From: a virus
Taxonomy: Duplodnaviria > Caudoviricetes
IMG/VR virus record: IMGVR_UViG_3300031673_000067
Location: 1 to 52,418 of that record
Length of the DNA: 52,418 bases
Reading direction: 5' to 3' (one strand)
Made by a program: the position numbers and the translations under genes. A model generated the notes under the pieces. That model saw only the letters and a program-made list of their open reading frames with translations. It made no database searches and was not told where the DNA came from. Numbering within the stretch: position 1 is the first letter of the stretch; each line of letters starts with the position of its first letter. Below, one piece after another: positions 1 through 52,418 of the stretch.

Positions 1-287
1 CGTTCCATATCAACAATTTATTGACGCAGGATATTTTGAGGTAAAAGAAAAAGTCATCCCCACCGGAGAGGCTATACCAGTTACTAAAGTCACATCATCT
101 GGTATTGTGGCGATAGAGAATATAATCAGGAGAATTGGAAATGACCTGTAAAGATTGTAAATATCAGTATAGTCATAGTAGCCGGTGTGTGTATTGTATG
201 CATTATTATGCTCGTATATATACAATACCAGACCAGATTAAAAATAAATTAACTGATAGAAAGGTGAGCATATGCAAATAATTAATA
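1..287. repeat. Left terminal overlap, near-identical to 51002-51288
   Basis: Base-by-base comparison at offset 51001. Identical over 1-113, then transitions at 114, 162, 194, 197, 200 and 270. Similarity ends a few codons into the exonuclease genes. Confidence 0.97.
141..281 (+). CDS. 46-aa CxxC...CxxC zinc-finger microprotein (allele A)
   Basis: Manual translation MTCKDCKYQYSHSSRCVYCMHYY...VSICK*. AGGAG upstream. Overlaps the antirepressor stop and the exonuclease start. Frame conserved in the second copy. Confidence 0.65.
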   Translation: MTCKDCKYQYSHSSRCVYCMHYYARIYTIPDQIKNKLTDRKVSICK

Positions 288-1054
288 CCGAAATTATAAC
301 TAATGACTATTACAAAGTTCCTGCATTATCAAAAAGTTTTCTTGCAAAATTTGCAATTTCCCCGGCACATGCATTTACTAGAACTAAGTCAAAAGCGCTG
401 GGAGACGGGAAATTATTTCACGAATTCGTATTAGAGCCAGAAATATTTAATGCTAATTATGCTATTACATCATTATCGTTAGCAACAAAAGAAGGAAAAG
501 AATTTAAAGAGAATAATAAAAACAAAGAAATTATAAAAACACACGATATGGAAAAATATATTTCTATGCGAAATAATCTATTAAATTTTGATTTTTTCTT
601 TTGCAATGATTCTATGACATTTGGGGAAATAATTGTGAATTCTATAATAGAACAGGGATTTTTCGCAACTGCCAGGATATATGATATAGAATTTTCGATT
701 AAAATTAAACCGGATTTGTATCTTGAACACGATAATACAATCTTGATATTTGATCTCAAAACAGTAGAAAACGCATATAAAAACCAGCGCTGGGATTTTA
801 TTAATTACAAATATGATTGGCAATCAGAGCTATATAAAACTGTAATGCAGGCTAGATACCCGGATAAACAGATCAGATTTATATTTGTTTTGTGCGAAAA
901 AAATCAACCATTTGGCATTCGTTATGTAGAAGTTTTTAGCCCCCACGCTCTAAATAGAATAGAGGATGTTATTTTATTGCATCATGAGTGGGAATTGTCG
1001 GGAGGTGATAAATCTATTATATACAGCCCGAGTATAGAGGTATTAGAAATATGA
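272..1054 (+). CDS. PD-(D/E)XK exonuclease, RecE/ExoVIII C-terminal (DUF3799)-like (allele A)
   Basis: Motifs YYKVPALSKS, GKLFHEFVLEP, KIKPD, IFDLKT, YDWQSELY, FIFVLCEKNQPF; RBS AAGGTGA. Confidence 0.85.
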   Translation: MQIINTEIITNDYYKVPALSKSFLAKFAISPAHAFTRTKSKALGDGKLFHEFVLEPEIFNANYAITSLSLATKEGKEFKENNKNKEIIKTHDMEKYISMRNNLLNFDFFFCNDSMTFGEIIVNSIIEQGFFATARIYDIEFSIKIKPDLYLEHDNTILIFDLKTVENAYKNQRWDFINYKYDWQSELYKTVMQARYPDKQIRFIFVLCEKNQPFGIRYVEVFSPHALNRIEDVILLHHEWELSGGDKSIIYSPSIEVLEI

Positions 1055-1063
1055 GGAGTAAAT

Positions 1064-1372
1064 ATGAATGAATTAGACGTAAAAGAAAAAATTGAAAATG
1101 AATTAAATGAGTATAAAAAGAAAACAATATTTTCTGATGAATTGTTGTGGATTGTCGAATATTTTGACGAATTAAATATCAGATATCTGTTAGACGCTAA
1201 TGATTTAACTTTTCAGTTTAGCTGTTACAATGAACAAATAGAGAATGATGTTAGAGCTATTGCAAAAAGCAATTATCTAACAGGTATTTTCGATGTGGAT
1301 TTTTATATCAAAGATATTTTTGATACTGGCGAGAAAACATTATTTATGAAATTAGAAAGGAAATTAAAATGA
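1064..1372 (+). CDS. Hypothetical protein (short N-terminus allele)
   Basis: 102-aa ORF with GAGGAG RBS; ATGA overlap with the next gene. Confidence 0.8.
   Translation: MNELDVKEKIENELNEYKKKTIFSDELLWIVEYFDELNIRYLLDANDLTFQFSCYNEQIENDVRAIAKSNYLTGIFDVDFYIKDIFDTGEKTLFMKLERKLK
1082..1208. repeat. 127-bp exact copy of the window's last 127 bases (52292-52418)
   Basis: Direct comparison at offset 51210. Confidence 0.97.
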
Positions 1373-1836
1373 GATTTACAATTAAAGAAATTATTAAAAC
1401 TCTCCCTGTTGAAAGTTTTACAGCCCGTGATGGGAAGCCAATGACAAAATTCAAATGGATGGTTAATGGCACAAATGAACAAAATCAGGTAATGCAGAAT
1501 GTCGGTATATACTCATTTTCGAAATGGATTGCAGAAAATCTTAAACCCGGTGTTTACAATGTCGAGCTTGATAATTACCAATTGCAACATAATAATGTAT
1601 CAGTGTATAAAATCACCGATACAAAACCCGAAACTGACAACTATAAACAATATGGTAAAAGTTCGAATAATGTGTCTATTGACAAATTCTGGCATTTAGA
1701 ATCATTAGTCTGGAATCATTTACAAAATAAAGGCATTAGTTCTGAACAGGCATTTATTGATTATGCTGCGAAAGTTTTCGCAACTGCGTGCGTAAATATA
1801 GACTGGAATACAATAGACTCAAATATTGACAAATAA
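1369..1836 (+). CDS. Putative ssDNA-binding/recombination protein; SSB-type acidic tail lies beyond an in-frame TAA
   Basis: Sits after the exonuclease. The same frame continues past TAA(1834-1836) to ...GDTPDDDIPF*(1905). Confidence 0.55.
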   Translation: MRFTIKEIIKTLPVESFTARDGKPMTKFKWMVNGTNEQNQVMQNVGIYSFSKWIAENLKPGVYNVELDNYQLQHNNVSVYKITDTKPETDNYKQYGKSSNNVSIDKFWHLESLVWNHLQNKGISSEQAFIDYAAKVFATACVNIDWNTIDSNIDK

Positions 1837-1930
1837 ATAGATCAAATGAAAAATAATGTTAATCAGGTTTTCGGGGATACCCCGGATGACGATATCCCAT
1901 TCTGAAGATATCCCGTTTTAAGGAAAAACA

Positions 1931-2080
1931 ATGATTATTTTAGCTGAACATAACGGAAACGTATTATACCGCTGCGACTGCGGGTATATTACAAATTATG
2001 AACTATGTGCACAATGTGGCACAAAATTAAAAGAATTATATTTTAAAATGAAGTATAATAATAAAAAGGAGCTACAATGA
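1931..2080 (+). CDS. 49-aa zinc-ribbon microprotein
   Basis: Manual translation MIILAEHNGNVLYRCDCGYITNYELCAQCGTKL...; TAAGGA RBS; ATGA overlap with 2077. Confidence 0.65.
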   Translation: MIILAEHNGNVLYRCDCGYITNYELCAQCGTKLKELYFKMKYNNKKELQ

Positions 2081-2550
2081 CAAAACAAGAAATTATGCAA
2101 ATGGTTAAAAAACCTAAATCAAAAGTATTAGAATTTTTGTTGACAATTCCTGAGGCAGGAAAAGTGAAATATCTTGAGGAATGTCAACTGGTTTTGACGG
2201 ACATCTTTATTGGTGAAATGAAATATAATTTACATCCAGCAAAGTCAAAAAACATTAAAGAGCGTTTTAAAGTGATTGAGAAAATCTTGATTGCATATGG
2301 ATGTAACCAGGATAAAATTGATTACGGCATCAATGCACTTGCGCAAATCGCAATCTACGGATATGAGAAAAAAGCTATAAAAGATAAACTTATAAACAAA
2401 TACAACCCTGTCAACGATGGCATAAATGTAGGTAATGAGATTGCTAAATTACAAAAAGCCAATGCTGGAAAATCTGATAGTATATTTGAGGTTTCTGAGT
2501 TGGATTCTGTAATTGATCCTCTATCTTATGCAAGAGCATTCTGGAGATGA
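2077..2550 (+). CDS. Hypothetical protein translationally coupled to the histidine kinase
   Basis: 157-aa ORF, AAGGAG RBS, ATGA overlap with 2547. Confidence 0.8.
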   Translation: MTKQEIMQMVKKPKSKVLEFLLTIPEAGKVKYLEECQLVLTDIFIGEMKYNLHPAKSKNIKERFKVIEKILIAYGCNQDKIDYGINALAQIAIYGYEKKAIKDKLINKYNPVNDGINVGNEIAKLQKANAGKSDSIFEVSELDSVIDPLSYARAFWR

Positions 2551-3920
2551 CATATTTAAGAATTGATGATTTGCAAAAAGTCAGAAATCATGTCCATTTT
2601 GCAGCAGCGTCATTATTTACGGTAGGCGGTATCTGGTCTACCGTATTAAATTTTAATGATTATAGACAAAGCAACTTAATCAACACACTAAATGTCAATA
2701 GTGTTAAATATGTTCTATTATGCACAATATTAATGGCATTTACGTTTATTCCTCATAGGATATCTCGATATATACAGGTAGCAACTCTTCTATTAGCATC
2801 AACATTATGTATACTGATCAACAATGAAATAGGGGTTGTAGCAGAGTTCCCGTTTCTGGCATGTGCAATTGTTTTAATGTTAGCGTATGGATTTCTCGGT
2901 GATCAGTCTCTTATTTACGATATTAAAAAACATAAATTATTTTTATTAATAACATGGTTTATTCTGGCTTATGTTATCAAGTTTTATATTTATAAATTTG
3001 ATATTATTCAATTTACAATTAGTTATCTTAATCAATATTTTTATTTTTTTGCGTTTTCTATTATTTTAATATTGTCGTTAAAATTAATCATAAGTATTTC
3101 TAATAACATAATCATCAAATTGCGTGAAACAAACATAAATATATCTAACGAAGCAAAGTTATTATATACAGAAATACTAACCAAAAACAACGAGATTGAT
3201 ATTAAAAACAAAGAGATCAATAAAATAACTAAAGAACTATTAATGAAAAACACTTTGACTGAAATAGGAAAAGCTACTTCTAACACGCTACACAGCATAG
3301 GAAATGTTTTAGCACAGGTTAAACTTTTAGGCGATTATATAGAAACTGACTTATCAAAAACTGAGGATATATTCCTCTATGTTGATGTGTCATTAAAATC
3401 TATAAATGACGCTATTAAACTCGTAAATAACGAAAGAAACTATCTTAAATTTGGCATCTCTAATGATATGATGTTAAATGATGTAAAGGATATTATTGAA
3501 GCTGTTTTATATCTATATCGTATAAAAGACAAATATAATTTCATTACCAGTTATTCTAATAATCTAGTAATCAACATCAACGCATGCGAATTCAAAGAGG
3601 CTTTTATGAACATCTTAAAAAATGCTATAGAGGCATCTGAAGATATAATAAAGCCTAATATCTATATAACTGCAAACAGAATTGATGAATATATATATGT
3701 TGAAATAACAGACCAGGGTACCGGTATTGAGATATGTAGTATTTGCGGCAAAAACAATTGTTTAGAATGTAATAAATTTTCACTTGGTAATACAACAAAA
3801 ATAAATGGTTCAGGAAACGGAAAAAGGCAGGTTATAGATTTTTGCAATAAATATGATTATGGATTTAAAATTAAATCAGAGGTAAATAATTTTACAAAAA
3901 TTACTTTGGAATTGAAATGA
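2547..3920 (+). CDS. Membrane sensor histidine kinase (multi-TM input, coiled coil, HisKA-like, HATPase_c)
   Basis: About 5-6 hydrophobic segments; H-box-like NTLHSIGNVL; N-box FMNILKNAIEA; G1 EITDQGTGI; F/G2 FSLGNTTKINGSGNG. Confidence 0.9.
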   Translation: MTYLRIDDLQKVRNHVHFAAASLFTVGGIWSTVLNFNDYRQSNLINTLNVNSVKYVLLCTILMAFTFIPHRISRYIQVATLLLASTLCILINNEIGVVAEFPFLACAIVLMLAYGFLGDQSLIYDIKKHKLFLLITWFILAYVIKFYIYKFDIIQFTISYLNQYFYFFAFSIILILSLKLIISISNNIIIKLRETNINISNEAKLLYTEILTKNNEIDIKNKEINKITKELLMKNTLTEIGKATSNTLHSIGNVLAQVKLLGDYIETDLSKTEDIFLYVDVSLKSINDAIKLVNNERNYLKFGISNDMMLNDVKDIIEAVLYLYRIKDKYNFITSYSNNLVININACEFKEAFMNILKNAIEASEDIIKPNIYITANRIDEYIYVEITDQGTGIEICSICGKNNCLECNKFSLGNTTKINGSGNGKRQVIDFCNKYDYGFKIKSEVNNFTKITLELK

Positions 3921-4081
3921 AAATATATTATATAAATAAATGTGCTGACTGCAAATATTGTGAAGTTGATTATTATACATGGGTTTTATATTGTGCTAAA
4001 GAAAATAGAATAATTGGAGATTATTTTACTGATAATGTTATACCTGAATGGTGTAAGCTAAAAATTCATTTGAGTAAATAA
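3917..4081 (+). CDS. 54-aa Cys-rich microprotein
   Basis: Manual translation MKIYYINKCADCKYCE...YCAKE...VIPEWCKLKIHLSK*; ATGA overlap with the kinase stop. Confidence 0.6.
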   Translation: MKIYYINKCADCKYCEVDYYTWVLYCAKENRIIGDYFTDNVIPEWCKLKIHLSK

Positions 4082-4884
4082 TTAAGTTTGTCATCATTTT
4101 TGACCCTAAACGAATATTGCGAGATGATTGCATCATTTAGTTGGTATCCAATAAAATTTAGGCCTTCCCTTTCCTCTTCCTGCGCATCTAACAATAATCT
4201 TAACTCTCTAAATCTTTTTACTTTTATATAATCTTCCCATATTTGCGAAAGAAAAAAATCTAATATTTGTGTACAGTCCTTCTCAATCGATATTAATGCT
4301 TCCGTATTGGATAGAAAATCTTGTTTTAATTTATCTATAATTTTTATATTGATTAAAGACTTAGCTGTTGTATATAACTCATTATAATCTTTGTGACTGG
4401 TAAACCCTAACTCCAGCGGTTCTATATAAGATAAAATCTGTCCTTTTAAAATTATAATTAATCCCTTATCTGTGCCTGTATAACTACATATCATTTTACT
4501 AAGTCGCTCTATGCTCGGATAAATCCCCAGTTTTTCCATTGCGAGGTGAAACGACTGGCGGTCTTTTTCTGAATTAAACACAGCCTTTTCCATCAGGATA
4601 TAATATTTATCCTGTAGTTCTAATTCTTTTTTTTTATTTTCTATTTTTTGTTTTTCTATTTCACGTTTTTCTTTTTCAGCTTGTTTTATTTCTATTTCTT
4701 TTCTATGACTTTTAATTATATTAATTAAACTCTCTAACCCTCGATTAATAAATTTTATGATTATGTAAACAATCAAAAAAAAAGAGCCTAATACAATAAG
4801 CCCTTTTATGCCTCCAATCAGATCAAACAGCTTTACAACTGCATCGGGATTATCCAAGGCTTTTTCTAATATTTTTTCATTCAT
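4066..4884 (-). CDS. Membrane-anchored coiled-coil hypothetical protein
   Basis: One TM (GLIVLGSFFLIVYIII) followed by a charged coiled coil. Confidence 0.75.
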   Translation of the reverse strand: MNEKILEKALDNPDAVVKLFDLIGGIKGLIVLGSFFLIVYIIIKFINRGLESLINIIKSHRKEIEIKQAEKEKREIEKQKIENKKKELELQDKYYILMEKAVFNSEKDRQSFHLAMEKLGIYPSIERLSKMICSYTGTDKGLIIILKGQILSYIEPLELGFTSHKDYNELYTTAKSLINIKIIDKLKQDFLSNTEALISIEKDCTQILDFFLSQIWEDYIKVKRFRELRLLLDAQEEEREGLNFIGYQLNDAIISQYSFRVKNDDKLNYLLK

Positions 4885-5587
4885 TATTTTTTTTAATAAT
4901 AGTATATAATATTTTTGCTAATTTTTTATAATTAGAAAAAAACATAGAATGATCTGTTTCAATGTTAATTATGTTTTCAATTTCATTATCATTAATCATT
5001 TGTTGCTGTAAATCATAACTAATAGCATGATCTAACAATGTTGATATATAATATTTTTTTGCAATTTTATATTTTGTACCCAATACCATTTTTTCGGTAA
5101 ATGGTATTAATGGTTCTATTGTCAATAATTGTCTTGCTAAATAATGATACATCGTATCACACTCATTATAAAACGCATCAATTATACATTCTCTATTAAT
5201 ATCAACTGTTTTATTTTCTTCATCAACAATAAGATTTTTTCCAGCGATACTATCAATATCTGTCATCGCATAATCTAATAATGATTTTCCGTTTGCTGGT
5301 GCAAATGCTGACAAATATACTCCTGTGACATCTGGATATTTTTCTAGTAATGTGCTTAAAACAATACCAGACATACTGTGTGCTACTATTATAGTTTTTT
5401 TATCAATTATTTGATCTACAATATTAACATAGTTTTGTAATGTTATATTACCAGGATTTTCTTTAGATATGCCATGTCCGGGGAGTTCTACTGCTATTGT
5501 GTTTATACCACTATAATTTAGCATTTTTTCAATTTGAAACCAGCACCATGCACCATGCCATGCCCCGTGTAATAATATTACTCTCAT
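4877..5587 (-). CDS. Alpha/beta hydrolase, methylesterase (SABP2/HNL-like) type
   Basis: HGAWHGAWCW, ELPGHG, nucleophile elbow AHSMSG, Asp in LLDHAI, His in TDHSMF. Confidence 0.9.
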   Translation of the reverse strand: MRVILLHGAWHGAWCWFQIEKMLNYSGINTIAVELPGHGISKENPGNITLQNYVNIVDQIIDKKTIIVAHSMSGIVLSTLLEKYPDVTGVYLSAFAPANGKSLLDYAMTDIDSIAGKNLIVDEENKTVDINRECIIDAFYNECDTMYHYLARQLLTIEPLIPFTEKMVLGTKYKIAKKYYISTLLDHAISYDLQQQMINDNEIENIINIETDHSMFFSNYKKLAKILYTIIKKNNE

Positions 5588-5588
5588 A

Positions 5589-6311
5589 TTATTCCCCCTT
5601 TAATATTTTAATATTATTTTGTTTTTCTGCATCTTTTAATATGTCTATGTGTATATCTGTCGAAATTTCTTTACATTCTTCTAATAAAGTTTTTATGTGT
5701 GTGTCGTTTAATTCGTTTATTTTTTCACCACACTTTTTTATAAATTCTGATCGAGATAGCATATCAAAAGAAAAACTAATATCATTTATTTTTGACTGGA
5801 CTTTACTAAAAACATAACTGTTAACAAAATCTTTATATTTTTCCCATTCATTTATATTGTCATATTTATATAAATGATTTTCTTTTAATATTACTCTCAT
5901 TGTATTTATAAATTCAACCATTCCCGTATTAATAAACAGTTTTAATAGTTTATATTTCTCTTCCGTCTCATTTAATTCAAATTCATTTTTTACAATATTC
6001 ATGATCTTATATATAATAATATCTTTATTTCTTTCTACAATAATCATTTGTTTTTCTATAATTTGTTTTCTCAGAAAATGTATATTATCATTAGCTCTAA
6101 TAATATCCTCAGCAATCTGATCTATTTTTAACTGTGATACACAAAATAAATCATCATTTATTTTTTTTATCTTTATTTCGTTATCATTAAGATTTATTTC
6201 ACCAAATTTAGATTTTATTTTCAGATTTGCTTTTTTAAATATTGCTATAATTATAATTATCAAAACAATAACTGAAATTATTAATATACCTAAAATCATG
6301 TATTCATTCAT
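5589..6311 (-). CDS. N-terminally membrane-anchored hypothetical protein
   Basis: Strong TM at residues ~5-25; helical remainder. Confidence 0.75.
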   Translation of the reverse strand: MNEYMILGILIISVIVLIIIIIAIFKKANLKIKSKFGEINLNDNEIKIKKINDDLFCVSQLKIDQIAEDIIRANDNIHFLRKQIIEKQMIIVERNKDIIIYKIMNIVKNEFELNETEEKYKLLKLFINTGMVEFINTMRVILKENHLYKYDNINEWEKYKDFVNSYVFSKVQSKINDISFSFDMLSRSEFIKKCGEKINELNDTHIKTLLEECKEISTDIHIDILKDAEKQNNIKILKGE

Positions 6312-6570
6312 TTGTTGTCAACTCAATTACTTTCGCAGCCCATAACTCCCATTCGTTTTGTTTATCATCAATATCTTTTAAAAACTCTGCAAATAACTGT
6401 TTTTGTTCAACTGTCATATTTTCAATAAGTTTATTTATTATAATCTTATCATAAATTACTGGTGCTGGAGTTACCGGATAATCATAACTCGGATAAACAT
6501 ATTCAGTCGTTTTGCAGCCGCTTATTGTTAGCATCAATAATAGAATCAATAACGTTGTTAATTTCTTCAT
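6304..6570 (-). CDS. o-spanin (Rz1-like) lipoprotein
   Basis: Start reassigned to 6570 (AAGGAGG RBS). MKKLTTLLILLLMLTISG-C lipobox, Pro-rich PVTPAP, overlaps the 3' end of the i-spanin. Confidence 0.75.
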   Translation of the reverse strand: MKKLTTLLILLLMLTISGCKTTEYVYPSYDYPVTPAPVIYDKIIINKLIENMTVEQKQLFAEFLKDIDDKQNEWELWAAKVIELTTNE

Positions 6571-6805
6571 CTGTTTGTGCCTCCTTAATTTTCTGCTTAA
6601 CATGATAATTGTCTTTTATAATTTCATCTTTAGCATTTTGATAATCTTTTAATATAGTAAGATTTTTTTCTTTCATCTTAACAGTTTCTTTTAAATTATT
6701 TATTTCTTTGTTTTTTCTTTTAATCACTTTTGACATAACAATTATTGTTATTATCAATATTGTTATTGTTAATATAATAGTTCCTATTATTATTGCATAT
6801 ACCAT
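6503..6805 (-). CDS. i-spanin (Rz-like)
   Basis: Start reassigned to 6805 (GGGAG RBS). N-terminal TM plus coiled coil, followed by the lipoprotein. Confidence 0.7.
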   Translation of the reverse strand: MVYAIIIGTIILTITILIITIIVMSKVIKRKNKEINNLKETVKMKEKNLTILKDYQNAKDEIIKDNYHVKQKIKEAQTDEEINNVIDSIIDANNKRLQND

Positions 6806-6971
6806 TGTTTTTCTCCCACTCATTTCTAAATTTAGCAGCAAATAATCGTATCCACTCATATATTGCGATTTCGCCTACGTCATATCCAAGCTGTTCAGAT
6901 TTTAGCCATTTATATTTTAACATTTCTTGAATCTGTGCTTGTAAACATTCATGCTCTAATTGCCAATCCAT
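6720..6971 (-). CDS. Small DUF4032-like protein
   Basis: QIQEMLKYKWLKSEQLGYDVG...AIYEWI pattern recalled from DUF4032-type domains. Confidence 0.5.
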   Translation of the reverse strand: MDWQLEHECLQAQIQEMLKYKWLKSEQLGYDVGEIAIYEWIRLFAAKFRNEWEKNNGICNNNRNYYINNNNIDNNNNCYVKSD

Positions 6972-6973
6972 GA

Positions 6974-7237
6974 TTATTTTTTCTTAGCGAAATTACTTCC
7001 GAGTTTAGCGCCCCAGACAGTTACAAATATTGTTCCCTGGAATGTCAATGTAGCTACAAATGTGTTAGAATCCATACCGTTTTCTGAAAACAATGACAGA
7101 ATACAATAAGCTCCACCCATCATAACCAATATTTCCGATACAATAAACGCAATTGACCCAAGTATTTTTCCGGTAGTCATTTTTTTAGGCTCTTCTTTAG
7201 TTTCTCCTGTTGATATAGGCGTTTCTTGATCACTCAT
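6974..7237 (-). CDS. Putative holin (2 TM)
   Basis: 87 aa, two hydrophobic helices, basic C-terminus AKKK, next to the spanins. Confidence 0.6.
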   Translation of the reverse strand: MSDQETPISTGETKEEPKKMTTGKILGSIAFIVSEILVMMGGAYCILSLFSENGMDSNTFVATLTFQGTIFVTVWGAKLGSNFAKKK

Positions 7238-8235
7238 AACATCTCCTTAAATACATCTGTATATTTATAATATTCTTTTAGATACACATCAATTAACCCA
7301 AAATTATTATTTTCTCCATCGGCCGGGTTTGATCTTCCCCCTGCCGGCTGATCAACATATGCAAAATGATGAAAACCAACAATCCAGGGCTTATTTGTCA
7401 TCCTTATAAAATTTCTTAGTTGTTCTGCTCTTTGTTTTTGGTTTTTATACCGGGGATAAATTCTTTTTATCGTGCTAGGAGTATTTTCAGTAATAGCACG
7501 GAAACCAAATTCTGATATAAGTATAGGTTTTCCTGATATCTGATAAAATCTCTTTAGACAATTTAATGTCATTGTGTGACCTAATATTACCGGAAATATA
7601 TACTCTAACCCCATTCTTAATTTATAGAAATTTACGCTTATGACATCGCAATATTTACCTGCAATTTTCAATACATATCTTGGTGTACATGCACTTACAA
7701 ATCTTACTCCTAAATTAAGCGTATTAGAACAATTCTTTAATATACTATTTGTAGTTTCAAAAAAAGCCTCTGTTTGCTCTTTTGTTTGATTGCTGAACTT
7801 TCTCCAATCACGTCCCCACCACATTTCATTACCAATAAAATAGCCCAGGATTTTTTTATCTTTATCTTTTGCCAGTTGTTCCATTATCTGCTGTTCTGCA
7901 TAATCACGCCATTCCTTTTTTGTGTAATCGTTATCAGTACCCCCGTTATTTTTTGATGTATATATAATAGGTGTTGAGTATTTAAAATATCCAAGATTGC
8001 CTTTACACCATGCCCCATAAGTGTTTAATTTAGTTTCATCCATAAAACTATTTATATATTCAATCCAGTCAGAATCACTCTTAAATTTTTTATCATATGT
8101 TTCTTTAAATATATTTCTTTTTGTAATATAGTCAACACTTCCGCCTGGTGAAACACTATTACATCCAATACTTTTGAATGTTTCCCCATCATGATCTTTA
8201 AAATAATAATTATTGTTTATTTTTGTTATTTTCAT
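7234..8235 (-). CDS. Clan GH-A glycoside hydrolase, GH50 (beta-agarase)-like catalytic domain
   Basis: GYFIGNEMWW (acid/base), LGVRF, YCDVISVNFY, GKPILISEFGF (nucleophile), IVGFHHFAYVDQP, DGENNNFGLID. Confidence 0.8.
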   Translation of the reverse strand: MKITKINNNYYFKDHDGETFKSIGCNSVSPGGSVDYITKRNIFKETYDKKFKSDSDWIEYINSFMDETKLNTYGAWCKGNLGYFKYSTPIIYTSKNNGGTDNDYTKKEWRDYAEQQIMEQLAKDKDKKILGYFIGNEMWWGRDWRKFSNQTKEQTEAFFETTNSILKNCSNTLNLGVRFVSACTPRYVLKIAGKYCDVISVNFYKLRMGLEYIFPVILGHTMTLNCLKRFYQISGKPILISEFGFRAITENTPSTIKRIYPRYKNQKQRAEQLRNFIRMTNKPWIVGFHHFAYVDQPAGGRSNPADGENNNFGLIDVYLKEYYKYTDVFKEML

Positions 8236-8831
8236 AATGATTTCTCAAATTCTATTCTATGCATAAAATATAATAAATTACCGTTTTTGTCTTTTAGTCT
8301 TGTGTTCCAATCTGTTCTTATAACTCCAGAATCAGTGTCATGATATTTTATAGGATTATTTCCTGTAATAAGACAATAATGACCAGACATTATTTTTTGT
8401 GGATCATAAGGCACCCTGGCAATATAATAATAATCAGGGTGTTTAATATCTATTTCCCCTGTCCAGTAATAATCTATATTTTTGATTTTAAAAACCATTT
8501 TTGCAATTGCCCAAACAATATTACTTTCCATATATCCCCATGGTTTACAATTTGATATATCCTGTAATGCTTCATATCCCTTGTAATATCGCATCAACTC
8601 ATTTCCTTTTGAAGGTATCCTTAATGTGGTATTATATTTTTCACAATATGCACTACACAATGCTGTTATTAGACATCCATAACGTCCTATAGTATCGTTT
8701 CGCTTACCATTTTTGTGTTTTTCCCATCGTGCAGATATTTCTTTTTCTTTCATGTTAGGAAAATCATCTTCACCGGTCATTGAGTCTTTTATCCATCTTT
8801 CGTCTGTCTGTCTGAATAACAACATATACAC
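8232..8831 (-). CDS. C39-like (papain-fold) peptidase, candidate endolysin
   Basis: FRQTDERW, TIGRYGCLITAL (Cys), GHYCLITG (His), YHD (Asp); first gene after the tail fibre. Confidence 0.7.
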   Translation of the reverse strand: MYMLLFRQTDERWIKDSMTGEDDFPNMKEKEISARWEKHKNGKRNDTIGRYGCLITALCSAYCEKYNTTLRIPSKGNELMRYYKGYEALQDISNCKPWGYMESNIVWAIAKMVFKIKNIDYYWTGEIDIKHPDYYYIARVPYDPQKIMSGHYCLITGNNPIKYHDTDSGVIRTDWNTRLKDKNGNLLYFMHRIEFEKSL

Positions 8832-8840
8832 TCCTAATTT

Positions 8841-10094
8841 TTATATTTCATGTATTGTAAAATTATTTCTTACATCTCCCTTCAGTGTACCTGTTTGACC
8901 ACTTAAAAGAACATTTATGGTAGTATTTTGGATTATAGTACCTGTAGTAGACAAAACATGATCTATAATTTGAGATGATGATAATTCAGTTGTTAGTGAA
9001 CGCAATGCACCTGCAAAACCAAATGAGGTATTACGCACCCCAGCAAAAGGAGTTGTGTATTGAAAAGTGTTTATAGATACAACAGCTTCGATAGTTCTTT
9101 TTGAGGTAAAATAGGGAGAAATATATTCAGAATTATTATCATATATAATAGTATCGTATGGTATAGTTGTTCCACCGGAAGCTACTGCTAAATTTGTAGT
9201 TCTTTGTACATACATCCTTGTTTTTGGAATATTAGGAATGTAAAAATTGCTTGTGACTCCAGTTAGTGTAGCGTTTGTTTTGAATACTCCAAAAACTCTA
9301 TAATTATTAACTCCATCGCTTGTTCTACAATATTTTCTATCAGCATCCCAAATTGAATACATATTTAATTGATTTCCTAATACTCCCGTCCATCCCGTCA
9401 AACTAGCAATTGTCACAGCACTAATAGCCTGGTTGTCCTCCCGTGCTACACACGCATACCATGTGCTTGCAGAAAGTGCAGTCAAATCTATCGTAACATC
9501 CGTATTAAGATTAATTAATTTCCTAAGCCCTGGTGTAGGTTCAATTTCAATTTTAGGTTTTACTATTAATAAATTAGTTCCACTTACATTTAATTCTGTT
9601 TGTATATATCCAATATCAGGCATGCTGTTAATTTGAACAAGCTCCCAGTAGTCGGAAGAGAGATTATATCTAATCGCTATCTGTCCTATCAACCCGATAG
9701 GTGCAGAATTTAAATTCTTTGCTCCCAATAATGTACCTGTGGTTTGACCTATATTGACTGTCACTGCTGTTGATGTCGTTGCAGTTGTTTTGTCAAATAT
9801 AACTATCATTCCGTCCATTTGTGCGTATGCATCAGGACAGATAAGTCCTGTGACACCAGTTTTAGGCGTAAGCACAATTTGATTTACGGTTGATGAATCT
9901 ACAAATGTTTGAGCGCTAGTTCCATTAATAAACATTGCTCTACCTAATTGACCAGGCGTTTTTAATTGACTTAGCACCTGTCCAGTAACCTCAACACTTT
10001 CCTGTATTTCATTTTTATCGTCGTTAAATTCATCTGCTGATAATTCCCCAGAAGCCCCCGCTGTGTTGTCTAATTTATCCCCAATATCTAACAT
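8841..10094 (-). CDS. Tail fibre protein
   Basis: Follows the baseplate genes; Mu-like fibre N-terminus; Thr/Gly-rich; C1q-like C-terminus (TIPYDTIIYDN). Confidence 0.75.
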   Translation of the reverse strand: MLDIGDKLDNTAGASGELSADEFNDDKNEIQESVEVTGQVLSQLKTPGQLGRAMFINGTSAQTFVDSSTVNQIVLTPKTGVTGLICPDAYAQMDGMIVIFDKTTATTSTAVTVNIGQTTGTLLGAKNLNSAPIGLIGQIAIRYNLSSDYWELVQINSMPDIGYIQTELNVSGTNLLIVKPKIEIEPTPGLRKLINLNTDVTIDLTALSASTWYACVAREDNQAISAVTIASLTGWTGVLGNQLNMYSIWDADRKYCRTSDGVNNYRVFGVFKTNATLTGVTSNFYIPNIPKTRMYVQRTTNLAVASGGTTIPYDTIIYDNNSEYISPYFTSKRTIEAVVSINTFQYTTPFAGVRNTSFGFAGALRSLTTELSSSQIIDHVLSTTGTIIQNTTINVLLSGQTGTLKGDVRNNFTIHEI

Positions 10095-10126
10095 TTATTT
10101 CTCCTTTATATAATTATTTATTTTAC

Positions 10127-10798
10127 CTATATTAATAGTTCATATTCCCAATTCATAAAAGATGGAACAACATCATTTAAAGCAATATCAATTAAATCTT
10201 TTGTTGCCTGTGGTATTTCTGCGTTAAAAAATCTTACTGGAAATTCCAGAGGAAATTGATTGTTTGCTAATACGTCACCTCCCAAATCTATCAAAATATA
10301 TAACAACAATTGTCTTTGAAAATACGGTATTCCAAACTTTATCGGGAATGCTGCTGGAAAACTTGATGTTGTCAATCTATCACTTGCAGGTTCTATTACT
10401 ATATCCTGATCTACCATTTTTTTTACATAGTTTTCAATCGTTGTATCGTCATCATCAGCAGGACGGATATTATATACAGGTATTTTTGATATTTTTCGTT
10501 TGACGGCTTCTCTTCTTTTTTCTATCGTGTCAAGCATAGGATATTTAGTACCAATCTCTGTCGATGTTTCCCACTCTGGCAATAATTCATCGACTCTATC
10601 AATATCTGTATTTTTTGCCAGGGTATATAATTGTCCTGTTATTATTTTAATCCATATTGACAAACTTTTAATAAATTTATAAATTATTCGTTCACTATCA
10701 AATCTATTTGCAGTTAATTTACCATCAGGATAGCATTGAGCTAAATAATTTTGTGATTCTTCATCTGTAAACGACCGAAAACTATTAATATTTTTCAT
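10127..10798 (-). CDS. Baseplate protein, Mu gp48/YmfQ (DUF2313)-like
   Basis: ELLPEWE and TIEKRREAV motifs; follows baseplate J. Confidence 0.75.
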   Translation of the reverse strand: MKNINSFRSFTDEESQNYLAQCYPDGKLTANRFDSERIIYKFIKSLSIWIKIITGQLYTLAKNTDIDRVDELLPEWETSTEIGTKYPMLDTIEKRREAVKRKISKIPVYNIRPADDDDTTIENYVKKMVDQDIVIEPASDRLTTSSFPAAFPIKFGIPYFQRQLLLYILIDLGGDVLANNQFPLEFPVRFFNAEIPQATKDLIDIALNDVVPSFMNWEYELLI

Positions 10799-12138
10799 AC
10801 AAATGTTACCGTTCCTCTTATATATATTTCGCCACTTGCAGCCACTAAATTACTAGACGGATTGTTTACCGTTACTGCTGTCAATCTTGCTCCTGTTGCA
10901 TCTGTAATAGTTCTTAGAAATGTTTTTATGTCTTCTAATAATATAGTATATGTTGGATTTCCTACCTGTGCATTATCACGGAAAAAATCTATCAATCTAT
11001 TTCTTACAGCATTCTGCATACTTACAGTATTTGGAGTTAAGTCCTGTAATTCAAAATTTTGTTGTACTAATATTGGCGCAAATAAATATAAATTTTCATC
11101 ACTTGTTAACGTTGGCCAGTTTCCATCATCAATTATTTGTTGTTTTGTTTCATCTAATATTGTTTGAGATGGTGTTATCGAAACATCGTTATCTCTCAAT
11201 ACGTATATTACAGTTTGTCCCAGGGCTGGTATATAACCCGGTACCCCTGGAGTTCCTACAGGTGATGTTTGCCCACGTTCGACAAATACTCTAGTATTAC
11301 CAGCAATTTTTTTTGCAGAGAATATTTCTCCAGATATAGCCGCAATTCCTGGTGTAAGATTTTGAGCTTCGCCAACTCTTACCTTAAAATCTTTTGTGCT
11401 TTCTAAATCAGTTCCACCACTTATTCCACCTGTTTGCGCATATGCAGTGTCATCTATATCTACAACATCTATTTGCAAAGTACCACCAGCACCTATATTT
11501 GTGTTTTGTCCGCTTGCTAAACATTCTATGTTTAGTGATGCATATGTGGCTAGATAATCTCCGCTGTCTGTTGTTAGACTACCTGCTGTCAATTCATATT
11601 GAAATGTTACATTGTCTATTACAGTTATTACAAAAGTTCCGTTGTAATCTGTTTGCACAGCATTAGATATTGTTACTGTTATTCCTGTTGATAATGTGTG
11701 TTCTGCGGCTGTTATTGCTGTTACAATACCCCCAGAATAACTTAAATCTATCTCCCCTTCATATTCTTGCACAACTGCATCTTGTAACACAGAATATGTT
11801 AAACCGTTATTTCCTGTTAGGTTTGTGCCTGTAGGGATTATTGTATTTAATACACCCTCAACACTACAAAATCCTATAGCGCTTTGTGGTTCGTTTTGTG
11901 TTATTTTATTGTACTCACCAGTTTTGGCAAGGAAATCGCCATCCTGAGTTTGCCAGAACATTTGATCAACTGCATCCTCTAATCCTTCCTGCAAATTGCT
12001 TGCAGCTACAGCACTGGTAACGGCTGCCATTTTTGCCAGACTTGCTTCTATAGTAGGATCAACTTCCGGTAATTCTTTTGAAAATTTACCCACTATTGAA
12101 TTATAAAAATCTGTAACTGTTTTTAATAATAATGGCAT
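10795..12138 (-). CDS. Baseplate J / Mu gp47-like wedge protein
   Basis: QMFWQTQDGDFL, GQNTNIGAG, GGTDLES...FKVRV, GQTVIYVL; likely start 12138 (TAATG overlap). Confidence 0.88.
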   Translation of the reverse strand: MPLLLKTVTDFYNSIVGKFSKELPEVDPTIEASLAKMAAVTSAVAASNLQEGLEDAVDQMFWQTQDGDFLAKTGEYNKITQNEPQSAIGFCSVEGVLNTIIPTGTNLTGNNGLTYSVLQDAVVQEYEGEIDLSYSGGIVTAITAAEHTLSTGITVTISNAVQTDYNGTFVITVIDNVTFQYELTAGSLTTDSGDYLATYASLNIECLASGQNTNIGAGGTLQIDVVDIDDTAYAQTGGISGGTDLESTKDFKVRVGEAQNLTPGIAAISGEIFSAKKIAGNTRVFVERGQTSPVGTPGVPGYIPALGQTVIYVLRDNDVSITPSQTILDETKQQIIDDGNWPTLTSDENLYLFAPILVQQNFELQDLTPNTVSMQNAVRNRLIDFFRDNAQVGNPTYTILLEDIKTFLRTITDATGARLTAVTVNNPSSNLVAASGEIYIRGTVTFV

Positions 12139-12554
12139 TAAATAGCCCTCCACAACGAATTATATTTTAATGTTGTATCATTCGACAACTCGATAGTCCC
12201 TGCAATGTTATCTCCGATTATTTCCGCTGTGATTCTTTTTGCACCATATTTACGAAAATATTTCAAACATAGTTTTGTATACTCAGCTATCTCGTTTTTA
12301 TCTGTTTGTGTATTTCTACTTTGTGCTTTTGTATACAAATAACTACCAGCCTCATATCCGGGTTTCGTTATCAGATCACCCAGCCATCCCCCACGCTCAC
12401 GCGGAGTAGACACTTGAAATCTGCTCGCACGTTTATTAGTAAACATCTGGTAATATATAGCTGTCTCAAAACTATCAACCGTCACAAACTGTTTATTTTC
12501 AATTACCAGATCAAATGTAGTATCTTCTAATTGTTCAACTTTAAAGTCTTGCAT
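12138..12554 (-). CDS. Mu gp46-like baseplate protein
   Basis: FETAIYYQMFTNKRA, RGGWLGD, GSYLY motifs. Confidence 0.8.
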   Translation of the reverse strand: MQDFKVEQLEDTTFDLVIENKQFVTVDSFETAIYYQMFTNKRASRFQVSTPRERGGWLGDLITKPGYEAGSYLYTKAQSRNTQTDKNEIAEYTKLCLKYFRKYGAKRITAEIIGDNIAGTIELSNDTTLKYNSLWRAI

Positions 12555-13121
12555 TTATAACTCCGGCACTTCAATTTCTTCTATTTTTGCAGGATCAATA
12601 TCCGCTGTTGAAGCAACTGTGGGGCTTCCGGTGCTTCCCGATACTGCTCCTGCGAGACTATCCACCAAACTAAACCCGGTGCTTGCATTTGTATGAACAT
12701 GGTTATCAAAATCACTTTTTAATTGATCAAAAGCTGTTTTTAGTTCGTTAAACCTTACCATATTATCTCCGCCGAGAGTATCCCCTATTTTAAACTTTAT
12801 TTTATCATCATCTGTATATCTCATTCTTGCTTTTAGTGTTGGTATCCCTATTGCTAATTCTTTATCATTCAAATCATCGTCTCTATTAATTATATCAGTA
12901 GCAATTGTCACTAGCGATTCTTCATTACCATCTGCCTGCATTGTCAAACAATATATATCAGACGTGTCAGGTAATTTATAAAATATCCCATACGGTATTA
13001 TTTTTAATGCTTTTTTATTCTGTCCATATATTTTTACTTTTATTATTTGTTCGTCTACTGTTTCTACTTTTGTAGTACTTTTAATTAGATTTTTAATTTT
13101 TTGCATTATGTTAAAATACAT
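12555..13121 (-). CDS. Mu gp45-like baseplate spike
   Basis: PYGIFYKLP motif; C-terminal HVH metal-binding apex; synteny. Confidence 0.75.
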   Translation of the reverse strand: MYFNIMQKIKNLIKSTTKVETVDEQIIKVKIYGQNKKALKIIPYGIFYKLPDTSDIYCLTMQADGNEESLVTIATDIINRDDDLNDKELAIGIPTLKARMRYTDDDKIKFKIGDTLGGDNMVRFNELKTAFDQLKSDFDNHVHTNASTGFSLVDSLAGAVSGSTGSPTVASTADIDPAKIEEIEVPEL

Positions 13122-13123
13122 AA

Positions 13124-14173
13124 TTACTCCTGATAGACATCTGCTAACACAACTGTATTAGCGTTATATGTAGACAGATCGGCTTCTAATGTATATGCGT
13201 CAGGCTCTGTCATTGTTAATGTAGTATATTCCCCGGCTTCCGAAAAATTATATCTTACATCTTTTATTACAAATATTCCTTTTACACCTTTTTTTGTATC
13301 TGTTACATTAACAATTTTTCCCTCTTCCCACAGCTCACCATTAGCGCTAAACCCTGCTACTTTTGCAGTATATTGAAAACTTCTTATCCGCCTTATGTTT
13401 GCTTCCTCTATAGCCGCAAATGCGCACTCATCTGCATTCATAGGTTTATCAGATATTTTCTCAAATAATCGTGTATCTCTTACCAGAGAATCAGTTGCCT
13501 CTCCAACCACATTAAAATTAGTTGTTTTCTTTTGTTCTGTTACATTAGCGTTCGAATAAACCTTATAGGTACCAAACCTCTGCGAATAGTCCAGGTTAAT
13601 GCTAGACTCTAATATATTTATTCCCTCGACTAGATGTGTTTTGAGTACACCTCCAGGTCTCCTGATTATAATATTACCGTCTCCGTCTGTGTTTAGAAAG
13701 ACCTGTACTTTTCGTGCATATTCCTGCAAAAACTCAAAACAATTTTTTCCTGTCTCAGCTGCTTTTACTTCATCATTAAATGTAGCTACTATGTTATCTG
13801 TTATTGTTATATTTAATCCTAGTCCAGTAACCGCCTTTGATACTAAGTCTTTATATACCGTAACCCCATCGACATTTTTTAAATCATCTGGACAACTGCT
13901 ATCTATAATATCTGCTGCTAAAGTCCTTAGTTTAAAATTTAAATCATGTGATGTATCACTCTCGCTATCATTAACTTTCTCTGCATACCCTGTAATTAGT
14001 TTTATATCATCAAGATATATAGAAACCTTATCATTTATTTTTATAACGCTATTTAAATCCACTGCCTCGCTTACTATTAATTGCGCCTCTTTTGAAAAAT
14101 CATCAAGACTTCCTGAAATATCAACTTGTTTGTATAGATTGTATCCGGTTCCATTAACCTCAACACGTATCAT
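13124..14173 (-). CDS. Mu gp44 (gpP)-like baseplate hub
   Basis: ITGYAEKV, AADIIDSS, TDGDGNIII, ELWEEGKIVNVTD. Confidence 0.85.
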   Translation of the reverse strand: MIRVEVNGTGYNLYKQVDISGSLDDFSKEAQLIVSEAVDLNSVIKINDKVSIYLDDIKLITGYAEKVNDSESDTSHDLNFKLRTLAADIIDSSCPDDLKNVDGVTVYKDLVSKAVTGLGLNITITDNIVATFNDEVKAAETGKNCFEFLQEYARKVQVFLNTDGDGNIIIRRPGGVLKTHLVEGINILESSINLDYSQRFGTYKVYSNANVTEQKKTTNFNVVGEATDSLVRDTRLFEKISDKPMNADECAFAAIEEANIRRIRSFQYTAKVAGFSANGELWEEGKIVNVTDTKKGVKGIFVIKDVRYNFSEAGEYTTLTMTEPDAYTLEADLSTYNANTVVLADVYQE

Positions 14174-14994
14174 ATTTGAACTACCTCAATTTCACCCTGC
14201 ATAGCATGTGCTGGTTGTTCGGTGTTTAATCCCTTTAGTATTGCAGAAATATTATTCAAATCTGTCTCGGTTTTAATATTTTCACCATACAGTTGATAAC
14301 TTATAAGCTGTGCTGCATATTTTCTCTCTAGTTTTATTGATATTGTATTGTATGCGTTTTGTTCTTTGTTTGCGAAAACTTTTAAAGTTATATCCCTTAG
14401 TTTATCAAGATCATTTTTTATATCTGGTATTAATATTTTAGTTGTATCATTTTCTATTAGTGTTTCGTATATATCAATTATCTGATTTCTTATTTCTTTT
14501 ACATCATTTACAGTTGTATAATTTCTAGTTGTAGCTGTAGTCAGCATTCCTATTATACCATACAGACGAAAACTATTTATTATTGTTATTCTATTATTAT
14601 TCCTAACTTCCCTTTCCTGTGTAGTCTCATTCCATACTGGAATACCATAATCACATACTACTTTTTCAGAAGTTCCGCTCGGTCGTGGGAATATGTTATT
14701 GTTAATATCATTCATTTCGTTTGTATAATCAAAACCCAAACACGTAATTTTTACAAACATATCATAATTATTTGTCTCTAATCTTATTCTTTCTAAATAT
14801 CCGGTAGGATTTGTCTGTGCAAACAAAATATTTGCAAGCGTGTTTCGATTATATATAGATATATTTATTTTACGTACAAATTCTCTATAGGCTTTTTTAT
14901 TACCAGTTATTGCCAATACGTCAGCCGCTAATTTATTCAAATCATAGATAATAGCGTTTATGTTATTATTTGTAGCTGGTACAATATAATTCAA
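14170..14994 (-). CDS. C-terminal part of Mu gpN-like DNA circularization protein
   Basis: TTG start with AGGAG 7 nt upstream; C-terminal AAQLISYQLYG...LN motif typical of gpN ends. Confidence 0.6.
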   Translation of the reverse strand: MNYIVPATNNNINAIIYDLNKLAADVLAITGNKKAYREFVRKINISIYNRNTLANILFAQTNPTGYLERIRLETNNYDMFVKITCLGFDYTNEMNDINNNIFPRPSGTSEKVVCDYGIPVWNETTQEREVRNNNRITIINSFRLYGIIGMLTTATTRNYTTVNDVKEIRNQIIDIYETLIENDTTKILIPDIKNDLDKLRDITLKVFANKEQNAYNTISIKLERKYAAQLISYQLYGENIKTETDLNNISAILKGLNTEQPAHAMQGEIEVVQI

Positions 14995-15449
14995 AATGAC
15001 TCTCCTATTAATCCTGATGTTGTATTAGCGGAGGCAGACGCATCCTGGCTTGTAGCAACCGAACTAGTCGGCGCTGGTTTTTCTACCGTTTCTGAGAAAA
15101 CAACACTTGTTGTAATCTCGCCTATGCTTTCCTGTGTCATTCTTGCCGAGGCTGGTCTTGCTACTATATTTTCAAACACTCCTAATGTAGGCACAGACAA
15201 TATACCCGGAGTTTGGTCTTCAACCGCTAATTTGAACAGTTCAAAATCGTCTTTATAATTAGCACCCTGAAAAAATATATCAATAGTGAGCTGCAATGGC
15301 GCTACCCCTTGCGCCTCTTCATACCTCACTGAACTGTTAGGATAATTATGTGTAATTCGTTTTTGTCCATAATCATCTAAACTTTCCTGTCTAACAAAAA
15401 ATGGAACTGATTTATAGCTTGCTGGTAATAACCCTGTTGTCCTACTCAT
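14991..15449 (-). CDS. DNA circularization protein N-terminal domain (Mu gpN-like)
   Basis: LLPASYKSVPFFV, HNYP, PGILSVPTLG, FSE motifs. Confidence 0.85.
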   Translation of the reverse strand: MSRTTGLLPASYKSVPFFVRQESLDDYGQKRITHNYPNSSVRYEEAQGVAPLQLTIDIFFQGANYKDDFELFKLAVEDQTPGILSVPTLGVFENIVARPASARMTQESIGEITTSVVFSETVEKPAPTSSVATSQDASASANTTSGLIGESF

Positions 15450-15455
15450 ATAATC

Positions 15456-17405
15456 CTACTTCGCATAATTCATATTCATTCCGAGATTCCCCGATTTGTT
15501 AAATGGTTGTATACCTATCCCTTTTTCAGTATATATGTTCAAATCCATGTTAGCATTAAGATTTTGATTTTGGTTATTTACAACTGGTGCTACTGTTGGT
15601 GTTGTAGGCGCTGCCACGTATTTAATATCATACTGTGATCGTCTTAACATTGCGGCTAAATCTCCGACTCTTTTTACTGTCAATCGTTCTGTAGCCCCTG
15701 CCGCCTGGTCTAGCGCTCCTGTTATTTTTTCTGTGTTATATAATGCATTTTTCTGTCTATCTTCTAATGATTTCATTATATCTGTATTTTTTGTTTCTTC
15801 AATATCAGCTTGCATCCTGGCTCTTTCTTTGTCCATCTCAGCCTGTTTTTTTCGCATCGCTTCTTCATCACCAAACAATTTTTCTTTAAAGTTAGCAATT
15901 CCTTGTAGTGCATTTTTAGCCCATTTCCCAACACCTGGTATGTTAGAAGCTACTTTCAATATAGCTTCTAGCGGATTGAGTAACGCTGATACAATAACTT
16001 TACCTATCGCTAAAATTCCCTGACCTATACCGCCTGTTGTGAATGCCAGTTTTACATATTGCCACCGCAATTGTATTTCTCTAATCACGTCTATAATTGG
16101 AAGAAACATTTTGGTAACATTTATAATAACTTCTCTTAAAGTTTCTGGATCAACATTGAAAACATCTGCTATTTTATCAGTTACATCTGTAAAGATGTTT
16201 TTTGCTTTATTCCATAGCTCCATTACTTTATCCCAATTTTTATACAGAATTATAGTTAATCCAATAGCAATACCTATTGCTGTTATAACCATTCCTACTG
16301 GGTTTGCCCTCATAAGAGCATTAAATATCGCCTGTACAATATTAGCAGATTTTTGAGCTTTTACCATTCTCATTATAATATTAACATATTTTATCATTGG
16401 CGCAACTGCTACAGCCGTCATCATTGCAACTCTGTAAATTTTCCATGCAACTACCATCCCTAATATCATGGGAACAAATGGTTTAATTATTTTATACATT
16501 ATCTTAATTGTATTTATTGCTTTACTAATAATATTCATAGCTAAATCAAATGCCTGTACAATTCTCAATCCTATTTCCTCAGCGTTTATCCCGGCTACTA
16601 TTTTGTTAAGTTTTTTGAATATATCTGTAATTTTTGGCAATATAGGTAACATTATCTGTCCTAGTTTTTCCCCAAACCTGGTCTGTAATACTCTTTGCTG
16701 GTTTGCTAACGATTCTTCTAATGTTTTATTAAAATCTCCTTGCGCATCCCTGGAAGCGTTCATGATAAATTGATACCTCAACATTGTTTGTTGCTGTTGT
16801 GACATGTTCTTCCACTGTGTTTTAATACCCTGTGTCAACGCAAATGTCTCCATGTTGGCTACACTCATATTTATGCCGAGCTGTTTTAGGGGTTCTGTCT
16901 CTCCTGAAATTCCCGACCTAAGTTTCATAAACGCTTCTTCATGTGGTAAGTTATAAAATGACGCAAAATCCCCGGCTAATCCGGTTAAATCCTGCGCCAT
17001 ATAGGAGAGGTTATCGCCAGTAATCCCAGTAGATTTTAATAATGCTCCCATAGTTCCTGTAAACTGCTTTGCTTGTAATTCAGATAAACCAAATGAGTCA
17101 AGTGCTGTTTTAGCCCATGCATCCATTACGGGGGTTGCCTCTTTAAATGTGGTTGATACAACGTTTTGTGCTTCTGTCAGATCACTTGCTAAAGAAACAC
17201 CTTTTACAAACGCTGCTGTCAATCCTCCGATAGCTGCTATGGCTCCTACTGTTGTCAATGTTCTAAATCCTGATTGTAATCCTGCTAATTGTTGTTGTGC
17301 TATTCCCACATCTTTTATTAATTGTTTTTGAGCATTTTTCATAACTTTTAATTTTGGAGAATATTGATCAATTAGTTTATATATATACTCTATTGTATTA
17401 GCCAC
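15456..17405 (-). CDS. Tail tape measure protein
   Basis: 649 aa, GTG start; ASDLTEAQN, GISGETEPLKQLGINM, ANPVGMVITAI. Confidence 0.92.
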   Translation of the reverse strand: MANTIEYIYKLIDQYSPKLKVMKNAQKQLIKDVGIAQQQLAGLQSGFRTLTTVGAIAAIGGLTAAFVKGVSLASDLTEAQNVVSTTFKEATPVMDAWAKTALDSFGLSELQAKQFTGTMGALLKSTGITGDNLSYMAQDLTGLAGDFASFYNLPHEEAFMKLRSGISGETEPLKQLGINMSVANMETFALTQGIKTQWKNMSQQQQTMLRYQFIMNASRDAQGDFNKTLEESLANQQRVLQTRFGEKLGQIMLPILPKITDIFKKLNKIVAGINAEEIGLRIVQAFDLAMNIISKAINTIKIMYKIIKPFVPMILGMVVAWKIYRVAMMTAVAVAPMIKYVNIIMRMVKAQKSANIVQAIFNALMRANPVGMVITAIGIAIGLTIILYKNWDKVMELWNKAKNIFTDVTDKIADVFNVDPETLREVIINVTKMFLPIIDVIREIQLRWQYVKLAFTTGGIGQGILAIGKVIVSALLNPLEAILKVASNIPGVGKWAKNALQGIANFKEKLFGDEEAMRKKQAEMDKERARMQADIEETKNTDIMKSLEDRQKNALYNTEKITGALDQAAGATERLTVKRVGDLAAMLRRSQYDIKYVAAPTTPTVAPVVNNQNQNLNANMDLNIYTEKGIGIQPFNKSGNLGMNMNYAK

Positions 17406-17413
17406 CTAAACCC

Positions 17414-17620
17414 CTATTTGTTTTTCTCTACATAGTCATTAACTTCATTTATTACAATGTCTCGCTCAAAACTGCTCATGTTAACAAAATCCTTAAATCC
17501 AATTCCGCCGTTTGTAATAATAGATACCCTTACAGCATGCTTTATTTTGTCATAGCTCCTGTTTGCTTTTCCTGTTGTTTTGTCTCCTCGACAGCATTCT
17601 GTAAGGGATTTACGAAAAAA
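17414..17620 (-). CDS. -1 frameshift extension of the tail assembly chaperone (gpGT-like)
   Basis: Slippery T TTT TTC at 17620-17614. The -1 frame is open for 68 codons to TAG at 17416-17414, just before the tape measure gene. Confidence 0.75.
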   Translation of the reverse strand, partial: FFRKSLTECCRGDKTTGKANRSYDKIKHAVRVSIITNGGIGFKDFVNMSSFERDIVINEVNDYVEKNK

Positions 17621-18096
17621 GCCATGTAGTTAAAGACGATTTTCAGTTTATCATCTCTATGTATTCCTTGCCAGATAGGTATCGTCATTTGTTGGTTTAT
17701 ATCTCCAGCATATACTAAACCTGCATTTATCAAGTCCTCAAATTTTTGTACGTATTCTGACAATGGTACTGCTCTCGACATGCTGGCAAACATTTTTAAG
17801 CCCTTGCCAACTTCATCAACTTCTTTTGTAGACGGACAATCTTTTTTGTGAAAATCTTCTACATCTTTGCTACTGTCATTTGCGATTGTTTTATTTCTCT
17901 GATTTTGATCTTGCATAGCCGGAGCATTAAACATCGATGTCGTAAACATTTGTTCAAAATCCATTGCCACAAACTCAGTATCATAAGTAATGTCTTTGCA
18001 AATAACTGTTTTTACATCAACATAATTACCGTCTTTTGAGACTTTGTAAGGTTTTGTTTCGACAACTAACAATCCCTCTTTTCTACTATTTCTCAT
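17542..18096 (-). CDS. Tail assembly chaperone (gpG-like)
   Basis: Between tube and tape measure genes; contains the slippery site at MAFF. Confidence 0.7.
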   Translation of the reverse strand: MRNSRKEGLLVVETKPYKVSKDGNYVDVKTVICKDITYDTEFVAMDFEQMFTTSMFNAPAMQDQNQRNKTIANDSSKDVEDFHKKDCPSTKEVDEVGKGLKMFASMSRAVPLSEYVQKFEDLINAGLVYAGDINQQMTIPIWQGIHRDDKLKIVFNYMAFFVNPLQNAVEETKQQEKQTGAMTK

Positions 18097-18105
18097 ATAT
18101 TCCCC

Positions 18106-18489
18106 TTATACAGCCATCGGATCGCCCTGAAATTCCACGTCAATAACGCCGTCTGCGGTTGGTGGTATATCAGGATCATTTACCATACTGGCAAGTATTA
18201 AATTGAATGGAATCCCTCTAACATCAATCCCTGAGACAGTGTTTGCATTTATATTTGCTTTCCATGTTGTCATTTGCTGGATAAGTGCGTCCACAACATG
18301 TATCTGAAATTTCACCATACCTATTTTGTTTTCAACATTCTCGGTATGAACAGTTGTAACCGCTCCTCCTCCGATACTTGCTGCTCTTACTGTTGTTTCC
18401 CCAAACCCTTTTTTGTATGTAACAGAGTTTGGAACAACACCGATCGGTATGTTATTTATAACTATTACAGGTGTGCTTTTGCCTATCAT
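18106..18489 (-). CDS. Tail tube protein
   Basis: 127 aa after the sheath; C-terminal DGVIDVEFQG typical of Mu-like tubes. Confidence 0.8.
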   Translation of the reverse strand: MIGKSTPVIVINNIPIGVVPNSVTYKKGFGETTVRAASIGGGAVTTVHTENVENKIGMVKFQIHVVDALIQQMTTWKANINANTVSGIDVRGIPFNLILASMVNDPDIPPTADGVIDVEFQGDPMAV

Positions 18490-18490
18490 A

Positions 18491-20047
18491 TTAACCTCCT
18501 ACCGTAAAACTTAATTGAAATGTGACAACAAAATCTCTTATTTGAGTAACAATTGGCAGCTTGCCAGAACTCGTAACTTTGCCATTTGCATAATCTAATG
18601 TAAGCGTTAGATTGTCAAGAAAATAATTTGTAGCATCTGTCCCGGCTTGAGTAAGTACAAAATCTTGACCTGACAGGCGAGTATAAATAGCAAGATACTG
18701 TGCTTCAATAGATTTTCTATTTTGGATTAGTCTGCCATCAACTAAACTTCCTTCTGTTAATCTGCTTTGGGAATTATTTGCTTTTAATGTGGCAAAAAAT
18801 ATTTCAAGTGCAAGATAACCAGTTCTTACATAGTTGAGGTATTTAAACGACGGATCAGGATTACCAAGCGTGTCAAACTTATAGGTTGTTACAACCTCTC
18901 CCATAATTGCCGAGGTTTTGCTGCTATTAACACCTACTATTGTGTAACCATCATTTTTTAGATTTACCTGTTCCTGCCCCGTGAATAACAAATTAGGATC
19001 AGCTATATCGGTTAATGCCAGTGGTGTGTTGTAATATGCCAGAGAAGCAAGACCTGCATTACCTACAACATCTCTCGGAGCTGACGTAGTGACATATTGC
19101 GCAATTGGCACTCCGTCTGTCTGTCTCATAGCCTCTATTGCGATAAACTCAGCTGCTCTCCAATCAGGAGGTGTTACTTTAACAGCCTCGCCTGTAATTT
19201 CACGGTTACCCATAAATATTAAATCGTAACTGTTTAAGGGTATGCCGCCGTTTACCTTAGTACTTATATTAGCCTCTGTGTCATCATATCCGATAAATCC
19301 TACTCCGTGTAAAAACTCATTGTTAATCACGTTTCTTGCTTCCAAGAAATCCTCTAGCTCTGAAAAATCATTTTCCCATGGCCAGCTTATCGCATGAAAT
19401 CTGATTGATGTTACATTGTCAAATATGGTTGTGGTTACCGGATCATTAGTGCCTCCGCTAAACTGTCCTGCTGTGACTGTAAGACCTGCAACCTCAGTAA
19501 TACATTTTACGGTAAATTTGTTTGGGATAGTTCCACCGTCTGTGGCTGTCAACGGCAATGTGGCAACTGCTACTGCTCCGGACGTTGCCGGTATTCCTAC
19601 AAGTGCATCATAGGCTGTTTTAATGTTTGCCGCTACTGTTGCCGCTGCATCCGTATTTGTTACACTTACATTAAATGTGTATTCGTCTGCATCAATGGCT
19701 TTAAATGTCAATATCCCATCTTCTGTGGCTGCTCCTGTTACTACTATATCAAGTGTGGCATTTGTAGCAGTGCCAGATTCATCAAGCGCTATAACCCCTA
19801 TAGCACTTCTGCCAAGTATTACCGCCCGTGCTTTTTTTATCCTGCCTGTAAGTTCACTAGCCGATCCAAACAATGTTTCAATTTGTGTATTAGTCAGGCT
19901 CTCAACATCTGCATAATACTGCCCGGATGTCGCTGTGCCGCCTGTTCCTATCTGTCCTACTAATAAAATTCTCCATGGTTCAGCCCCGACCACACCAGCT
20001 GCTGCTAGTAGTTGTGCTGTAACTCGTGGTAATGATGTAACACTCAT
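18491..20047 (-). CDS. Tail sheath protein (Mu gpL-like)
   Basis: ILLVGQ, LFGSASEL, VVTTYKFDTLGNPDPSFKYLNYVRT. Confidence 0.9.
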   Translation of the reverse strand: MSVTSLPRVTAQLLAAAGVVGAEPWRILLVGQIGTGGTATSGQYYADVESLTNTQIETLFGSASELTGRIKKARAVILGRSAIGVIALDESGTATNATLDIVVTGAATEDGILTFKAIDADEYTFNVSVTNTDAAATVAANIKTAYDALVGIPATSGAVAVATLPLTATDGGTIPNKFTVKCITEVAGLTVTAGQFSGGTNDPVTTTIFDNVTSIRFHAISWPWENDFSELEDFLEARNVINNEFLHGVGFIGYDDTEANISTKVNGGIPLNSYDLIFMGNREITGEAVKVTPPDWRAAEFIAIEAMRQTDGVPIAQYVTTSAPRDVVGNAGLASLAYYNTPLALTDIADPNLLFTGQEQVNLKNDGYTIVGVNSSKTSAIMGEVVTTYKFDTLGNPDPSFKYLNYVRTGYLALEIFFATLKANNSQSRLTEGSLVDGRLIQNRKSIEAQYLAIYTRLSGQDFVLTQAGTDATNYFLDNLTLTLDYANGKVTSSGKLPIVTQIRDFVVTFQLSFTVGG

Positions 20048-20277
20048 TAGTTATCTCCTTTCTTTTCGTCTTTTTTATGTTCAACTGACTTATTGTCATA
20101 TGACTTGCTGTCAATTGCTTTATTCTCATAACTTGTTTTATCCATCTTTTTTTCAGTTTTTTCTAAAGGTTTAAGGCATCCACCCTCCTGTATTTTTCGT
20201 CTAATATACAGGTCTTTGTCATCAACTATTTGCCCCACCTTTAAACTGCCAGTTTTTTTAATAACTTCATATTTCAT
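20047..20277 (-). CDS. Small protein preceding the sheath (Mu gp38/DUF2635-like position)
   Basis: YIRRKIQEGGCL motif and synteny. Confidence 0.55.
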   Translation of the reverse strand: MKYEVIKKTGSLKVGQIVDDKDLYIRRKIQEGGCLKPLEKTEKKMDKTSYENKAIDSKSYDNKSVEHKKDEKKGDN

Positions 20278-20278
20278 T

Positions 20279-21343
20279 TTATCCCTCCAGATTCATATAA
20301 CTTCCATCTTGTAATTCTGCAAAACTTATTTCAACACGTCTCCATGCACGTGATTGACTTCCCCATGTTCTAAACGTATCTGTTTGGTCAACTTCAAACG
20401 GCTGCTCAAAATCATAACCATGCCCATAATAAGCCCGATTATACCTAACACTGCCATGACTAATCATATTAGCCAGGTATTGTGTCGCTTCCTCAGCTGC
20501 AAAAGTTTCTCCTGATAATGCCTTTAGCATAGCTGTGTATATTTCATCATAACATATATTCACAGCATCTTTAGCGCTTATTTGTCCTGTCACCGGTATT
20601 ATAACAACTATAGAAAACCTTCCCAGATTTAATATTCTCTGGTCTGTTTGTGCTGTGTCTGCTCGAATTGCATCATTAAATAGATTTCTGTCTTTACTCG
20701 CCGTTACGTCTTCCATGATCACATATAACCAGAAATTTAAAGGCGCATTTTTTGTGTATATTTCCTCTAACCGTTTTATGTCGTCAACAATACCCATTCT
20801 AAAATTGCTAATTACATTTATTTGTGGCAATGATAATATATCAAACTCCGGTTTCCCTGTAAGCAATATATCATATGTATTTGTTGTCGCTGAATCTATT
20901 ACAAATGTTTCATTTAACCCCATGCTCCAATTTTCTCTCAATACTTCATTGCCATTCAAAATAGGTAGTGTGTCATTAAGTATTTCAAACGTATCGTTGC
21001 TTGGGACTCCTGACAACTCAAAACATACATTAAACGAAGTGTCTGTAAATCCTCTTAACTCTACTGTCGAAAAATCTACTGTTAAATCATGAGGCGCATT
21101 CGTTGTAAATGTTAATATACCGCTATCAAGACTGACAGAGTTTATTCCGTTATCAATCAAAGCTCCTGCGAATAATACAGATTGCCCGGCTTGTTTTCCG
21201 TGATTATTCTGTGTTACTCTTAATATTTGTGGTGTACCAGCTACAATCTCGGCACTTACTGGAGTTTCGTCCGTAAATGAATTTATAAATTGTGGCAACC
21301 ATCTTTTTAGATGTAACAATATATTTTTAGGCGCGTAGGTCAT
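20279..21343 (-). CDS. Neck/tail terminator protein with inserted beta-rich domains
   Basis: Position between the gp10-like gene and the sheath; internal T..H.L..-type beta inserts. Confidence 0.6.
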   Translation of the reverse strand: MTYAPKNILLHLKRWLPQFINSFTDETPVSAEIVAGTPQILRVTQNNHGKQAGQSVLFAGALIDNGINSVSLDSGILTFTTNAPHDLTVDFSTVELRGFTDTSFNVCFELSGVPSNDTFEILNDTLPILNGNEVLRENWSMGLNETFVIDSATTNTYDILLTGKPEFDILSLPQINVISNFRMGIVDDIKRLEEIYTKNAPLNFWLYVIMEDVTASKDRNLFNDAIRADTAQTDQRILNLGRFSIVVIIPVTGQISAKDAVNICYDEIYTAMLKALSGETFAAEEATQYLANMISHGSVRYNRAYYGHGYDFEQPFEVDQTDTFRTWGSQSRAWRRVEISFAELQDGSYMNLEG

Positions 21344-21740
21344 TTAACATCCTATATAGTTTATAGCTATTTTCTACGTTTGTTTTTTCAAAATATGATC
21401 TTGGTTTCATTCTTACAGTTCCTTCCTCAAGAAAAAATGCATAATTTAGACCACTATAAATTATCAATTCAATTTGTCTAGTTTTATATTTAAAACTTCC
21501 TGCTAGTCTCCCGCCACGGTTTGCTGGTGGTTCTCCTGGTGCACTTGCTATATGCTCTGCTCCCCTAAATCTATATACCCTGCCTGTTCTTGATCCAGTT
21601 GTGATTGTTTCAAACAACTTTCCCTTGACATCCTTTCCATATTCTGCAAAAGCATTTCGTATATTCAAATCGTGTATTTGTTTTAGTTTTCCAAACTGTA
21701 TTTCATCAATAAATCGTTTGCCTCTTACTACTTTTATCAT
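21327..21740 (-). CDS. HK97 gp10-like neck protein
   Basis: HIASAPGEPPANRGGRL, YAFFLEEGTVRMKPR; likely start 21740 (ATGA overlap). Confidence 0.85.
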   Translation of the reverse strand: MIKVVRGKRFIDEIQFGKLKQIHDLNIRNAFAEYGKDVKGKLFETITTGSRTGRVYRFRGAEHIASAPGEPPANRGGRLAGSFKYKTRQIELIIYSGLNYAFFLEEGTVRMKPRSYFEKTNVENSYKLYRMLNDLRA

Positions 21741-22159
21741 CCCTCTGCCGCCACTAAATCTGTAAATCCTGTTTCCATACAATAAAACGCTAAATATTGT
21801 TCATTATATTCAATCATGCTTAATGGTTTATAATATTTATTCCTTGTACTCTCTACCTCTATAAATATAGTATTTTTATCCAGTTCATACACTTCCTGCT
21901 CATATGGAATATATATAATGTGTGTTACATTATCACCAATCACAATTCCATCAAATCGTTGTACTGGATTTCTATCCTCCAAATATCCCATATAATTAGC
22001 TATGTTTGTAAATGTATGACTGATGTCAGTTTCGTCAACTCCAGACCCTTGCTGGACTCGTGATTTTATCATAATATAATCTGTCATAGTACCAGCGCAT
22101 AATATTGTCCTGCTAAATATAGTTTTTGTACATCTAGTCATAACAACACCCTTCGTCAA
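21737..22159 (-). CDS. Head closure protein
   Basis: Synteny after the head-tail adaptor; VTHIIYIPY; start may be 22141. Confidence 0.65.
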   Translation of the reverse strand: MTKGVVMTRCTKTIFSRTILCAGTMTDYIMIKSRVQQGSGVDETDISHTFTNIANYMGYLEDRNPVQRFDGIVIGDNVTHIIYIPYEQEVYELDKNTIFIEVESTRNKYYKPLSMIEYNEQYLAFYCMETGFTDLVAAEG

Positions 22160-22862
22160 TTGAGTTGTATTCTGTTCCGATTATAGTGTTTGCTATGCTT
22201 AATTGATCCAGCATCCCTTTAACATCACATGGCACTGGAAATCCGTTCAATTTACATGCGCTTTCGCAATCGCCTCTGTTTGTATAATGATAAGCTACTA
22301 TTTTTTTAATAGCTGTTTTGAATACCGAGGGTATTTTATATGCTGTTTCTAGTTCAGTTGGTTCATACCCTGCGTTAAATGTGATCCTTATCTTATATGC
22401 ATTGCATCGGTCTTCATAAGGCACGCATTCTCGAAACCTTACACTAGCCCATGCTCTTTGTTCTATTTTTTCAGATGTTTTTACATACAATCCATCAATT
22501 GTCATTGATCCCCTGTCAAACTCATTCCATATATCATCAGCTAGATACTCAATTTTAGTCACATCTGTAATATCAATTATGGGTGATCTTTGCAGTTCTA
22601 GCCTAAGATTACCATTTATAAAAGACCCAAAATATCCATTTGGTAGACTATAATAAGCCTCAAATGTTTTTCTTCTTAAACTAATCCAGGTATATCTCTC
22701 GATAATTTCTGTAACTGTTATTATTAAATTTTGGATAAGATCATTTTGCATAATAATAGCAGAAGGGGAAAGATTTAACCATTGCCCACACTCCTGAACT
22801 GAGACAATAAGCTCATTGCTAACGGAGATTATTTTTGTTATGTTTGGACTAATGCTATACAT
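22134..22862 (-). CDS. Head-tail adaptor (HK97 gp6/phiE125 gp8-like)
   Basis: LQRSPI, IRITFNAGY, IPSVFKTAIKKIVAYHYTNRGD. Confidence 0.85.
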   Translation of the reverse strand: MYSISPNITKIISVSNELIVSVQECGQWLNLSPSAIIMQNDLIQNLIITVTEIIERYTWISLRRKTFEAYYSLPNGYFGSFINGNLRLELQRSPIIDITDVTKIEYLADDIWNEFDRGSMTIDGLYVKTSEKIEQRAWASVRFRECVPYEDRCNAYKIRITFNAGYEPTELETAYKIPSVFKTAIKKIVAYHYTNRGDCESACKLNGFPVPCDVKGMLDQLSIANTIIGTEYNSIDEGCCYD

Positions 22863-22882
22863 ATTTCCCCTTCATTTTTTAA

Positions 22883-23098
22883 TTATTCTTTTTTGTCATC
22901 TGGTTTTTTTGAAGTTTCTTTTTTTACTTCCGCTCTCAGGTGCTGTCCTTCCACACAGAATTTACCAGCATCTAAAAAATACTGTGCTTGCTTATCTTCA
23001 ACATTATAAACCGTTTTTTTCTTAACGTCTTCATTAGTTACATCAATAACATCTTTTCCTATTCTGTATTTTCCATTATCTGTAAAATACCCTTTCAT
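22883..23098 (-). CDS. Small hypothetical head-region protein
   Basis: 71-aa ORF with GGAG RBS after the capsid genes. Confidence 0.65.
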   Translation of the reverse strand: MKGYFTDNGKYRIGKDVIDVTNEDVKKKTVYNVEDKQAQYFLDAGKFCVEGQHLRAEVKKETSKKPDDKKE

Positions 23099-23101
23099 TG
23101 A

Positions 23102-23593
23102 TTAACTCCTTTTCGGTGGTGTAGTATTCGCATCTCCTGTCACATCAGGACTGATTACATCAGAGTCTGCTAATACGGATGATTCTTTTACCATCGGTTT
23201 TGTTAATGAGTCTTGCAATAATCCATAGGCACTATCAAGTGCAATACTTACAGTCCCTGTTGTAACAATTTTCAGTCTAACATATCTTTCTTTTGCTACA
23301 CAGCCTGCATGTACGAGAAAACTTGCTGCTCCTGTCAGTGGGAAATCATCTGGATAATATAAATTTTCTTGTGTTTCAATATCTGCCCATGCATCGCTTA
23401 CGTTATTATCGCTTGACTCCTGCCAGGTTATGCTTGCTACCTCACCGGTTGTAATAGTTAATGCAATTATAGCTGTTAGGCTATTATAATATTGTGTATC
23501 AATACTAGCTCCGAAATTATCACCAGGGCCGGTTAAAGCCGCAGCTGCATAAACTAATACAGGTTTGCTATCACTAAATTTTTCTTGATTCAT
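23102..23593 (-). CDS. Putative capsid decoration protein
   Basis: GASIDTQYY, WQESSD, KERYVRLKIVT; directly after the major capsid gene. Confidence 0.65.
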   Translation of the reverse strand: MNQEKFSDSKPVLVYAAAALTGPGDNFGASIDTQYYNSLTAIIALTITTGEVASITWQESSDNNVSDAWADIETQENLYYPDDFPLTGAASFLVHAGCVAKERYVRLKIVTTGTVSIALDSAYGLLQDSLTKPMVKESSVLADSDVISPDVTGDANTTPPKRS

Positions 23594-23603
23594 ATTTTCC
23601 CCC

Positions 23604-24929
23604 TTATGCCTTTCTTTTCATTCTGATACCGGCTTCTTTAATTTTTGGTTTTCCGACACACCACTTATTAAATGTAAATTCCACAATGCCTTCTAGCTTC
23701 CTGGAATATTCATCCCTAATTATAGTCATTTCTGTCCTATCAACAATTTGATAAAACCTAAACATATCAGCAAGTAAAATAGGATATCCGCCTGATACAT
23801 CGGGGTCGTCAAATTCAATAAAAGCGCTTGAATACCTAATACCATTAATTGTAGCTGCCGGCCCGGCAGCTCCATCTCCAAACGGACCGTTCCAAATAAA
23901 TCTTCCTGCACCGTCTTCTAATAATCTTAAATATGCCAATGTTCTTCTATTAAACATAAAAAGTGCATTATACCCTGATTTTAATTCTCCCATTATTCTA
24001 ATAAGGTCTGAAAATTCTAATGTCGTTGTAAGTGTTTCATACTGAGGCACATTTGGATCGACTGTAAATCCTAGTCCTTCTTCTACACCAGAACCATTAA
24101 AAAATTCTTGAGCTTCTTTTACTGCAAACGCCTCGGAATTATCAATCATTAGCTCATTTGCCAAATTGTAATTATTAAATAACAGTTCATCCGTAGTTAT
24201 CGGGGTAGTGTTTGTTAATCTTACTGGTGTGTAATCATCCATTGCATGTGTTGAGGTTGATTTTCCTCCAGTTCTGGCTTCTCCTGGCCTTGTTGCTACT
24301 GGAATCCCTACTCTTGCTGCTTCTTTGTAGATTTTTGATCCTGTTGTTTTAATTCTTGCATATTGTCTTAGAGGTGAGTACTCAATCATATTTTTATTAA
24401 GTTCGTTTGAATATTCTGGAGCACATAAATATCCTCCCAACTCTCCAATATCTGAACGTAACAAATCAGGGGTTGCTTTTATATTCTGTACAATTTGATT
24501 CATTTTCTCGCCGCCATCTACAAATTGATATTCAAATTTTGCAATGCTATTTATTACATTTTGTGCCTTTACAATATTCTCATCTTTGGCAATAAATTTA
24601 GTCCATTGATTTTTTAACATTGCGTTCATTACATCTTCTGTGTCTTTAATGCTTGGTTGATGTGGTGTCACATTAGCTGTGCTGGCAATAGTTTCAAGAT
24701 GTTGAATTCTATTTTTTAATTCTTCATTCTTTTTTTCTTCCTCTGCCAGTTTAGCTACTATTTCTTCGTTTTTTTCATCAAGGGTTTTCATTTTCACATC
24801 TGATTCATCAACATATCTTTTATATTCTGCTGAATCAACCCCATATTTTTTAGCAAGTTCTCTTGTTTTTGTAACAATCTCATTCATTGATTGTTTGTCG
24901 TCTTCTGTAAATTTAATTTCCTCAGACAT
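23604..24929 (-). CDS. Major capsid protein, HK97 fold with coiled-coil delta domain
   Basis: GGYLCAPEY, EFFNGSG, LRLLEDGAGRFIW, ADMFRFYQIVDR. Confidence 0.95.
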   Translation of the reverse strand: MSEEIKFTEDDKQSMNEIVTKTRELAKKYGVDSAEYKRYVDESDVKMKTLDEKNEEIVAKLAEEEKKNEELKNRIQHLETIASTANVTPHQPSIKDTEDVMNAMLKNQWTKFIAKDENIVKAQNVINSIAKFEYQFVDGGEKMNQIVQNIKATPDLLRSDIGELGGYLCAPEYSNELNKNMIEYSPLRQYARIKTTGSKIYKEAARVGIPVATRPGEARTGGKSTSTHAMDDYTPVRLTNTTPITTDELLFNNYNLANELMIDNSEAFAVKEAQEFFNGSGVEEGLGFTVDPNVPQYETLTTTLEFSDLIRIMGELKSGYNALFMFNRRTLAYLRLLEDGAGRFIWNGPFGDGAAGPAATINGIRYSSAFIEFDDPDVSGGYPILLADMFRFYQIVDRTEMTIIRDEYSRKLEGIVEFTFNKWCVGKPKIKEAGIRMKRKA

Positions 24930-24941
24930 TATATTCTCCTT

Positions 24942-26093
24942 TCATTTTATCCCATCTAATATATTATTTAATTCTTTTAATTCATCAGACATATTATTTT
25001 CTTTGACCGCCTCATCATTCTTTCCGTGAACAATCCGATCAATAATATATTTTTCCGCTGAATTACTAAGAATAATATCATTATCTTTTTGAAATAATTT
25101 TTCATAGTCTCTTTTTTCAAATGCTTTTATTGTGTCTATATCAACAAATGTTTTATCATTTTTAAATGGTGGTTCTCTGTCCATTTTTTCATAATATTTG
25201 TTCAATTGTGATTTTATCTTTGATTTATCCGCATCTGGTATATTAACTCCGCCTCTTGCACCGCTTAATGCTGCTGCTATAGCAAATATAGCTTTGGGTA
25301 CTGCTTTTATTTTTCCACCTTCTACATATACGTAAGGCAATTTGTATCCGCCGTAATTATCCTCTTCATCTGGATTAAAATACATAAACCCGTTTTTATA
25401 TGTGTTGCTTGGTTTTTCGCTTGAGTTTGTCTGCGTTTTAATTTGATTTACAGCTTTTCCTTTATCCCATTTTGTATCAACTGACATTAGATCATAGTTT
25501 TTATATGCTGGCACAGCTTTGCTTTCAATATCTTCACATATTCCAAGATTACTAGCAAATTCACATATATACTTATCCGTGCTTTTTCTTTCTGTTGATT
25601 TTATATATTTTCTTACTGAAAAAATACAGGCTTTTTCATTCATTGGAAATGTAACAAAACTTGATTCTTCTATGGTTCCTTTAATCAAATCTCTACATTT
25701 GTCTTGTGTGTTATAATATTCTTCAATAGTACAATATCCAATCGAAGCTCCCTGTATAGACCCAACTTTTACCTGTGGCAATACCCTTCCTGTTACAAAT
25801 GTATCATCAGTTGGTAATTTTGCTTCAAACATTAGCCCTTGCTCTGTGTCAGTATAAAAATTAACTCCCACCGGTTCTGTAGTCCTATGTTGCCATAACG
25901 CCGGTCGTTGGTTACCTCGTTTTTTTAAATCGTCTGTAAAAAATCCTGGTTTTACTCTGTCTTTTCCCAAATCTATATTATTATAAAATGAGGCATAACC
26001 GCTAATATATGCGTATTCATCACCCATATCATCAGTTTTCTTTTCTATAGCTTTTATCTGTAATGGGATTAACATATAATCTTTTTCGTTCAT
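24942..26093 (-). CDS. HK97-family prohead protease with C-terminal extension
   Basis: ISGYASFYNNIDLGKD, LWQH, GASIGY, ESSFVTFPMN; extra domain YKLPY...GARGGVNIP. Confidence 0.92.
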   Translation of the reverse strand: MNEKDYMLIPLQIKAIEKKTDDMGDEYAYISGYASFYNNIDLGKDRVKPGFFTDDLKKRGNQRPALWQHRTTEPVGVNFYTDTEQGLMFEAKLPTDDTFVTGRVLPQVKVGSIQGASIGYCTIEEYYNTQDKCRDLIKGTIEESSFVTFPMNEKACIFSVRKYIKSTERKSTDKYICEFASNLGICEDIESKAVPAYKNYDLMSVDTKWDKGKAVNQIKTQTNSSEKPSNTYKNGFMYFNPDEEDNYGGYKLPYVYVEGGKIKAVPKAIFAIAAALSGARGGVNIPDADKSKIKSQLNKYYEKMDREPPFKNDKTFVDIDTIKAFEKRDYEKLFQKDNDIILSNSAEKYIIDRIVHGKNDEAVKENNMSDELKELNNILDGIK

Positions 26094-26111
26094 GTTTAAA
26101 CTCCTTTTTAT

Positions 26112-26141
26112 ATTCTAAGCTATTTGTCAACAACCTGTCAA
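26112..26141 (-). promoter_or_regulatory. Candidate sigma70-type promoter for protease/capsid genes
   Basis: TTGACA-N18-TAGAAT with a second TTGACA inside the spacer. Confidence 0.45.
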
Positions 26142-26148
26142 TAACTTT

Positions 26149-27009
26149 CTACAAATACACTGAAAGACATCTGCAATTAACTACATTTCCAATACTTGCA
26201 CCAAGACTCATATCTCCGGGATATTTTAATAGTTGTCCTGATACTATAAATGGTTCTGTGATTCCTACCTGTTGCCCGTTTGCAGCCTGGTGGTTAAATG
26301 GGTTTACCCTAACCTTACTATCGCCCATTGTTTCCCATTCTTTTTTTGCTGTTGCTATTAATGCAAACAATACAGCAGCTTCCTCAACACCTATTAGTTG
26401 TCTGACCTTATATGCGGTGTAGCTTGGTTTTTCCTGATATATCTCACTTATCTTTGCAATGTCATTTTCTGCAATTGCCGTTTCTAATTCTTTCAAACTT
26501 GCTAACGCTAAGATGTTTCTTATCCCCTCTGCATTTTCCTGAGTTTCTGTGTTGCTAATAGTTCCAACTCGGCGTTTGCTTTTTCGTATAAATATCTTAC
26601 TTGCTATAAGCAATAATGTTTCCTGGGTGTAATCTGTTATGCCCTCATCTTGTAATGATTGCCTTGCCAACTCAATTGATTGTCCAATTTCTTTCCTTGT
26701 AGTATCATCAATTTCATCCGCCTGTATATCTGCCTTATTCGCAATAAAATCTATAACCTCTTGAGGAATATCCTGTTTGATTTGTTTTCCTGTTAAAGTT
26801 CTTACTATTCTTAAATAATGCTTTTGCAATACAGGTGTGATTGTATCTATATCTTTCCCAGCTCTCACTTTGCGTTTTTGTTCAGCAAAATATTTCTTAA
26901 GATCAACAATCATTGTTTTCTCTAACCCCATCTTAAGATTGAAAACTTTATTTCTTTGCTTTTTTACAAACTCACGTTCAGTCATTTTCATCTTCCAAAT
27001 TTGATTCAC
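26149..27009 (-). CDS. Minor head protein (Mu gpF/SPP1 gp7-like)
   Basis: KKEWETMGDSKVR, HQAANGQ, PFIVSG, YPGD, VVNCRC. Confidence 0.88.
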   Translation of the reverse strand: MNQIWKMKMTEREFVKKQRNKVFNLKMGLEKTMIVDLKKYFAEQKRKVRAGKDIDTITPVLQKHYLRIVRTLTGKQIKQDIPQEVIDFIANKADIQADEIDDTTRKEIGQSIELARQSLQDEGITDYTQETLLLIASKIFIRKSKRRVGTISNTETQENAEGIRNILALASLKELETAIAENDIAKISEIYQEKPSYTAYKVRQLIGVEEAAVLFALIATAKKEWETMGDSKVRVNPFNHQAANGQQVGITEPFIVSGQLLKYPGDMSLGASIGNVVNCRCLSVYL

Positions 27010-28261
27010 GTCTTATAATATCGTCAGTGTAATCATCATCCCCGGCAGGTATCCAGTTTGCAGGTTTATATATTTGATTACCTTCATCGCCTATACTTTC
27101 ATATCCAGTCTCACTTCGTATTTCGTCTTCACTAAATGCAAATACATCACGCATTTTTTTAGCTCGTTCGAATAATCTTTCTTTTAGTGCTGGCAGTTCT
27201 TTTTCATTTATTACAAGTTCGTATCTGTCTCCATCTTTGTATCTACCAAGAATAAAATTACCCAACTGTTTATACAAAAATTTTGCTCTTGGTAATACTG
27301 CCAGGTCATAAAATGCCGCAATGGAATTTTGATAATTGTTCATAGTCATAGTTTTCATTGCTACCAATGGCAATGGAATTTGATAAACATTATAAATCTC
27401 TGATCTATTATTCTCAATAAGATTTATAAAATCCATATCTCTCGGGGATATTATAAGATTATCATATTTTATAGGCGCATTAGTTACAATATTCCTGCCG
27501 CTTTGTGCTGCGCCTTCCATGTCTTTTATCGAGTTTTTAAATGCTTCATACCCTTCCTGTCCTAACGGTTCAGTCGGTGAATACAAACCACTCGGTCGAG
27601 AACCTCTTTTTAGCATTGAAGTGTTGCTTATAAGCCCATAGTATTTACTCATTGCCTGATAATAAATCATACTGATAGGACTCTGTCCTCTTATGTTATC
27701 ACGCCGTGATTTGTTTAATATCTGTGTTGTCTCTTTTAATTTGTTTAATGTCTGATATACCCAAATTTTCCGCTTCTGAATTGTTTGTCTGTAAAATGTA
27801 TCCTGGTCATACTCTGCGTTCATTCTTATTTCACCAAGCCACCCATCATTGGCTCTCAGAAGATTTGTATAATTGCTTGGTATTACATATAGTCCAAACG
27901 GCTCATAGTCAACATTCCCTTCAAGTATCGGATAACATTCTCCAGTAACAAGAAAAGATGTCATAAGTTCAAATTGAAACCTGTCAGATGACATTTTAAA
28001 CCCTGGGTTATTTATGAGATTATTTACTGGATGGTCATCTATATAGTCATTGGTTATTTTGTCTTTTAGTACCGGAGTTAATTGCTCAAATGCCCATGAT
28101 ATTCTATTAACCGCATCACCTACCGTGTCGGATACTTCCCATATCCAATATGCTAAAGATGGGTTCAGTGCTGCTGACTCATTAAATATACCTGATATTT
28201 GCGAAGCTACATACTGAGAAATGCCTTTTGTTTCTATTTGTGTTCCGGCTTTTATTTCCAT
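26978..28261 (-). CDS. Portal protein (HK97 family)
   Basis: DHPVNNLINNP, RGQSPI, GSRPSG, SPRDMDFI, EIYNVYQIP, EIRSETGY. Confidence 0.93.
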   Translation of the reverse strand: MEIKAGTQIETKGISQYVASQISGIFNESAALNPSLAYWIWEVSDTVGDAVNRISWAFEQLTPVLKDKITNDYIDDHPVNNLINNPGFKMSSDRFQFELMTSFLVTGECYPILEGNVDYEPFGLYVIPSNYTNLLRANDGWLGEIRMNAEYDQDTFYRQTIQKRKIWVYQTLNKLKETTQILNKSRRDNIRGQSPISMIYYQAMSKYYGLISNTSMLKRGSRPSGLYSPTEPLGQEGYEAFKNSIKDMEGAAQSGRNIVTNAPIKYDNLIISPRDMDFINLIENNRSEIYNVYQIPLPLVAMKTMTMNNYQNSIAAFYDLAVLPRAKFLYKQLGNFILGRYKDGDRYELVINEKELPALKERLFERAKKMRDVFAFSEDEIRSETGYESIGDEGNQIYKPANWIPAGDDDYTDDIIRRESNLEDEND

Positions 28262-28431
28262 GTTATACCCATGTCTTTATAATTTGTTACGCAAATTTTT
28301 TCATTAGTATTTTTATTAATTTCTTCCTCAAGTTTTTTTATATCTTTAATGCCTTTTATTTTTTTGTATGTCAACTCACAATTGCCACACCCATTATAAT
28401 ACTGATAAAAAACTATATATTTATGTCTCAT
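28252..28431 (-). CDS. 59-aa hypothetical protein
   Basis: Manual translation MRHKYIVFYQYYNGCGNCELTYKKIKGIKDIKKLEEEI...; fills the gap and overlaps both neighbours. Confidence 0.6.
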   Translation of the reverse strand: MRHKYIVFYQYYNGCGNCELTYKKIKGIKDIKKLEEEINKNTNEKICVTNYKDMGITWK

Positions 28432-29852
28432 GGGTAAATCCTTGATAAATCGCTAAATTTTATATTGCCGCTTATGTATCCTGTTCTTATTTCCTTTGTG
28501 CCAAAATTCCATATTAGCTCGTCTGGCTCTTCATCTTCTACAAATATCCGTGCTTCAAAATTTCCTGAATTATAACTCACATCTATTTTTATATTATTAA
28601 TTATTGAATTGGTGCCATATAAATATTTTACTGGTCTAATTGTAATAGTTGTATCTGGATTACTGGCTCCGATGTCAAATAAACTACCTGTTATTATTGT
28701 TTCGGTAAATATAGGTTGGTCTGGTTCTATTTCATAATTTATTGTAAAACTATCTTGCTCAGGAGTAGTGCTTCCGTCTTCACTGTGAAAATATGTTTTG
28801 ATATTTATAGAATTAAGTCCGAATAATGCTAATGATGATATATTAGCGTTTATTACACTTGCGCTGTTTGTTTGTGGATACCCAGTACTATCAACCCATG
28901 CTGAACCATTCCAGTATTTTTCTACACCGGTAACTAGTATAGTATATGTTATGCTATCAAGTCCAGTTTCAGTAATAACATCTGTAAATCCCGTAATACT
29001 CGTTGCCTGTATTCCAGATTTTGGCAATGTGTTTGGATTATCAGTTGGGAATGTTGTGTCGGCTCCTGGCAGTTGCTGGGTTCCGGCTCCGTTATTCCAA
29101 CGAAAAGCTATTTCGGCCGCTGTTAATTCTCTAGCATAAACTACTACTTCATCTAGTATAGTAGTATCTAATATACAATTATTATTTCCATCTCTTCCGC
29201 TTATCTGAAAATTATAAGTATTAATTATGCTTCCTGTCAGTGTTCCGGGGACAAATACAGTTTTGTCTATCACATTATCAACATATATATTCATTCCAGT
29301 ATCCTGGCTATTGCCATTATATGTCAAAACAACATGATGGAATATATCATCGTTATATGTCCCCACTGTCTCGATTGCAATTACATCTATCAAATCTCTT
29401 ATTACAAATCTAATTATCCCTGATTGTATATTGACACCATATCCATCAAATGGAGCAACGCTGTTTTGTTTTGAAATAATTGTTTGAACTGTGCCAGAAG
29501 TAAATTTGATCCAAAATTCTAAGCTAAAGGAATCTGTTCTTTCAAAATTAAAATCTATATTGCCTAAATTTATAATACCTGTTGCTGTAATAAGCCCTTG
29601 TAGTCCATTATTAATTTTTGCAGGCACTTTATTGTTAGAATCATAACCGCCTTGTAGTGCTCCGTCTCTACTATTACCGCTACTGTCTCGAAATACAAGA
29701 TCATTTACATTATCATCCATTTCCCAATATGCGTATGCTTCCGGTGTGCCTGTGCTAGCCAGTAGTTTTGCTACCCCCCCAATAAACTGTATTTTATTTG
29801 AATCGAAATTATAATTGTCTTCGTTTGTGTTGTTATAGGTTGTAGATGGCAT
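28428..29852 (-). CDS. LamG/concanavalin A-like domain virion protein
   Basis: AYWEMDD, DSSGNSRDG, FSLEFWIK, FHHVVLTYNG, IYVDN, LDEVVVYARELTAAEI. Confidence 0.88.
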   Translation of the reverse strand: MPSTTYNNTNEDNYNFDSNKIQFIGGVAKLLASTGTPEAYAYWEMDDNVNDLVFRDSSGNSRDGALQGGYDSNNKVPAKINNGLQGLITATGIINLGNIDFNFERTDSFSLEFWIKFTSGTVQTIISKQNSVAPFDGYGVNIQSGIIRFVIRDLIDVIAIETVGTYNDDIFHHVVLTYNGNSQDTGMNIYVDNVIDKTVFVPGTLTGSIINTYNFQISGRDGNNNCILDTTILDEVVVYARELTAAEIAFRWNNGAGTQQLPGADTTFPTDNPNTLPKSGIQATSITGFTDVITETGLDSITYTILVTGVEKYWNGSAWVDSTGYPQTNSASVINANISSLALFGLNSINIKTYFHSEDGSTTPEQDSFTINYEIEPDQPIFTETIITGSLFDIGASNPDTTITIRPVKYLYGTNSIINNIKIDVSYNSGNFEARIFVEDEEPDELIWNFGTKEIRTGYISGNIKFSDLSRIYP

Positions 29853-29859
29853 TTTCCCT

Positions 29860-31548
29860 CTATAGTTTTATTATTTGCTGATTTCCATAATTTTCAATTG
29901 TATAATCCATTATTAAACTGGTTGGAGTTATTCCGCTGGTAGCCGTTAGGGATAATGTTATTAACCCAGTTCCGTTTGTGACTACAAATACGTCTGTTAT
30001 CCCGGTACCAATCGGTAAATCTATTTCGTTAATATGGGCTATGTTATTTGTAACTGTTCCTGCTTGATTTCTTGCAATTATGTTAACCTCGCCATAATGG
30101 CACTCTACAACATTTGTACCGGTATTAATAGCAATAACACTGTAAGATATTCTTATGCCTATTCCTGTATTATTTGCAACATATGCTGTTAGTATATTAG
30201 TACTTACTCCCTCAGTTAATGCCTTGGAATATTTTTTTACTGGCCGTGTTGAGTTTGATATATTACTAGCATCTGGAGTATATCCATTTTGCATATTATA
30301 ATTTGTTCTGTTTTCAAACATGTTGTTATTAACAAGATACCCTACCGAACCTGTCTCAAATAATATTCCTGAATTACAATCATAAGCTACATTATCAGCA
30401 AAATAACCCCGGCTACTATCATCCAATGTAATCCCTTCGCCACTAGAATTTATTGTTGTATTTCTGGTCACTATAGCACTGACATTGTCATCTACATCGA
30501 TTCCCTCGATGTTTGTATCCGTGAAGTTTTTATCGATAACAGCTGTCTGGACAAAAGGGCTTGTGCCAATTTGATCCAGTTTAATTGCTTCCGCATTACC
30601 CCCACCAATATTAAATATTTTATTGTTTTCTATCAGACAACTTAAAAAGCCTTGTAGGGATATACCTCTTCCAGCATCATTATAATTATCAATATAACAA
30701 TCAGAAATATAAGCATTTTTCATAGCTCGCAATACAATACATGCGCCCTCGGTTCCATCCAGACATCCTCTAAATGTATTACAGTTTACAAAAGCCACAT
30801 TATTTGACAGTTCTGAAAGCTGCGGAGGATTAGCGTAGTTATCGCCATCAATTGACCAGTGATATGACAATACAACGGCGCTTCCCGTTGTAGTGGTTTT
30901 CATTGTTATGTTATGAAAAATAACGTCATTAACAATTGCTTCATGGTCATTAAATGTAATACATGTGCCTGTATAGTTATTGTTACCACCAGTATTTGTA
31001 GCATTTTCAATTATAAAACCTGAGACAATCACATCATCTGCATTATGAGAAACTCTTATACATCTAGCACCGGAAATATTAGGTAACCACCCTATGCCTG
31101 CTCGTATAATAATCTTTTTTGTGGTAGGTATTACAATTGGATCGTAAGTAGCGTTAGTTTGAACTTCTAATACCTGCCCTTCTGTTAGTGCACTAATAGC
31201 CGTCTGTAAATCGGCAACTCCGGTAGTGGTCAATACGACATCAGCCGGGTACGCATAAAGATTGTCAATTTTTGTTTTAACTTTATGTTTCCAGCTGTAT
31301 ACATTATTGATCAGTTCTAAAGAGTTATCGTTTAATATTTTTCCCTGGTTTGCCGATAAAGGTTTGTTTGTATCTGTGCTTATAAGATTGTCAATAATAT
31401 CTGTGATATTACTTTTTGCTAATAATGCATTATTGAGGTCGGTTTGATTTGATAGTGTTCCTGTAATGCTTCCCCATGTTCCGCCTCCACCACCAGTTCC
31501 AGCAAAGGGATTTTTGTTGCCTACTGTATCTATATTACTTCTTAACAT
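29860..31548 (-). CDS. Right-handed beta-helix (pectate-lyase-like) fibre/spike protein
   Basis: Fibre-type N-terminal motifs WGSITGTLSNQTDL and DNLISTDTNKPLSANQGKIL; Asn-ladder repeats (IENNKI, NIEGIDV, EGITLD). Confidence 0.8.
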   Translation of the reverse strand: MLRSNIDTVGNKNPFAGTGGGGGTWGSITGTLSNQTDLNNALLAKSNITDIIDNLISTDTNKPLSANQGKILNDNSLELINNVYSWKHKVKTKIDNLYAYPADVVLTTTGVADLQTAISALTEGQVLEVQTNATYDPIVIPTTKKIIIRAGIGWLPNISGARCIRVSHNADDVIVSGFIIENATNTGGNNNYTGTCITFNDHEAIVNDVIFHNITMKTTTTGSAVVLSYHWSIDGDNYANPPQLSELSNNVAFVNCNTFRGCLDGTEGACIVLRAMKNAYISDCYIDNYNDAGRGISLQGFLSCLIENNKIFNIGGGNAEAIKLDQIGTSPFVQTAVIDKNFTDTNIEGIDVDDNVSAIVTRNTTINSSGEGITLDDSSRGYFADNVAYDCNSGILFETGSVGYLVNNNMFENRTNYNMQNGYTPDASNISNSTRPVKKYSKALTEGVSTNILTAYVANNTGIGIRISYSVIAINTGTNVVECHYGEVNIIARNQAGTVTNNIAHINEIDLPIGTGITDVFVVTNGTGLITLSLTATSGITPTSLIMDYTIENYGNQQIIKL

Positions 31549-31557
31549 CTCTGCTCC

Positions 31558-31830
31558 TTATAGTGCCACTACAACTTCACCGTCATATTGATAACAAAAC
31601 ATATATACGTCAATCCCTGCTGTAGCTGTAATAACTATTTCAGGACTATTTGTCACCACGCTTGTAGAATAATTTTGATCACCGCTAGGAGCTGGGTCTC
31701 CTGTGTCTACATATGTCTGGTAATATCTGCTCGGTTGCCATTGTTTAATACTAATTATTCCCTCGGTTACATTATCCGCAACTTTTGTCCAGGTATTTGC
31801 TGGTACGGGTATTAAAACTGGGTTTGCCAT
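31558..31830 (-). CDS. Small beta-rich hypothetical virion protein
   Basis: 90-aa ORF with GAGGTG RBS, upstream of the beta-helix gene. Confidence 0.7.
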   Translation of the reverse strand: MANPVLIPVPANTWTKVADNVTEGIISIKQWQPSRYYQTYVDTGDPAPSGDQNYSTSVVTNSPEIVITATAGIDVYMFCYQYDGEVVVAL

Positions 31831-32204
31831 TAGTTCACCTCTATTTCTTTTAATAATTTTTTTAACAACTCTTTTTCTAACTCGTCTTTTTTTTCTTCAA
31901 TTATTTTTTTTACAACTTCTTGTATTGAAGCACTTTCAAAATTATTTACATCATCTAACCAGTCTTTTGTAAATCTTGTATAATCTGTCTCAGCTCCTTT
32001 ATCAGTCACGTTTTTTACAGCACTCATGACTATATAACTCGTAAACATAGATTCATATTGTTTGGTAAGTGAATATTCTTTTATATCTTTGTTAATTAAT
32101 TTATTTTTATCAAGTTGTCTATAAATAAATCTATAAAGATAATTTATTTGCTCTGCTATCATCTTAGATAAATAATTGTCTATTTTTTTATCTATACTAG
32201 CCAT
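31830..32204 (-). CDS. Hypothetical protein
   Basis: ORF with GAGGT RBS, coupled to its neighbours. Confidence 0.7.
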   Translation of the reverse strand: MASIDKKIDNYLSKMIAEQINYLYRFIYRQLDKNKLINKDIKEYSLTKQYESMFTSYIVMSAVKNVTDKGAETDYTRFTKDWLDDVNNFESASIQEVVKKIIEEKKDELEKELLKKLLKEIEVN

Positions 32205-32685
32205 TTTTTACCTCGTACAATGCATATTCATTGTCGCTAATTCTATTGTACAAATATCCATCTATTTCATAATTATTTGCAAACACTTTATCAGCATAGT
32301 ATTGTTTTTCTTTATTGTCAACACCGTCTTTTGTTACTATGTATAAAAGTTTGTCATTTTGCTGTATAATATCAACCCTTTGTGGTGATTTTAATCTATA
32401 TTTTGTTTTTCCTCTTAACTCAAACTCTTTGATCCCCTGTGTCATATATTTTGTTTTTATATCTGTTAGTTTCCAGATTATTGCATTATTTATTTTATAT
32501 TTTATTATCTGTTCTTTAAAATATTCGTAATTAAAATCATCTGTGTAAATATGTAGATTACCAGTTGTTTTACAATGCTCTATTAACAATCTTCTGTTCC
32601 CTTTATTTTTAACAATCTTTTCTAAACTCATACAGCTTCCATCTTTATATTTTGATATTCTATTGCTTTTGTAAATGCCATACAT
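32197..32685 (-). CDS. Hypothetical protein (start probably ~32631, MSLEK)
   Basis: ORF directly downstream of terL. Confidence 0.65.
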   Translation of the reverse strand: MYGIYKSNRISKYKDGSCMSLEKIVKNKGNRRLLIEHCKTTGNLHIYTDDFNYEYFKEQIIKYKINNAIIWKLTDIKTKYMTQGIKEFELRGKTKYRLKSPQRVDIIQQNDKLLYIVTKDGVDNKEKQYYADKVFANNYEIDGYLYNRISDNEYALYEVKNG

Positions 32686-33983
32686 ATGCTATCAGCTAAA
32701 TTCGGAGATTTAAACCCTGTTGGTTTTTTTTCTATTATTATTTTTCCTTTGCTAGATTCTTTTTTAACTATCTGGCATAATTCATCTTCTAATTTATCTT
32801 TTAAGCTTGTTCCAAATTCATCTTTTATTTCTGGATTTATAACAATGTAATCATCTACTTTTTCACCATTTAATTTTCTATATGAATTATTTAGTAAATC
32901 TCTTATTCTCCACCAGTCCTGAGCTTTTAAATTTTCAAACATATCCGAGTTTTTTATATTGATTTCATAATACTCATTTGGGCTTATTACAGCCCCACCT
33001 CCATTATATGCAATAATTTCCATTATTTTATATTCTTTTATTTCTGCTCTAACTCCAGCTCCTACCCCCACTCGATCAAATACAAATCTACTGCATGGAA
33101 AAAAACTATTTTCCTTCGCTAGTCTTATTGCTTTATGGGTTGTTTGTTTTGTATCCCCCTGTTGCCACTGGTTTAGATATACTACTGCATTACCATATCT
33201 GTGGCATGTTGCGTTTGCGTCTCCTCCATCGTCCGCCACGTCAAGGCTCACCACTTTCTTTCCTGATATTTTCTCGCTTTTATAAAGTTCGTACGCTGCT
33301 TGAACCCATTGCCTGTTTATAATAGAGTTTTCTATATTGTCATCTGGCAATCCTTCAAATACATGTTTATATCTCTGGGGGTCTCTTTCTTTCATTGCCT
33401 GTGCTTGTATTATTATTGTTTCTGGACAAAATGGATTATCATTATAATTCACTTTTAGTACTATTTTTTTAGGTAGGTTTTGTTTTGCTAAATTCCAGAT
33501 AGGATCATTATTTTTGCTTCTATTAAACGTAAAAAATAACCGGCTGTTTTGTTCTCTTATTGTTGGTAAAAGCTTTTCTATAGATTGCTCTGAAAATGAA
33601 TGAGCTTCCTCTCCCCATACTCTATCAAATCCCTCTAAGCTTTTGATTCCGTCCCCCTTACCTGCTGCCGCCTGTAATCCTTTAAAAGCAAATTCTGATC
33701 CAGTCTCTATACATATTATTTTGTTGTTTGTTATATGATAATAACATTCTAGTTTTTGCTGTTTTATTATATCTACTAGTAGATGGTATACAGAATCCTC
33801 TATAGAGTTCTGCACTTCTCTTACACATAAATATCTATGTTTCTCTCTAATACTTTCAAATATTAAAAACCTTGCAACCTGCTGGCTTTTACCGCCTCCA
33901 CGTCCTCCATGTAAAAATACGAGCCAGTAATCACCAAACATAGCCTCTTTAAATATTTTTATAAAATTCCATTCAATTTTCAT
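32628..33983 (-). CDS. terL: Terminase large subunit, PBSX family
   Basis: Walker A HGGRGGGKS, CVREVQNSIEDSV, WGEEA, NYNDNPF, LDVADDGGD, SPNLADS. Confidence 0.95.
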   Translation of the reverse strand: MKIEWNFIKIFKEAMFGDYWLVFLHGGRGGGKSQQVARFLIFESIREKHRYLCVREVQNSIEDSVYHLLVDIIKQQKLECYYHITNNKIICIETGSEFAFKGLQAAAGKGDGIKSLEGFDRVWGEEAHSFSEQSIEKLLPTIREQNSRLFFTFNRSKNNDPIWNLAKQNLPKKIVLKVNYNDNPFCPETIIIQAQAMKERDPQRYKHVFEGLPDDNIENSIINRQWVQAAYELYKSEKISGKKVVSLDVADDGGDANATCHRYGNAVVYLNQWQQGDTKQTTHKAIRLAKENSFFPCSRFVFDRVGVGAGVRAEIKEYKIMEIIAYNGGGAVISPNEYYEINIKNSDMFENLKAQDWWRIRDLLNNSYRKLNGEKVDDYIVINPEIKDEFGTSLKDKLEDELCQIVKKESSKGKIIIEKKPTGFKSPNLADSICMAFTKAIEYQNIKMEAV

Positions 33984-34413
33984 TTTCTGTAAACGTTATT
34001 ATGTGTTCTATTCTTGAATCCAATTTCCCGTCAAGCTGCAAGCTCTTATCATCTCTCCATCCATAATTTTTTAATACAAATATAATCATTGAGCTTGGTG
34101 CCTCTCCTGACAAGCCTGCCTCTTCCGCCCAATTTTCACATCTCAGCCTTGCCCTTTTCATAGTGCAAGAAAACTTTTTGTTTTTTTCATAGTCATATAT
34201 AGACTGCCTATCTACAAACCCTAATGCTAACGCTAAACCTGAAAGAGAGGGTGGGTTAATTTTCCATACTTGATTCCCTTTTTTATCTAATAATACATTT
34301 CCGTCATCATCTTTTACTGGCTCTGGCTTTCTGTCTTCAAAATATGCATCTATAATATCTTGCATTTCTTCTGGTGTATTAAACTTTCTCGGCCTTCCGC
34401 CTGCATGTGCCAT
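33973..34413 (-). CDS. terS: Terminase small subunit
   Basis: GRPRKFNTPEEMQ...YF, PSLSGLALALGF, IFVLKNYGWRD; upstream of terL. Confidence 0.88.
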   Translation of the reverse strand: MAHAGGRPRKFNTPEEMQDIIDAYFEDRKPEPVKDDDGNVLLDKKGNQVWKINPPSLSGLALALGFVDRQSIYDYEKNKKFSCTMKRARLRCENWAEEAGLSGEAPSSMIIFVLKNYGWRDDKSLQLDGKLDSRIEHIITFTENEN

Positions 34414-34446
34414 TAAAAAATCCTTAATTCTGCATTTATTTTATCG

Positions 34447-34716
34447 TTAAATATTCGTCTTTGTTTGCATTTCTTTTGGTAATTTATATATTCTTTGTAC
34501 TGTAAGTATCCCATCATTACATTTTACTTTATAATTGTTTTTAAAAAACTTGGTATAATCTATTTTATATATATCCATTTCTCTGTTTAATATATTAGTA
34601 GCTTCTTCAATATTACAATTATATTTATTTGCAAGTTGTTTTCTCAAATTTTTTGTCTTTCTATACATTTTATCTTGTATTTCTTTTACTTGTATATCAC
34701 AATCATTATCAATCAT
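34447..34716 (-). CDS. Hypothetical protein
   Basis: 89-aa ORF with TAGGT upstream. Confidence 0.55.
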   Translation of the reverse strand: MIDNDCDIQVKEIQDKMYRKTKNLRKQLANKYNCNIEEATNILNREMDIYKIDYTKFFKNNYKVKCNDGILTVQRIYKLPKEMQTKTNI

Positions 34717-34739
34717 TTTGTATACCTATAAACAAAAAT

Positions 34740-34760
34740 AGAGACAATTAGTTTGTCTCT
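34740..34760. terminator. Intrinsic terminator-like hairpin (possibly bidirectional)
   Basis: AGAGACAA-TTAGT-TTGTCTCT, flanked by an A-tract on the left and T-tracts on the right. Confidence 0.55.
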
Positions 34761-34885
34761 TTAATTTCTTTTTTATCTTTGATGTTTGTTGATTTAACAT
34801 GTGTTGCTGGAGGACAGTTTTTAATATTTTCTATTTCGTCAATGTTTTTAAAAACTTCTTTAAGTGTATTCTCTATATTGTACAT
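34748..34885 (-). CDS. 45-aa peptide with its own promoter
   Basis: MYNIENTLKEVFKNIDEIENIKNCPPATHVKSTNIKDKKEIKETN*; RBS AGGGGG. Confidence 0.55.
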   Translation of the reverse strand: MYNIENTLKEVFKNIDEIENIKNCPPATHVKSTNIKDKKEIKETN

Positions 34886-34902
34886 AGATTATCCCCCTGA
34901 TT

Positions 34903-34931
34903 ATTATATCGTACTTTTATATATTAATCAA
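34903..34931 (-). promoter_or_regulatory. Sigma70-type promoter
   Basis: TTGATT-N17-TATAAT. Confidence 0.6.
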
Positions 34932-35032
34932 GGAGAATTTTTACTTTTTTTTAAATGTCTACTTTTGATTAATTACATTATATATAATTGCTGCTAATAA
35001 TATAACGCTTATTACTAATGTTATTATTTGCA

Positions 35033-35398
35033 TCATTTATCACCCTCTTGATATAATTTCTGATACCTTTTAACAAGGTCTAATATTAATAATGGCCTGT
35101 CTTTTATACTTAACGAATAATACATCTTTATTATATCATTATCAATTATTATCTGACCTAATGGGTATTGAAATATAATTGAATAATTTGTGTATTCATT
35201 CTCTATAATTGATAGCATAAAATTTATGCCTGCTGATAGTTTTCCATTTTCGGTTTCGTCTATTTGAATATATAGTGTATTGTTTAACTCTTGTACTGTT
35301 ATATTGTTTTTCTTAAGGATTTCTATTTCATCTGCTTTTATAAAATATATAACTAATAGTAATATAGGTATAATTATCTTTTTCATGCTAACTCCCAT
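35033..35398 (-). CDS. Exported protein with signal peptide
   Basis: MKKIIIPILLLVIYFIKA-DE signal-like N-terminus (start at the second Met). Confidence 0.65.
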   Translation of the reverse strand: MGVSMKKIIIPILLLVIYFIKADEIEILKKNNITVQELNNTLYIQIDETENGKLSAGINFMLSIIENEYTNYSIIFQYPLGQIIIDNDIIKMYYSLSIKDRPLLILDLVKRYQKLYQEGDK

Positions 35399-35428
35399 TT
35401 TGAATAATATGGATATTATTTGTTATCA

Positions 35429-35680
35429 TCATTCTACTCCCTGCCTGGCTTTTAGTTTTATAATATCTTCTCTTGCTTTTTGTACTTCTCCAGTTAACGC
35501 CCCTTGAGCTCCCTCTATTCTATCAACGGTGTCTTTTATTATACCAATGTCTTTATATATTAGTTTGTTTTCATATGGCATTCTTATGTAAGCCGTATAC
35601 ATAGTTGCCAATGTGCTCAATATTGATATAATACAGGCTACTATAATCGGAATTAATATCTTTTTAATATCGTTTATCAT
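35429..35680 (-). CDS. Small membrane-anchored coiled-coil protein
   Basis: N-terminal TM; AAGGA RBS. Confidence 0.65.
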   Translation of the reverse strand: MINDIKKILIPIIVACIISILSTLATMYTAYIRMPYENKLIYKDIGIIKDTVDRIEGAQGALTGEVQKAREDIIKLKARQGVE

Positions 35681-36138
35681 AAATAGTTTTCCTTTTGTTT
35701 ATCAATAAAAACATGTTTTTTTATATTATCATATTTCTCTAAACTTATTGACAAATCTTTTCCATTTGTAAACCCATTATGAATTATCGTAATAGATAAA
35801 TTATTATATTTCTTGATTATGTTTTCCAAATCAACAATTTTTGATTCAGCATCCATTATATATCCCAATGATAAATTATTATAGTTTTTAAACTCATCAT
35901 TTATTAATTCTTTTAAAATTTTATTTTCCGGTACCGGATTTTTTGATACCTTTGGATTAACTACTAGTGTAAAATTAAGTTTATTTTTTTTCATAGAACT
36001 AACAGCCCTAATTAAAGATTTAAAATCATGTTTAACCGGTTCAATAATTGGATGAATATTTTTTTTTACTATAAATTTAGAGTTATCTCTTAATAAAATT
36101 AATTCAAATTGTTTTCCTCTAAAATATGGATAATACAT
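35677..36138 (-). pseudogene. sce7725-family protein, 3'-truncated
   Basis: Diagnostic start MYYPYFRGKQFEL and PIIEPVK. Only 153 aa; the last residues are read from the next gene's RBS. Confidence 0.75.
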
Positions 36139-36162
36139 ACTATATTCTCCTAAATAAAAGGA

Positions 36163-37053
36163 TTATTGAAATAGAATTGAATGAAAATTATGGTTTAATA
36201 AAGGTATCAATTTTTGGAGCTTTTCTCTTTGATTGCTGATACTCATTATATAGGCAGTTAAAGAATTTGGGGACTTATTTAATAATTTTTTTAAATCATT
36301 TAATTCACAACGACTTCTTAATACATCAAAGACTAAATCATGAGCCTGAATTGGGTCTATTTTATTAAATAACTTTTTACATATTTTAAATAATTGAGTA
36401 TTAGGTACATCGGGAATAAAATCATAATATCTTTTTATAACAGCAATATATTCATTTTTTTTTAAAGAATCGAATAACTTATCTTGTATTAAATATTTTT
36501 TATTTGAAACAGGTTCTCGTATTGTACTAATTGTATTCCTATCTGTAAGAACTAATAAGCCAACTTTTTCAGGTAATATACTTTTTACTTTTTCCAGTTG
36601 TGATCGGGATGTGATAATATTAATCAAATCAAAAATTTCCAAATACGCTTTTAATTGTTTATCTAATCTTTTAAATGAATCATATTTTGATTTAATTTCA
36701 TATACTGTTGATGTCCCGTTTATTATAACTACATCTGCTTTACAGTTACCGGCTCTAAACTCAGATAACATCAAAGAAGTATTTATAGAATGTTTCCCAA
36801 GTAAAATTTTATTTGCAATTGCATTTTTATAAACGTATTCATTTCGGTAATTTTTAAAAAGTAAATCATATATCCAATTTAAAACTTGACTAAATGTCAT
36901 TGATTTTTCAATTTCTTTATAAAATCCACTATTAATAAATATTTCTGATAAATATTTTGAATAGCCTATTTCTATTAAATCATTCATTACAATAGGTAAA
37001 AATATTTTGCTTATATGTGGTAAATTAATATTAATAATCATTTTTCTTTTCAT
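36163..37053 (-). CDS. sce7726-family protein (PD-(D/E)XK-like)
   Basis: YRNEYVYKNAIANKILLGKHS, EFRAGNCKADVVIINGTSTVYEIKS, DSFKRL..QL..Y; adjacent to sce7725. Confidence 0.85.
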   Translation of the reverse strand: MKRKMIININLPHISKIFLPIVMNDLIEIGYSKYLSEIFINSGFYKEIEKSMTFSQVLNWIYDLLFKNYRNEYVYKNAIANKILLGKHSINTSLMLSEFRAGNCKADVVIINGTSTVYEIKSKYDSFKRLDKQLKAYLEIFDLINIITSRSQLEKVKSILPEKVGLLVLTDRNTISTIREPVSNKKYLIQDKLFDSLKKNEYIAVIKRYYDFIPDVPNTQLFKICKKLFNKIDPIQAHDLVFDVLRSRCELNDLKKLLNKSPNSLTAYIMSISNQREKLQKLIPLLNHNFHSILFQ

Positions 37054-37288
37054 TTTCTTATTATATAGTATTAATATATTATTATAAATAACTTTTTATA
37101 AAATATTATTTTTTTAAACAACCCTCCGGATACTGTTCCTCTTTGGAAAGAATAATATTCTCAAGACGATTTATATCACCAAAATATTTTTGAAAAATCT
37201 AAAAAAGCCTCATTAACTTCTTTAGTTAAAGATTGCTTTTGCACTTCCAGATATTTTTTTAAAACTGATTTCTGAAATAATCCCACGT

Positions 37289-37678
37289 TTAACTACATTG
37301 ATTTAAATTAGTTTCTTCTATTATATTTATGATTTTATTCAATTCTCCACATATTCTCCAACCTGGTGGTAACCATGTAAATTTATCTTTATTCATTTTT
37401 ACCCATTTTGCAAAATATAAATGTTGTTTATATTGTGACTTTTCTGCATAATTTCCGGCTCTTGTTATTGCTGTTATATTATTATCTATATTTATTATTC
37501 CAACGTTTGATCCGTCTAGTTTTTCTGTAACTATTATCAAATCTTTCCAATCTCTGATTTTTTTCGTAAGTATTATTTCCTGCCCATATTCTATTTTTTT
37601 ATCTGCTTGTTGACTCATTTTTGATGTTGACAGGTGGGGTATGCTTCCATAATTTTTCATGCCTATTTTTTTATTCAT
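37289..37678 (-). pseudogene. RNA ligase family protein, truncated after motif III
   Basis: YGSIPHL, VTEKLDGSN, ITRAG, WRICGE; unrelated sequence from ~37342; no motifs IV/V. Confidence 0.75.
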
Positions 37679-37682
37679 AATA

Positions 37683-37985
37683 TTATAACCTCCAAATTTC
37701 TTCTATTATTTCTAAATAATTTTTCTCTGTCATTTTATAGTATTTAAATTTCTTATTATTTTTCATCATTGAGGTATATAATTTTTCTCTGTCTTTCTGT
37801 TTTTCACTTAACACATCTCTATATAATTTTACCTCGATATATATTATCCAGCCCTTGTAATGATGCATGATATGATCTATAAAACCCAACGCTCCGCGCG
37901 GCATTTTATGATGAGAATTAAACGTGATTACATCCCAGCCGTTTATTTTATTTAACTCATTTGTTATATCAGTTTTGGTTGTCAT
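37683..37985 (-). CDS. VRR-NUC/Holliday junction resolvase-like nuclease
   Basis: GFIDH...IYIEVK...DVLSEKQK. Confidence 0.65.
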   Translation of the reverse strand: MTTKTDITNELNKINGWDVITFNSHHKMPRGALGFIDHIMHHYKGWIIYIEVKLYRDVLSEKQKDREKLYTSMMKNNKKFKYYKMTEKNYLEIIEEIWRL

Positions 37986-38233
37986 AACAATGCATCCTCA
38001 ACGTTATTTAGCTGCCCGGTTCGTTGATATATCATAGCCTGCATACTATTTATTTTAATTTGATGTTTACAGTTGTCATCTTTATCATATCTGAGATAAC
38101 AATAGTCAAATAATTCCTGATCGTTATAGAAATCTTTTTTCCAGCGCTTTTCATTGTCGCATTTTTTTGTTTGTTTGTTATAATATATACAGTTTATTTT
38201 TTCCATTTTTATGTTAACACCTCCGGACTCCAA
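37982..38233 (-). CDS. Cys-rich hypothetical protein
   Basis: ORF coupled to the nuclease gene; likely start MEKINC after GGAGG. Confidence 0.55.
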   Translation of the reverse strand: MESGGVNIKMEKINCIYYNKQTKKCDNEKRWKKDFYNDQELFDYCYLRYDKDDNCKHQIKINSMQAMIYQRTGQLNNVEDALL

Positions 38234-38240
38234 AATTTAT

Positions 38241-38489
38241 TTAACCAGAACCATAACCAGAACCAGAACCATAACCATCACCATAACCAGAACCAGTACC
38301 ATCACCAGAACCATAACCAGAACCAGAACCATAACCATCACCATAACCAGAACCATAACCAGAACCAGAACCATAACCATCACCATAACCAGAACCAGTA
38401 CCATCACCATAACCAGAACCATAACCAGAACCAGAACCAGAACCAGAATTTCTAATATAGTCTATAATATTTTTAGTTTGTATAATCAT
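38241..38489 (-). CDS. Gly/Ser/Tyr/Asp low-complexity (GSGYGDG) repeat protein
   Basis: Start reassigned to 38489 (GAGGA RBS); about 14-aa leader followed by G-X repeats. Confidence 0.75.
   Translation of the reverse strand: MIIQTKNIIDYIRNSGSGSGSGYGSGYGDGTGSGYGDGYGSGSGYGSGYGDGYGSGSGYGSGDGTGSGYGDGYGSGSGYGSG
38244..38447. repeat. Hexamer-based tandem repeat (ACCAGA/ACCATA/ACCATC units)
   Basis: Directly visible; open in several frames. Confidence 0.95.
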
Positions 38490-38841
38490 TTTTTTCCTCG
38501 ATGTTTTTGATTGCTTCTGGTGTACATTCAATTATTTCTATCGCTCTGCACCATTTTTTTAACTCAGCCTCGCAAACTTTAGAATCATCATGTAATCCTC
38601 TCATTGCGATTTCGCTTAATGAAATACCTCCGTTTACCGTTTTCCAGTAATACAATCTGCGAGAATTTTTTAATATTACCTCATCCCCTGCTTTAATTTC
38701 AATTTCTCCATAAAATACACCTGCCGAATACGTACGCACAATACATTTTTTACCATGCCAATACGTATCAATCTCTTTCTGTTGTAATTCATTATTCGAA
38801 TTACACAACAATTCTTTAATGTCTTTTAATGTAATTTCCAT
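38473..38841 (-). CDS. DUF6948-like protein
   Basis: CIVRTYSAGVFYG, LKNSRRLYYW, ISLSEIA..G; start at MEITLKD with AAGGAG RBS. Confidence 0.7.
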   Translation of the reverse strand: MEITLKDIKELLCNSNNELQQKEIDTYWHGKKCIVRTYSAGVFYGEIEIKAGDEVILKNSRRLYYWKTVNGGISLSEIAMRGLHDDSKVCEAELKKWCRAIEIIECTPEAIKNIEEKNDYTN

Positions 38842-38911
38842 ATAATACTCCTTATTTATTATAAAATATTTTATTTTTTTGCCGGTCTTTTCCCGGCTGT
38901 CACCACCCCGA

Positions 38912-39181
38912 TTAAAACCATTTCTCACAATATGGACATTGTTTGTTAAATCCTGTTTCTGGTACCGGTAAACCGCCACAATGCGGGCACGATTTGGGCG
39001 TAGTCGAAGACGTAGCCGTATATTCATTGTTAGAGGATGTATTTTGAAGTGTAGCAATTTTACATCCTAACTCACTTAACGCTTTTTCAGTAAAATACAA
39101 AATAACACCATTAAAATTAGCTTTATACCGCATTCCCTCTTTATACCGTGAGTCTCCTTTTTCAATCTTTTCTAATTCCAT
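38912..39181 (-). CDS. Hypothetical protein with C-terminal zinc ribbon
   Basis: CPHCGG...CPYC; GAGGAG RBS. Confidence 0.7.
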   Translation of the reverse strand: MELEKIEKGDSRYKEGMRYKANFNGVILYFTEKALSELGCKIATLQNTSSNNEYTATSSTTPKSCPHCGGLPVPETGFNKQCPYCEKWF

Positions 39182-39186
39182 ATTAT

Positions 39187-39450
39187 TTACTCCTCATCTA
39201 AATATTTAATTATATCCATAAGCTCTGAATAAATATTTTTACAACTCCATACCATAGCCATTCTGTTTAATATCATGGTATTATCTCTGTGGGCAATGGG
39301 AGTCATTTTTTCATGATAGCTTATATATTCCAGCATGTAACCTATAAGCATTTGTGTTTTTGGCTCTTTGATTTTCTGTCTTTTGCTTAATAAGCAATAA
39401 CCATCAGAATAATATTTGTTGTTCATCCATATCCAGAATTTATCTGTCAT
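39187..39450 (-). CDS. Hypothetical protein
   Basis: 87-aa ORF; its AAGGAG RBS lies inside the 33-bp repeat. Confidence 0.7.
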   Translation of the reverse strand: MTDKFWIWMNNKYYSDGYCLLSKRQKIKEPKTQMLIGYMLEYISYHEKMTPIAHRDNTMILNRMAMVWSCKNIYSELMDIIKYLDEE

Positions 39451-39453
39451 TAT

Positions 39454-39486
39454 TTATTACTCCTTAATTTCTTGTTTGGCTTTTAA
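39454..39486. repeat. 33-bp direct repeat, copy 1
   Basis: TTATTACTCCTTAATTTCTTGTTTGGCTTTTAA, identical to 40419-40451. Confidence 0.95.
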
Positions 39487-39574
39487 TCAAAAAAGATTGA
39501 AAGTCTATTCCCTCTTTAAAATCATATCTGGTTATAGCTCTTTATAACCAAACATTGAAGGCGGTTTTTTTCTT
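39480..39574 (-). pseudogene. AntA/AntB-type antirepressor fragment
   Basis: Reads KKKTAFNVWL*RAITRYDFKEGIDFQSFLIKS, resembling the AntA F..W..R.I..Y.F.E..DF motif. Confidence 0.55.
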
Positions 39575-39633
39575 CTATTATTTATTTAACTCTATTGGTT
39601 TATATCCTATTTTAATTAGTTTTTCGTATAAAT

Positions 39634-40272
39634 TTATATCATCCCTTGTTTTACACAATGCTTTATTATTTTGCCTATGCCTTCATTTTCTTTTTTATAA
39701 TCAACTCTAATAAATTCTACAAAATTCAATTTCTCATCATCATCTATAAACCATCCTTTCCTATGCTGTGATATTTTATAATTTTCTAATATATATTTTT
39801 TTATATATTCTTCTCTTTTATTATCATTTTCTTTTTCAGATTTATGCCCGTATTCATCATATTCAACACATAAACCATAATCAGGTAAAAACATATCAAT
39901 TCTATATTTATCATCTATCCTATATTGTTGTAATATAATTATATCTTTATCCATTGCCTTTAATATATCAGATAACCTTTCCATGAATTCTGTTTCTTTA
40001 TATGTTATGATAACATCTTCATTTAGATTAAATATTTTTAACATCTTAATTTTTTCATTTGTTGATATTTTTCTTGTATTGCATATCAACTTTGCAACTT
40101 CTTTTTCAGTTGTAAAACACAATTCTTGCTTTCCTCCGGTTGTATCGACTTTTATTTTTTTAATCTCTTGCACACTTCTTGAATAAATACTAGTACTTGG
40201 CAATTGCATTACGTCTAAAACATCTTTTAATGCAATATATCTAATGCCGTTTATAATTTCTTCTCTTATCAT
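39634..40272 (-). CDS. Bro-N domain fused to a DUF559/Vsr-like endonuclease
   Basis: YIALKDVLDV, TTGGKQELCF (Bro-N); QYRIDDKYRIDMFLP, VEYDEYGH, D..RE, FIRV (endonuclease). Confidence 0.8.
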   Translation of the reverse strand: MIREEIINGIRYIALKDVLDVMQLPSTSIYSRSVQEIKKIKVDTTGGKQELCFTTEKEVAKLICNTRKISTNEKIKMLKIFNLNEDVIITYKETEFMERLSDILKAMDKDIIILQQYRIDDKYRIDMFLPDYGLCVEYDEYGHKSEKENDNKREEYIKKYILENYKISQHRKGWFIDDDEKLNFVEFIRVDYKKENEGIGKIIKHCVKQGMI

Positions 40273-40296
40273 TTCTTATGTCCTTTGTTACTTGAT

Positions 40297-40325
40297 ATAT
40301 TATACCCTTTCCGGTTATTTGTCAA
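40297..40325 (-). promoter_or_regulatory. Promoter of the Bro-N/endonuclease gene
   Basis: TTGACA-N17-TAATAT (or N15-TATAAT). Confidence 0.55.
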
Positions 40326-40418
40326 TATATTTTTAAAAATATTTTAAATATTTTTTATTCTATGTTAAATAAATACTTTTCTTTTTCATCATTATTAATG
40401 ATACCCTTTTTATCACAA

Positions 40419-40451
40419 TTATTACTCCTTAATTTCTTGTTTGGCTTTTAA
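40419..40451. repeat. 33-bp direct repeat, copy 2 (3' end of the KilA-N gene plus RBS)
   Basis: Identical to 39454-39486. Confidence 0.95.
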
Positions 40452-41042
40452 AATAGATATTTCAATTAAATTCTCTCTATCATGTATTATATCTGAAAAT
40501 AGCGCTATATATTCATGTATTTTATCTCTTAACTTTAATTGTTTTTCTGTAGCTTTTTGCCAATCTGTTACATCGCAAGCTATTTTAATTTTATTTGCTA
40601 TAGTTATAATTTCATCTCTGAATAATGATTTGTTAGTAGCACTTATCCATAATGCGCCTGTCATTTTTTTATAACTATCTCCGCTATTATTACGATATTT
40701 TAACAATTCATCATATAGCCATTTATATACAGTCACTTTTAATTTTGGGTTTATCGCAAGCGCCATATCAATAAAAACATATGGGTGTACCCATGTATGT
40801 TTACCTCTCCCTTTTCCGCTATTTACTGGATTTTCATTTATATTATTCTCTAATTCTTTTAAAAATTCTTTAACTCTTTTTTGTCTTAACCATTCTGACA
40901 TATTAAACAAATCGTATCCATTTTCTACACGCCATCTATTCCCTGCCCTGACTAAATCTGTAGCTGATAAATAATAACTTTTAGATTTTTGTGAAATTTC
41001 ATGTCCTAATAATTCTCTTTTCATAACTACTTCCGTTATCAT
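40422..41042 (-). CDS. KilA-N domain DNA-binding protein
   Basis: YLSATDL, EWLRQKRVKEFL, GRGKHTWVHPYVFIDMALAINPKLKV. Confidence 0.88.
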   Translation of the reverse strand: MITEVVMKRELLGHEISQKSKSYYLSATDLVRAGNRWRVENGYDLFNMSEWLRQKRVKEFLKELENNINENPVNSGKGRGKHTWVHPYVFIDMALAINPKLKVTVYKWLYDELLKYRNNSGDSYKKMTGALWISATNKSLFRDEIITIANKIKIACDVTDWQKATEKQLKLRDKIHEYIALFSDIIHDRENLIEISILKAKQEIKE

Positions 41043-41071
41043 TATAATTTCCTTATTGTATTGTTTATTTT

Positions 41072-41100
41072 ATTATAATACAACTTTTATTATATGTCAA
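41072..41100 (-). promoter_or_regulatory. Consensus sigma70 promoter for the KilA-N gene
   Basis: Perfect TTGACA-N17-TATAAT. Confidence 0.8.
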
Positions 41101-41133
41101 TGTTTTTTTTAAATATATTACATCTTTTTTTTA

Positions 41134-41820
41134 TTAAATCTTATACCCATTTTTTATTGCCTCATTAATAAATTTCTGTTCTGTCCATATAAGCTCTTTT
41201 GGTACGTTTGCGTGGCTAGTATGGCAGTCCGGGCACAGCATTACAATATTGAAATCTGAATTGATCAAATCTTTGCGGTATTTATCAATAGCCCATTTTG
41301 TTTGAGAAAATTTGTGGTGTTTATGCACTGCTCTTTTTCCACAAATTACGCAATACCTGGGATTCTGCATTCTGAGCTTTGCTTCCTCTATCATTTTTTC
41401 AGTTTCTATCTTTAGATACCCGGCAAGGACATCAAAGGCTTTGGAGTAAAATTCGTCTGCCTCTTCTAATGTCATATCAGAAAATGATATAGATTTTGTC
41501 ATTACATTTACACGCTCTTTTCCGTTTTTATCTTTGTAATGCGTATACCCCTCTAACCACCTACAGTCTATTTTACAGGTTTCTTCTACCTGTTTACTAC
41601 TCAACCCAGTGTTTTCTATGACAAGTGCTACACAAGCCCAAAATAGGTCATGACGCTCTATGTTATGCTTTCCTCCGTATTTTATCTGGCATGCCATTTT
41701 GGTTGCATATGGTACCGATTTTTGCGTCTGAGAGGATTTTTCAGTACATACTATGAATATGTCTTTACCTAGCATTTCCTCGGTGCACTTTATTTTTATT
41801 ATTGTTAGTTCAGCTTTCAT
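41134..41820 (-). CDS. DUF1367/NinB-like protein with C-terminal HNH domain
   Basis: HDLFWA and KSISFSDM..EE..EFY; CVICG...HKHHKF...NIVMLCPDCH. Confidence 0.7.
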   Translation of the reverse strand: MKAELTIIKIKCTEEMLGKDIFIVCTEKSSQTQKSVPYATKMACQIKYGGKHNIERHDLFWACVALVIENTGLSSKQVEETCKIDCRWLEGYTHYKDKNGKERVNVMTKSISFSDMTLEEADEFYSKAFDVLAGYLKIETEKMIEEAKLRMQNPRYCVICGKRAVHKHHKFSQTKWAIDKYRKDLINSDFNIVMLCPDCHTSHANVPKELIWTEQKFINEAIKNGYKI

Positions 41821-42492
41821 TCATAGCCCCCTAAACAATTCATTTTCATCGTCTGGAAGATAAAACTCATTGTCTATTTTTGCTTTTTCTAGTTTAAATC
41901 TTTCCTCTTGTGCTTGCCAGTATTCAACATCAAGCTCACATCCTACAAAATCAAACCCTAATTCATAGCAGGCTATCCGACTACTACCGCTTCCTACGTG
42001 ACTATCAAATATTTTATCCCCGGGTTTTGCGTATTTATTTAATAACCAACTATATAATTTTATAGGTTTTCCTGTTGGGTGAAAATTCTTATACCCCCTT
42101 TCACTATCCTTAAACGCACCACACCATTGATGATTAAATATTCTTAGAGTCCCGTTAAAACTACTCCACGCCAATTCACCGTCACCAAAAAAATTTGTAC
42201 CATTTAATTTATTCCAAATAATAGGCTCTTTTGTATTACCTAAAATATCAAAAAAATAATTTCCACCCCATATAATTTGATTTTTGCTAATCCTGAACAA
42301 TTCGATAAAATAATCTTTGTCTGGTTTAACGTCCCATTTGACACTATTACATCCTTTCCTTTTTTTCATAAATCCGCTTACATTATCATTATAAATCCCA
42401 TAAGGCGGGTCGCAAATGGCCAGATCATATTGATTATCTTTGCATGTTTTCATATATTCCATACAATCGATATTATATACCTCATTAATCAT
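41821..42492 (-). CDS. N6-adenine DNA methyltransferase (beta class)
   Basis: DCMEYM, CDPPY, HPTGKP, IFDSHVGSGS, GCELD. Confidence 0.92.
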   Translation of the reverse strand: MINEVYNIDCMEYMKTCKDNQYDLAICDPPYGIYNDNVSGFMKKRKGCNSVKWDVKPDKDYFIELFRISKNQIIWGGNYFFDILGNTKEPIIWNKLNGTNFFGDGELAWSSFNGTLRIFNHQWCGAFKDSERGYKNFHPTGKPIKLYSWLLNKYAKPGDKIFDSHVGSGSSRIACYELGFDFVGCELDVEYWQAQEERFKLEKAKIDNEFYLPDDENELFRGL

Positions 42493-42760
42493 TTTCTATT
42501 CCTCTCATGATGTCTGGATCATTTTTAAAATGTTCAAACCCCGGAAGTTCTAATAGTTTTCCCACATCATTTTTTAATTTTTTATATTCATAATCATAAT
42601 TTATTTTTTCTTTTTTTATTTTAAACTTTTTCATTTGTTCAATTACAATTCCTAATCTTTCTAGATCATTATCATTTTCTAACATTTCAATAATTCTTTT
42701 ATCATTTCCGAGATTTTCCTTTACTGATTTAATAGTAAAATTTTTCATTGTCATAGTCAT
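42485..42760 (-). CDS. Hypothetical protein
   Basis: ORF coupled to dnaB and the MTase. Confidence 0.65.
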   Translation of the reverse strand: MTMTMKNFTIKSVKENLGNDKRIIEMLENDNDLERLGIVIEQMKKFKIKKEKINYDYEYKKLKNDVGKLLELPGFEHFKNDPDIMRGIEND

Positions 42761-43974
42761 ATCCTTATTTCAAATCTTGATAACGGTTTATTATAATTCA
42801 TTGTTATAGCTCCGGTTTTCCCGTTTCTGTTTTTTGCAACTATGATTTCTGTCATTGATACATTTTTATTTTTATCATCAACGGAATTCAAAAATATAAC
42901 GGTATCACTGTCTTCCTCTATGCTGCCAGAAGATTTCAGGTGTGAGAAATTGGGTCTTGTTTCTTCCGCACCTCGGTTAAGTTGTGCCAGAGCCACAAAA
43001 GGAACTTTTAATTTTCTTGCCAAGCCCTTAATTGATTTTGTAATATACGCTATTTGTTCAGCTCGATTTTCTGTTACATCCGTTTTGAAAAGCTGGATAT
43101 AATCACCAAAAAATATTTCTGTCTTATAATCTCTATGCAGTTCAATCGCCTTTTCAATAAGCGCATTAATGTGTATATTTGGTGTATCAATGCCTTTTAT
43201 AACTCGATTAGATATCAATTCAGCTTTTATAGCAATCATATCTTTTTGCTGCGCACTTAGAAACTCGTGATTATTGTTACTCACGGTTCCAAGTATTTCT
43301 GAGTCTATCCCTGTTTCACATGCGAGAATTTTATTCGTAATTAGATTCACACTCATTTCGGCGCTAAAATATGCAACCCGTTTATGTTTACTCGTATTAG
43401 ATATCATTTGACACATTATAGATGTTTTTCCGGCTCCCGGTCGTGCTGCTATCGTGATATATTCCCCCTCTTTAAATCCTTTAACAATATTATCTATTCC
43501 AGAGATTCCACTTTCTATTCCCCTCAAAAGGATTCCATTCATTAAATTCTCATGAAGAATTTCTTTAATATCGGTGACAATAATTTCATCAGAGTTTTTT
43601 ATTTTGCTTCTTATAGTTTCGAGCGTCTTTATGTTGTCATCAATTTTTGACAAATCATTTAAATTAATTTTGGATATCTTTTCCTCAACCTCAGCTATTT
43701 TTTTTCTTTCCAAATAACTATTATAGTAATAATCAATTATTTGATCCTGGTCTATTTTTACATGTGTGTATTTTAACAGATATTCTCGTAATTTTTCCCG
43801 ACTGCCCTGCATAACTAGAGGGTTTTTATACTCCCTGGCTTTTTCCAGTACTTTTTGAGTAAGTATTTCGAGATGCTCTTCTTCGTTTAATTTTATTCCC
43901 CATTTTTGACATTTATGCTCGATTGATAATTCGATGTCAATAAATATGTCAATTCCTATTTGTTTATAGTCCAT
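42757..43974 (-). CDS. dnaB: DnaB-like replicative helicase
   Basis: AARPGAGKT, FSAEM, DYIQL, LAQLNR, SGSIEEDSD, IVAKNRNG. Confidence 0.95.
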   Translation of the reverse strand: MDYKQIGIDIFIDIELSIEHKCQKWGIKLNEEEHLEILTQKVLEKAREYKNPLVMQGSREKLREYLLKYTHVKIDQDQIIDYYYNSYLERKKIAEVEEKISKINLNDLSKIDDNIKTLETIRSKIKNSDEIIVTDIKEILHENLMNGILLRGIESGISGIDNIVKGFKEGEYITIAARPGAGKTSIMCQMISNTSKHKRVAYFSAEMSVNLITNKILACETGIDSEILGTVSNNNHEFLSAQQKDMIAIKAELISNRVIKGIDTPNIHINALIEKAIELHRDYKTEIFFGDYIQLFKTDVTENRAEQIAYITKSIKGLARKLKVPFVALAQLNRGAEETRPNFSHLKSSGSIEEDSDTVIFLNSVDDKNKNVSMTEIIVAKNRNGKTGAITMNYNKPLSRFEIRI

Positions 43975-43982
43975 AGTTTACC

Positions 43983-44855
43983 TCAATCTGGTTGTGGTTC
44001 ACCAATAAAATACCGGTTTTCATTAGTAAGTTCTTCAGGCGCAACCCTTTTTTTTCTTTTTAACCCCAGCATGATTTTTTCAAATTGGCTATATATAATG
44101 TTAGGGTTGTATTCATTTTTCTTAATAAATTCGTCTGCAAATGCAGCATCGAAAAAAGCGGAACATTGTTCTAATGAAGAGAAGCTTTTAAGAAGCTTGG
44201 ATAAGTTACCTAAATACTTCTTTGTAAAGATTAAGCTATTTATAGTATCCTGATTATATATTGCTAATAGATGATTATTATATATTTCTTTATAAAGAGT
44301 GTAACCGGATTTATCCGGTATATCTTTATTTGTTTTTTTATCTAACTCTAACTCTAACTCTAACTCTAACTCTAACTCTAACTCTAACTCTGGTGGAAAT
44401 TGTCCCGGACATTGTCCTTTAGTTTGTCCACCCTTTTTTTTGCTTTTATTCGTTATTAGTTTTTTTGCATTTTCTTCTATTTTCTTGCGATATTGAGCTT
44501 TTCTTTCCGCTTCTGTTGACCCGTGTCCTATGAAATTTTGTATATCTGATATGAATATTTCACCTGTATTTAGTATGTCTATAATACCCATTTCTTTTGC
44601 TAAATTAACAGCGTGCATAACATTTGCCGGATCATGTCCCAAGACACCTGCTAGTATATCTATCTTATCTGCCATATAAGGAATACGTTCATTTATCATT
44701 AACTGCCCTTCCCATTTAAGAGACTTCAAGTAAAGCTTTAATATAATAAGACTGTATTCATATCCATTTTTCATAGCCTCAATTACTTTTATATGATCCT
44801 GTTCAAAATAATTTTCTTTGAACTTAAGATAATAATATTTTTTATTTTCGCTCAC
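43983..44855 (-). CDS. Phage replication initiator (replisome organizer N-terminal domain)
   Basis: KKYYYLKFKENYF, IILKLYLKSL, IGHGSTEAERK, (EL)n linker; directly upstream of dnaB. Confidence 0.88.
   Translation of the reverse strand: MSENKKYYYLKFKENYFEQDHIKVIEAMKNGYEYSLIILKLYLKSLKWEGQLMINERIPYMADKIDILAGVLGHDPANVMHAVNLAKEMGIIDILNTGEIFISDIQNFIGHGSTEAERKAQYRKKIEENAKKLITNKSKKKGGQTKGQCPGQFPPELELELELELELELELDKKTNKDIPDKSGYTLYKEIYNNHLLAIYNQDTINSLIFTKKYLGNLSKLLKSFSSLEQCSAFFDAAFADEFIKKNEYNPNIIYSQFEKIMLGLKRKKRVAPEELTNENRYFIGEPQPD
44304..44430. repeat. Probable origin region: (TCTAAC)x8, ACCGGAT-TT-ATCCGGT palindrome, TGTCC/GGACA repeats
   Basis: Visible repeats in the middle of the initiator gene (hexamer array 44341-44388). 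Origin role is inferred by analogy to lambda O-type initiators. Confidence 0.55.
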
Positions 44856-45035
44856 ATAATACTCCTTAAAAATAAAAAGAGACCAACTACATATGCCCGG
44901 TTGCCCGGTATCACCGCATATATAATCAGTCTCTAAATGTTTTTTTCAAAACATGGATAAGGTGATAAGTTACCCATATTCTGATTGAAGGTTGGCCGCT
45001 TGGCGCCCGCCCCTCGTTCTAATTGTAAAACTATA
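44856..45035 (-). ncRNA. Structured 5' leader / attenuator-like cis-regulatory RNA upstream of the initiator
   Basis: 19-bp stem (44934-44916 with 44896-44878) with four G-U pairs, followed by a U-tract and the RBS; more hairpins upstream. Confidence 0.6.
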
Positions 45036-45040
45036 TAATT

Positions 45041-45069
45041 ACTATACTACATTTTATTTATTATTTCAA
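45041..45069 (-). promoter_or_regulatory. Promoter of the replication operon
   Basis: TTGAAA-N17-TATAGT. Confidence 0.6.
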
Positions 45070-45146
45070 GTGTTATTTTAATTTTATTTCTTGCGTCGCT
45101 TTCTCAATTCTATTTTTTCCAGTAGTAGTTTGTGTTGCCATTTATA

Positions 45147-46175
45147 CTAAACCTTACTTAATTGTAATTCAATATTTTTTATATTATCAAATTTTGACTT
45201 AAGGCTATATTTTATCTTTTTAGCAATAATGTATGCTAAATTTACAGGGACAGCGTTTCCAACCATTTTGTATCCAGATGAAAGGTTTTTATAATAGAAA
45301 ATGAAATCATCAGGGAATGTTTGAATCCTTGCGCATTCTCTAATACTTAACCTTCTATACATACTTTCTTTACCCGGTACAAAAATTCTTTTATTTTGCT
45401 CAACAAAAAGCATTTTTGGAGCTTGAGGGTGTATTGGAGCATGCCTTCCACCAGCTTGTATAGTAAATGATACCTCATCCCAATTTCTGACTCTATTACG
45501 CGACATATATATACTGGAAAAGCCACCGGTCATATACTCATTATTAGGAATAATACAATTGTCTCCATTAGTATAATTTCCTTTTTTTGCTGGGATAGCA
45601 GTTTCATTTAAGTCATAAATCATTGATTTTAGAAGAATTAATTTGTTTGATTCTTTAGGAAAATCAAAATTTGTATTTAAATCTCGCCGAAAGCCAACAA
45701 AAAATATTCTTTTTCTGTCCTGTGGAACTCCATAATTTTTTGCATTTAATAGTTTAAAGTGTAGGTTATACCCAGCATTTTTAAAAAGATCCTTGATTGT
45801 AGCAAGTGCAGTTTTGTGTCTTGATAATAACATACCAGATACATTTTCTGCTAAAAAAAATAATGGCTTTTTGTTTTCTAATATTTTTATGAAATTAAAA
45901 AACAATTGCCCTCTATTATCATGAATACCTCTTAAAGCACCGGCTTCACTCCAACTTTGACAAGGAGGACTTCCGATAATTCCATCACAATCAGGTATAT
46001 TACTTAAAGGGACTTCTGTTATTGATTGTTTATTTAAATATGTATCAGGATGGTTTTTTTTATATGTTTCCCATATTTCATTATCATATTCATTTGACCA
46101 TATAATGTTGAACCCGGCTTTTTGAAAACCTAAATCTAGCCCTCCTGCACCTGAGAACAAAGATATTATGTTCAT
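45147..46175 (-). CDS. C5-cytosine DNA methyltransferase, M.HaeIII/M.NgoPII-like (probably GGCC)
   Basis: SLFSGAGG, PPCQSWSEAG, ENV, QDRKR, TRD SSIYMSRNRVR.W...FTIQA, GNAVP; closely resembles M.HaeIII as recalled. Confidence 0.93.
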   Translation of the reverse strand: MNIISLFSGAGGLDLGFQKAGFNIIWSNEYDNEIWETYKKNHPDTYLNKQSITEVPLSNIPDCDGIIGSPPCQSWSEAGALRGIHDNRGQLFFNFIKILENKKPLFFLAENVSGMLLSRHKTALATIKDLFKNAGYNLHFKLLNAKNYGVPQDRKRIFFVGFRRDLNTNFDFPKESNKLILLKSMIYDLNETAIPAKKGNYTNGDNCIIPNNEYMTGGFSSIYMSRNRVRNWDEVSFTIQAGGRHAPIHPQAPKMLFVEQNKRIFVPGKESMYRRLSIRECARIQTFPDDFIFYYKNLSSGYKMVGNAVPVNLAYIIAKKIKYSLKSKFDNIKNIELQLSKV

Positions 46176-46362
46176 ATTTTTTCCTGTTTATAATATTTGT
46201 TTATTAAGAAGTAAATAAATCAACTAGAAATATCAAGGTATTTTAATAAATAATTAGATATTTATCAATCTATTTTCTAACTGATTTATATAATTATTTT
46301 GTTGTGATTACTTTACTATGTGCTTAATCTGGTTTTTAATAATGAATGCATTTATCAATTCT

Positions 46363-46556
46363 TTAATCACATTTTAACCATTTTCCAAAACAAATAATAT
46401 ATTCATAGCTGTTCGTAACATTCAAACCATTAGCGGGCATAGGATTTGTTTTTAACCAGATAAAATTTTCATATATTTTATTATAGTATTTGCCTATGTA
46501 TTTATGGACATCCTGTTTGTTGTAATAATTTTTTTGTATATTTACAAATTTATCAT
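46363..46556 (-). pseudogene. Internal fragment of a beta-class amino-methyltransferase
   Basis: Start-less frame FVNIQKNYYNKQDVHKYIG...FIWLKTNPMPANGLNVTNSYEYIICF. Confidence 0.65.
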
Positions 46557-46760
46557 TATCAAATTAGAAATTCCATGACCGCAACATGCACTAATTATAT
46601 GTTTTTTATCCTGCATACACCAATCATGTCCATCTCTTGTAGGCATTTGACCACATCGAATACATGGTCTTTCGTCGTCTATTGTTGTTAGATCATCTGC
46701 ATATACCCACTTATTATTCACAAAAATAATTTCATGCCCTCTTTGGTATGATTTAATCAT
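46542..46760 (-). CDS. Cys/His-rich hypothetical protein
   Basis: RGHEI, RPCIRCG, GHDWC, ACCGHG; AAGGA RBS. Confidence 0.75.
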   Translation of the reverse strand: MIKSYQRGHEIIFVNNKWVYADDLTTIDDERPCIRCGQMPTRDGHDWCMQDKKHIISACCGHGISNLIMINL

Positions 46761-46774
46761 TATTCATCCTTTAT

Positions 46775-46888
46775 TTATTCCTCAATGTTTTTTTCAATAT
46801 ATTTTTGTTCAATTTTTTTACATACAAATCTAATAAGATCAATTATTAATACAATTGTTGCTGTTATAAAAAATGTTTTAATGATCAT
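46775..46888 (-). CDS. 37-aa membrane peptide
   Basis: Manual translation MIIKTFFITATIVLIIDLIRFVCKK...; AAAGGA RBS. Confidence 0.5.
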   Translation of the reverse strand: MIIKTFFITATIVLIIDLIRFVCKKIEQKYIEKNIEE

Positions 46889-46915
46889 TATTTTTATCCT
46901 TTATGTTTATAATTA

Positions 46916-47089
46916 TTATAAATAATTTTTATGAATAAAAAACATAGGGTAGCGCCTATAAATTTTACCAAAGCATTCTAAACATAATTTTAAAGAATTA
47001 TCGGTGCCTTTATGATAATATTCTACATAATATTCATATTCTTTATTATTACACATATCACATTTATCTTGTTTATCTATTTTTTGCAT
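46916..47089 (-). CDS. 57-aa CxxC...CxxC microprotein
   Basis: MQKIDKQDKCDMC...LCLECF...; AAAGGA RBS. Confidence 0.6.
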   Translation of the reverse strand: MQKIDKQDKCDMCNNKEYEYYVEYYHKGTDNSLKLCLECFGKIYRRYPMFFIHKNYL

Positions 47090-47234
47090 TATTTTTATCC
47101 TTTTCTACTAATATATATTTTTGTAAACATTTATGATCAGGACACTCATACACATATTTGTAATAATTCTTAAGCTCTATCACTCCTATGATGATCATTT
47201 CCTTATTACAAAATCTACATATTTGCGCTTCCAT
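47073..47234 (-). CDS. 53-aa zinc-ribbon microprotein
   Basis: MEAQICRFCNKEM...YECPDHKC; TAATG overlap with the upstream gene. Confidence 0.6.
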   Translation of the reverse strand: MEAQICRFCNKEMIIIGVIELKNYYKYVYECPDHKCLQKYILVEKDKNNAKNR

Positions 47235-47431
47235 TATTCAGGTCTTTCTAAATATTTCCATTCATCAACCAATATTACCTCATGCGCTATTTCGTCTTCT
47301 ATCATATACCAATGCCCGGCATTATACGTACCAAGAGTCCCGCCATCAGCATTATTGATTATGATTTTTACAAGGGCATCAGGTTTTTCTTCAGCTGCTT
47401 TTCTCCATCTCCACCAATTATAATCAGACAT
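47234..47431 (-). CDS. DUF551-like small protein
   Basis: WR.A.EEKP...W.YL..PE pattern; AAGGAG RBS. Confidence 0.6.
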   Translation of the reverse strand: MSDYNWWRWRKAAEEKPDALVKIIINNADGGTLGTYNAGHWYMIEDEIAHEVILVDEWKYLERPE

Positions 47432-47546
47432 ATTAACTCCTTTATAAGTGCCGGGCGCAGGTACCCGGCGGTGAAAAAGTTAGAGTTACCCGGGGAGGGG
47501 CTCGCTCGATTATTCCTTTTTTATCCCCTGCTCTGTATATAGACCA

Positions 47547-48491
47547 TCAACGATGGCTTATCTCTGTTTTTATTTTTTCAACTGCCTCATTTAACTGATT
47601 AATAAAAATATTAAATATTTTAACCATTTCTTGATCTACAATCTCTGGTTTTTTTATCTCATTAATATTATTAAGATATACAATCAATTTTTCTTTATCA
47701 GGAGCCTGTCTTGCTTTTTGTTCGGCTTCCTCTTTTGCTTTAATTTCTGCAAGCCTTTTTTCTTCCGCCTCCCTCTTTTCCCTTTTTTCTGCTTCTATTT
47801 TTGCTATCATTTCTGCCTCTATTTTTGCTTTGGCTGCCTGTTCTTCTTTGAGTTTCTTATCAGCTTTTTCTTTCTCTTTTTTTGCCATTTCTTCTAGATG
47901 AGCTTTTTCTATCTCAGCTTTTGCTCTCTCATCAGCTAATAATTTTTCTTGTTTTTTTCTTTCAGCCTCAGCAAGTTTTTCTCTCTCTATAGCTTCTCTT
48001 TTTAATCGTTCATTTTCTGCCTTGATTCTTTCCTGTTTTTCAATTTCTGCCTTGATTCTCGCTTGCTCTCGTTCAAATTCCTCTTTTTCTAAGCGCTCTC
48101 TCTCCAGTCTAAGTCGCTCATTTTCTTCGGCAATAAGCCGATTTTTCGTAAAATTTTCTTGATTATCAAGATATTTTTCAATTGGTTCTATAAGCGCTTT
48201 TAGAACATTTGCAATTCCGTCTATCGCTTTTCCCTCTCGCAAAGATTGCTCTTTCAATTCCTTTCTTGTTTTTTCGATTGTAATCCTTTTTTCTCGCAGA
48301 AATAGTCTCCCTACTCGTGCCATTTCCATATCAACCGTTTGATCATCGCTGGTGACAACAATTCCTTTTGCCCGTGTTTCCCATTCACTAGCGATTTTAA
48401 AATAATCCTGAAATTTTTCCAATATGTACTCAGCTTTAGTTTTTTCTAATCCTGAATTGTTAACAATTGTTATTAATTGATTGTTATTCAT
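47547..48491 (-). CDS. Long coiled-coil phage protein
   Basis: ARVGRLFLREKRITIEKTRKELKE..LREGKAID followed by E/K/R-rich heptads. Confidence 0.8.
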   Translation of the reverse strand: MNNNQLITIVNNSGLEKTKAEYILEKFQDYFKIASEWETRAKGIVVTSDDQTVDMEMARVGRLFLREKRITIEKTRKELKEQSLREGKAIDGIANVLKALIEPIEKYLDNQENFTKNRLIAEENERLRLERERLEKEEFEREQARIKAEIEKQERIKAENERLKREAIEREKLAEAERKKQEKLLADERAKAEIEKAHLEEMAKKEKEKADKKLKEEQAAKAKIEAEMIAKIEAEKREKREAEEKRLAEIKAKEEAEQKARQAPDKEKLIVYLNNINEIKKPEIVDQEMVKIFNIFINQLNEAVEKIKTEISHR

Positions 48492-48567
48492 TAAGTTTTC
48501 CTTTATTTATTCATTCATATATTTTGACCATCAACGATGATCTTAATAACTCTAGTAACACTAGAGA

Positions 48568-48732
48568 TTATTCCCCCTCATATTCTACATATCCACGACC
48601 ATGACAAACAGGGCAATTAGTATAATCAGTCATGCCCTCTCCTGTGCCATTACAAGACCAACATTCAATTATTTCATATTCTCCTTCGTCATAATCATCA
48701 AAATAGGTGTTGTCAATTATTTCTTCAACCAT
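48568..48732 (-). CDS. 54-aa DnaJ-type zinc-finger microprotein
   Basis: CWSCNGTG...CPVCHGRG; AAGGAG RBS. Confidence 0.65.
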   Translation of the reverse strand: MVEEIIDNTYFDDYDEGEYEIIECWSCNGTGEGMTDYTNCPVCHGRGYVEYEGE

Positions 48733-48735
48733 TTT

Positions 48736-48996
48736 TTACTCCTTAACAAGATATTTATGTCCGTTTTCAATTATGTAATTATTAAAATCATCCTGATTTC
48801 TATCGTGTAATATTCTTATACCTCTATCATTTTTAAAATCTGCACAAATTCTATCAATAAATGATATATATTCATAATTTGGGAATTCAAACGGTTTTTT
48901 GTTGACTAGATTACAATAAATATTGTATCGTGTTTGTATTCCATCATAGATTATCATTTTGAATTCCTTTAATAACAGGATATATTTTGTAAACAT
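48736..48996 (-). CDS. Hypothetical protein (start probably MIIYDG, ~48957)
   Basis: ORF with AAAGGA before the second Met. Confidence 0.6.
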   Translation of the reverse strand: MFTKYILLLKEFKMIIYDGIQTRYNIYCNLVNKKPFEFPNYEYISFIDRICADFKNDRGIRILHDRNQDDFNNYIIENGHKYLVKE

Positions 48997-49117
48997 CTAT
49001 TATATTAATATGATGTTTGTTAAGTGCATCTGCTGCGCCTCTGCCATACGATCTAATTATTTTGCCGTTGATCATAATAATGTCATAATACATATTATCT
49101 CCTTGTTTATATTATTG

Positions 49118-49294
49118 TTAATATATTTCTATAACATTCCCGCACCGAGGATTAATTGTTAAAGAATCTCTATCATCATCGTCGACTTTTAATATTTCTA
49201 ATGATGTATCATTAAAATTTTGTAATCTAAATATTTTAGATCCTATCCTAATTTTTATTAGTTCGCCTTCTTTTAATGTAATTTCATTTCTCAT
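49118..49294 (-). CDS. 58-aa hypothetical protein
   Basis: Start reassigned to MRNEITL with AAGGAG RBS. Confidence 0.65.
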   Translation of the reverse strand: MRNEITLKEGELIKIRIGSKIFRLQNFNDTSLEILKVDDDDRDSLTINPRCGNVIEIY

Positions 49295-49389
49295 AATAAA
49301 TCTCCTTGTTTTATAGTGCCGGTATTTCCCGACCGGCAGCGGGCAAACTTGGAGATTATACACCTAACAGATATATAATCTCATTTTGT

Positions 49390-50157
49390 TTACCAGGTAT
49401 GGTTTCGTGTTGTTTCAAATTCTCCGTTTGGCAATACATATACAACAATATTATCAATGTCACATTCCTCATTCGGATCATTGCATTCAACAGAGTATCT
49501 CTCATATATCTGTTTTTCACCAGTTTCTTTTGCTAATTTTTTTAGATTAGTTATTTTTTCTTCTTTATCTATTTCTCTTTTTTGTCTTTCATTTTCTTTT
49601 TCATTTTCTTTTATCTCTAATGCTTTTTTTGCATCTTCTAATAGGTTTTGAACATTTTCTTCATCAACTTCTAATCCTCCATATGATCCCAGGTTAGAAG
49701 GAATGGTTTTTGCGCTGTATTTCTCTGGATTTTTCTTTAATAATTCTGCGGCAATATCATCATATTTTGACAATTCATTACGCATTTTTTCTGAATATAT
49801 AGATATTTCAAATCTTTTTGTATCAGCACAATCACAACCCATCTCGTATGTATATCCTGTTATTTTTGTGTTTTTGTAGTCTTCTTCTGTTTTTTCTTCT
49901 TCACATAATTTCTTCCAGTTTTCATAATCGTTATAATTTGTAATTTTTATAAATGCGGTTTTTGTAGGAATATCAACACCAAATATTTTTTTTATTTCTG
50001 CTTTTTTTAGTTCTAGTGAAGGCTGCAAACCTTTTTCATCTCTCGCATATGTAACATGATATTCTGTTTTTACTCGACCAACACTAAGATATTCTGCTTT
50101 ACATGTAAGTTCTTTTCCTGTTTTACTAAATCCCTCAATCAAAAATTCTTTTGTCAT
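49390..50157 (-). CDS. Hypothetical protein, first gene of the leftward early operon
   Basis: 255 aa, AAGGAG RBS; C-terminal AKETGEKQ...CNDPNEECDID...TTRNHTW. Confidence 0.85.
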   Translation of the reverse strand: MTKEFLIEGFSKTGKELTCKAEYLSVGRVKTEYHVTYARDEKGLQPSLELKKAEIKKIFGVDIPTKTAFIKITNYNDYENWKKLCEEEKTEEDYKNTKITGYTYEMGCDCADTKRFEISIYSEKMRNELSKYDDIAAELLKKNPEKYSAKTIPSNLGSYGGLEVDEENVQNLLEDAKKALEIKENEKENERQKREIDKEEKITNLKKLAKETGEKQIYERYSVECNDPNEECDIDNIVVYVLPNGEFETTRNHTW

Positions 50158-50208
50158 AATAAATCTCCTTGTTTGTTTTTGATAGTTTTTATTTCCTATC
50201 TAATTAAT

Positions 50209-50236
50209 AGTATAGCACATATTTATATTTTGTCAA
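50209..50236 (-). promoter_or_regulatory. Leftward early promoter
   Basis: TTGACA-N16-TATACT with TG extended -10. Confidence 0.7.
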
Positions 50237-50323
50237 GAGTTTTTTTATATATTTTTTAATTATTTTTATATTTTTTACTTATTATAGTACTCAAATATTT
50301 TCTATATTATTTTATAATTTCTC

Positions 50324-50351
50324 TTGACATTTTATATAATTGGTGTATAAT
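50324..50351 (+). promoter_or_regulatory. Rightward early promoter
   Basis: TTGACA-N16-TATAAT. Confidence 0.7.
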
Positions 50352-50355
50352 TAAT

Positions 50356-50577
50356 ATGAAAGGAGTATTTATGAAATACATTACTATGAAAGCAATCGAC
50401 TGGGAAAGATTTTTTCGAGAGACAGAACTAAGTCCAGCTGAGACAGCGGTAAAAATAAATAGGTCTGCTGCTACTATATATGCGTATATAGATAGAAAAT
50501 ATCTTAAACTTTCTACTATTAATAACATGATCAAAAATTTTCCAGAAATAAAAAATTATATTATTGAGGACAAATGA
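50356..50577 (+). CDS. Cro-like helix-turn-helix protein
   Basis: LSPAETAVKINRSAATIYAY HTH pattern; true start probably at MKYITM after AGGAG. Confidence 0.7.
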   Translation: MKGVFMKYITMKAIDWERFFRETELSPAETAVKINRSAATIYAYIDRKYLKLSTINNMIKNFPEIKNYIIEDK

Positions 50578-51152
50578 TGAATGATTTAGAAAAAGAAAAA
50601 ACTATGACTATTAAAGAATTAGCAGAAGTTTTAAATCTTGATGTTCGTACTATACAATTAAAAGTTAAAGAGTTATTCCCTGATATAGTAAAAGAGAAAG
50701 TGAAAACTTATTTAAATGAATATCAAGTTACATCGATAAAACTTGCCTGCGAAAAAAAATTCGCAGTTAAAACTGAGCTTGAAAAAGAATTGCTTATACA
50801 TCAAGCTATGATTTATCAACAAGAAAAGATCAATATATTGCAGCTAGAAATTGAGAAAATGAAACCAAAGGCCGTTAGTTATGATATATTTATTTCCTCA
50901 AAAGGTTTACATGATATGGATGAAGTTGCAAAGCTATTCGGCACTGGTAGAAATAGACTATTTAAGCTTTTGAGAGATAATAATTATTTAAAAACCAATA
51001 ACGTTCCATATCAACAATTTATTGACGCAGGATATTTTGAGGTAAAAGAAAAAGTCATCCCCACCGGAGAGGCTATACCAGTTACTAAAGTCACATCATC
51101 TGGTATTGTGGCGACAGAGAATATAATCAGGAGAATTGGAAATGACCTGTAA
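50574..51152 (+). CDS. Phage antirepressor with KilAC (ANT) C-terminal domain
   Basis: MTIKELAEVL; MKPKA..YD, GRNRLFKLLR, NVPYQQFIDAGYFEVKE, TKVTSSG. Confidence 0.9.
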   Translation: MMNDLEKEKTMTIKELAEVLNLDVRTIQLKVKELFPDIVKEKVKTYLNEYQVTSIKLACEKKFAVKTELEKELLIHQAMIYQQEKINILQLEIEKMKPKAVSYDIFISSKGLHDMDEVAKLFGTGRNRLFKLLRDNNYLKTNNVPYQQFIDAGYFEVKEKVIPTGEAIPVTKVTSSGIVATENIIRRIGNDL

Positions 51153-51288
51153 AGATTGTAAACATCAGTATAGTCATAGTAGCCGGTGTGTGTACTGCAT
51201 ACATTATTATGCTCGTATATATACAATACCAGACCAGATTAAAAATAAATTAACTGATAGAAAGGTGAGCGTATGCAAATAACTAACA
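51002..51288. repeat. Second copy of the left terminal overlap
   Basis: See 1-287. Confidence 0.97.
51142..51282 (+). CDS. 46-aa zinc-finger microprotein (allele B)
   Basis: MTCKDCKHQYSHSSRCVYCIHYY...VSVCK*; all Cys conserved relative to allele A. Confidence 0.65.
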   Translation: MTCKDCKHQYSHSSRCVYCIHYYARIYTIPDQIKNKLTDRKVSVCK

Positions 51289-52124
51289 AATATAATTTAC
51301 CTGAGGCTATTGTATCTGCTATTCATGCGTTTCAGTATAACTATACAGCGTCTAAAACAGGGGAGGAAAAATTTACCGTATCTGAATTGCTTAAACCAGC
51401 GTATCAAAGATATTTGCAAAAAAAGCATTTTGCTCAGATCACGGAGGACGCTAGCGAGCGTATATGGGCGTTAATGGGACAGGCTATGCATGCAGTGCTA
51501 AATAATCAAAATGTTGATAATAGCTTGTCTGAGGAGCGTTTACGGGCTGTTATAGACAATGTTATAATTTCCGGGCAAATAGATATGTACAAAGACGGGA
51601 TAATTGATGACTACAAATTCTGTTCTACCTGGAAATATATTTTTCATGATTATGAAGAGTTTGAAAAGCAGCTTAATATCTATGCATATCTATGTAGAAC
51701 AACCGGATTGCCTGTAAATGAAATTAGAGCTATTTTGGTTTTCAATAATTGGTCTTTAGAAGAGGCAGACAGAAAATCTGCCTATCCTCAAGAGCCTATA
51801 AAAGTCATTCCTCTTAATCTCTGGGATAATGAAACTACATTAGAATTTATCCGGGAGAGAATCACAGCACATCAACATCCTCACATTTGTAACGAATCAG
51901 AACGGTGGTCTAAACAAACAAAATATGCTGTCATGAAAAATAAGAACAAATCAGCAAAATCATTATGCAATAGTTTATCAGAAGCGGAAATCTATATCGA
52001 AAATCTAAATGATACTAAAAATAAATACAGAATTGATATAAGACCTGGCGTTGATAAACGATGTAATAAATATTGTAATGTTAAGAATTTTTGTAGCTAT
52101 TATCTTGGAAAAAATAAGGAGTAA
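51273..52124 (+). CDS. Cas4-like PD-(D/E)XK exonuclease (allele B)
   Basis: FTVSELLKP, MGQAMH, ISGQIDMY, DDYK, QLNIYAYL; Cys cluster HIC...RCNKYCNVKNFC. Confidence 0.82.
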   Translation: MQITNKYNLPEAIVSAIHAFQYNYTASKTGEEKFTVSELLKPAYQRYLQKKHFAQITEDASERIWALMGQAMHAVLNNQNVDNSLSEERLRAVIDNVIISGQIDMYKDGIIDDYKFCSTWKYIFHDYEEFEKQLNIYAYLCRTTGLPVNEIRAILVFNNWSLEEADRKSAYPQEPIKVIPLNLWDNETTLEFIRERITAHQHPHICNESERWSKQTKYAVMKNKNKSAKSLCNSLSEAEIYIENLNDTKNKYRIDIRPGVDKRCNKYCNVKNFCSYYLGKNKE

Positions 52125-52126
52125 TT

Positions 52127-52418
52127 ATGGAAAAGAAATCATATCAAGAACTTTTTGCATATAAAGTAAATTGCAAATGCGGCACTGAAAATATCATTTT
52201 TTCTGAAAATGAGGACACTCAGCAAAATGACGCTATAACTGTGTATTGTATATGTAAAAAATGTGGCAGGGTGGTAAAATTTTTACTACCGAAAGAAAAA
52301 ATTGAAAATGAATTAAATGAGTATAAAAAGAAAACAATATTTTCTGATGAATTGTTGTGGATTGTCGAATATTTTGACGAATTAAATATCAGATATCTGT
52401 TAGACGCTAATGATTTAA
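52127..52418 (+). CDS. Long-N-terminus allele of the 1064-1372 gene (runs off the window end)
   Basis: ATG 52127 with AAGGAG RBS; 55-codon Cys-rich leader in frame with KEKIENELNEY... from 52292. Confidence 0.8.
   Translation, partial: MEKKSYQELFAYKVNCKCGTENIIFSENEDTQQNDAITVYCICKKCGRVVKFLLPKEKIENELNEYKKKTIFSDELLWIVEYFDELNIRYLLDANDL

Follow-up and report, generated by a model that had tools for sequence, protein, structure and literature searches.

The class I sensor histidine kinases ZraS, AtoS, NtrB and ThkA share a DHp domain with a phospho-acceptor histidine and a catalytic ATP-binding (CA) domain with N, G1, F and G2 boxes, in which TTK precedes G2; the CA signature of this type reads F-x-PF-x-TTK-x2-GTGLGL. 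KinB, LuxN and CqsS are six-helix, loop-poor membrane kinases whose input lies almost wholly in membrane helices; the latter two are hybrids that also contain a receiver domain. Although histidine kinases belong to the best-studied bacterial sensors, few are known to take input through the catalytic domain: the table of one review holds only SrrB, CckA and RavS (PMC8534201). In SrrB of Staphylococcus aureus, according to that review, two distant cysteines of the CA domain form a redox-sensitive disulfide (PMC8534201). Among phages, the Clostridium difficile myovirus phiCDHM1 is described as carrying agrC without the matching response regulator, together with agrB, agrD and close homologues in the host; an influence on host signalling was proposed (PMC3901668).

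The window analyzed here is the whole 52,418-nucleotide stretch of IMG/VR record IMGVR_UViG_3300031673_000067, a soil myovirus that is 97% complete and encodes terminase, portal, capsid, sheath, tape measure and baseplate proteins. About 4 kb inside the record lies a kinase gene (Table 1). The original prediction had described an intact kinase with H, N, G1, F and G2 boxes, coupled by ATGA overlaps into a rightward operon, with its input almost entirely embedded in the membrane and with no response regulator in the genome. The observation held up, as detailed below.

Table 1. Features of the kinase locus, with positions in the window
Feature	Position	Strand	Basis
49-aa zinc-ribbon-like ORF (CxC...CxxC)	1931..2080	+	ORF list; in-frame fusion with the 157-aa ORF seen in one variant contig
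157-aa ORF, no assigned function; AGGAG 6 nt 5' of start	2077..2550	+	ORF list; ATGA overlap with kinase
Histidine kinase gene, 457 aa, ATG start	2547..3920	+	ORF list, HMMER relatives, PDB profile matches, AF2 model, fold matches
Membrane sensor, residues 1-188; six predicted TM helices, short loops	2547..3110	+	Hydropathy, AF2 model
Coiled-coil linker and DHp hairpin, residues 189-304; H249 codon at 3291-3293	3111..3458	+	AF2 helices, alignments
CA domain, residues 305-457; N, G1, F and G2 boxes	3459..3917	+	VIA-align, box residues
Cys4 segment C397-x2-C400-x4-C405-x2-C408, in the ATP lid between G1 and F box	3735..3770	+	Sequence, homologue alignments
54-aa Cys-rich ORF (CxxCxxC...C...C); closes the rightward block	3917..4081	+	ATGA overlap with kinase

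The gene product is a class I sensor histidine kinase. We based this assignment on profile searches, PDB searches and fold, not on Pfam. A profile built from 12 family members matched ZraS (9jfj) at 9.8e-30, KinB (3d36) at 5.4e-23 and ThkA at 3.4e-20 in the PDB, and the DHp domain aligned to those of the same three proteins. Foldseek placed the AF2 model with HK853, YycG and ZraS (E ~1e-11). The CA domain superimposed best, by VIA-align, on those of ZraS (9jfj; Z 20.0, rmsd 2.1 over 143 residues) and ThkA (3a0t; Z 19.6). Among NCBIfam models AtoS was the best match. ZraS and AtoS gave the best matches by sequence, ZraS and ThkA by fold. The Pfam HATPase_c score was 21.4 bits, under the 26.4 cut-off, and HisKA matched 3 of 35 family members, the phage kinase not among them. 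Alignments of homologues set the boxes at H249 (in TLHSIGN), N355/N359, D389-x-G391-x-G393 (G1), F411 and G421-x-G423-x-G425 (G2). H249, N359, G421, G423 and G425 were present in all 35 aligned family rows, and the phage kinase keeps every ATP-binding and phospho-acceptor residue, as well as K418.

An AlphaFold model had been suggested as a check. The AF2 model (mean pLDDT 83.4) showed membrane helices, a DHp hairpin and a CA fold. Its helices span residues 6-39, 50-66, 71-91, 100-114, 130-149 and 153-267, and since the connecting loops are no longer than about 15 residues, the input is truly membrane-embedded. The long continuous helix 153-267 and a helix at 272-304 account for the coiled-coil linker and the DHp hairpin. 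The phage kinase differs from the ZraS/AtoS type in having six membrane helices as its input, not a periplasmic or PAS domain. Its membrane input is likened to those of KinB, LuxN and CqsS at the level of topology, and it lacks the receiver domain of LuxN and CqsS.

The original prediction had also likened the input of the kinase to those of AgrC, LuxN and CqsS. This held for topology but not for the catalytic core: the CA domain of AgrC came 49th in the VIA fold ranking, with Z 13.0. No AgrC, LuxN or CqsS model of NCBIfam matched the kinase. Nor did Pfam HATPase_c_5, the AgrC-like CA domain by which AgrC-type (HPK10) kinases are recognized, together with agrB/agrD or a LytTR regulator nearby, match at E<=1. 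Like phiCDHM1, the present phage is a myovirus with a multi-pass membrane histidine kinase whose matching regulator is missing; in contrast to phiCDHM1, it appears to have no signal-synthesis genes, and its core is not AgrC-like.

A two-component system has its receiver protein adjacent or in the same genome, and within the phage genome we found none. A search of the whole window with Response_reg (PF00072) gave no match at E<=1, while the same search matched in 14 of 14 control genomes. Unlike the ZraS/AtoS type, the kinase has neither a sigma-54 type regulator nor any other next to it. No receiver gene lay beside the kinase in either of the two bacterial family loci with readable flanks, both of them short metagenome contigs. 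Nor did the homologues recovered include a near-identical chromosomal copy next to a regulator, the case that the original prediction had named as refuting.

The kinase carries a stretch of four cysteines in the ATP lid, where the G1-to-F stretch of the ZraS/AtoS type is replaced by a longer CxxC-x4-CxxC. From G1 to TTK the phage protein is some 7-8 residues longer than ZraS. The three PDB alignments inspected lack the Cys4; that of the cytoplasmic part of KinB (3d36), the second-best PDB sequence match, skips the lid segment and runs as two stretches. The segment is modelled at a pLDDT of about 86-90 (AF2, blocks 391-410). The original prediction had called it an insert that is not part of canonical HATPase_c. 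Is it private to the phage? Its position between G1 and F stood, but it is not a private insert. The recommended conservation check found CxxC...CxxC in 16 of the 19 top full-length matches, which were chosen before the motif was known, and four cysteines with another spacing in one more. The motif recurred at the same position in 41 of the best 150 HMMER representatives. On a FastTree phylogeny of 142 rows, built after the lid columns had been removed from the alignment, the motif required 8 changes as against 32.2 in shuffles, and none of 500 shuffles gave a value as low. Judged from these alignments, the Cys4 segment is a conserved signature of a wider bacterial kinase family and not an oddity of the phage.

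Members of this family have three features in common: a six-helix, membrane-embedded sensor with a conserved Q in TM3 and Y-G-F after TM4; a DHp domain with the H-box G-x7-H-[NSD]-x-[KR]-[NS]; and a ZraS/AtoS-like CA domain in which the lid CxxC-x3-6-CxxC is followed by F-x2-G-x-[TS][TS]-K-x2-GxGxG. The phage kinase fits the lid pattern with C397, C400, C405, C408, F411, G414, T416, T417 and K418, and a DNA pattern for the lid block matched the window once, with 0 matches expected by chance. Sensor residues Q77 and Y114 were conserved in 30 and 31 of 35 rows, respectively, and no Pfam family matched the sensor region in the 35+10 family members scanned. The two nearest relatives of the phage kinase share 47% and 28% identity with it, and the former is a full-length protein of the same size with the same motifs. 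HMMER alignments covered essentially the full length (residues 1-455 with representative P0002, 47-454 with P0007). P0001, P0002 and P0003 formed a clade with support of 100.

The family is apparently unnamed and undescribed. Our searches turned up neither a Pfam or NCBIfam model nor a solved structure or publication covering it, and our literature searches returned no paper on a Cys4 ATP-lid kinase. The main text of a 2026 preprint on new HisKA-like profiles contains no mention of cysteine, CxxC, phage, virus, orphan or ATP lid. A four-cysteine site in the ATP lid, conserved across dozens of divergent clusters, suggests a metal or oxidation gating of kinase activity that has gone unrecognized. 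The parallel with SrrB (PMC8534201) is that kinase activity is proposed to be set by cysteines in the catalytic rather than the sensor domain; the difference is that the four cysteines of the phage kinase lie close together, in a knuckle of 12 residues inside its ATP lid. That they sit together in such a knuckle suggests metal binding, and going by the motif the lid probably does bind metal.

The H-box also departs from the E/D-x-x-T/N of class I (HisKA-type) kinases. It reads H-S-I-G-N, with Ser and no acid at H+1 and Asn at H+4. The H+1 residue is Ser or Asn, compared with Glu in the ZraS/AtoS type; across the 35 family members it was N in 14, S in 10, D in 9, L in 1 and T in 1, so that an acid is absent from 26. 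In four HisKA kinases the acid at H+1 was needed only for kinase activity and Thr or Asn at H+4 only for phosphatase activity (PMC3510030). Because HisKA matches so few members of the Cys4-lid family, applying this rule to them is an extrapolation.

As to the host, an Rz-like spanin pair is present in the phage, which points to a Gram-negative host; a KinB-like sporulation-kinase reading with a Firmicute host was set aside after this pair was found. Relatives of TerL and DnaB were distant and came from mixed hosts, no tRNA genes were found in the phage, and the nearest ESM Atlas clusters were all multi-pass kinases from mixed phyla and gave no host clue.

Our joint best explanation, in which we place about even confidence, is a kinase that acts on a host regulator, leans toward a phosphatase or phosphate-sink role and carries a metal-holding Cys4 lid. 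The protein would sit, as a homodimer, in the inner membrane of its host, a Gram-negative bacterium of low GC. Since the phage encodes no receiver domain, it would exchange phosphate with a host response regulator, by which a host pathway could be re-set during infection. A phosphatase or sink role is favored over a strong kinase role since H+1 is Ser, not Asp or Glu, while the H+4 Asn is kept; on this H-S-x-x-N pattern the phage kinase may be phosphatase-biased. The four cysteines would hold one metal ion, probably Zn, and the metal-bound lid would be stiffened, such that its closure could be sensitive to oxidation or metal supply. The phage copy is a rare case of a virus-borne orphan sensor kinase, and with a kinase of this sort the virus could tap into a pathway of its host or silence it. 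For work on the family, the phage copy is also useful as a compact, AT-rich and naturally isolated representative.

Perhaps the protein is instead a true autokinase, which phosphorylates a host response regulator and turns a host regulon on upon a membrane or redox cue rather than serving as a phosphatase or sink? We regard this as a tentative possibility. The ATP-binding boxes, K418 and H249 are all intact, and the lid is conserved, not decayed. The Ser at H+1 argues against it, as the acid at this position was required for kinase activity in the four HisKA kinases (PMC3510030). However, most family members likewise lack the acid, which makes a different route of autophosphorylation probable for the family, and it is unlikely that all 26 of these members are kinase-dead.

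A bolder reading is that the Cys4 knuckle is a metal or redox latch on the ATP lid and represents a new class of sensing via the catalytic domain. The captured phage copy would then read the redox or metal state of the host (or the state of its membrane, via the six-helix domain) and rewire an unlinked host regulator so as to time the infection or protect it. In this full form we think it unlikely.

Could the kinase work without any catalysis of its own? As a decoy it might form mixed dimers with a host kinase of the family, or titrate a host regulator or accessory protein, and so block an envelope or stress response. Class I kinases are obligate dimers via DHp, and the sensor, DHp and CA architecture matches the bacterial family throughout. 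The gene also lies beside an anti-repressor in a takeover-type block that is presumably early. Against this, identity to the bacterial members seen does not exceed 28% outside the phage kinase's own three-member clade, which is low for heterodimers, and the catalytic residues are kept although a pure decoy would leave them free to decay. We therefore consider a decoy improbable.

It seems just as improbable that the partner is a phage protein, with the 49-aa and 157-aa products or the 54-aa Cys-rich product as a non-canonical substrate or regulator. ATGA overlaps at 2547 (157-aa ORF/kinase) and 3917 (kinase/54-aa ORF) flank the kinase on both sides, and a third, at 2077, joins the 49-aa and 157-aa ORFs. 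In a variant contig the latter two are joined as one 206-aa protein (P0170), which suggests that they work together. However, neighboring position is by itself weak evidence, and none of the three small proteins has a family match or relatives outside the phage. The 157-aa ORF matched 0 Pfam, PHROG or PADLOC families and retrieved only itself in a word-based search, and the 54-aa ORF had no Pfam, PHROG or PADLOC family. A complex prediction for the cytoplasmic part of the kinase with the 157-aa protein returned a score of 0.00, which speaks neither for nor against an interaction. PADLOC defence models gave no matches (E<=0.01) for the kinase and 8 neighboring proteins. The kinase sits near the end of the rightward block, which includes anti-repressor, exonuclease and PD-(D/E)XK genes; gene content and strand suggest that the block is an early operon. 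A promoter scan stayed at chance level (37 sites, 34.7 expected), and there were no RNA runs among the 6 soil runs containing phage DNA.

Among viruses the phage copy stands nearly by itself. Scans of IMG/VR recovered no further viral contig with a relative of the kinase, and none was found in the deposited phage genomes searched. A G2-side DNA pattern returned 0 IMG/VR stretches; its sensitivity is limited, as it matched 1 of 3 bacterial Cys4 loci along with the window-derived L001 and L010. Two IMG/VR matches to a DNA pattern were due to chance: L002 is out of frame and contains stops, and the other, L009, is an ORF off frame within a region of head genes. Plasmids yielded generic ZraS-like kinases only and no close homologue, and word-based searches retrieved the query itself or generic kinases only. 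Matches to phrog_857 and phrog_10912 were uninformative, phrog_857 being a generic kinase profile that matches 13 of 14 control genomes.

The variant contig diverges in sequence directly after kinase residue 451, which marks the 3' end of the gene as a mosaic joint. Base composition speaks to its residence: the GC3 of the kinase is 0.238, within the 0.15-0.295 of other phage genes, compared with a GC of 0.48-0.55 at bacterial loci of the family. That the gene is a passenger from the host with no phage role, or host DNA attached to a viral contig, is very improbable: the mosaic end and the lack of viral relatives would fit, but phage genes lie on both sides, both record ends fall in the same recombination module, the base composition matches the phage core genes, the intact gene retains all motifs and overlaps the genes next to it, and the 47%-identity relative retains length and motifs. 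We conclude that the kinase is supported as a true phage gene. Across the soil runs examined it showed zero sequence variation; the 157-aa ORF carried in-frame indels in other soil runs, and run X4 had changes at 2072-2076, in the junction region of the 49-aa and 157-aa ORFs.

The original prediction, of an orphan phage histidine kinase with many membrane helices and a Cys4 insert, was confirmed as an observation and supported in part as an interpretation. Aligned with its relatives, the protein has every kinase box: H249; N355 and N359; D389-x-G-x-G393; F411; T416-T417-K418; and G421-x-G-x-G425. The predicted ATGA overlaps join its gene to both neighbors, the 157-aa ORF before it and the 54-aa ORF after it, and another joins the 49-aa and 157-aa ORFs. 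Hydropathy and an AlphaFold2 model (35 relatives as input; mean pLDDT 83.4, pTM 0.54) gave six membrane helices (6-39, 50-66, 71-91, 100-114, 130-149 and 153 onward) joined by loops of about 15 residues or fewer, bearing out an input almost wholly in the membrane. Six helices ahead of a cytoplasmic kinase should leave the N-terminus in the cytoplasm. Helix six continues unbroken to residue 267; next come a helix at 272-304 (DHp hairpin) and the CA domain, of alpha/beta type. Foldseek matched the model to HK853, YycG, KinB and ZraS (E about 1e-11). A likeness to AgrC had been proposed; it holds for the membrane-embedded input but not for the CA domain, which VIA-align placed closest to ZraS (9jfj: Z 20.0, rmsd 2.1, 143 residues), with ThkA at Z 19.6 and AgrC at rank 49 (Z 13.0). 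A 12-member profile searched against PDB sequences recovered ZraS (9.8e-30), KinB (5.4e-23) and ThkA (3.4e-20). No NCBIfam model scored above cut-off for the kinase (AtoS was top), and Pfam HATPase_c reached 21.4 bits, below its cut-off of 26.4. We conclude that the phage carries a complete class I kinase from a distinct family, its gene ATGA-overlapped with its neighbors.

The Cys4 segment (C397-x2-C400-x4-C405-x2-C408) does lie in the ATP lid between the G1 and F boxes, but it is not peculiar to the phage kinase. A HMMER search of 1.84 billion representatives returned 761 matches at E<=1e-3, only two of them close: P0002 (47% identical, likewise 457 aa long, with an alignment over the full length) and P0003 (28%). 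We aligned 19 of the top full-length matches, picked by rank and length before the motif was known. CxxC...CxxC occupies the identical position in 16; one of the others has four cysteines at a different spacing, and two lack the motif. It is shared by 41 among the 150 listed representatives, 31 after a canonical DxGxG and 10 after a variant G1. In an alignment of 35 family members, a spacer of 4 residues occurs in 22 rows, of 3 in six, of 5 in four and of 6 in one; these rows are motif-bearing sequences, and cysteine conservation inside the alignment is true by construction. On a FastTree phylogeny of 142 DHp-CA regions, computed with the lid columns taken out, the motif changes 8 times, versus a mean of 32.2 under label shuffles (0/500 as low); well-supported branches require no fewer than 3. 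P0002 and P0003 group with the phage protein in a clade of support 100. Members also have in common the membrane part (Q77 in 30/35, Y114 in 31/35) and an H-box, G-x7-H-[N/S/D]-x-[K/R]-[N/S]. Pfam detected HATPase_c in 31 of the 35 proteins, HATPase_c_5 in 15 and HisKA in 3, and no family on the membrane part of the members scanned. The stretch from G1 to TTK is about 7-8 residues longer than in ZraS, and the cysteines are absent from the three PDB alignments printed (ZraS, KinB and ThkA). By the family alignments and the phylogeny, Cys4 is a trait of the family, at a position shared across relatives. Our literature search turned up no description of a Cys4-lid kinase, and a 2021 review lists SrrB, CckA and RavS alone for CA-domain sensing (PMC8534201). 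The family is apparently undescribed.

No receiver domain was found across the whole window at E<=1, while the identical search was positive in 14/14 control genomes. Hence, the phage kinase, a member of the Cys4-lid family, is, as claimed, an orphan. Conservation in other phages, a proposed check, was not seen: deposited phage genomes held no relatives in nucleotide or tblastn searches, up to E=10, and P0007, a less biased family member, gave as query a single match, weak and in the CA domain, out of 50,697 records. Six scans of IMG/VR (two protein-derived, one using the bacterial subfamily and three by DNA motif pattern) yielded no true relative, the window's own record possibly being excluded. 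The two pattern matches were rejected as chance; the pattern's sensitivity is partial, recovering 1/3 bacterial family loci. The single metagenome scan gave six loci, three with Cys4 kinases (GC 0.48-0.55). Flanks are readable at two of these, L003 and L004, and neither has a receiver gene adjoining the kinase, which hints, on the thin evidence of two short contigs, that the family is orphan in general. At L004 the neighbors of the kinase are an alcohol dehydrogenase and an unknown protein of 130 aa. At L003 an acyltransferase lies upstream; the downstream gene overlaps the kinase gene by 4 nt, and its 255-aa product, a possible recurrent partner, matches SH3_3 below threshold (24.5 versus 27 bits).

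The most likely target of the kinase would be a host response regulator. The sequence of its H-box is H-S-I-G-N. In PMC3510030, four HisKA kinases needed an acid at H+1 to act as kinases, though not as phosphatases, whereas Thr/Asn at H+4 was required for the phosphatase reaction and dispensable for the kinase one. By this rule the phage protein would serve better as a phosphatase or sink than as a kinase, which would fit the original suggestion of a drain on a host pathway. This rule may not carry over to the Cys4 family, since 26 of the 35 members lack the H+1 acid yet all keep the ATP-binding residues. We also considered a true activating kinase, as well as a heterodimerising decoy, a non-canonical partner encoded by the phage and a functionless passenger. 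PADLOC models gave no indication of a defense role.

CxxC knuckles are metal-holding elements. The four cysteines, two knuckles within 12 residues, would most plausibly bind a single metal ion. Metal binding here would make the ATP lid stiffer and could leave it responsive to oxidation or to loss of the metal, much as a CA-domain disulfide in SrrB is proposed to be sensitive (PMC8534201). A purely structural site would be no less likely than a regulatory one.

The record is a complete IMG/VR entry (52,418 bp; estimated by CheckV as 97% complete) in which no end repeats were detected and, by gene content, it is a contractile-tailed phage genome. Its only two plus-strand stretches carry genes that place both contig ends in the same recombination/early-type module. 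The kinase lies about 4 kb into this module and its GC3 (0.238) is within the range of other phage genes (0.15-0.295); hence, it is a phage gene and not host flank. Neither integrase nor resolvase was detected in the window. ORFs are open at both record ends, with no in-frame join between them. The record probably lacks a short piece at its ends, where an integrase could be hidden. Two overlapping ORFs match spanin PHROGs, both weakly; such a pair implies that the host has an outer membrane (Gram-negative) and argues against a sporulation-kinase reading with a Firmicute host. Together with an adjacent membrane protein and a protein without family, they look like a lysis cassette.

Coordinates of features in the phage record, and of one bacterial locus
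Feature	Position	Strand	Details
Open ORF, left end	1-151	+
Plus-strand stretch	1-4081	+	DUF3799/exonuclease VIII-like PD-(D/E)XK protein, small ORFs, kinase, 54-aa ORF
Cys-rich ORF	135-281	+	48 aa
Cys-rich ORF	1931-2080	+	49 aa
Fused ORFs (protein P0170)	1931-2550	+	206 aa
Kinase	2547-3920	+	457 aa
P0151 divergence	about 3899-3920	+
Cys-rich ORF	3917-4081	+	54 aa
Alpha/beta-hydrolase-like protein	4877-5587	-	236 aa
Rz-like spanin ORF	6304-6603	-	99 aa; lipobox LTISGC; phrog_456, 3.7e-4
Rz-like spanin ORF	6503-6859	-	118 aa; N-terminal membrane helix, then coiled coil; phrog_214, 4.2e-5
Membrane protein	6974-7237		87 aa
Protein without family	7234-8235		333 aa
Baseplate wedge	10798-12153	-
Tape measure	15459-17405	-
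Sheath	18494-20047	-
Major capsid	23607-24929	-
Protease/scaffold	24945-26093	-
Portal	26981-28261	-
Large terminase	32631-33983	-
DnaB-like helicase		-
DnaD-like organiser		-
DNA methyltransferase		-
Plus-strand stretch	50574-52418	+	anti-repressor Ant, exonuclease
Open ORF, right end	52127-52418	+
L003, kinase and downstream gene	883-2987	+

Six soil metagenome runs contain the phage DNA, and three of these may be the source of the record. Contigs of the other runs show 0 differences across 2435-3856 at the kinase, whereas the 157-aa ORF has in-frame indels (15 and 21 nt). In a variant contig, the zinc-ribbon-like 49-aa ORF and the 157-aa ORF are fused as a single protein (P0170), in agreement with run X4, where 2072-2076 carries base changes plus one inserted nucleotide; each ORF probably supplies half of one function. 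P0151, a 497-aa protein on a 3.4-kb contig, matches the kinase identically through residue 451 and ends in 46 unrelated residues, either a mosaic joint at the 3' end of the kinase gene or an assembly chimera. Three small Cys-rich ORFs, dispersed in the rightward gene block of the kinase, each have CxxC-type motifs and matched none of the families tested. Between this block and the lysis genes, the hydrolase-like protein matches phrog_789 esterase/lipase (1.6e-7), and its gene has a very low GC3 of 0.152.
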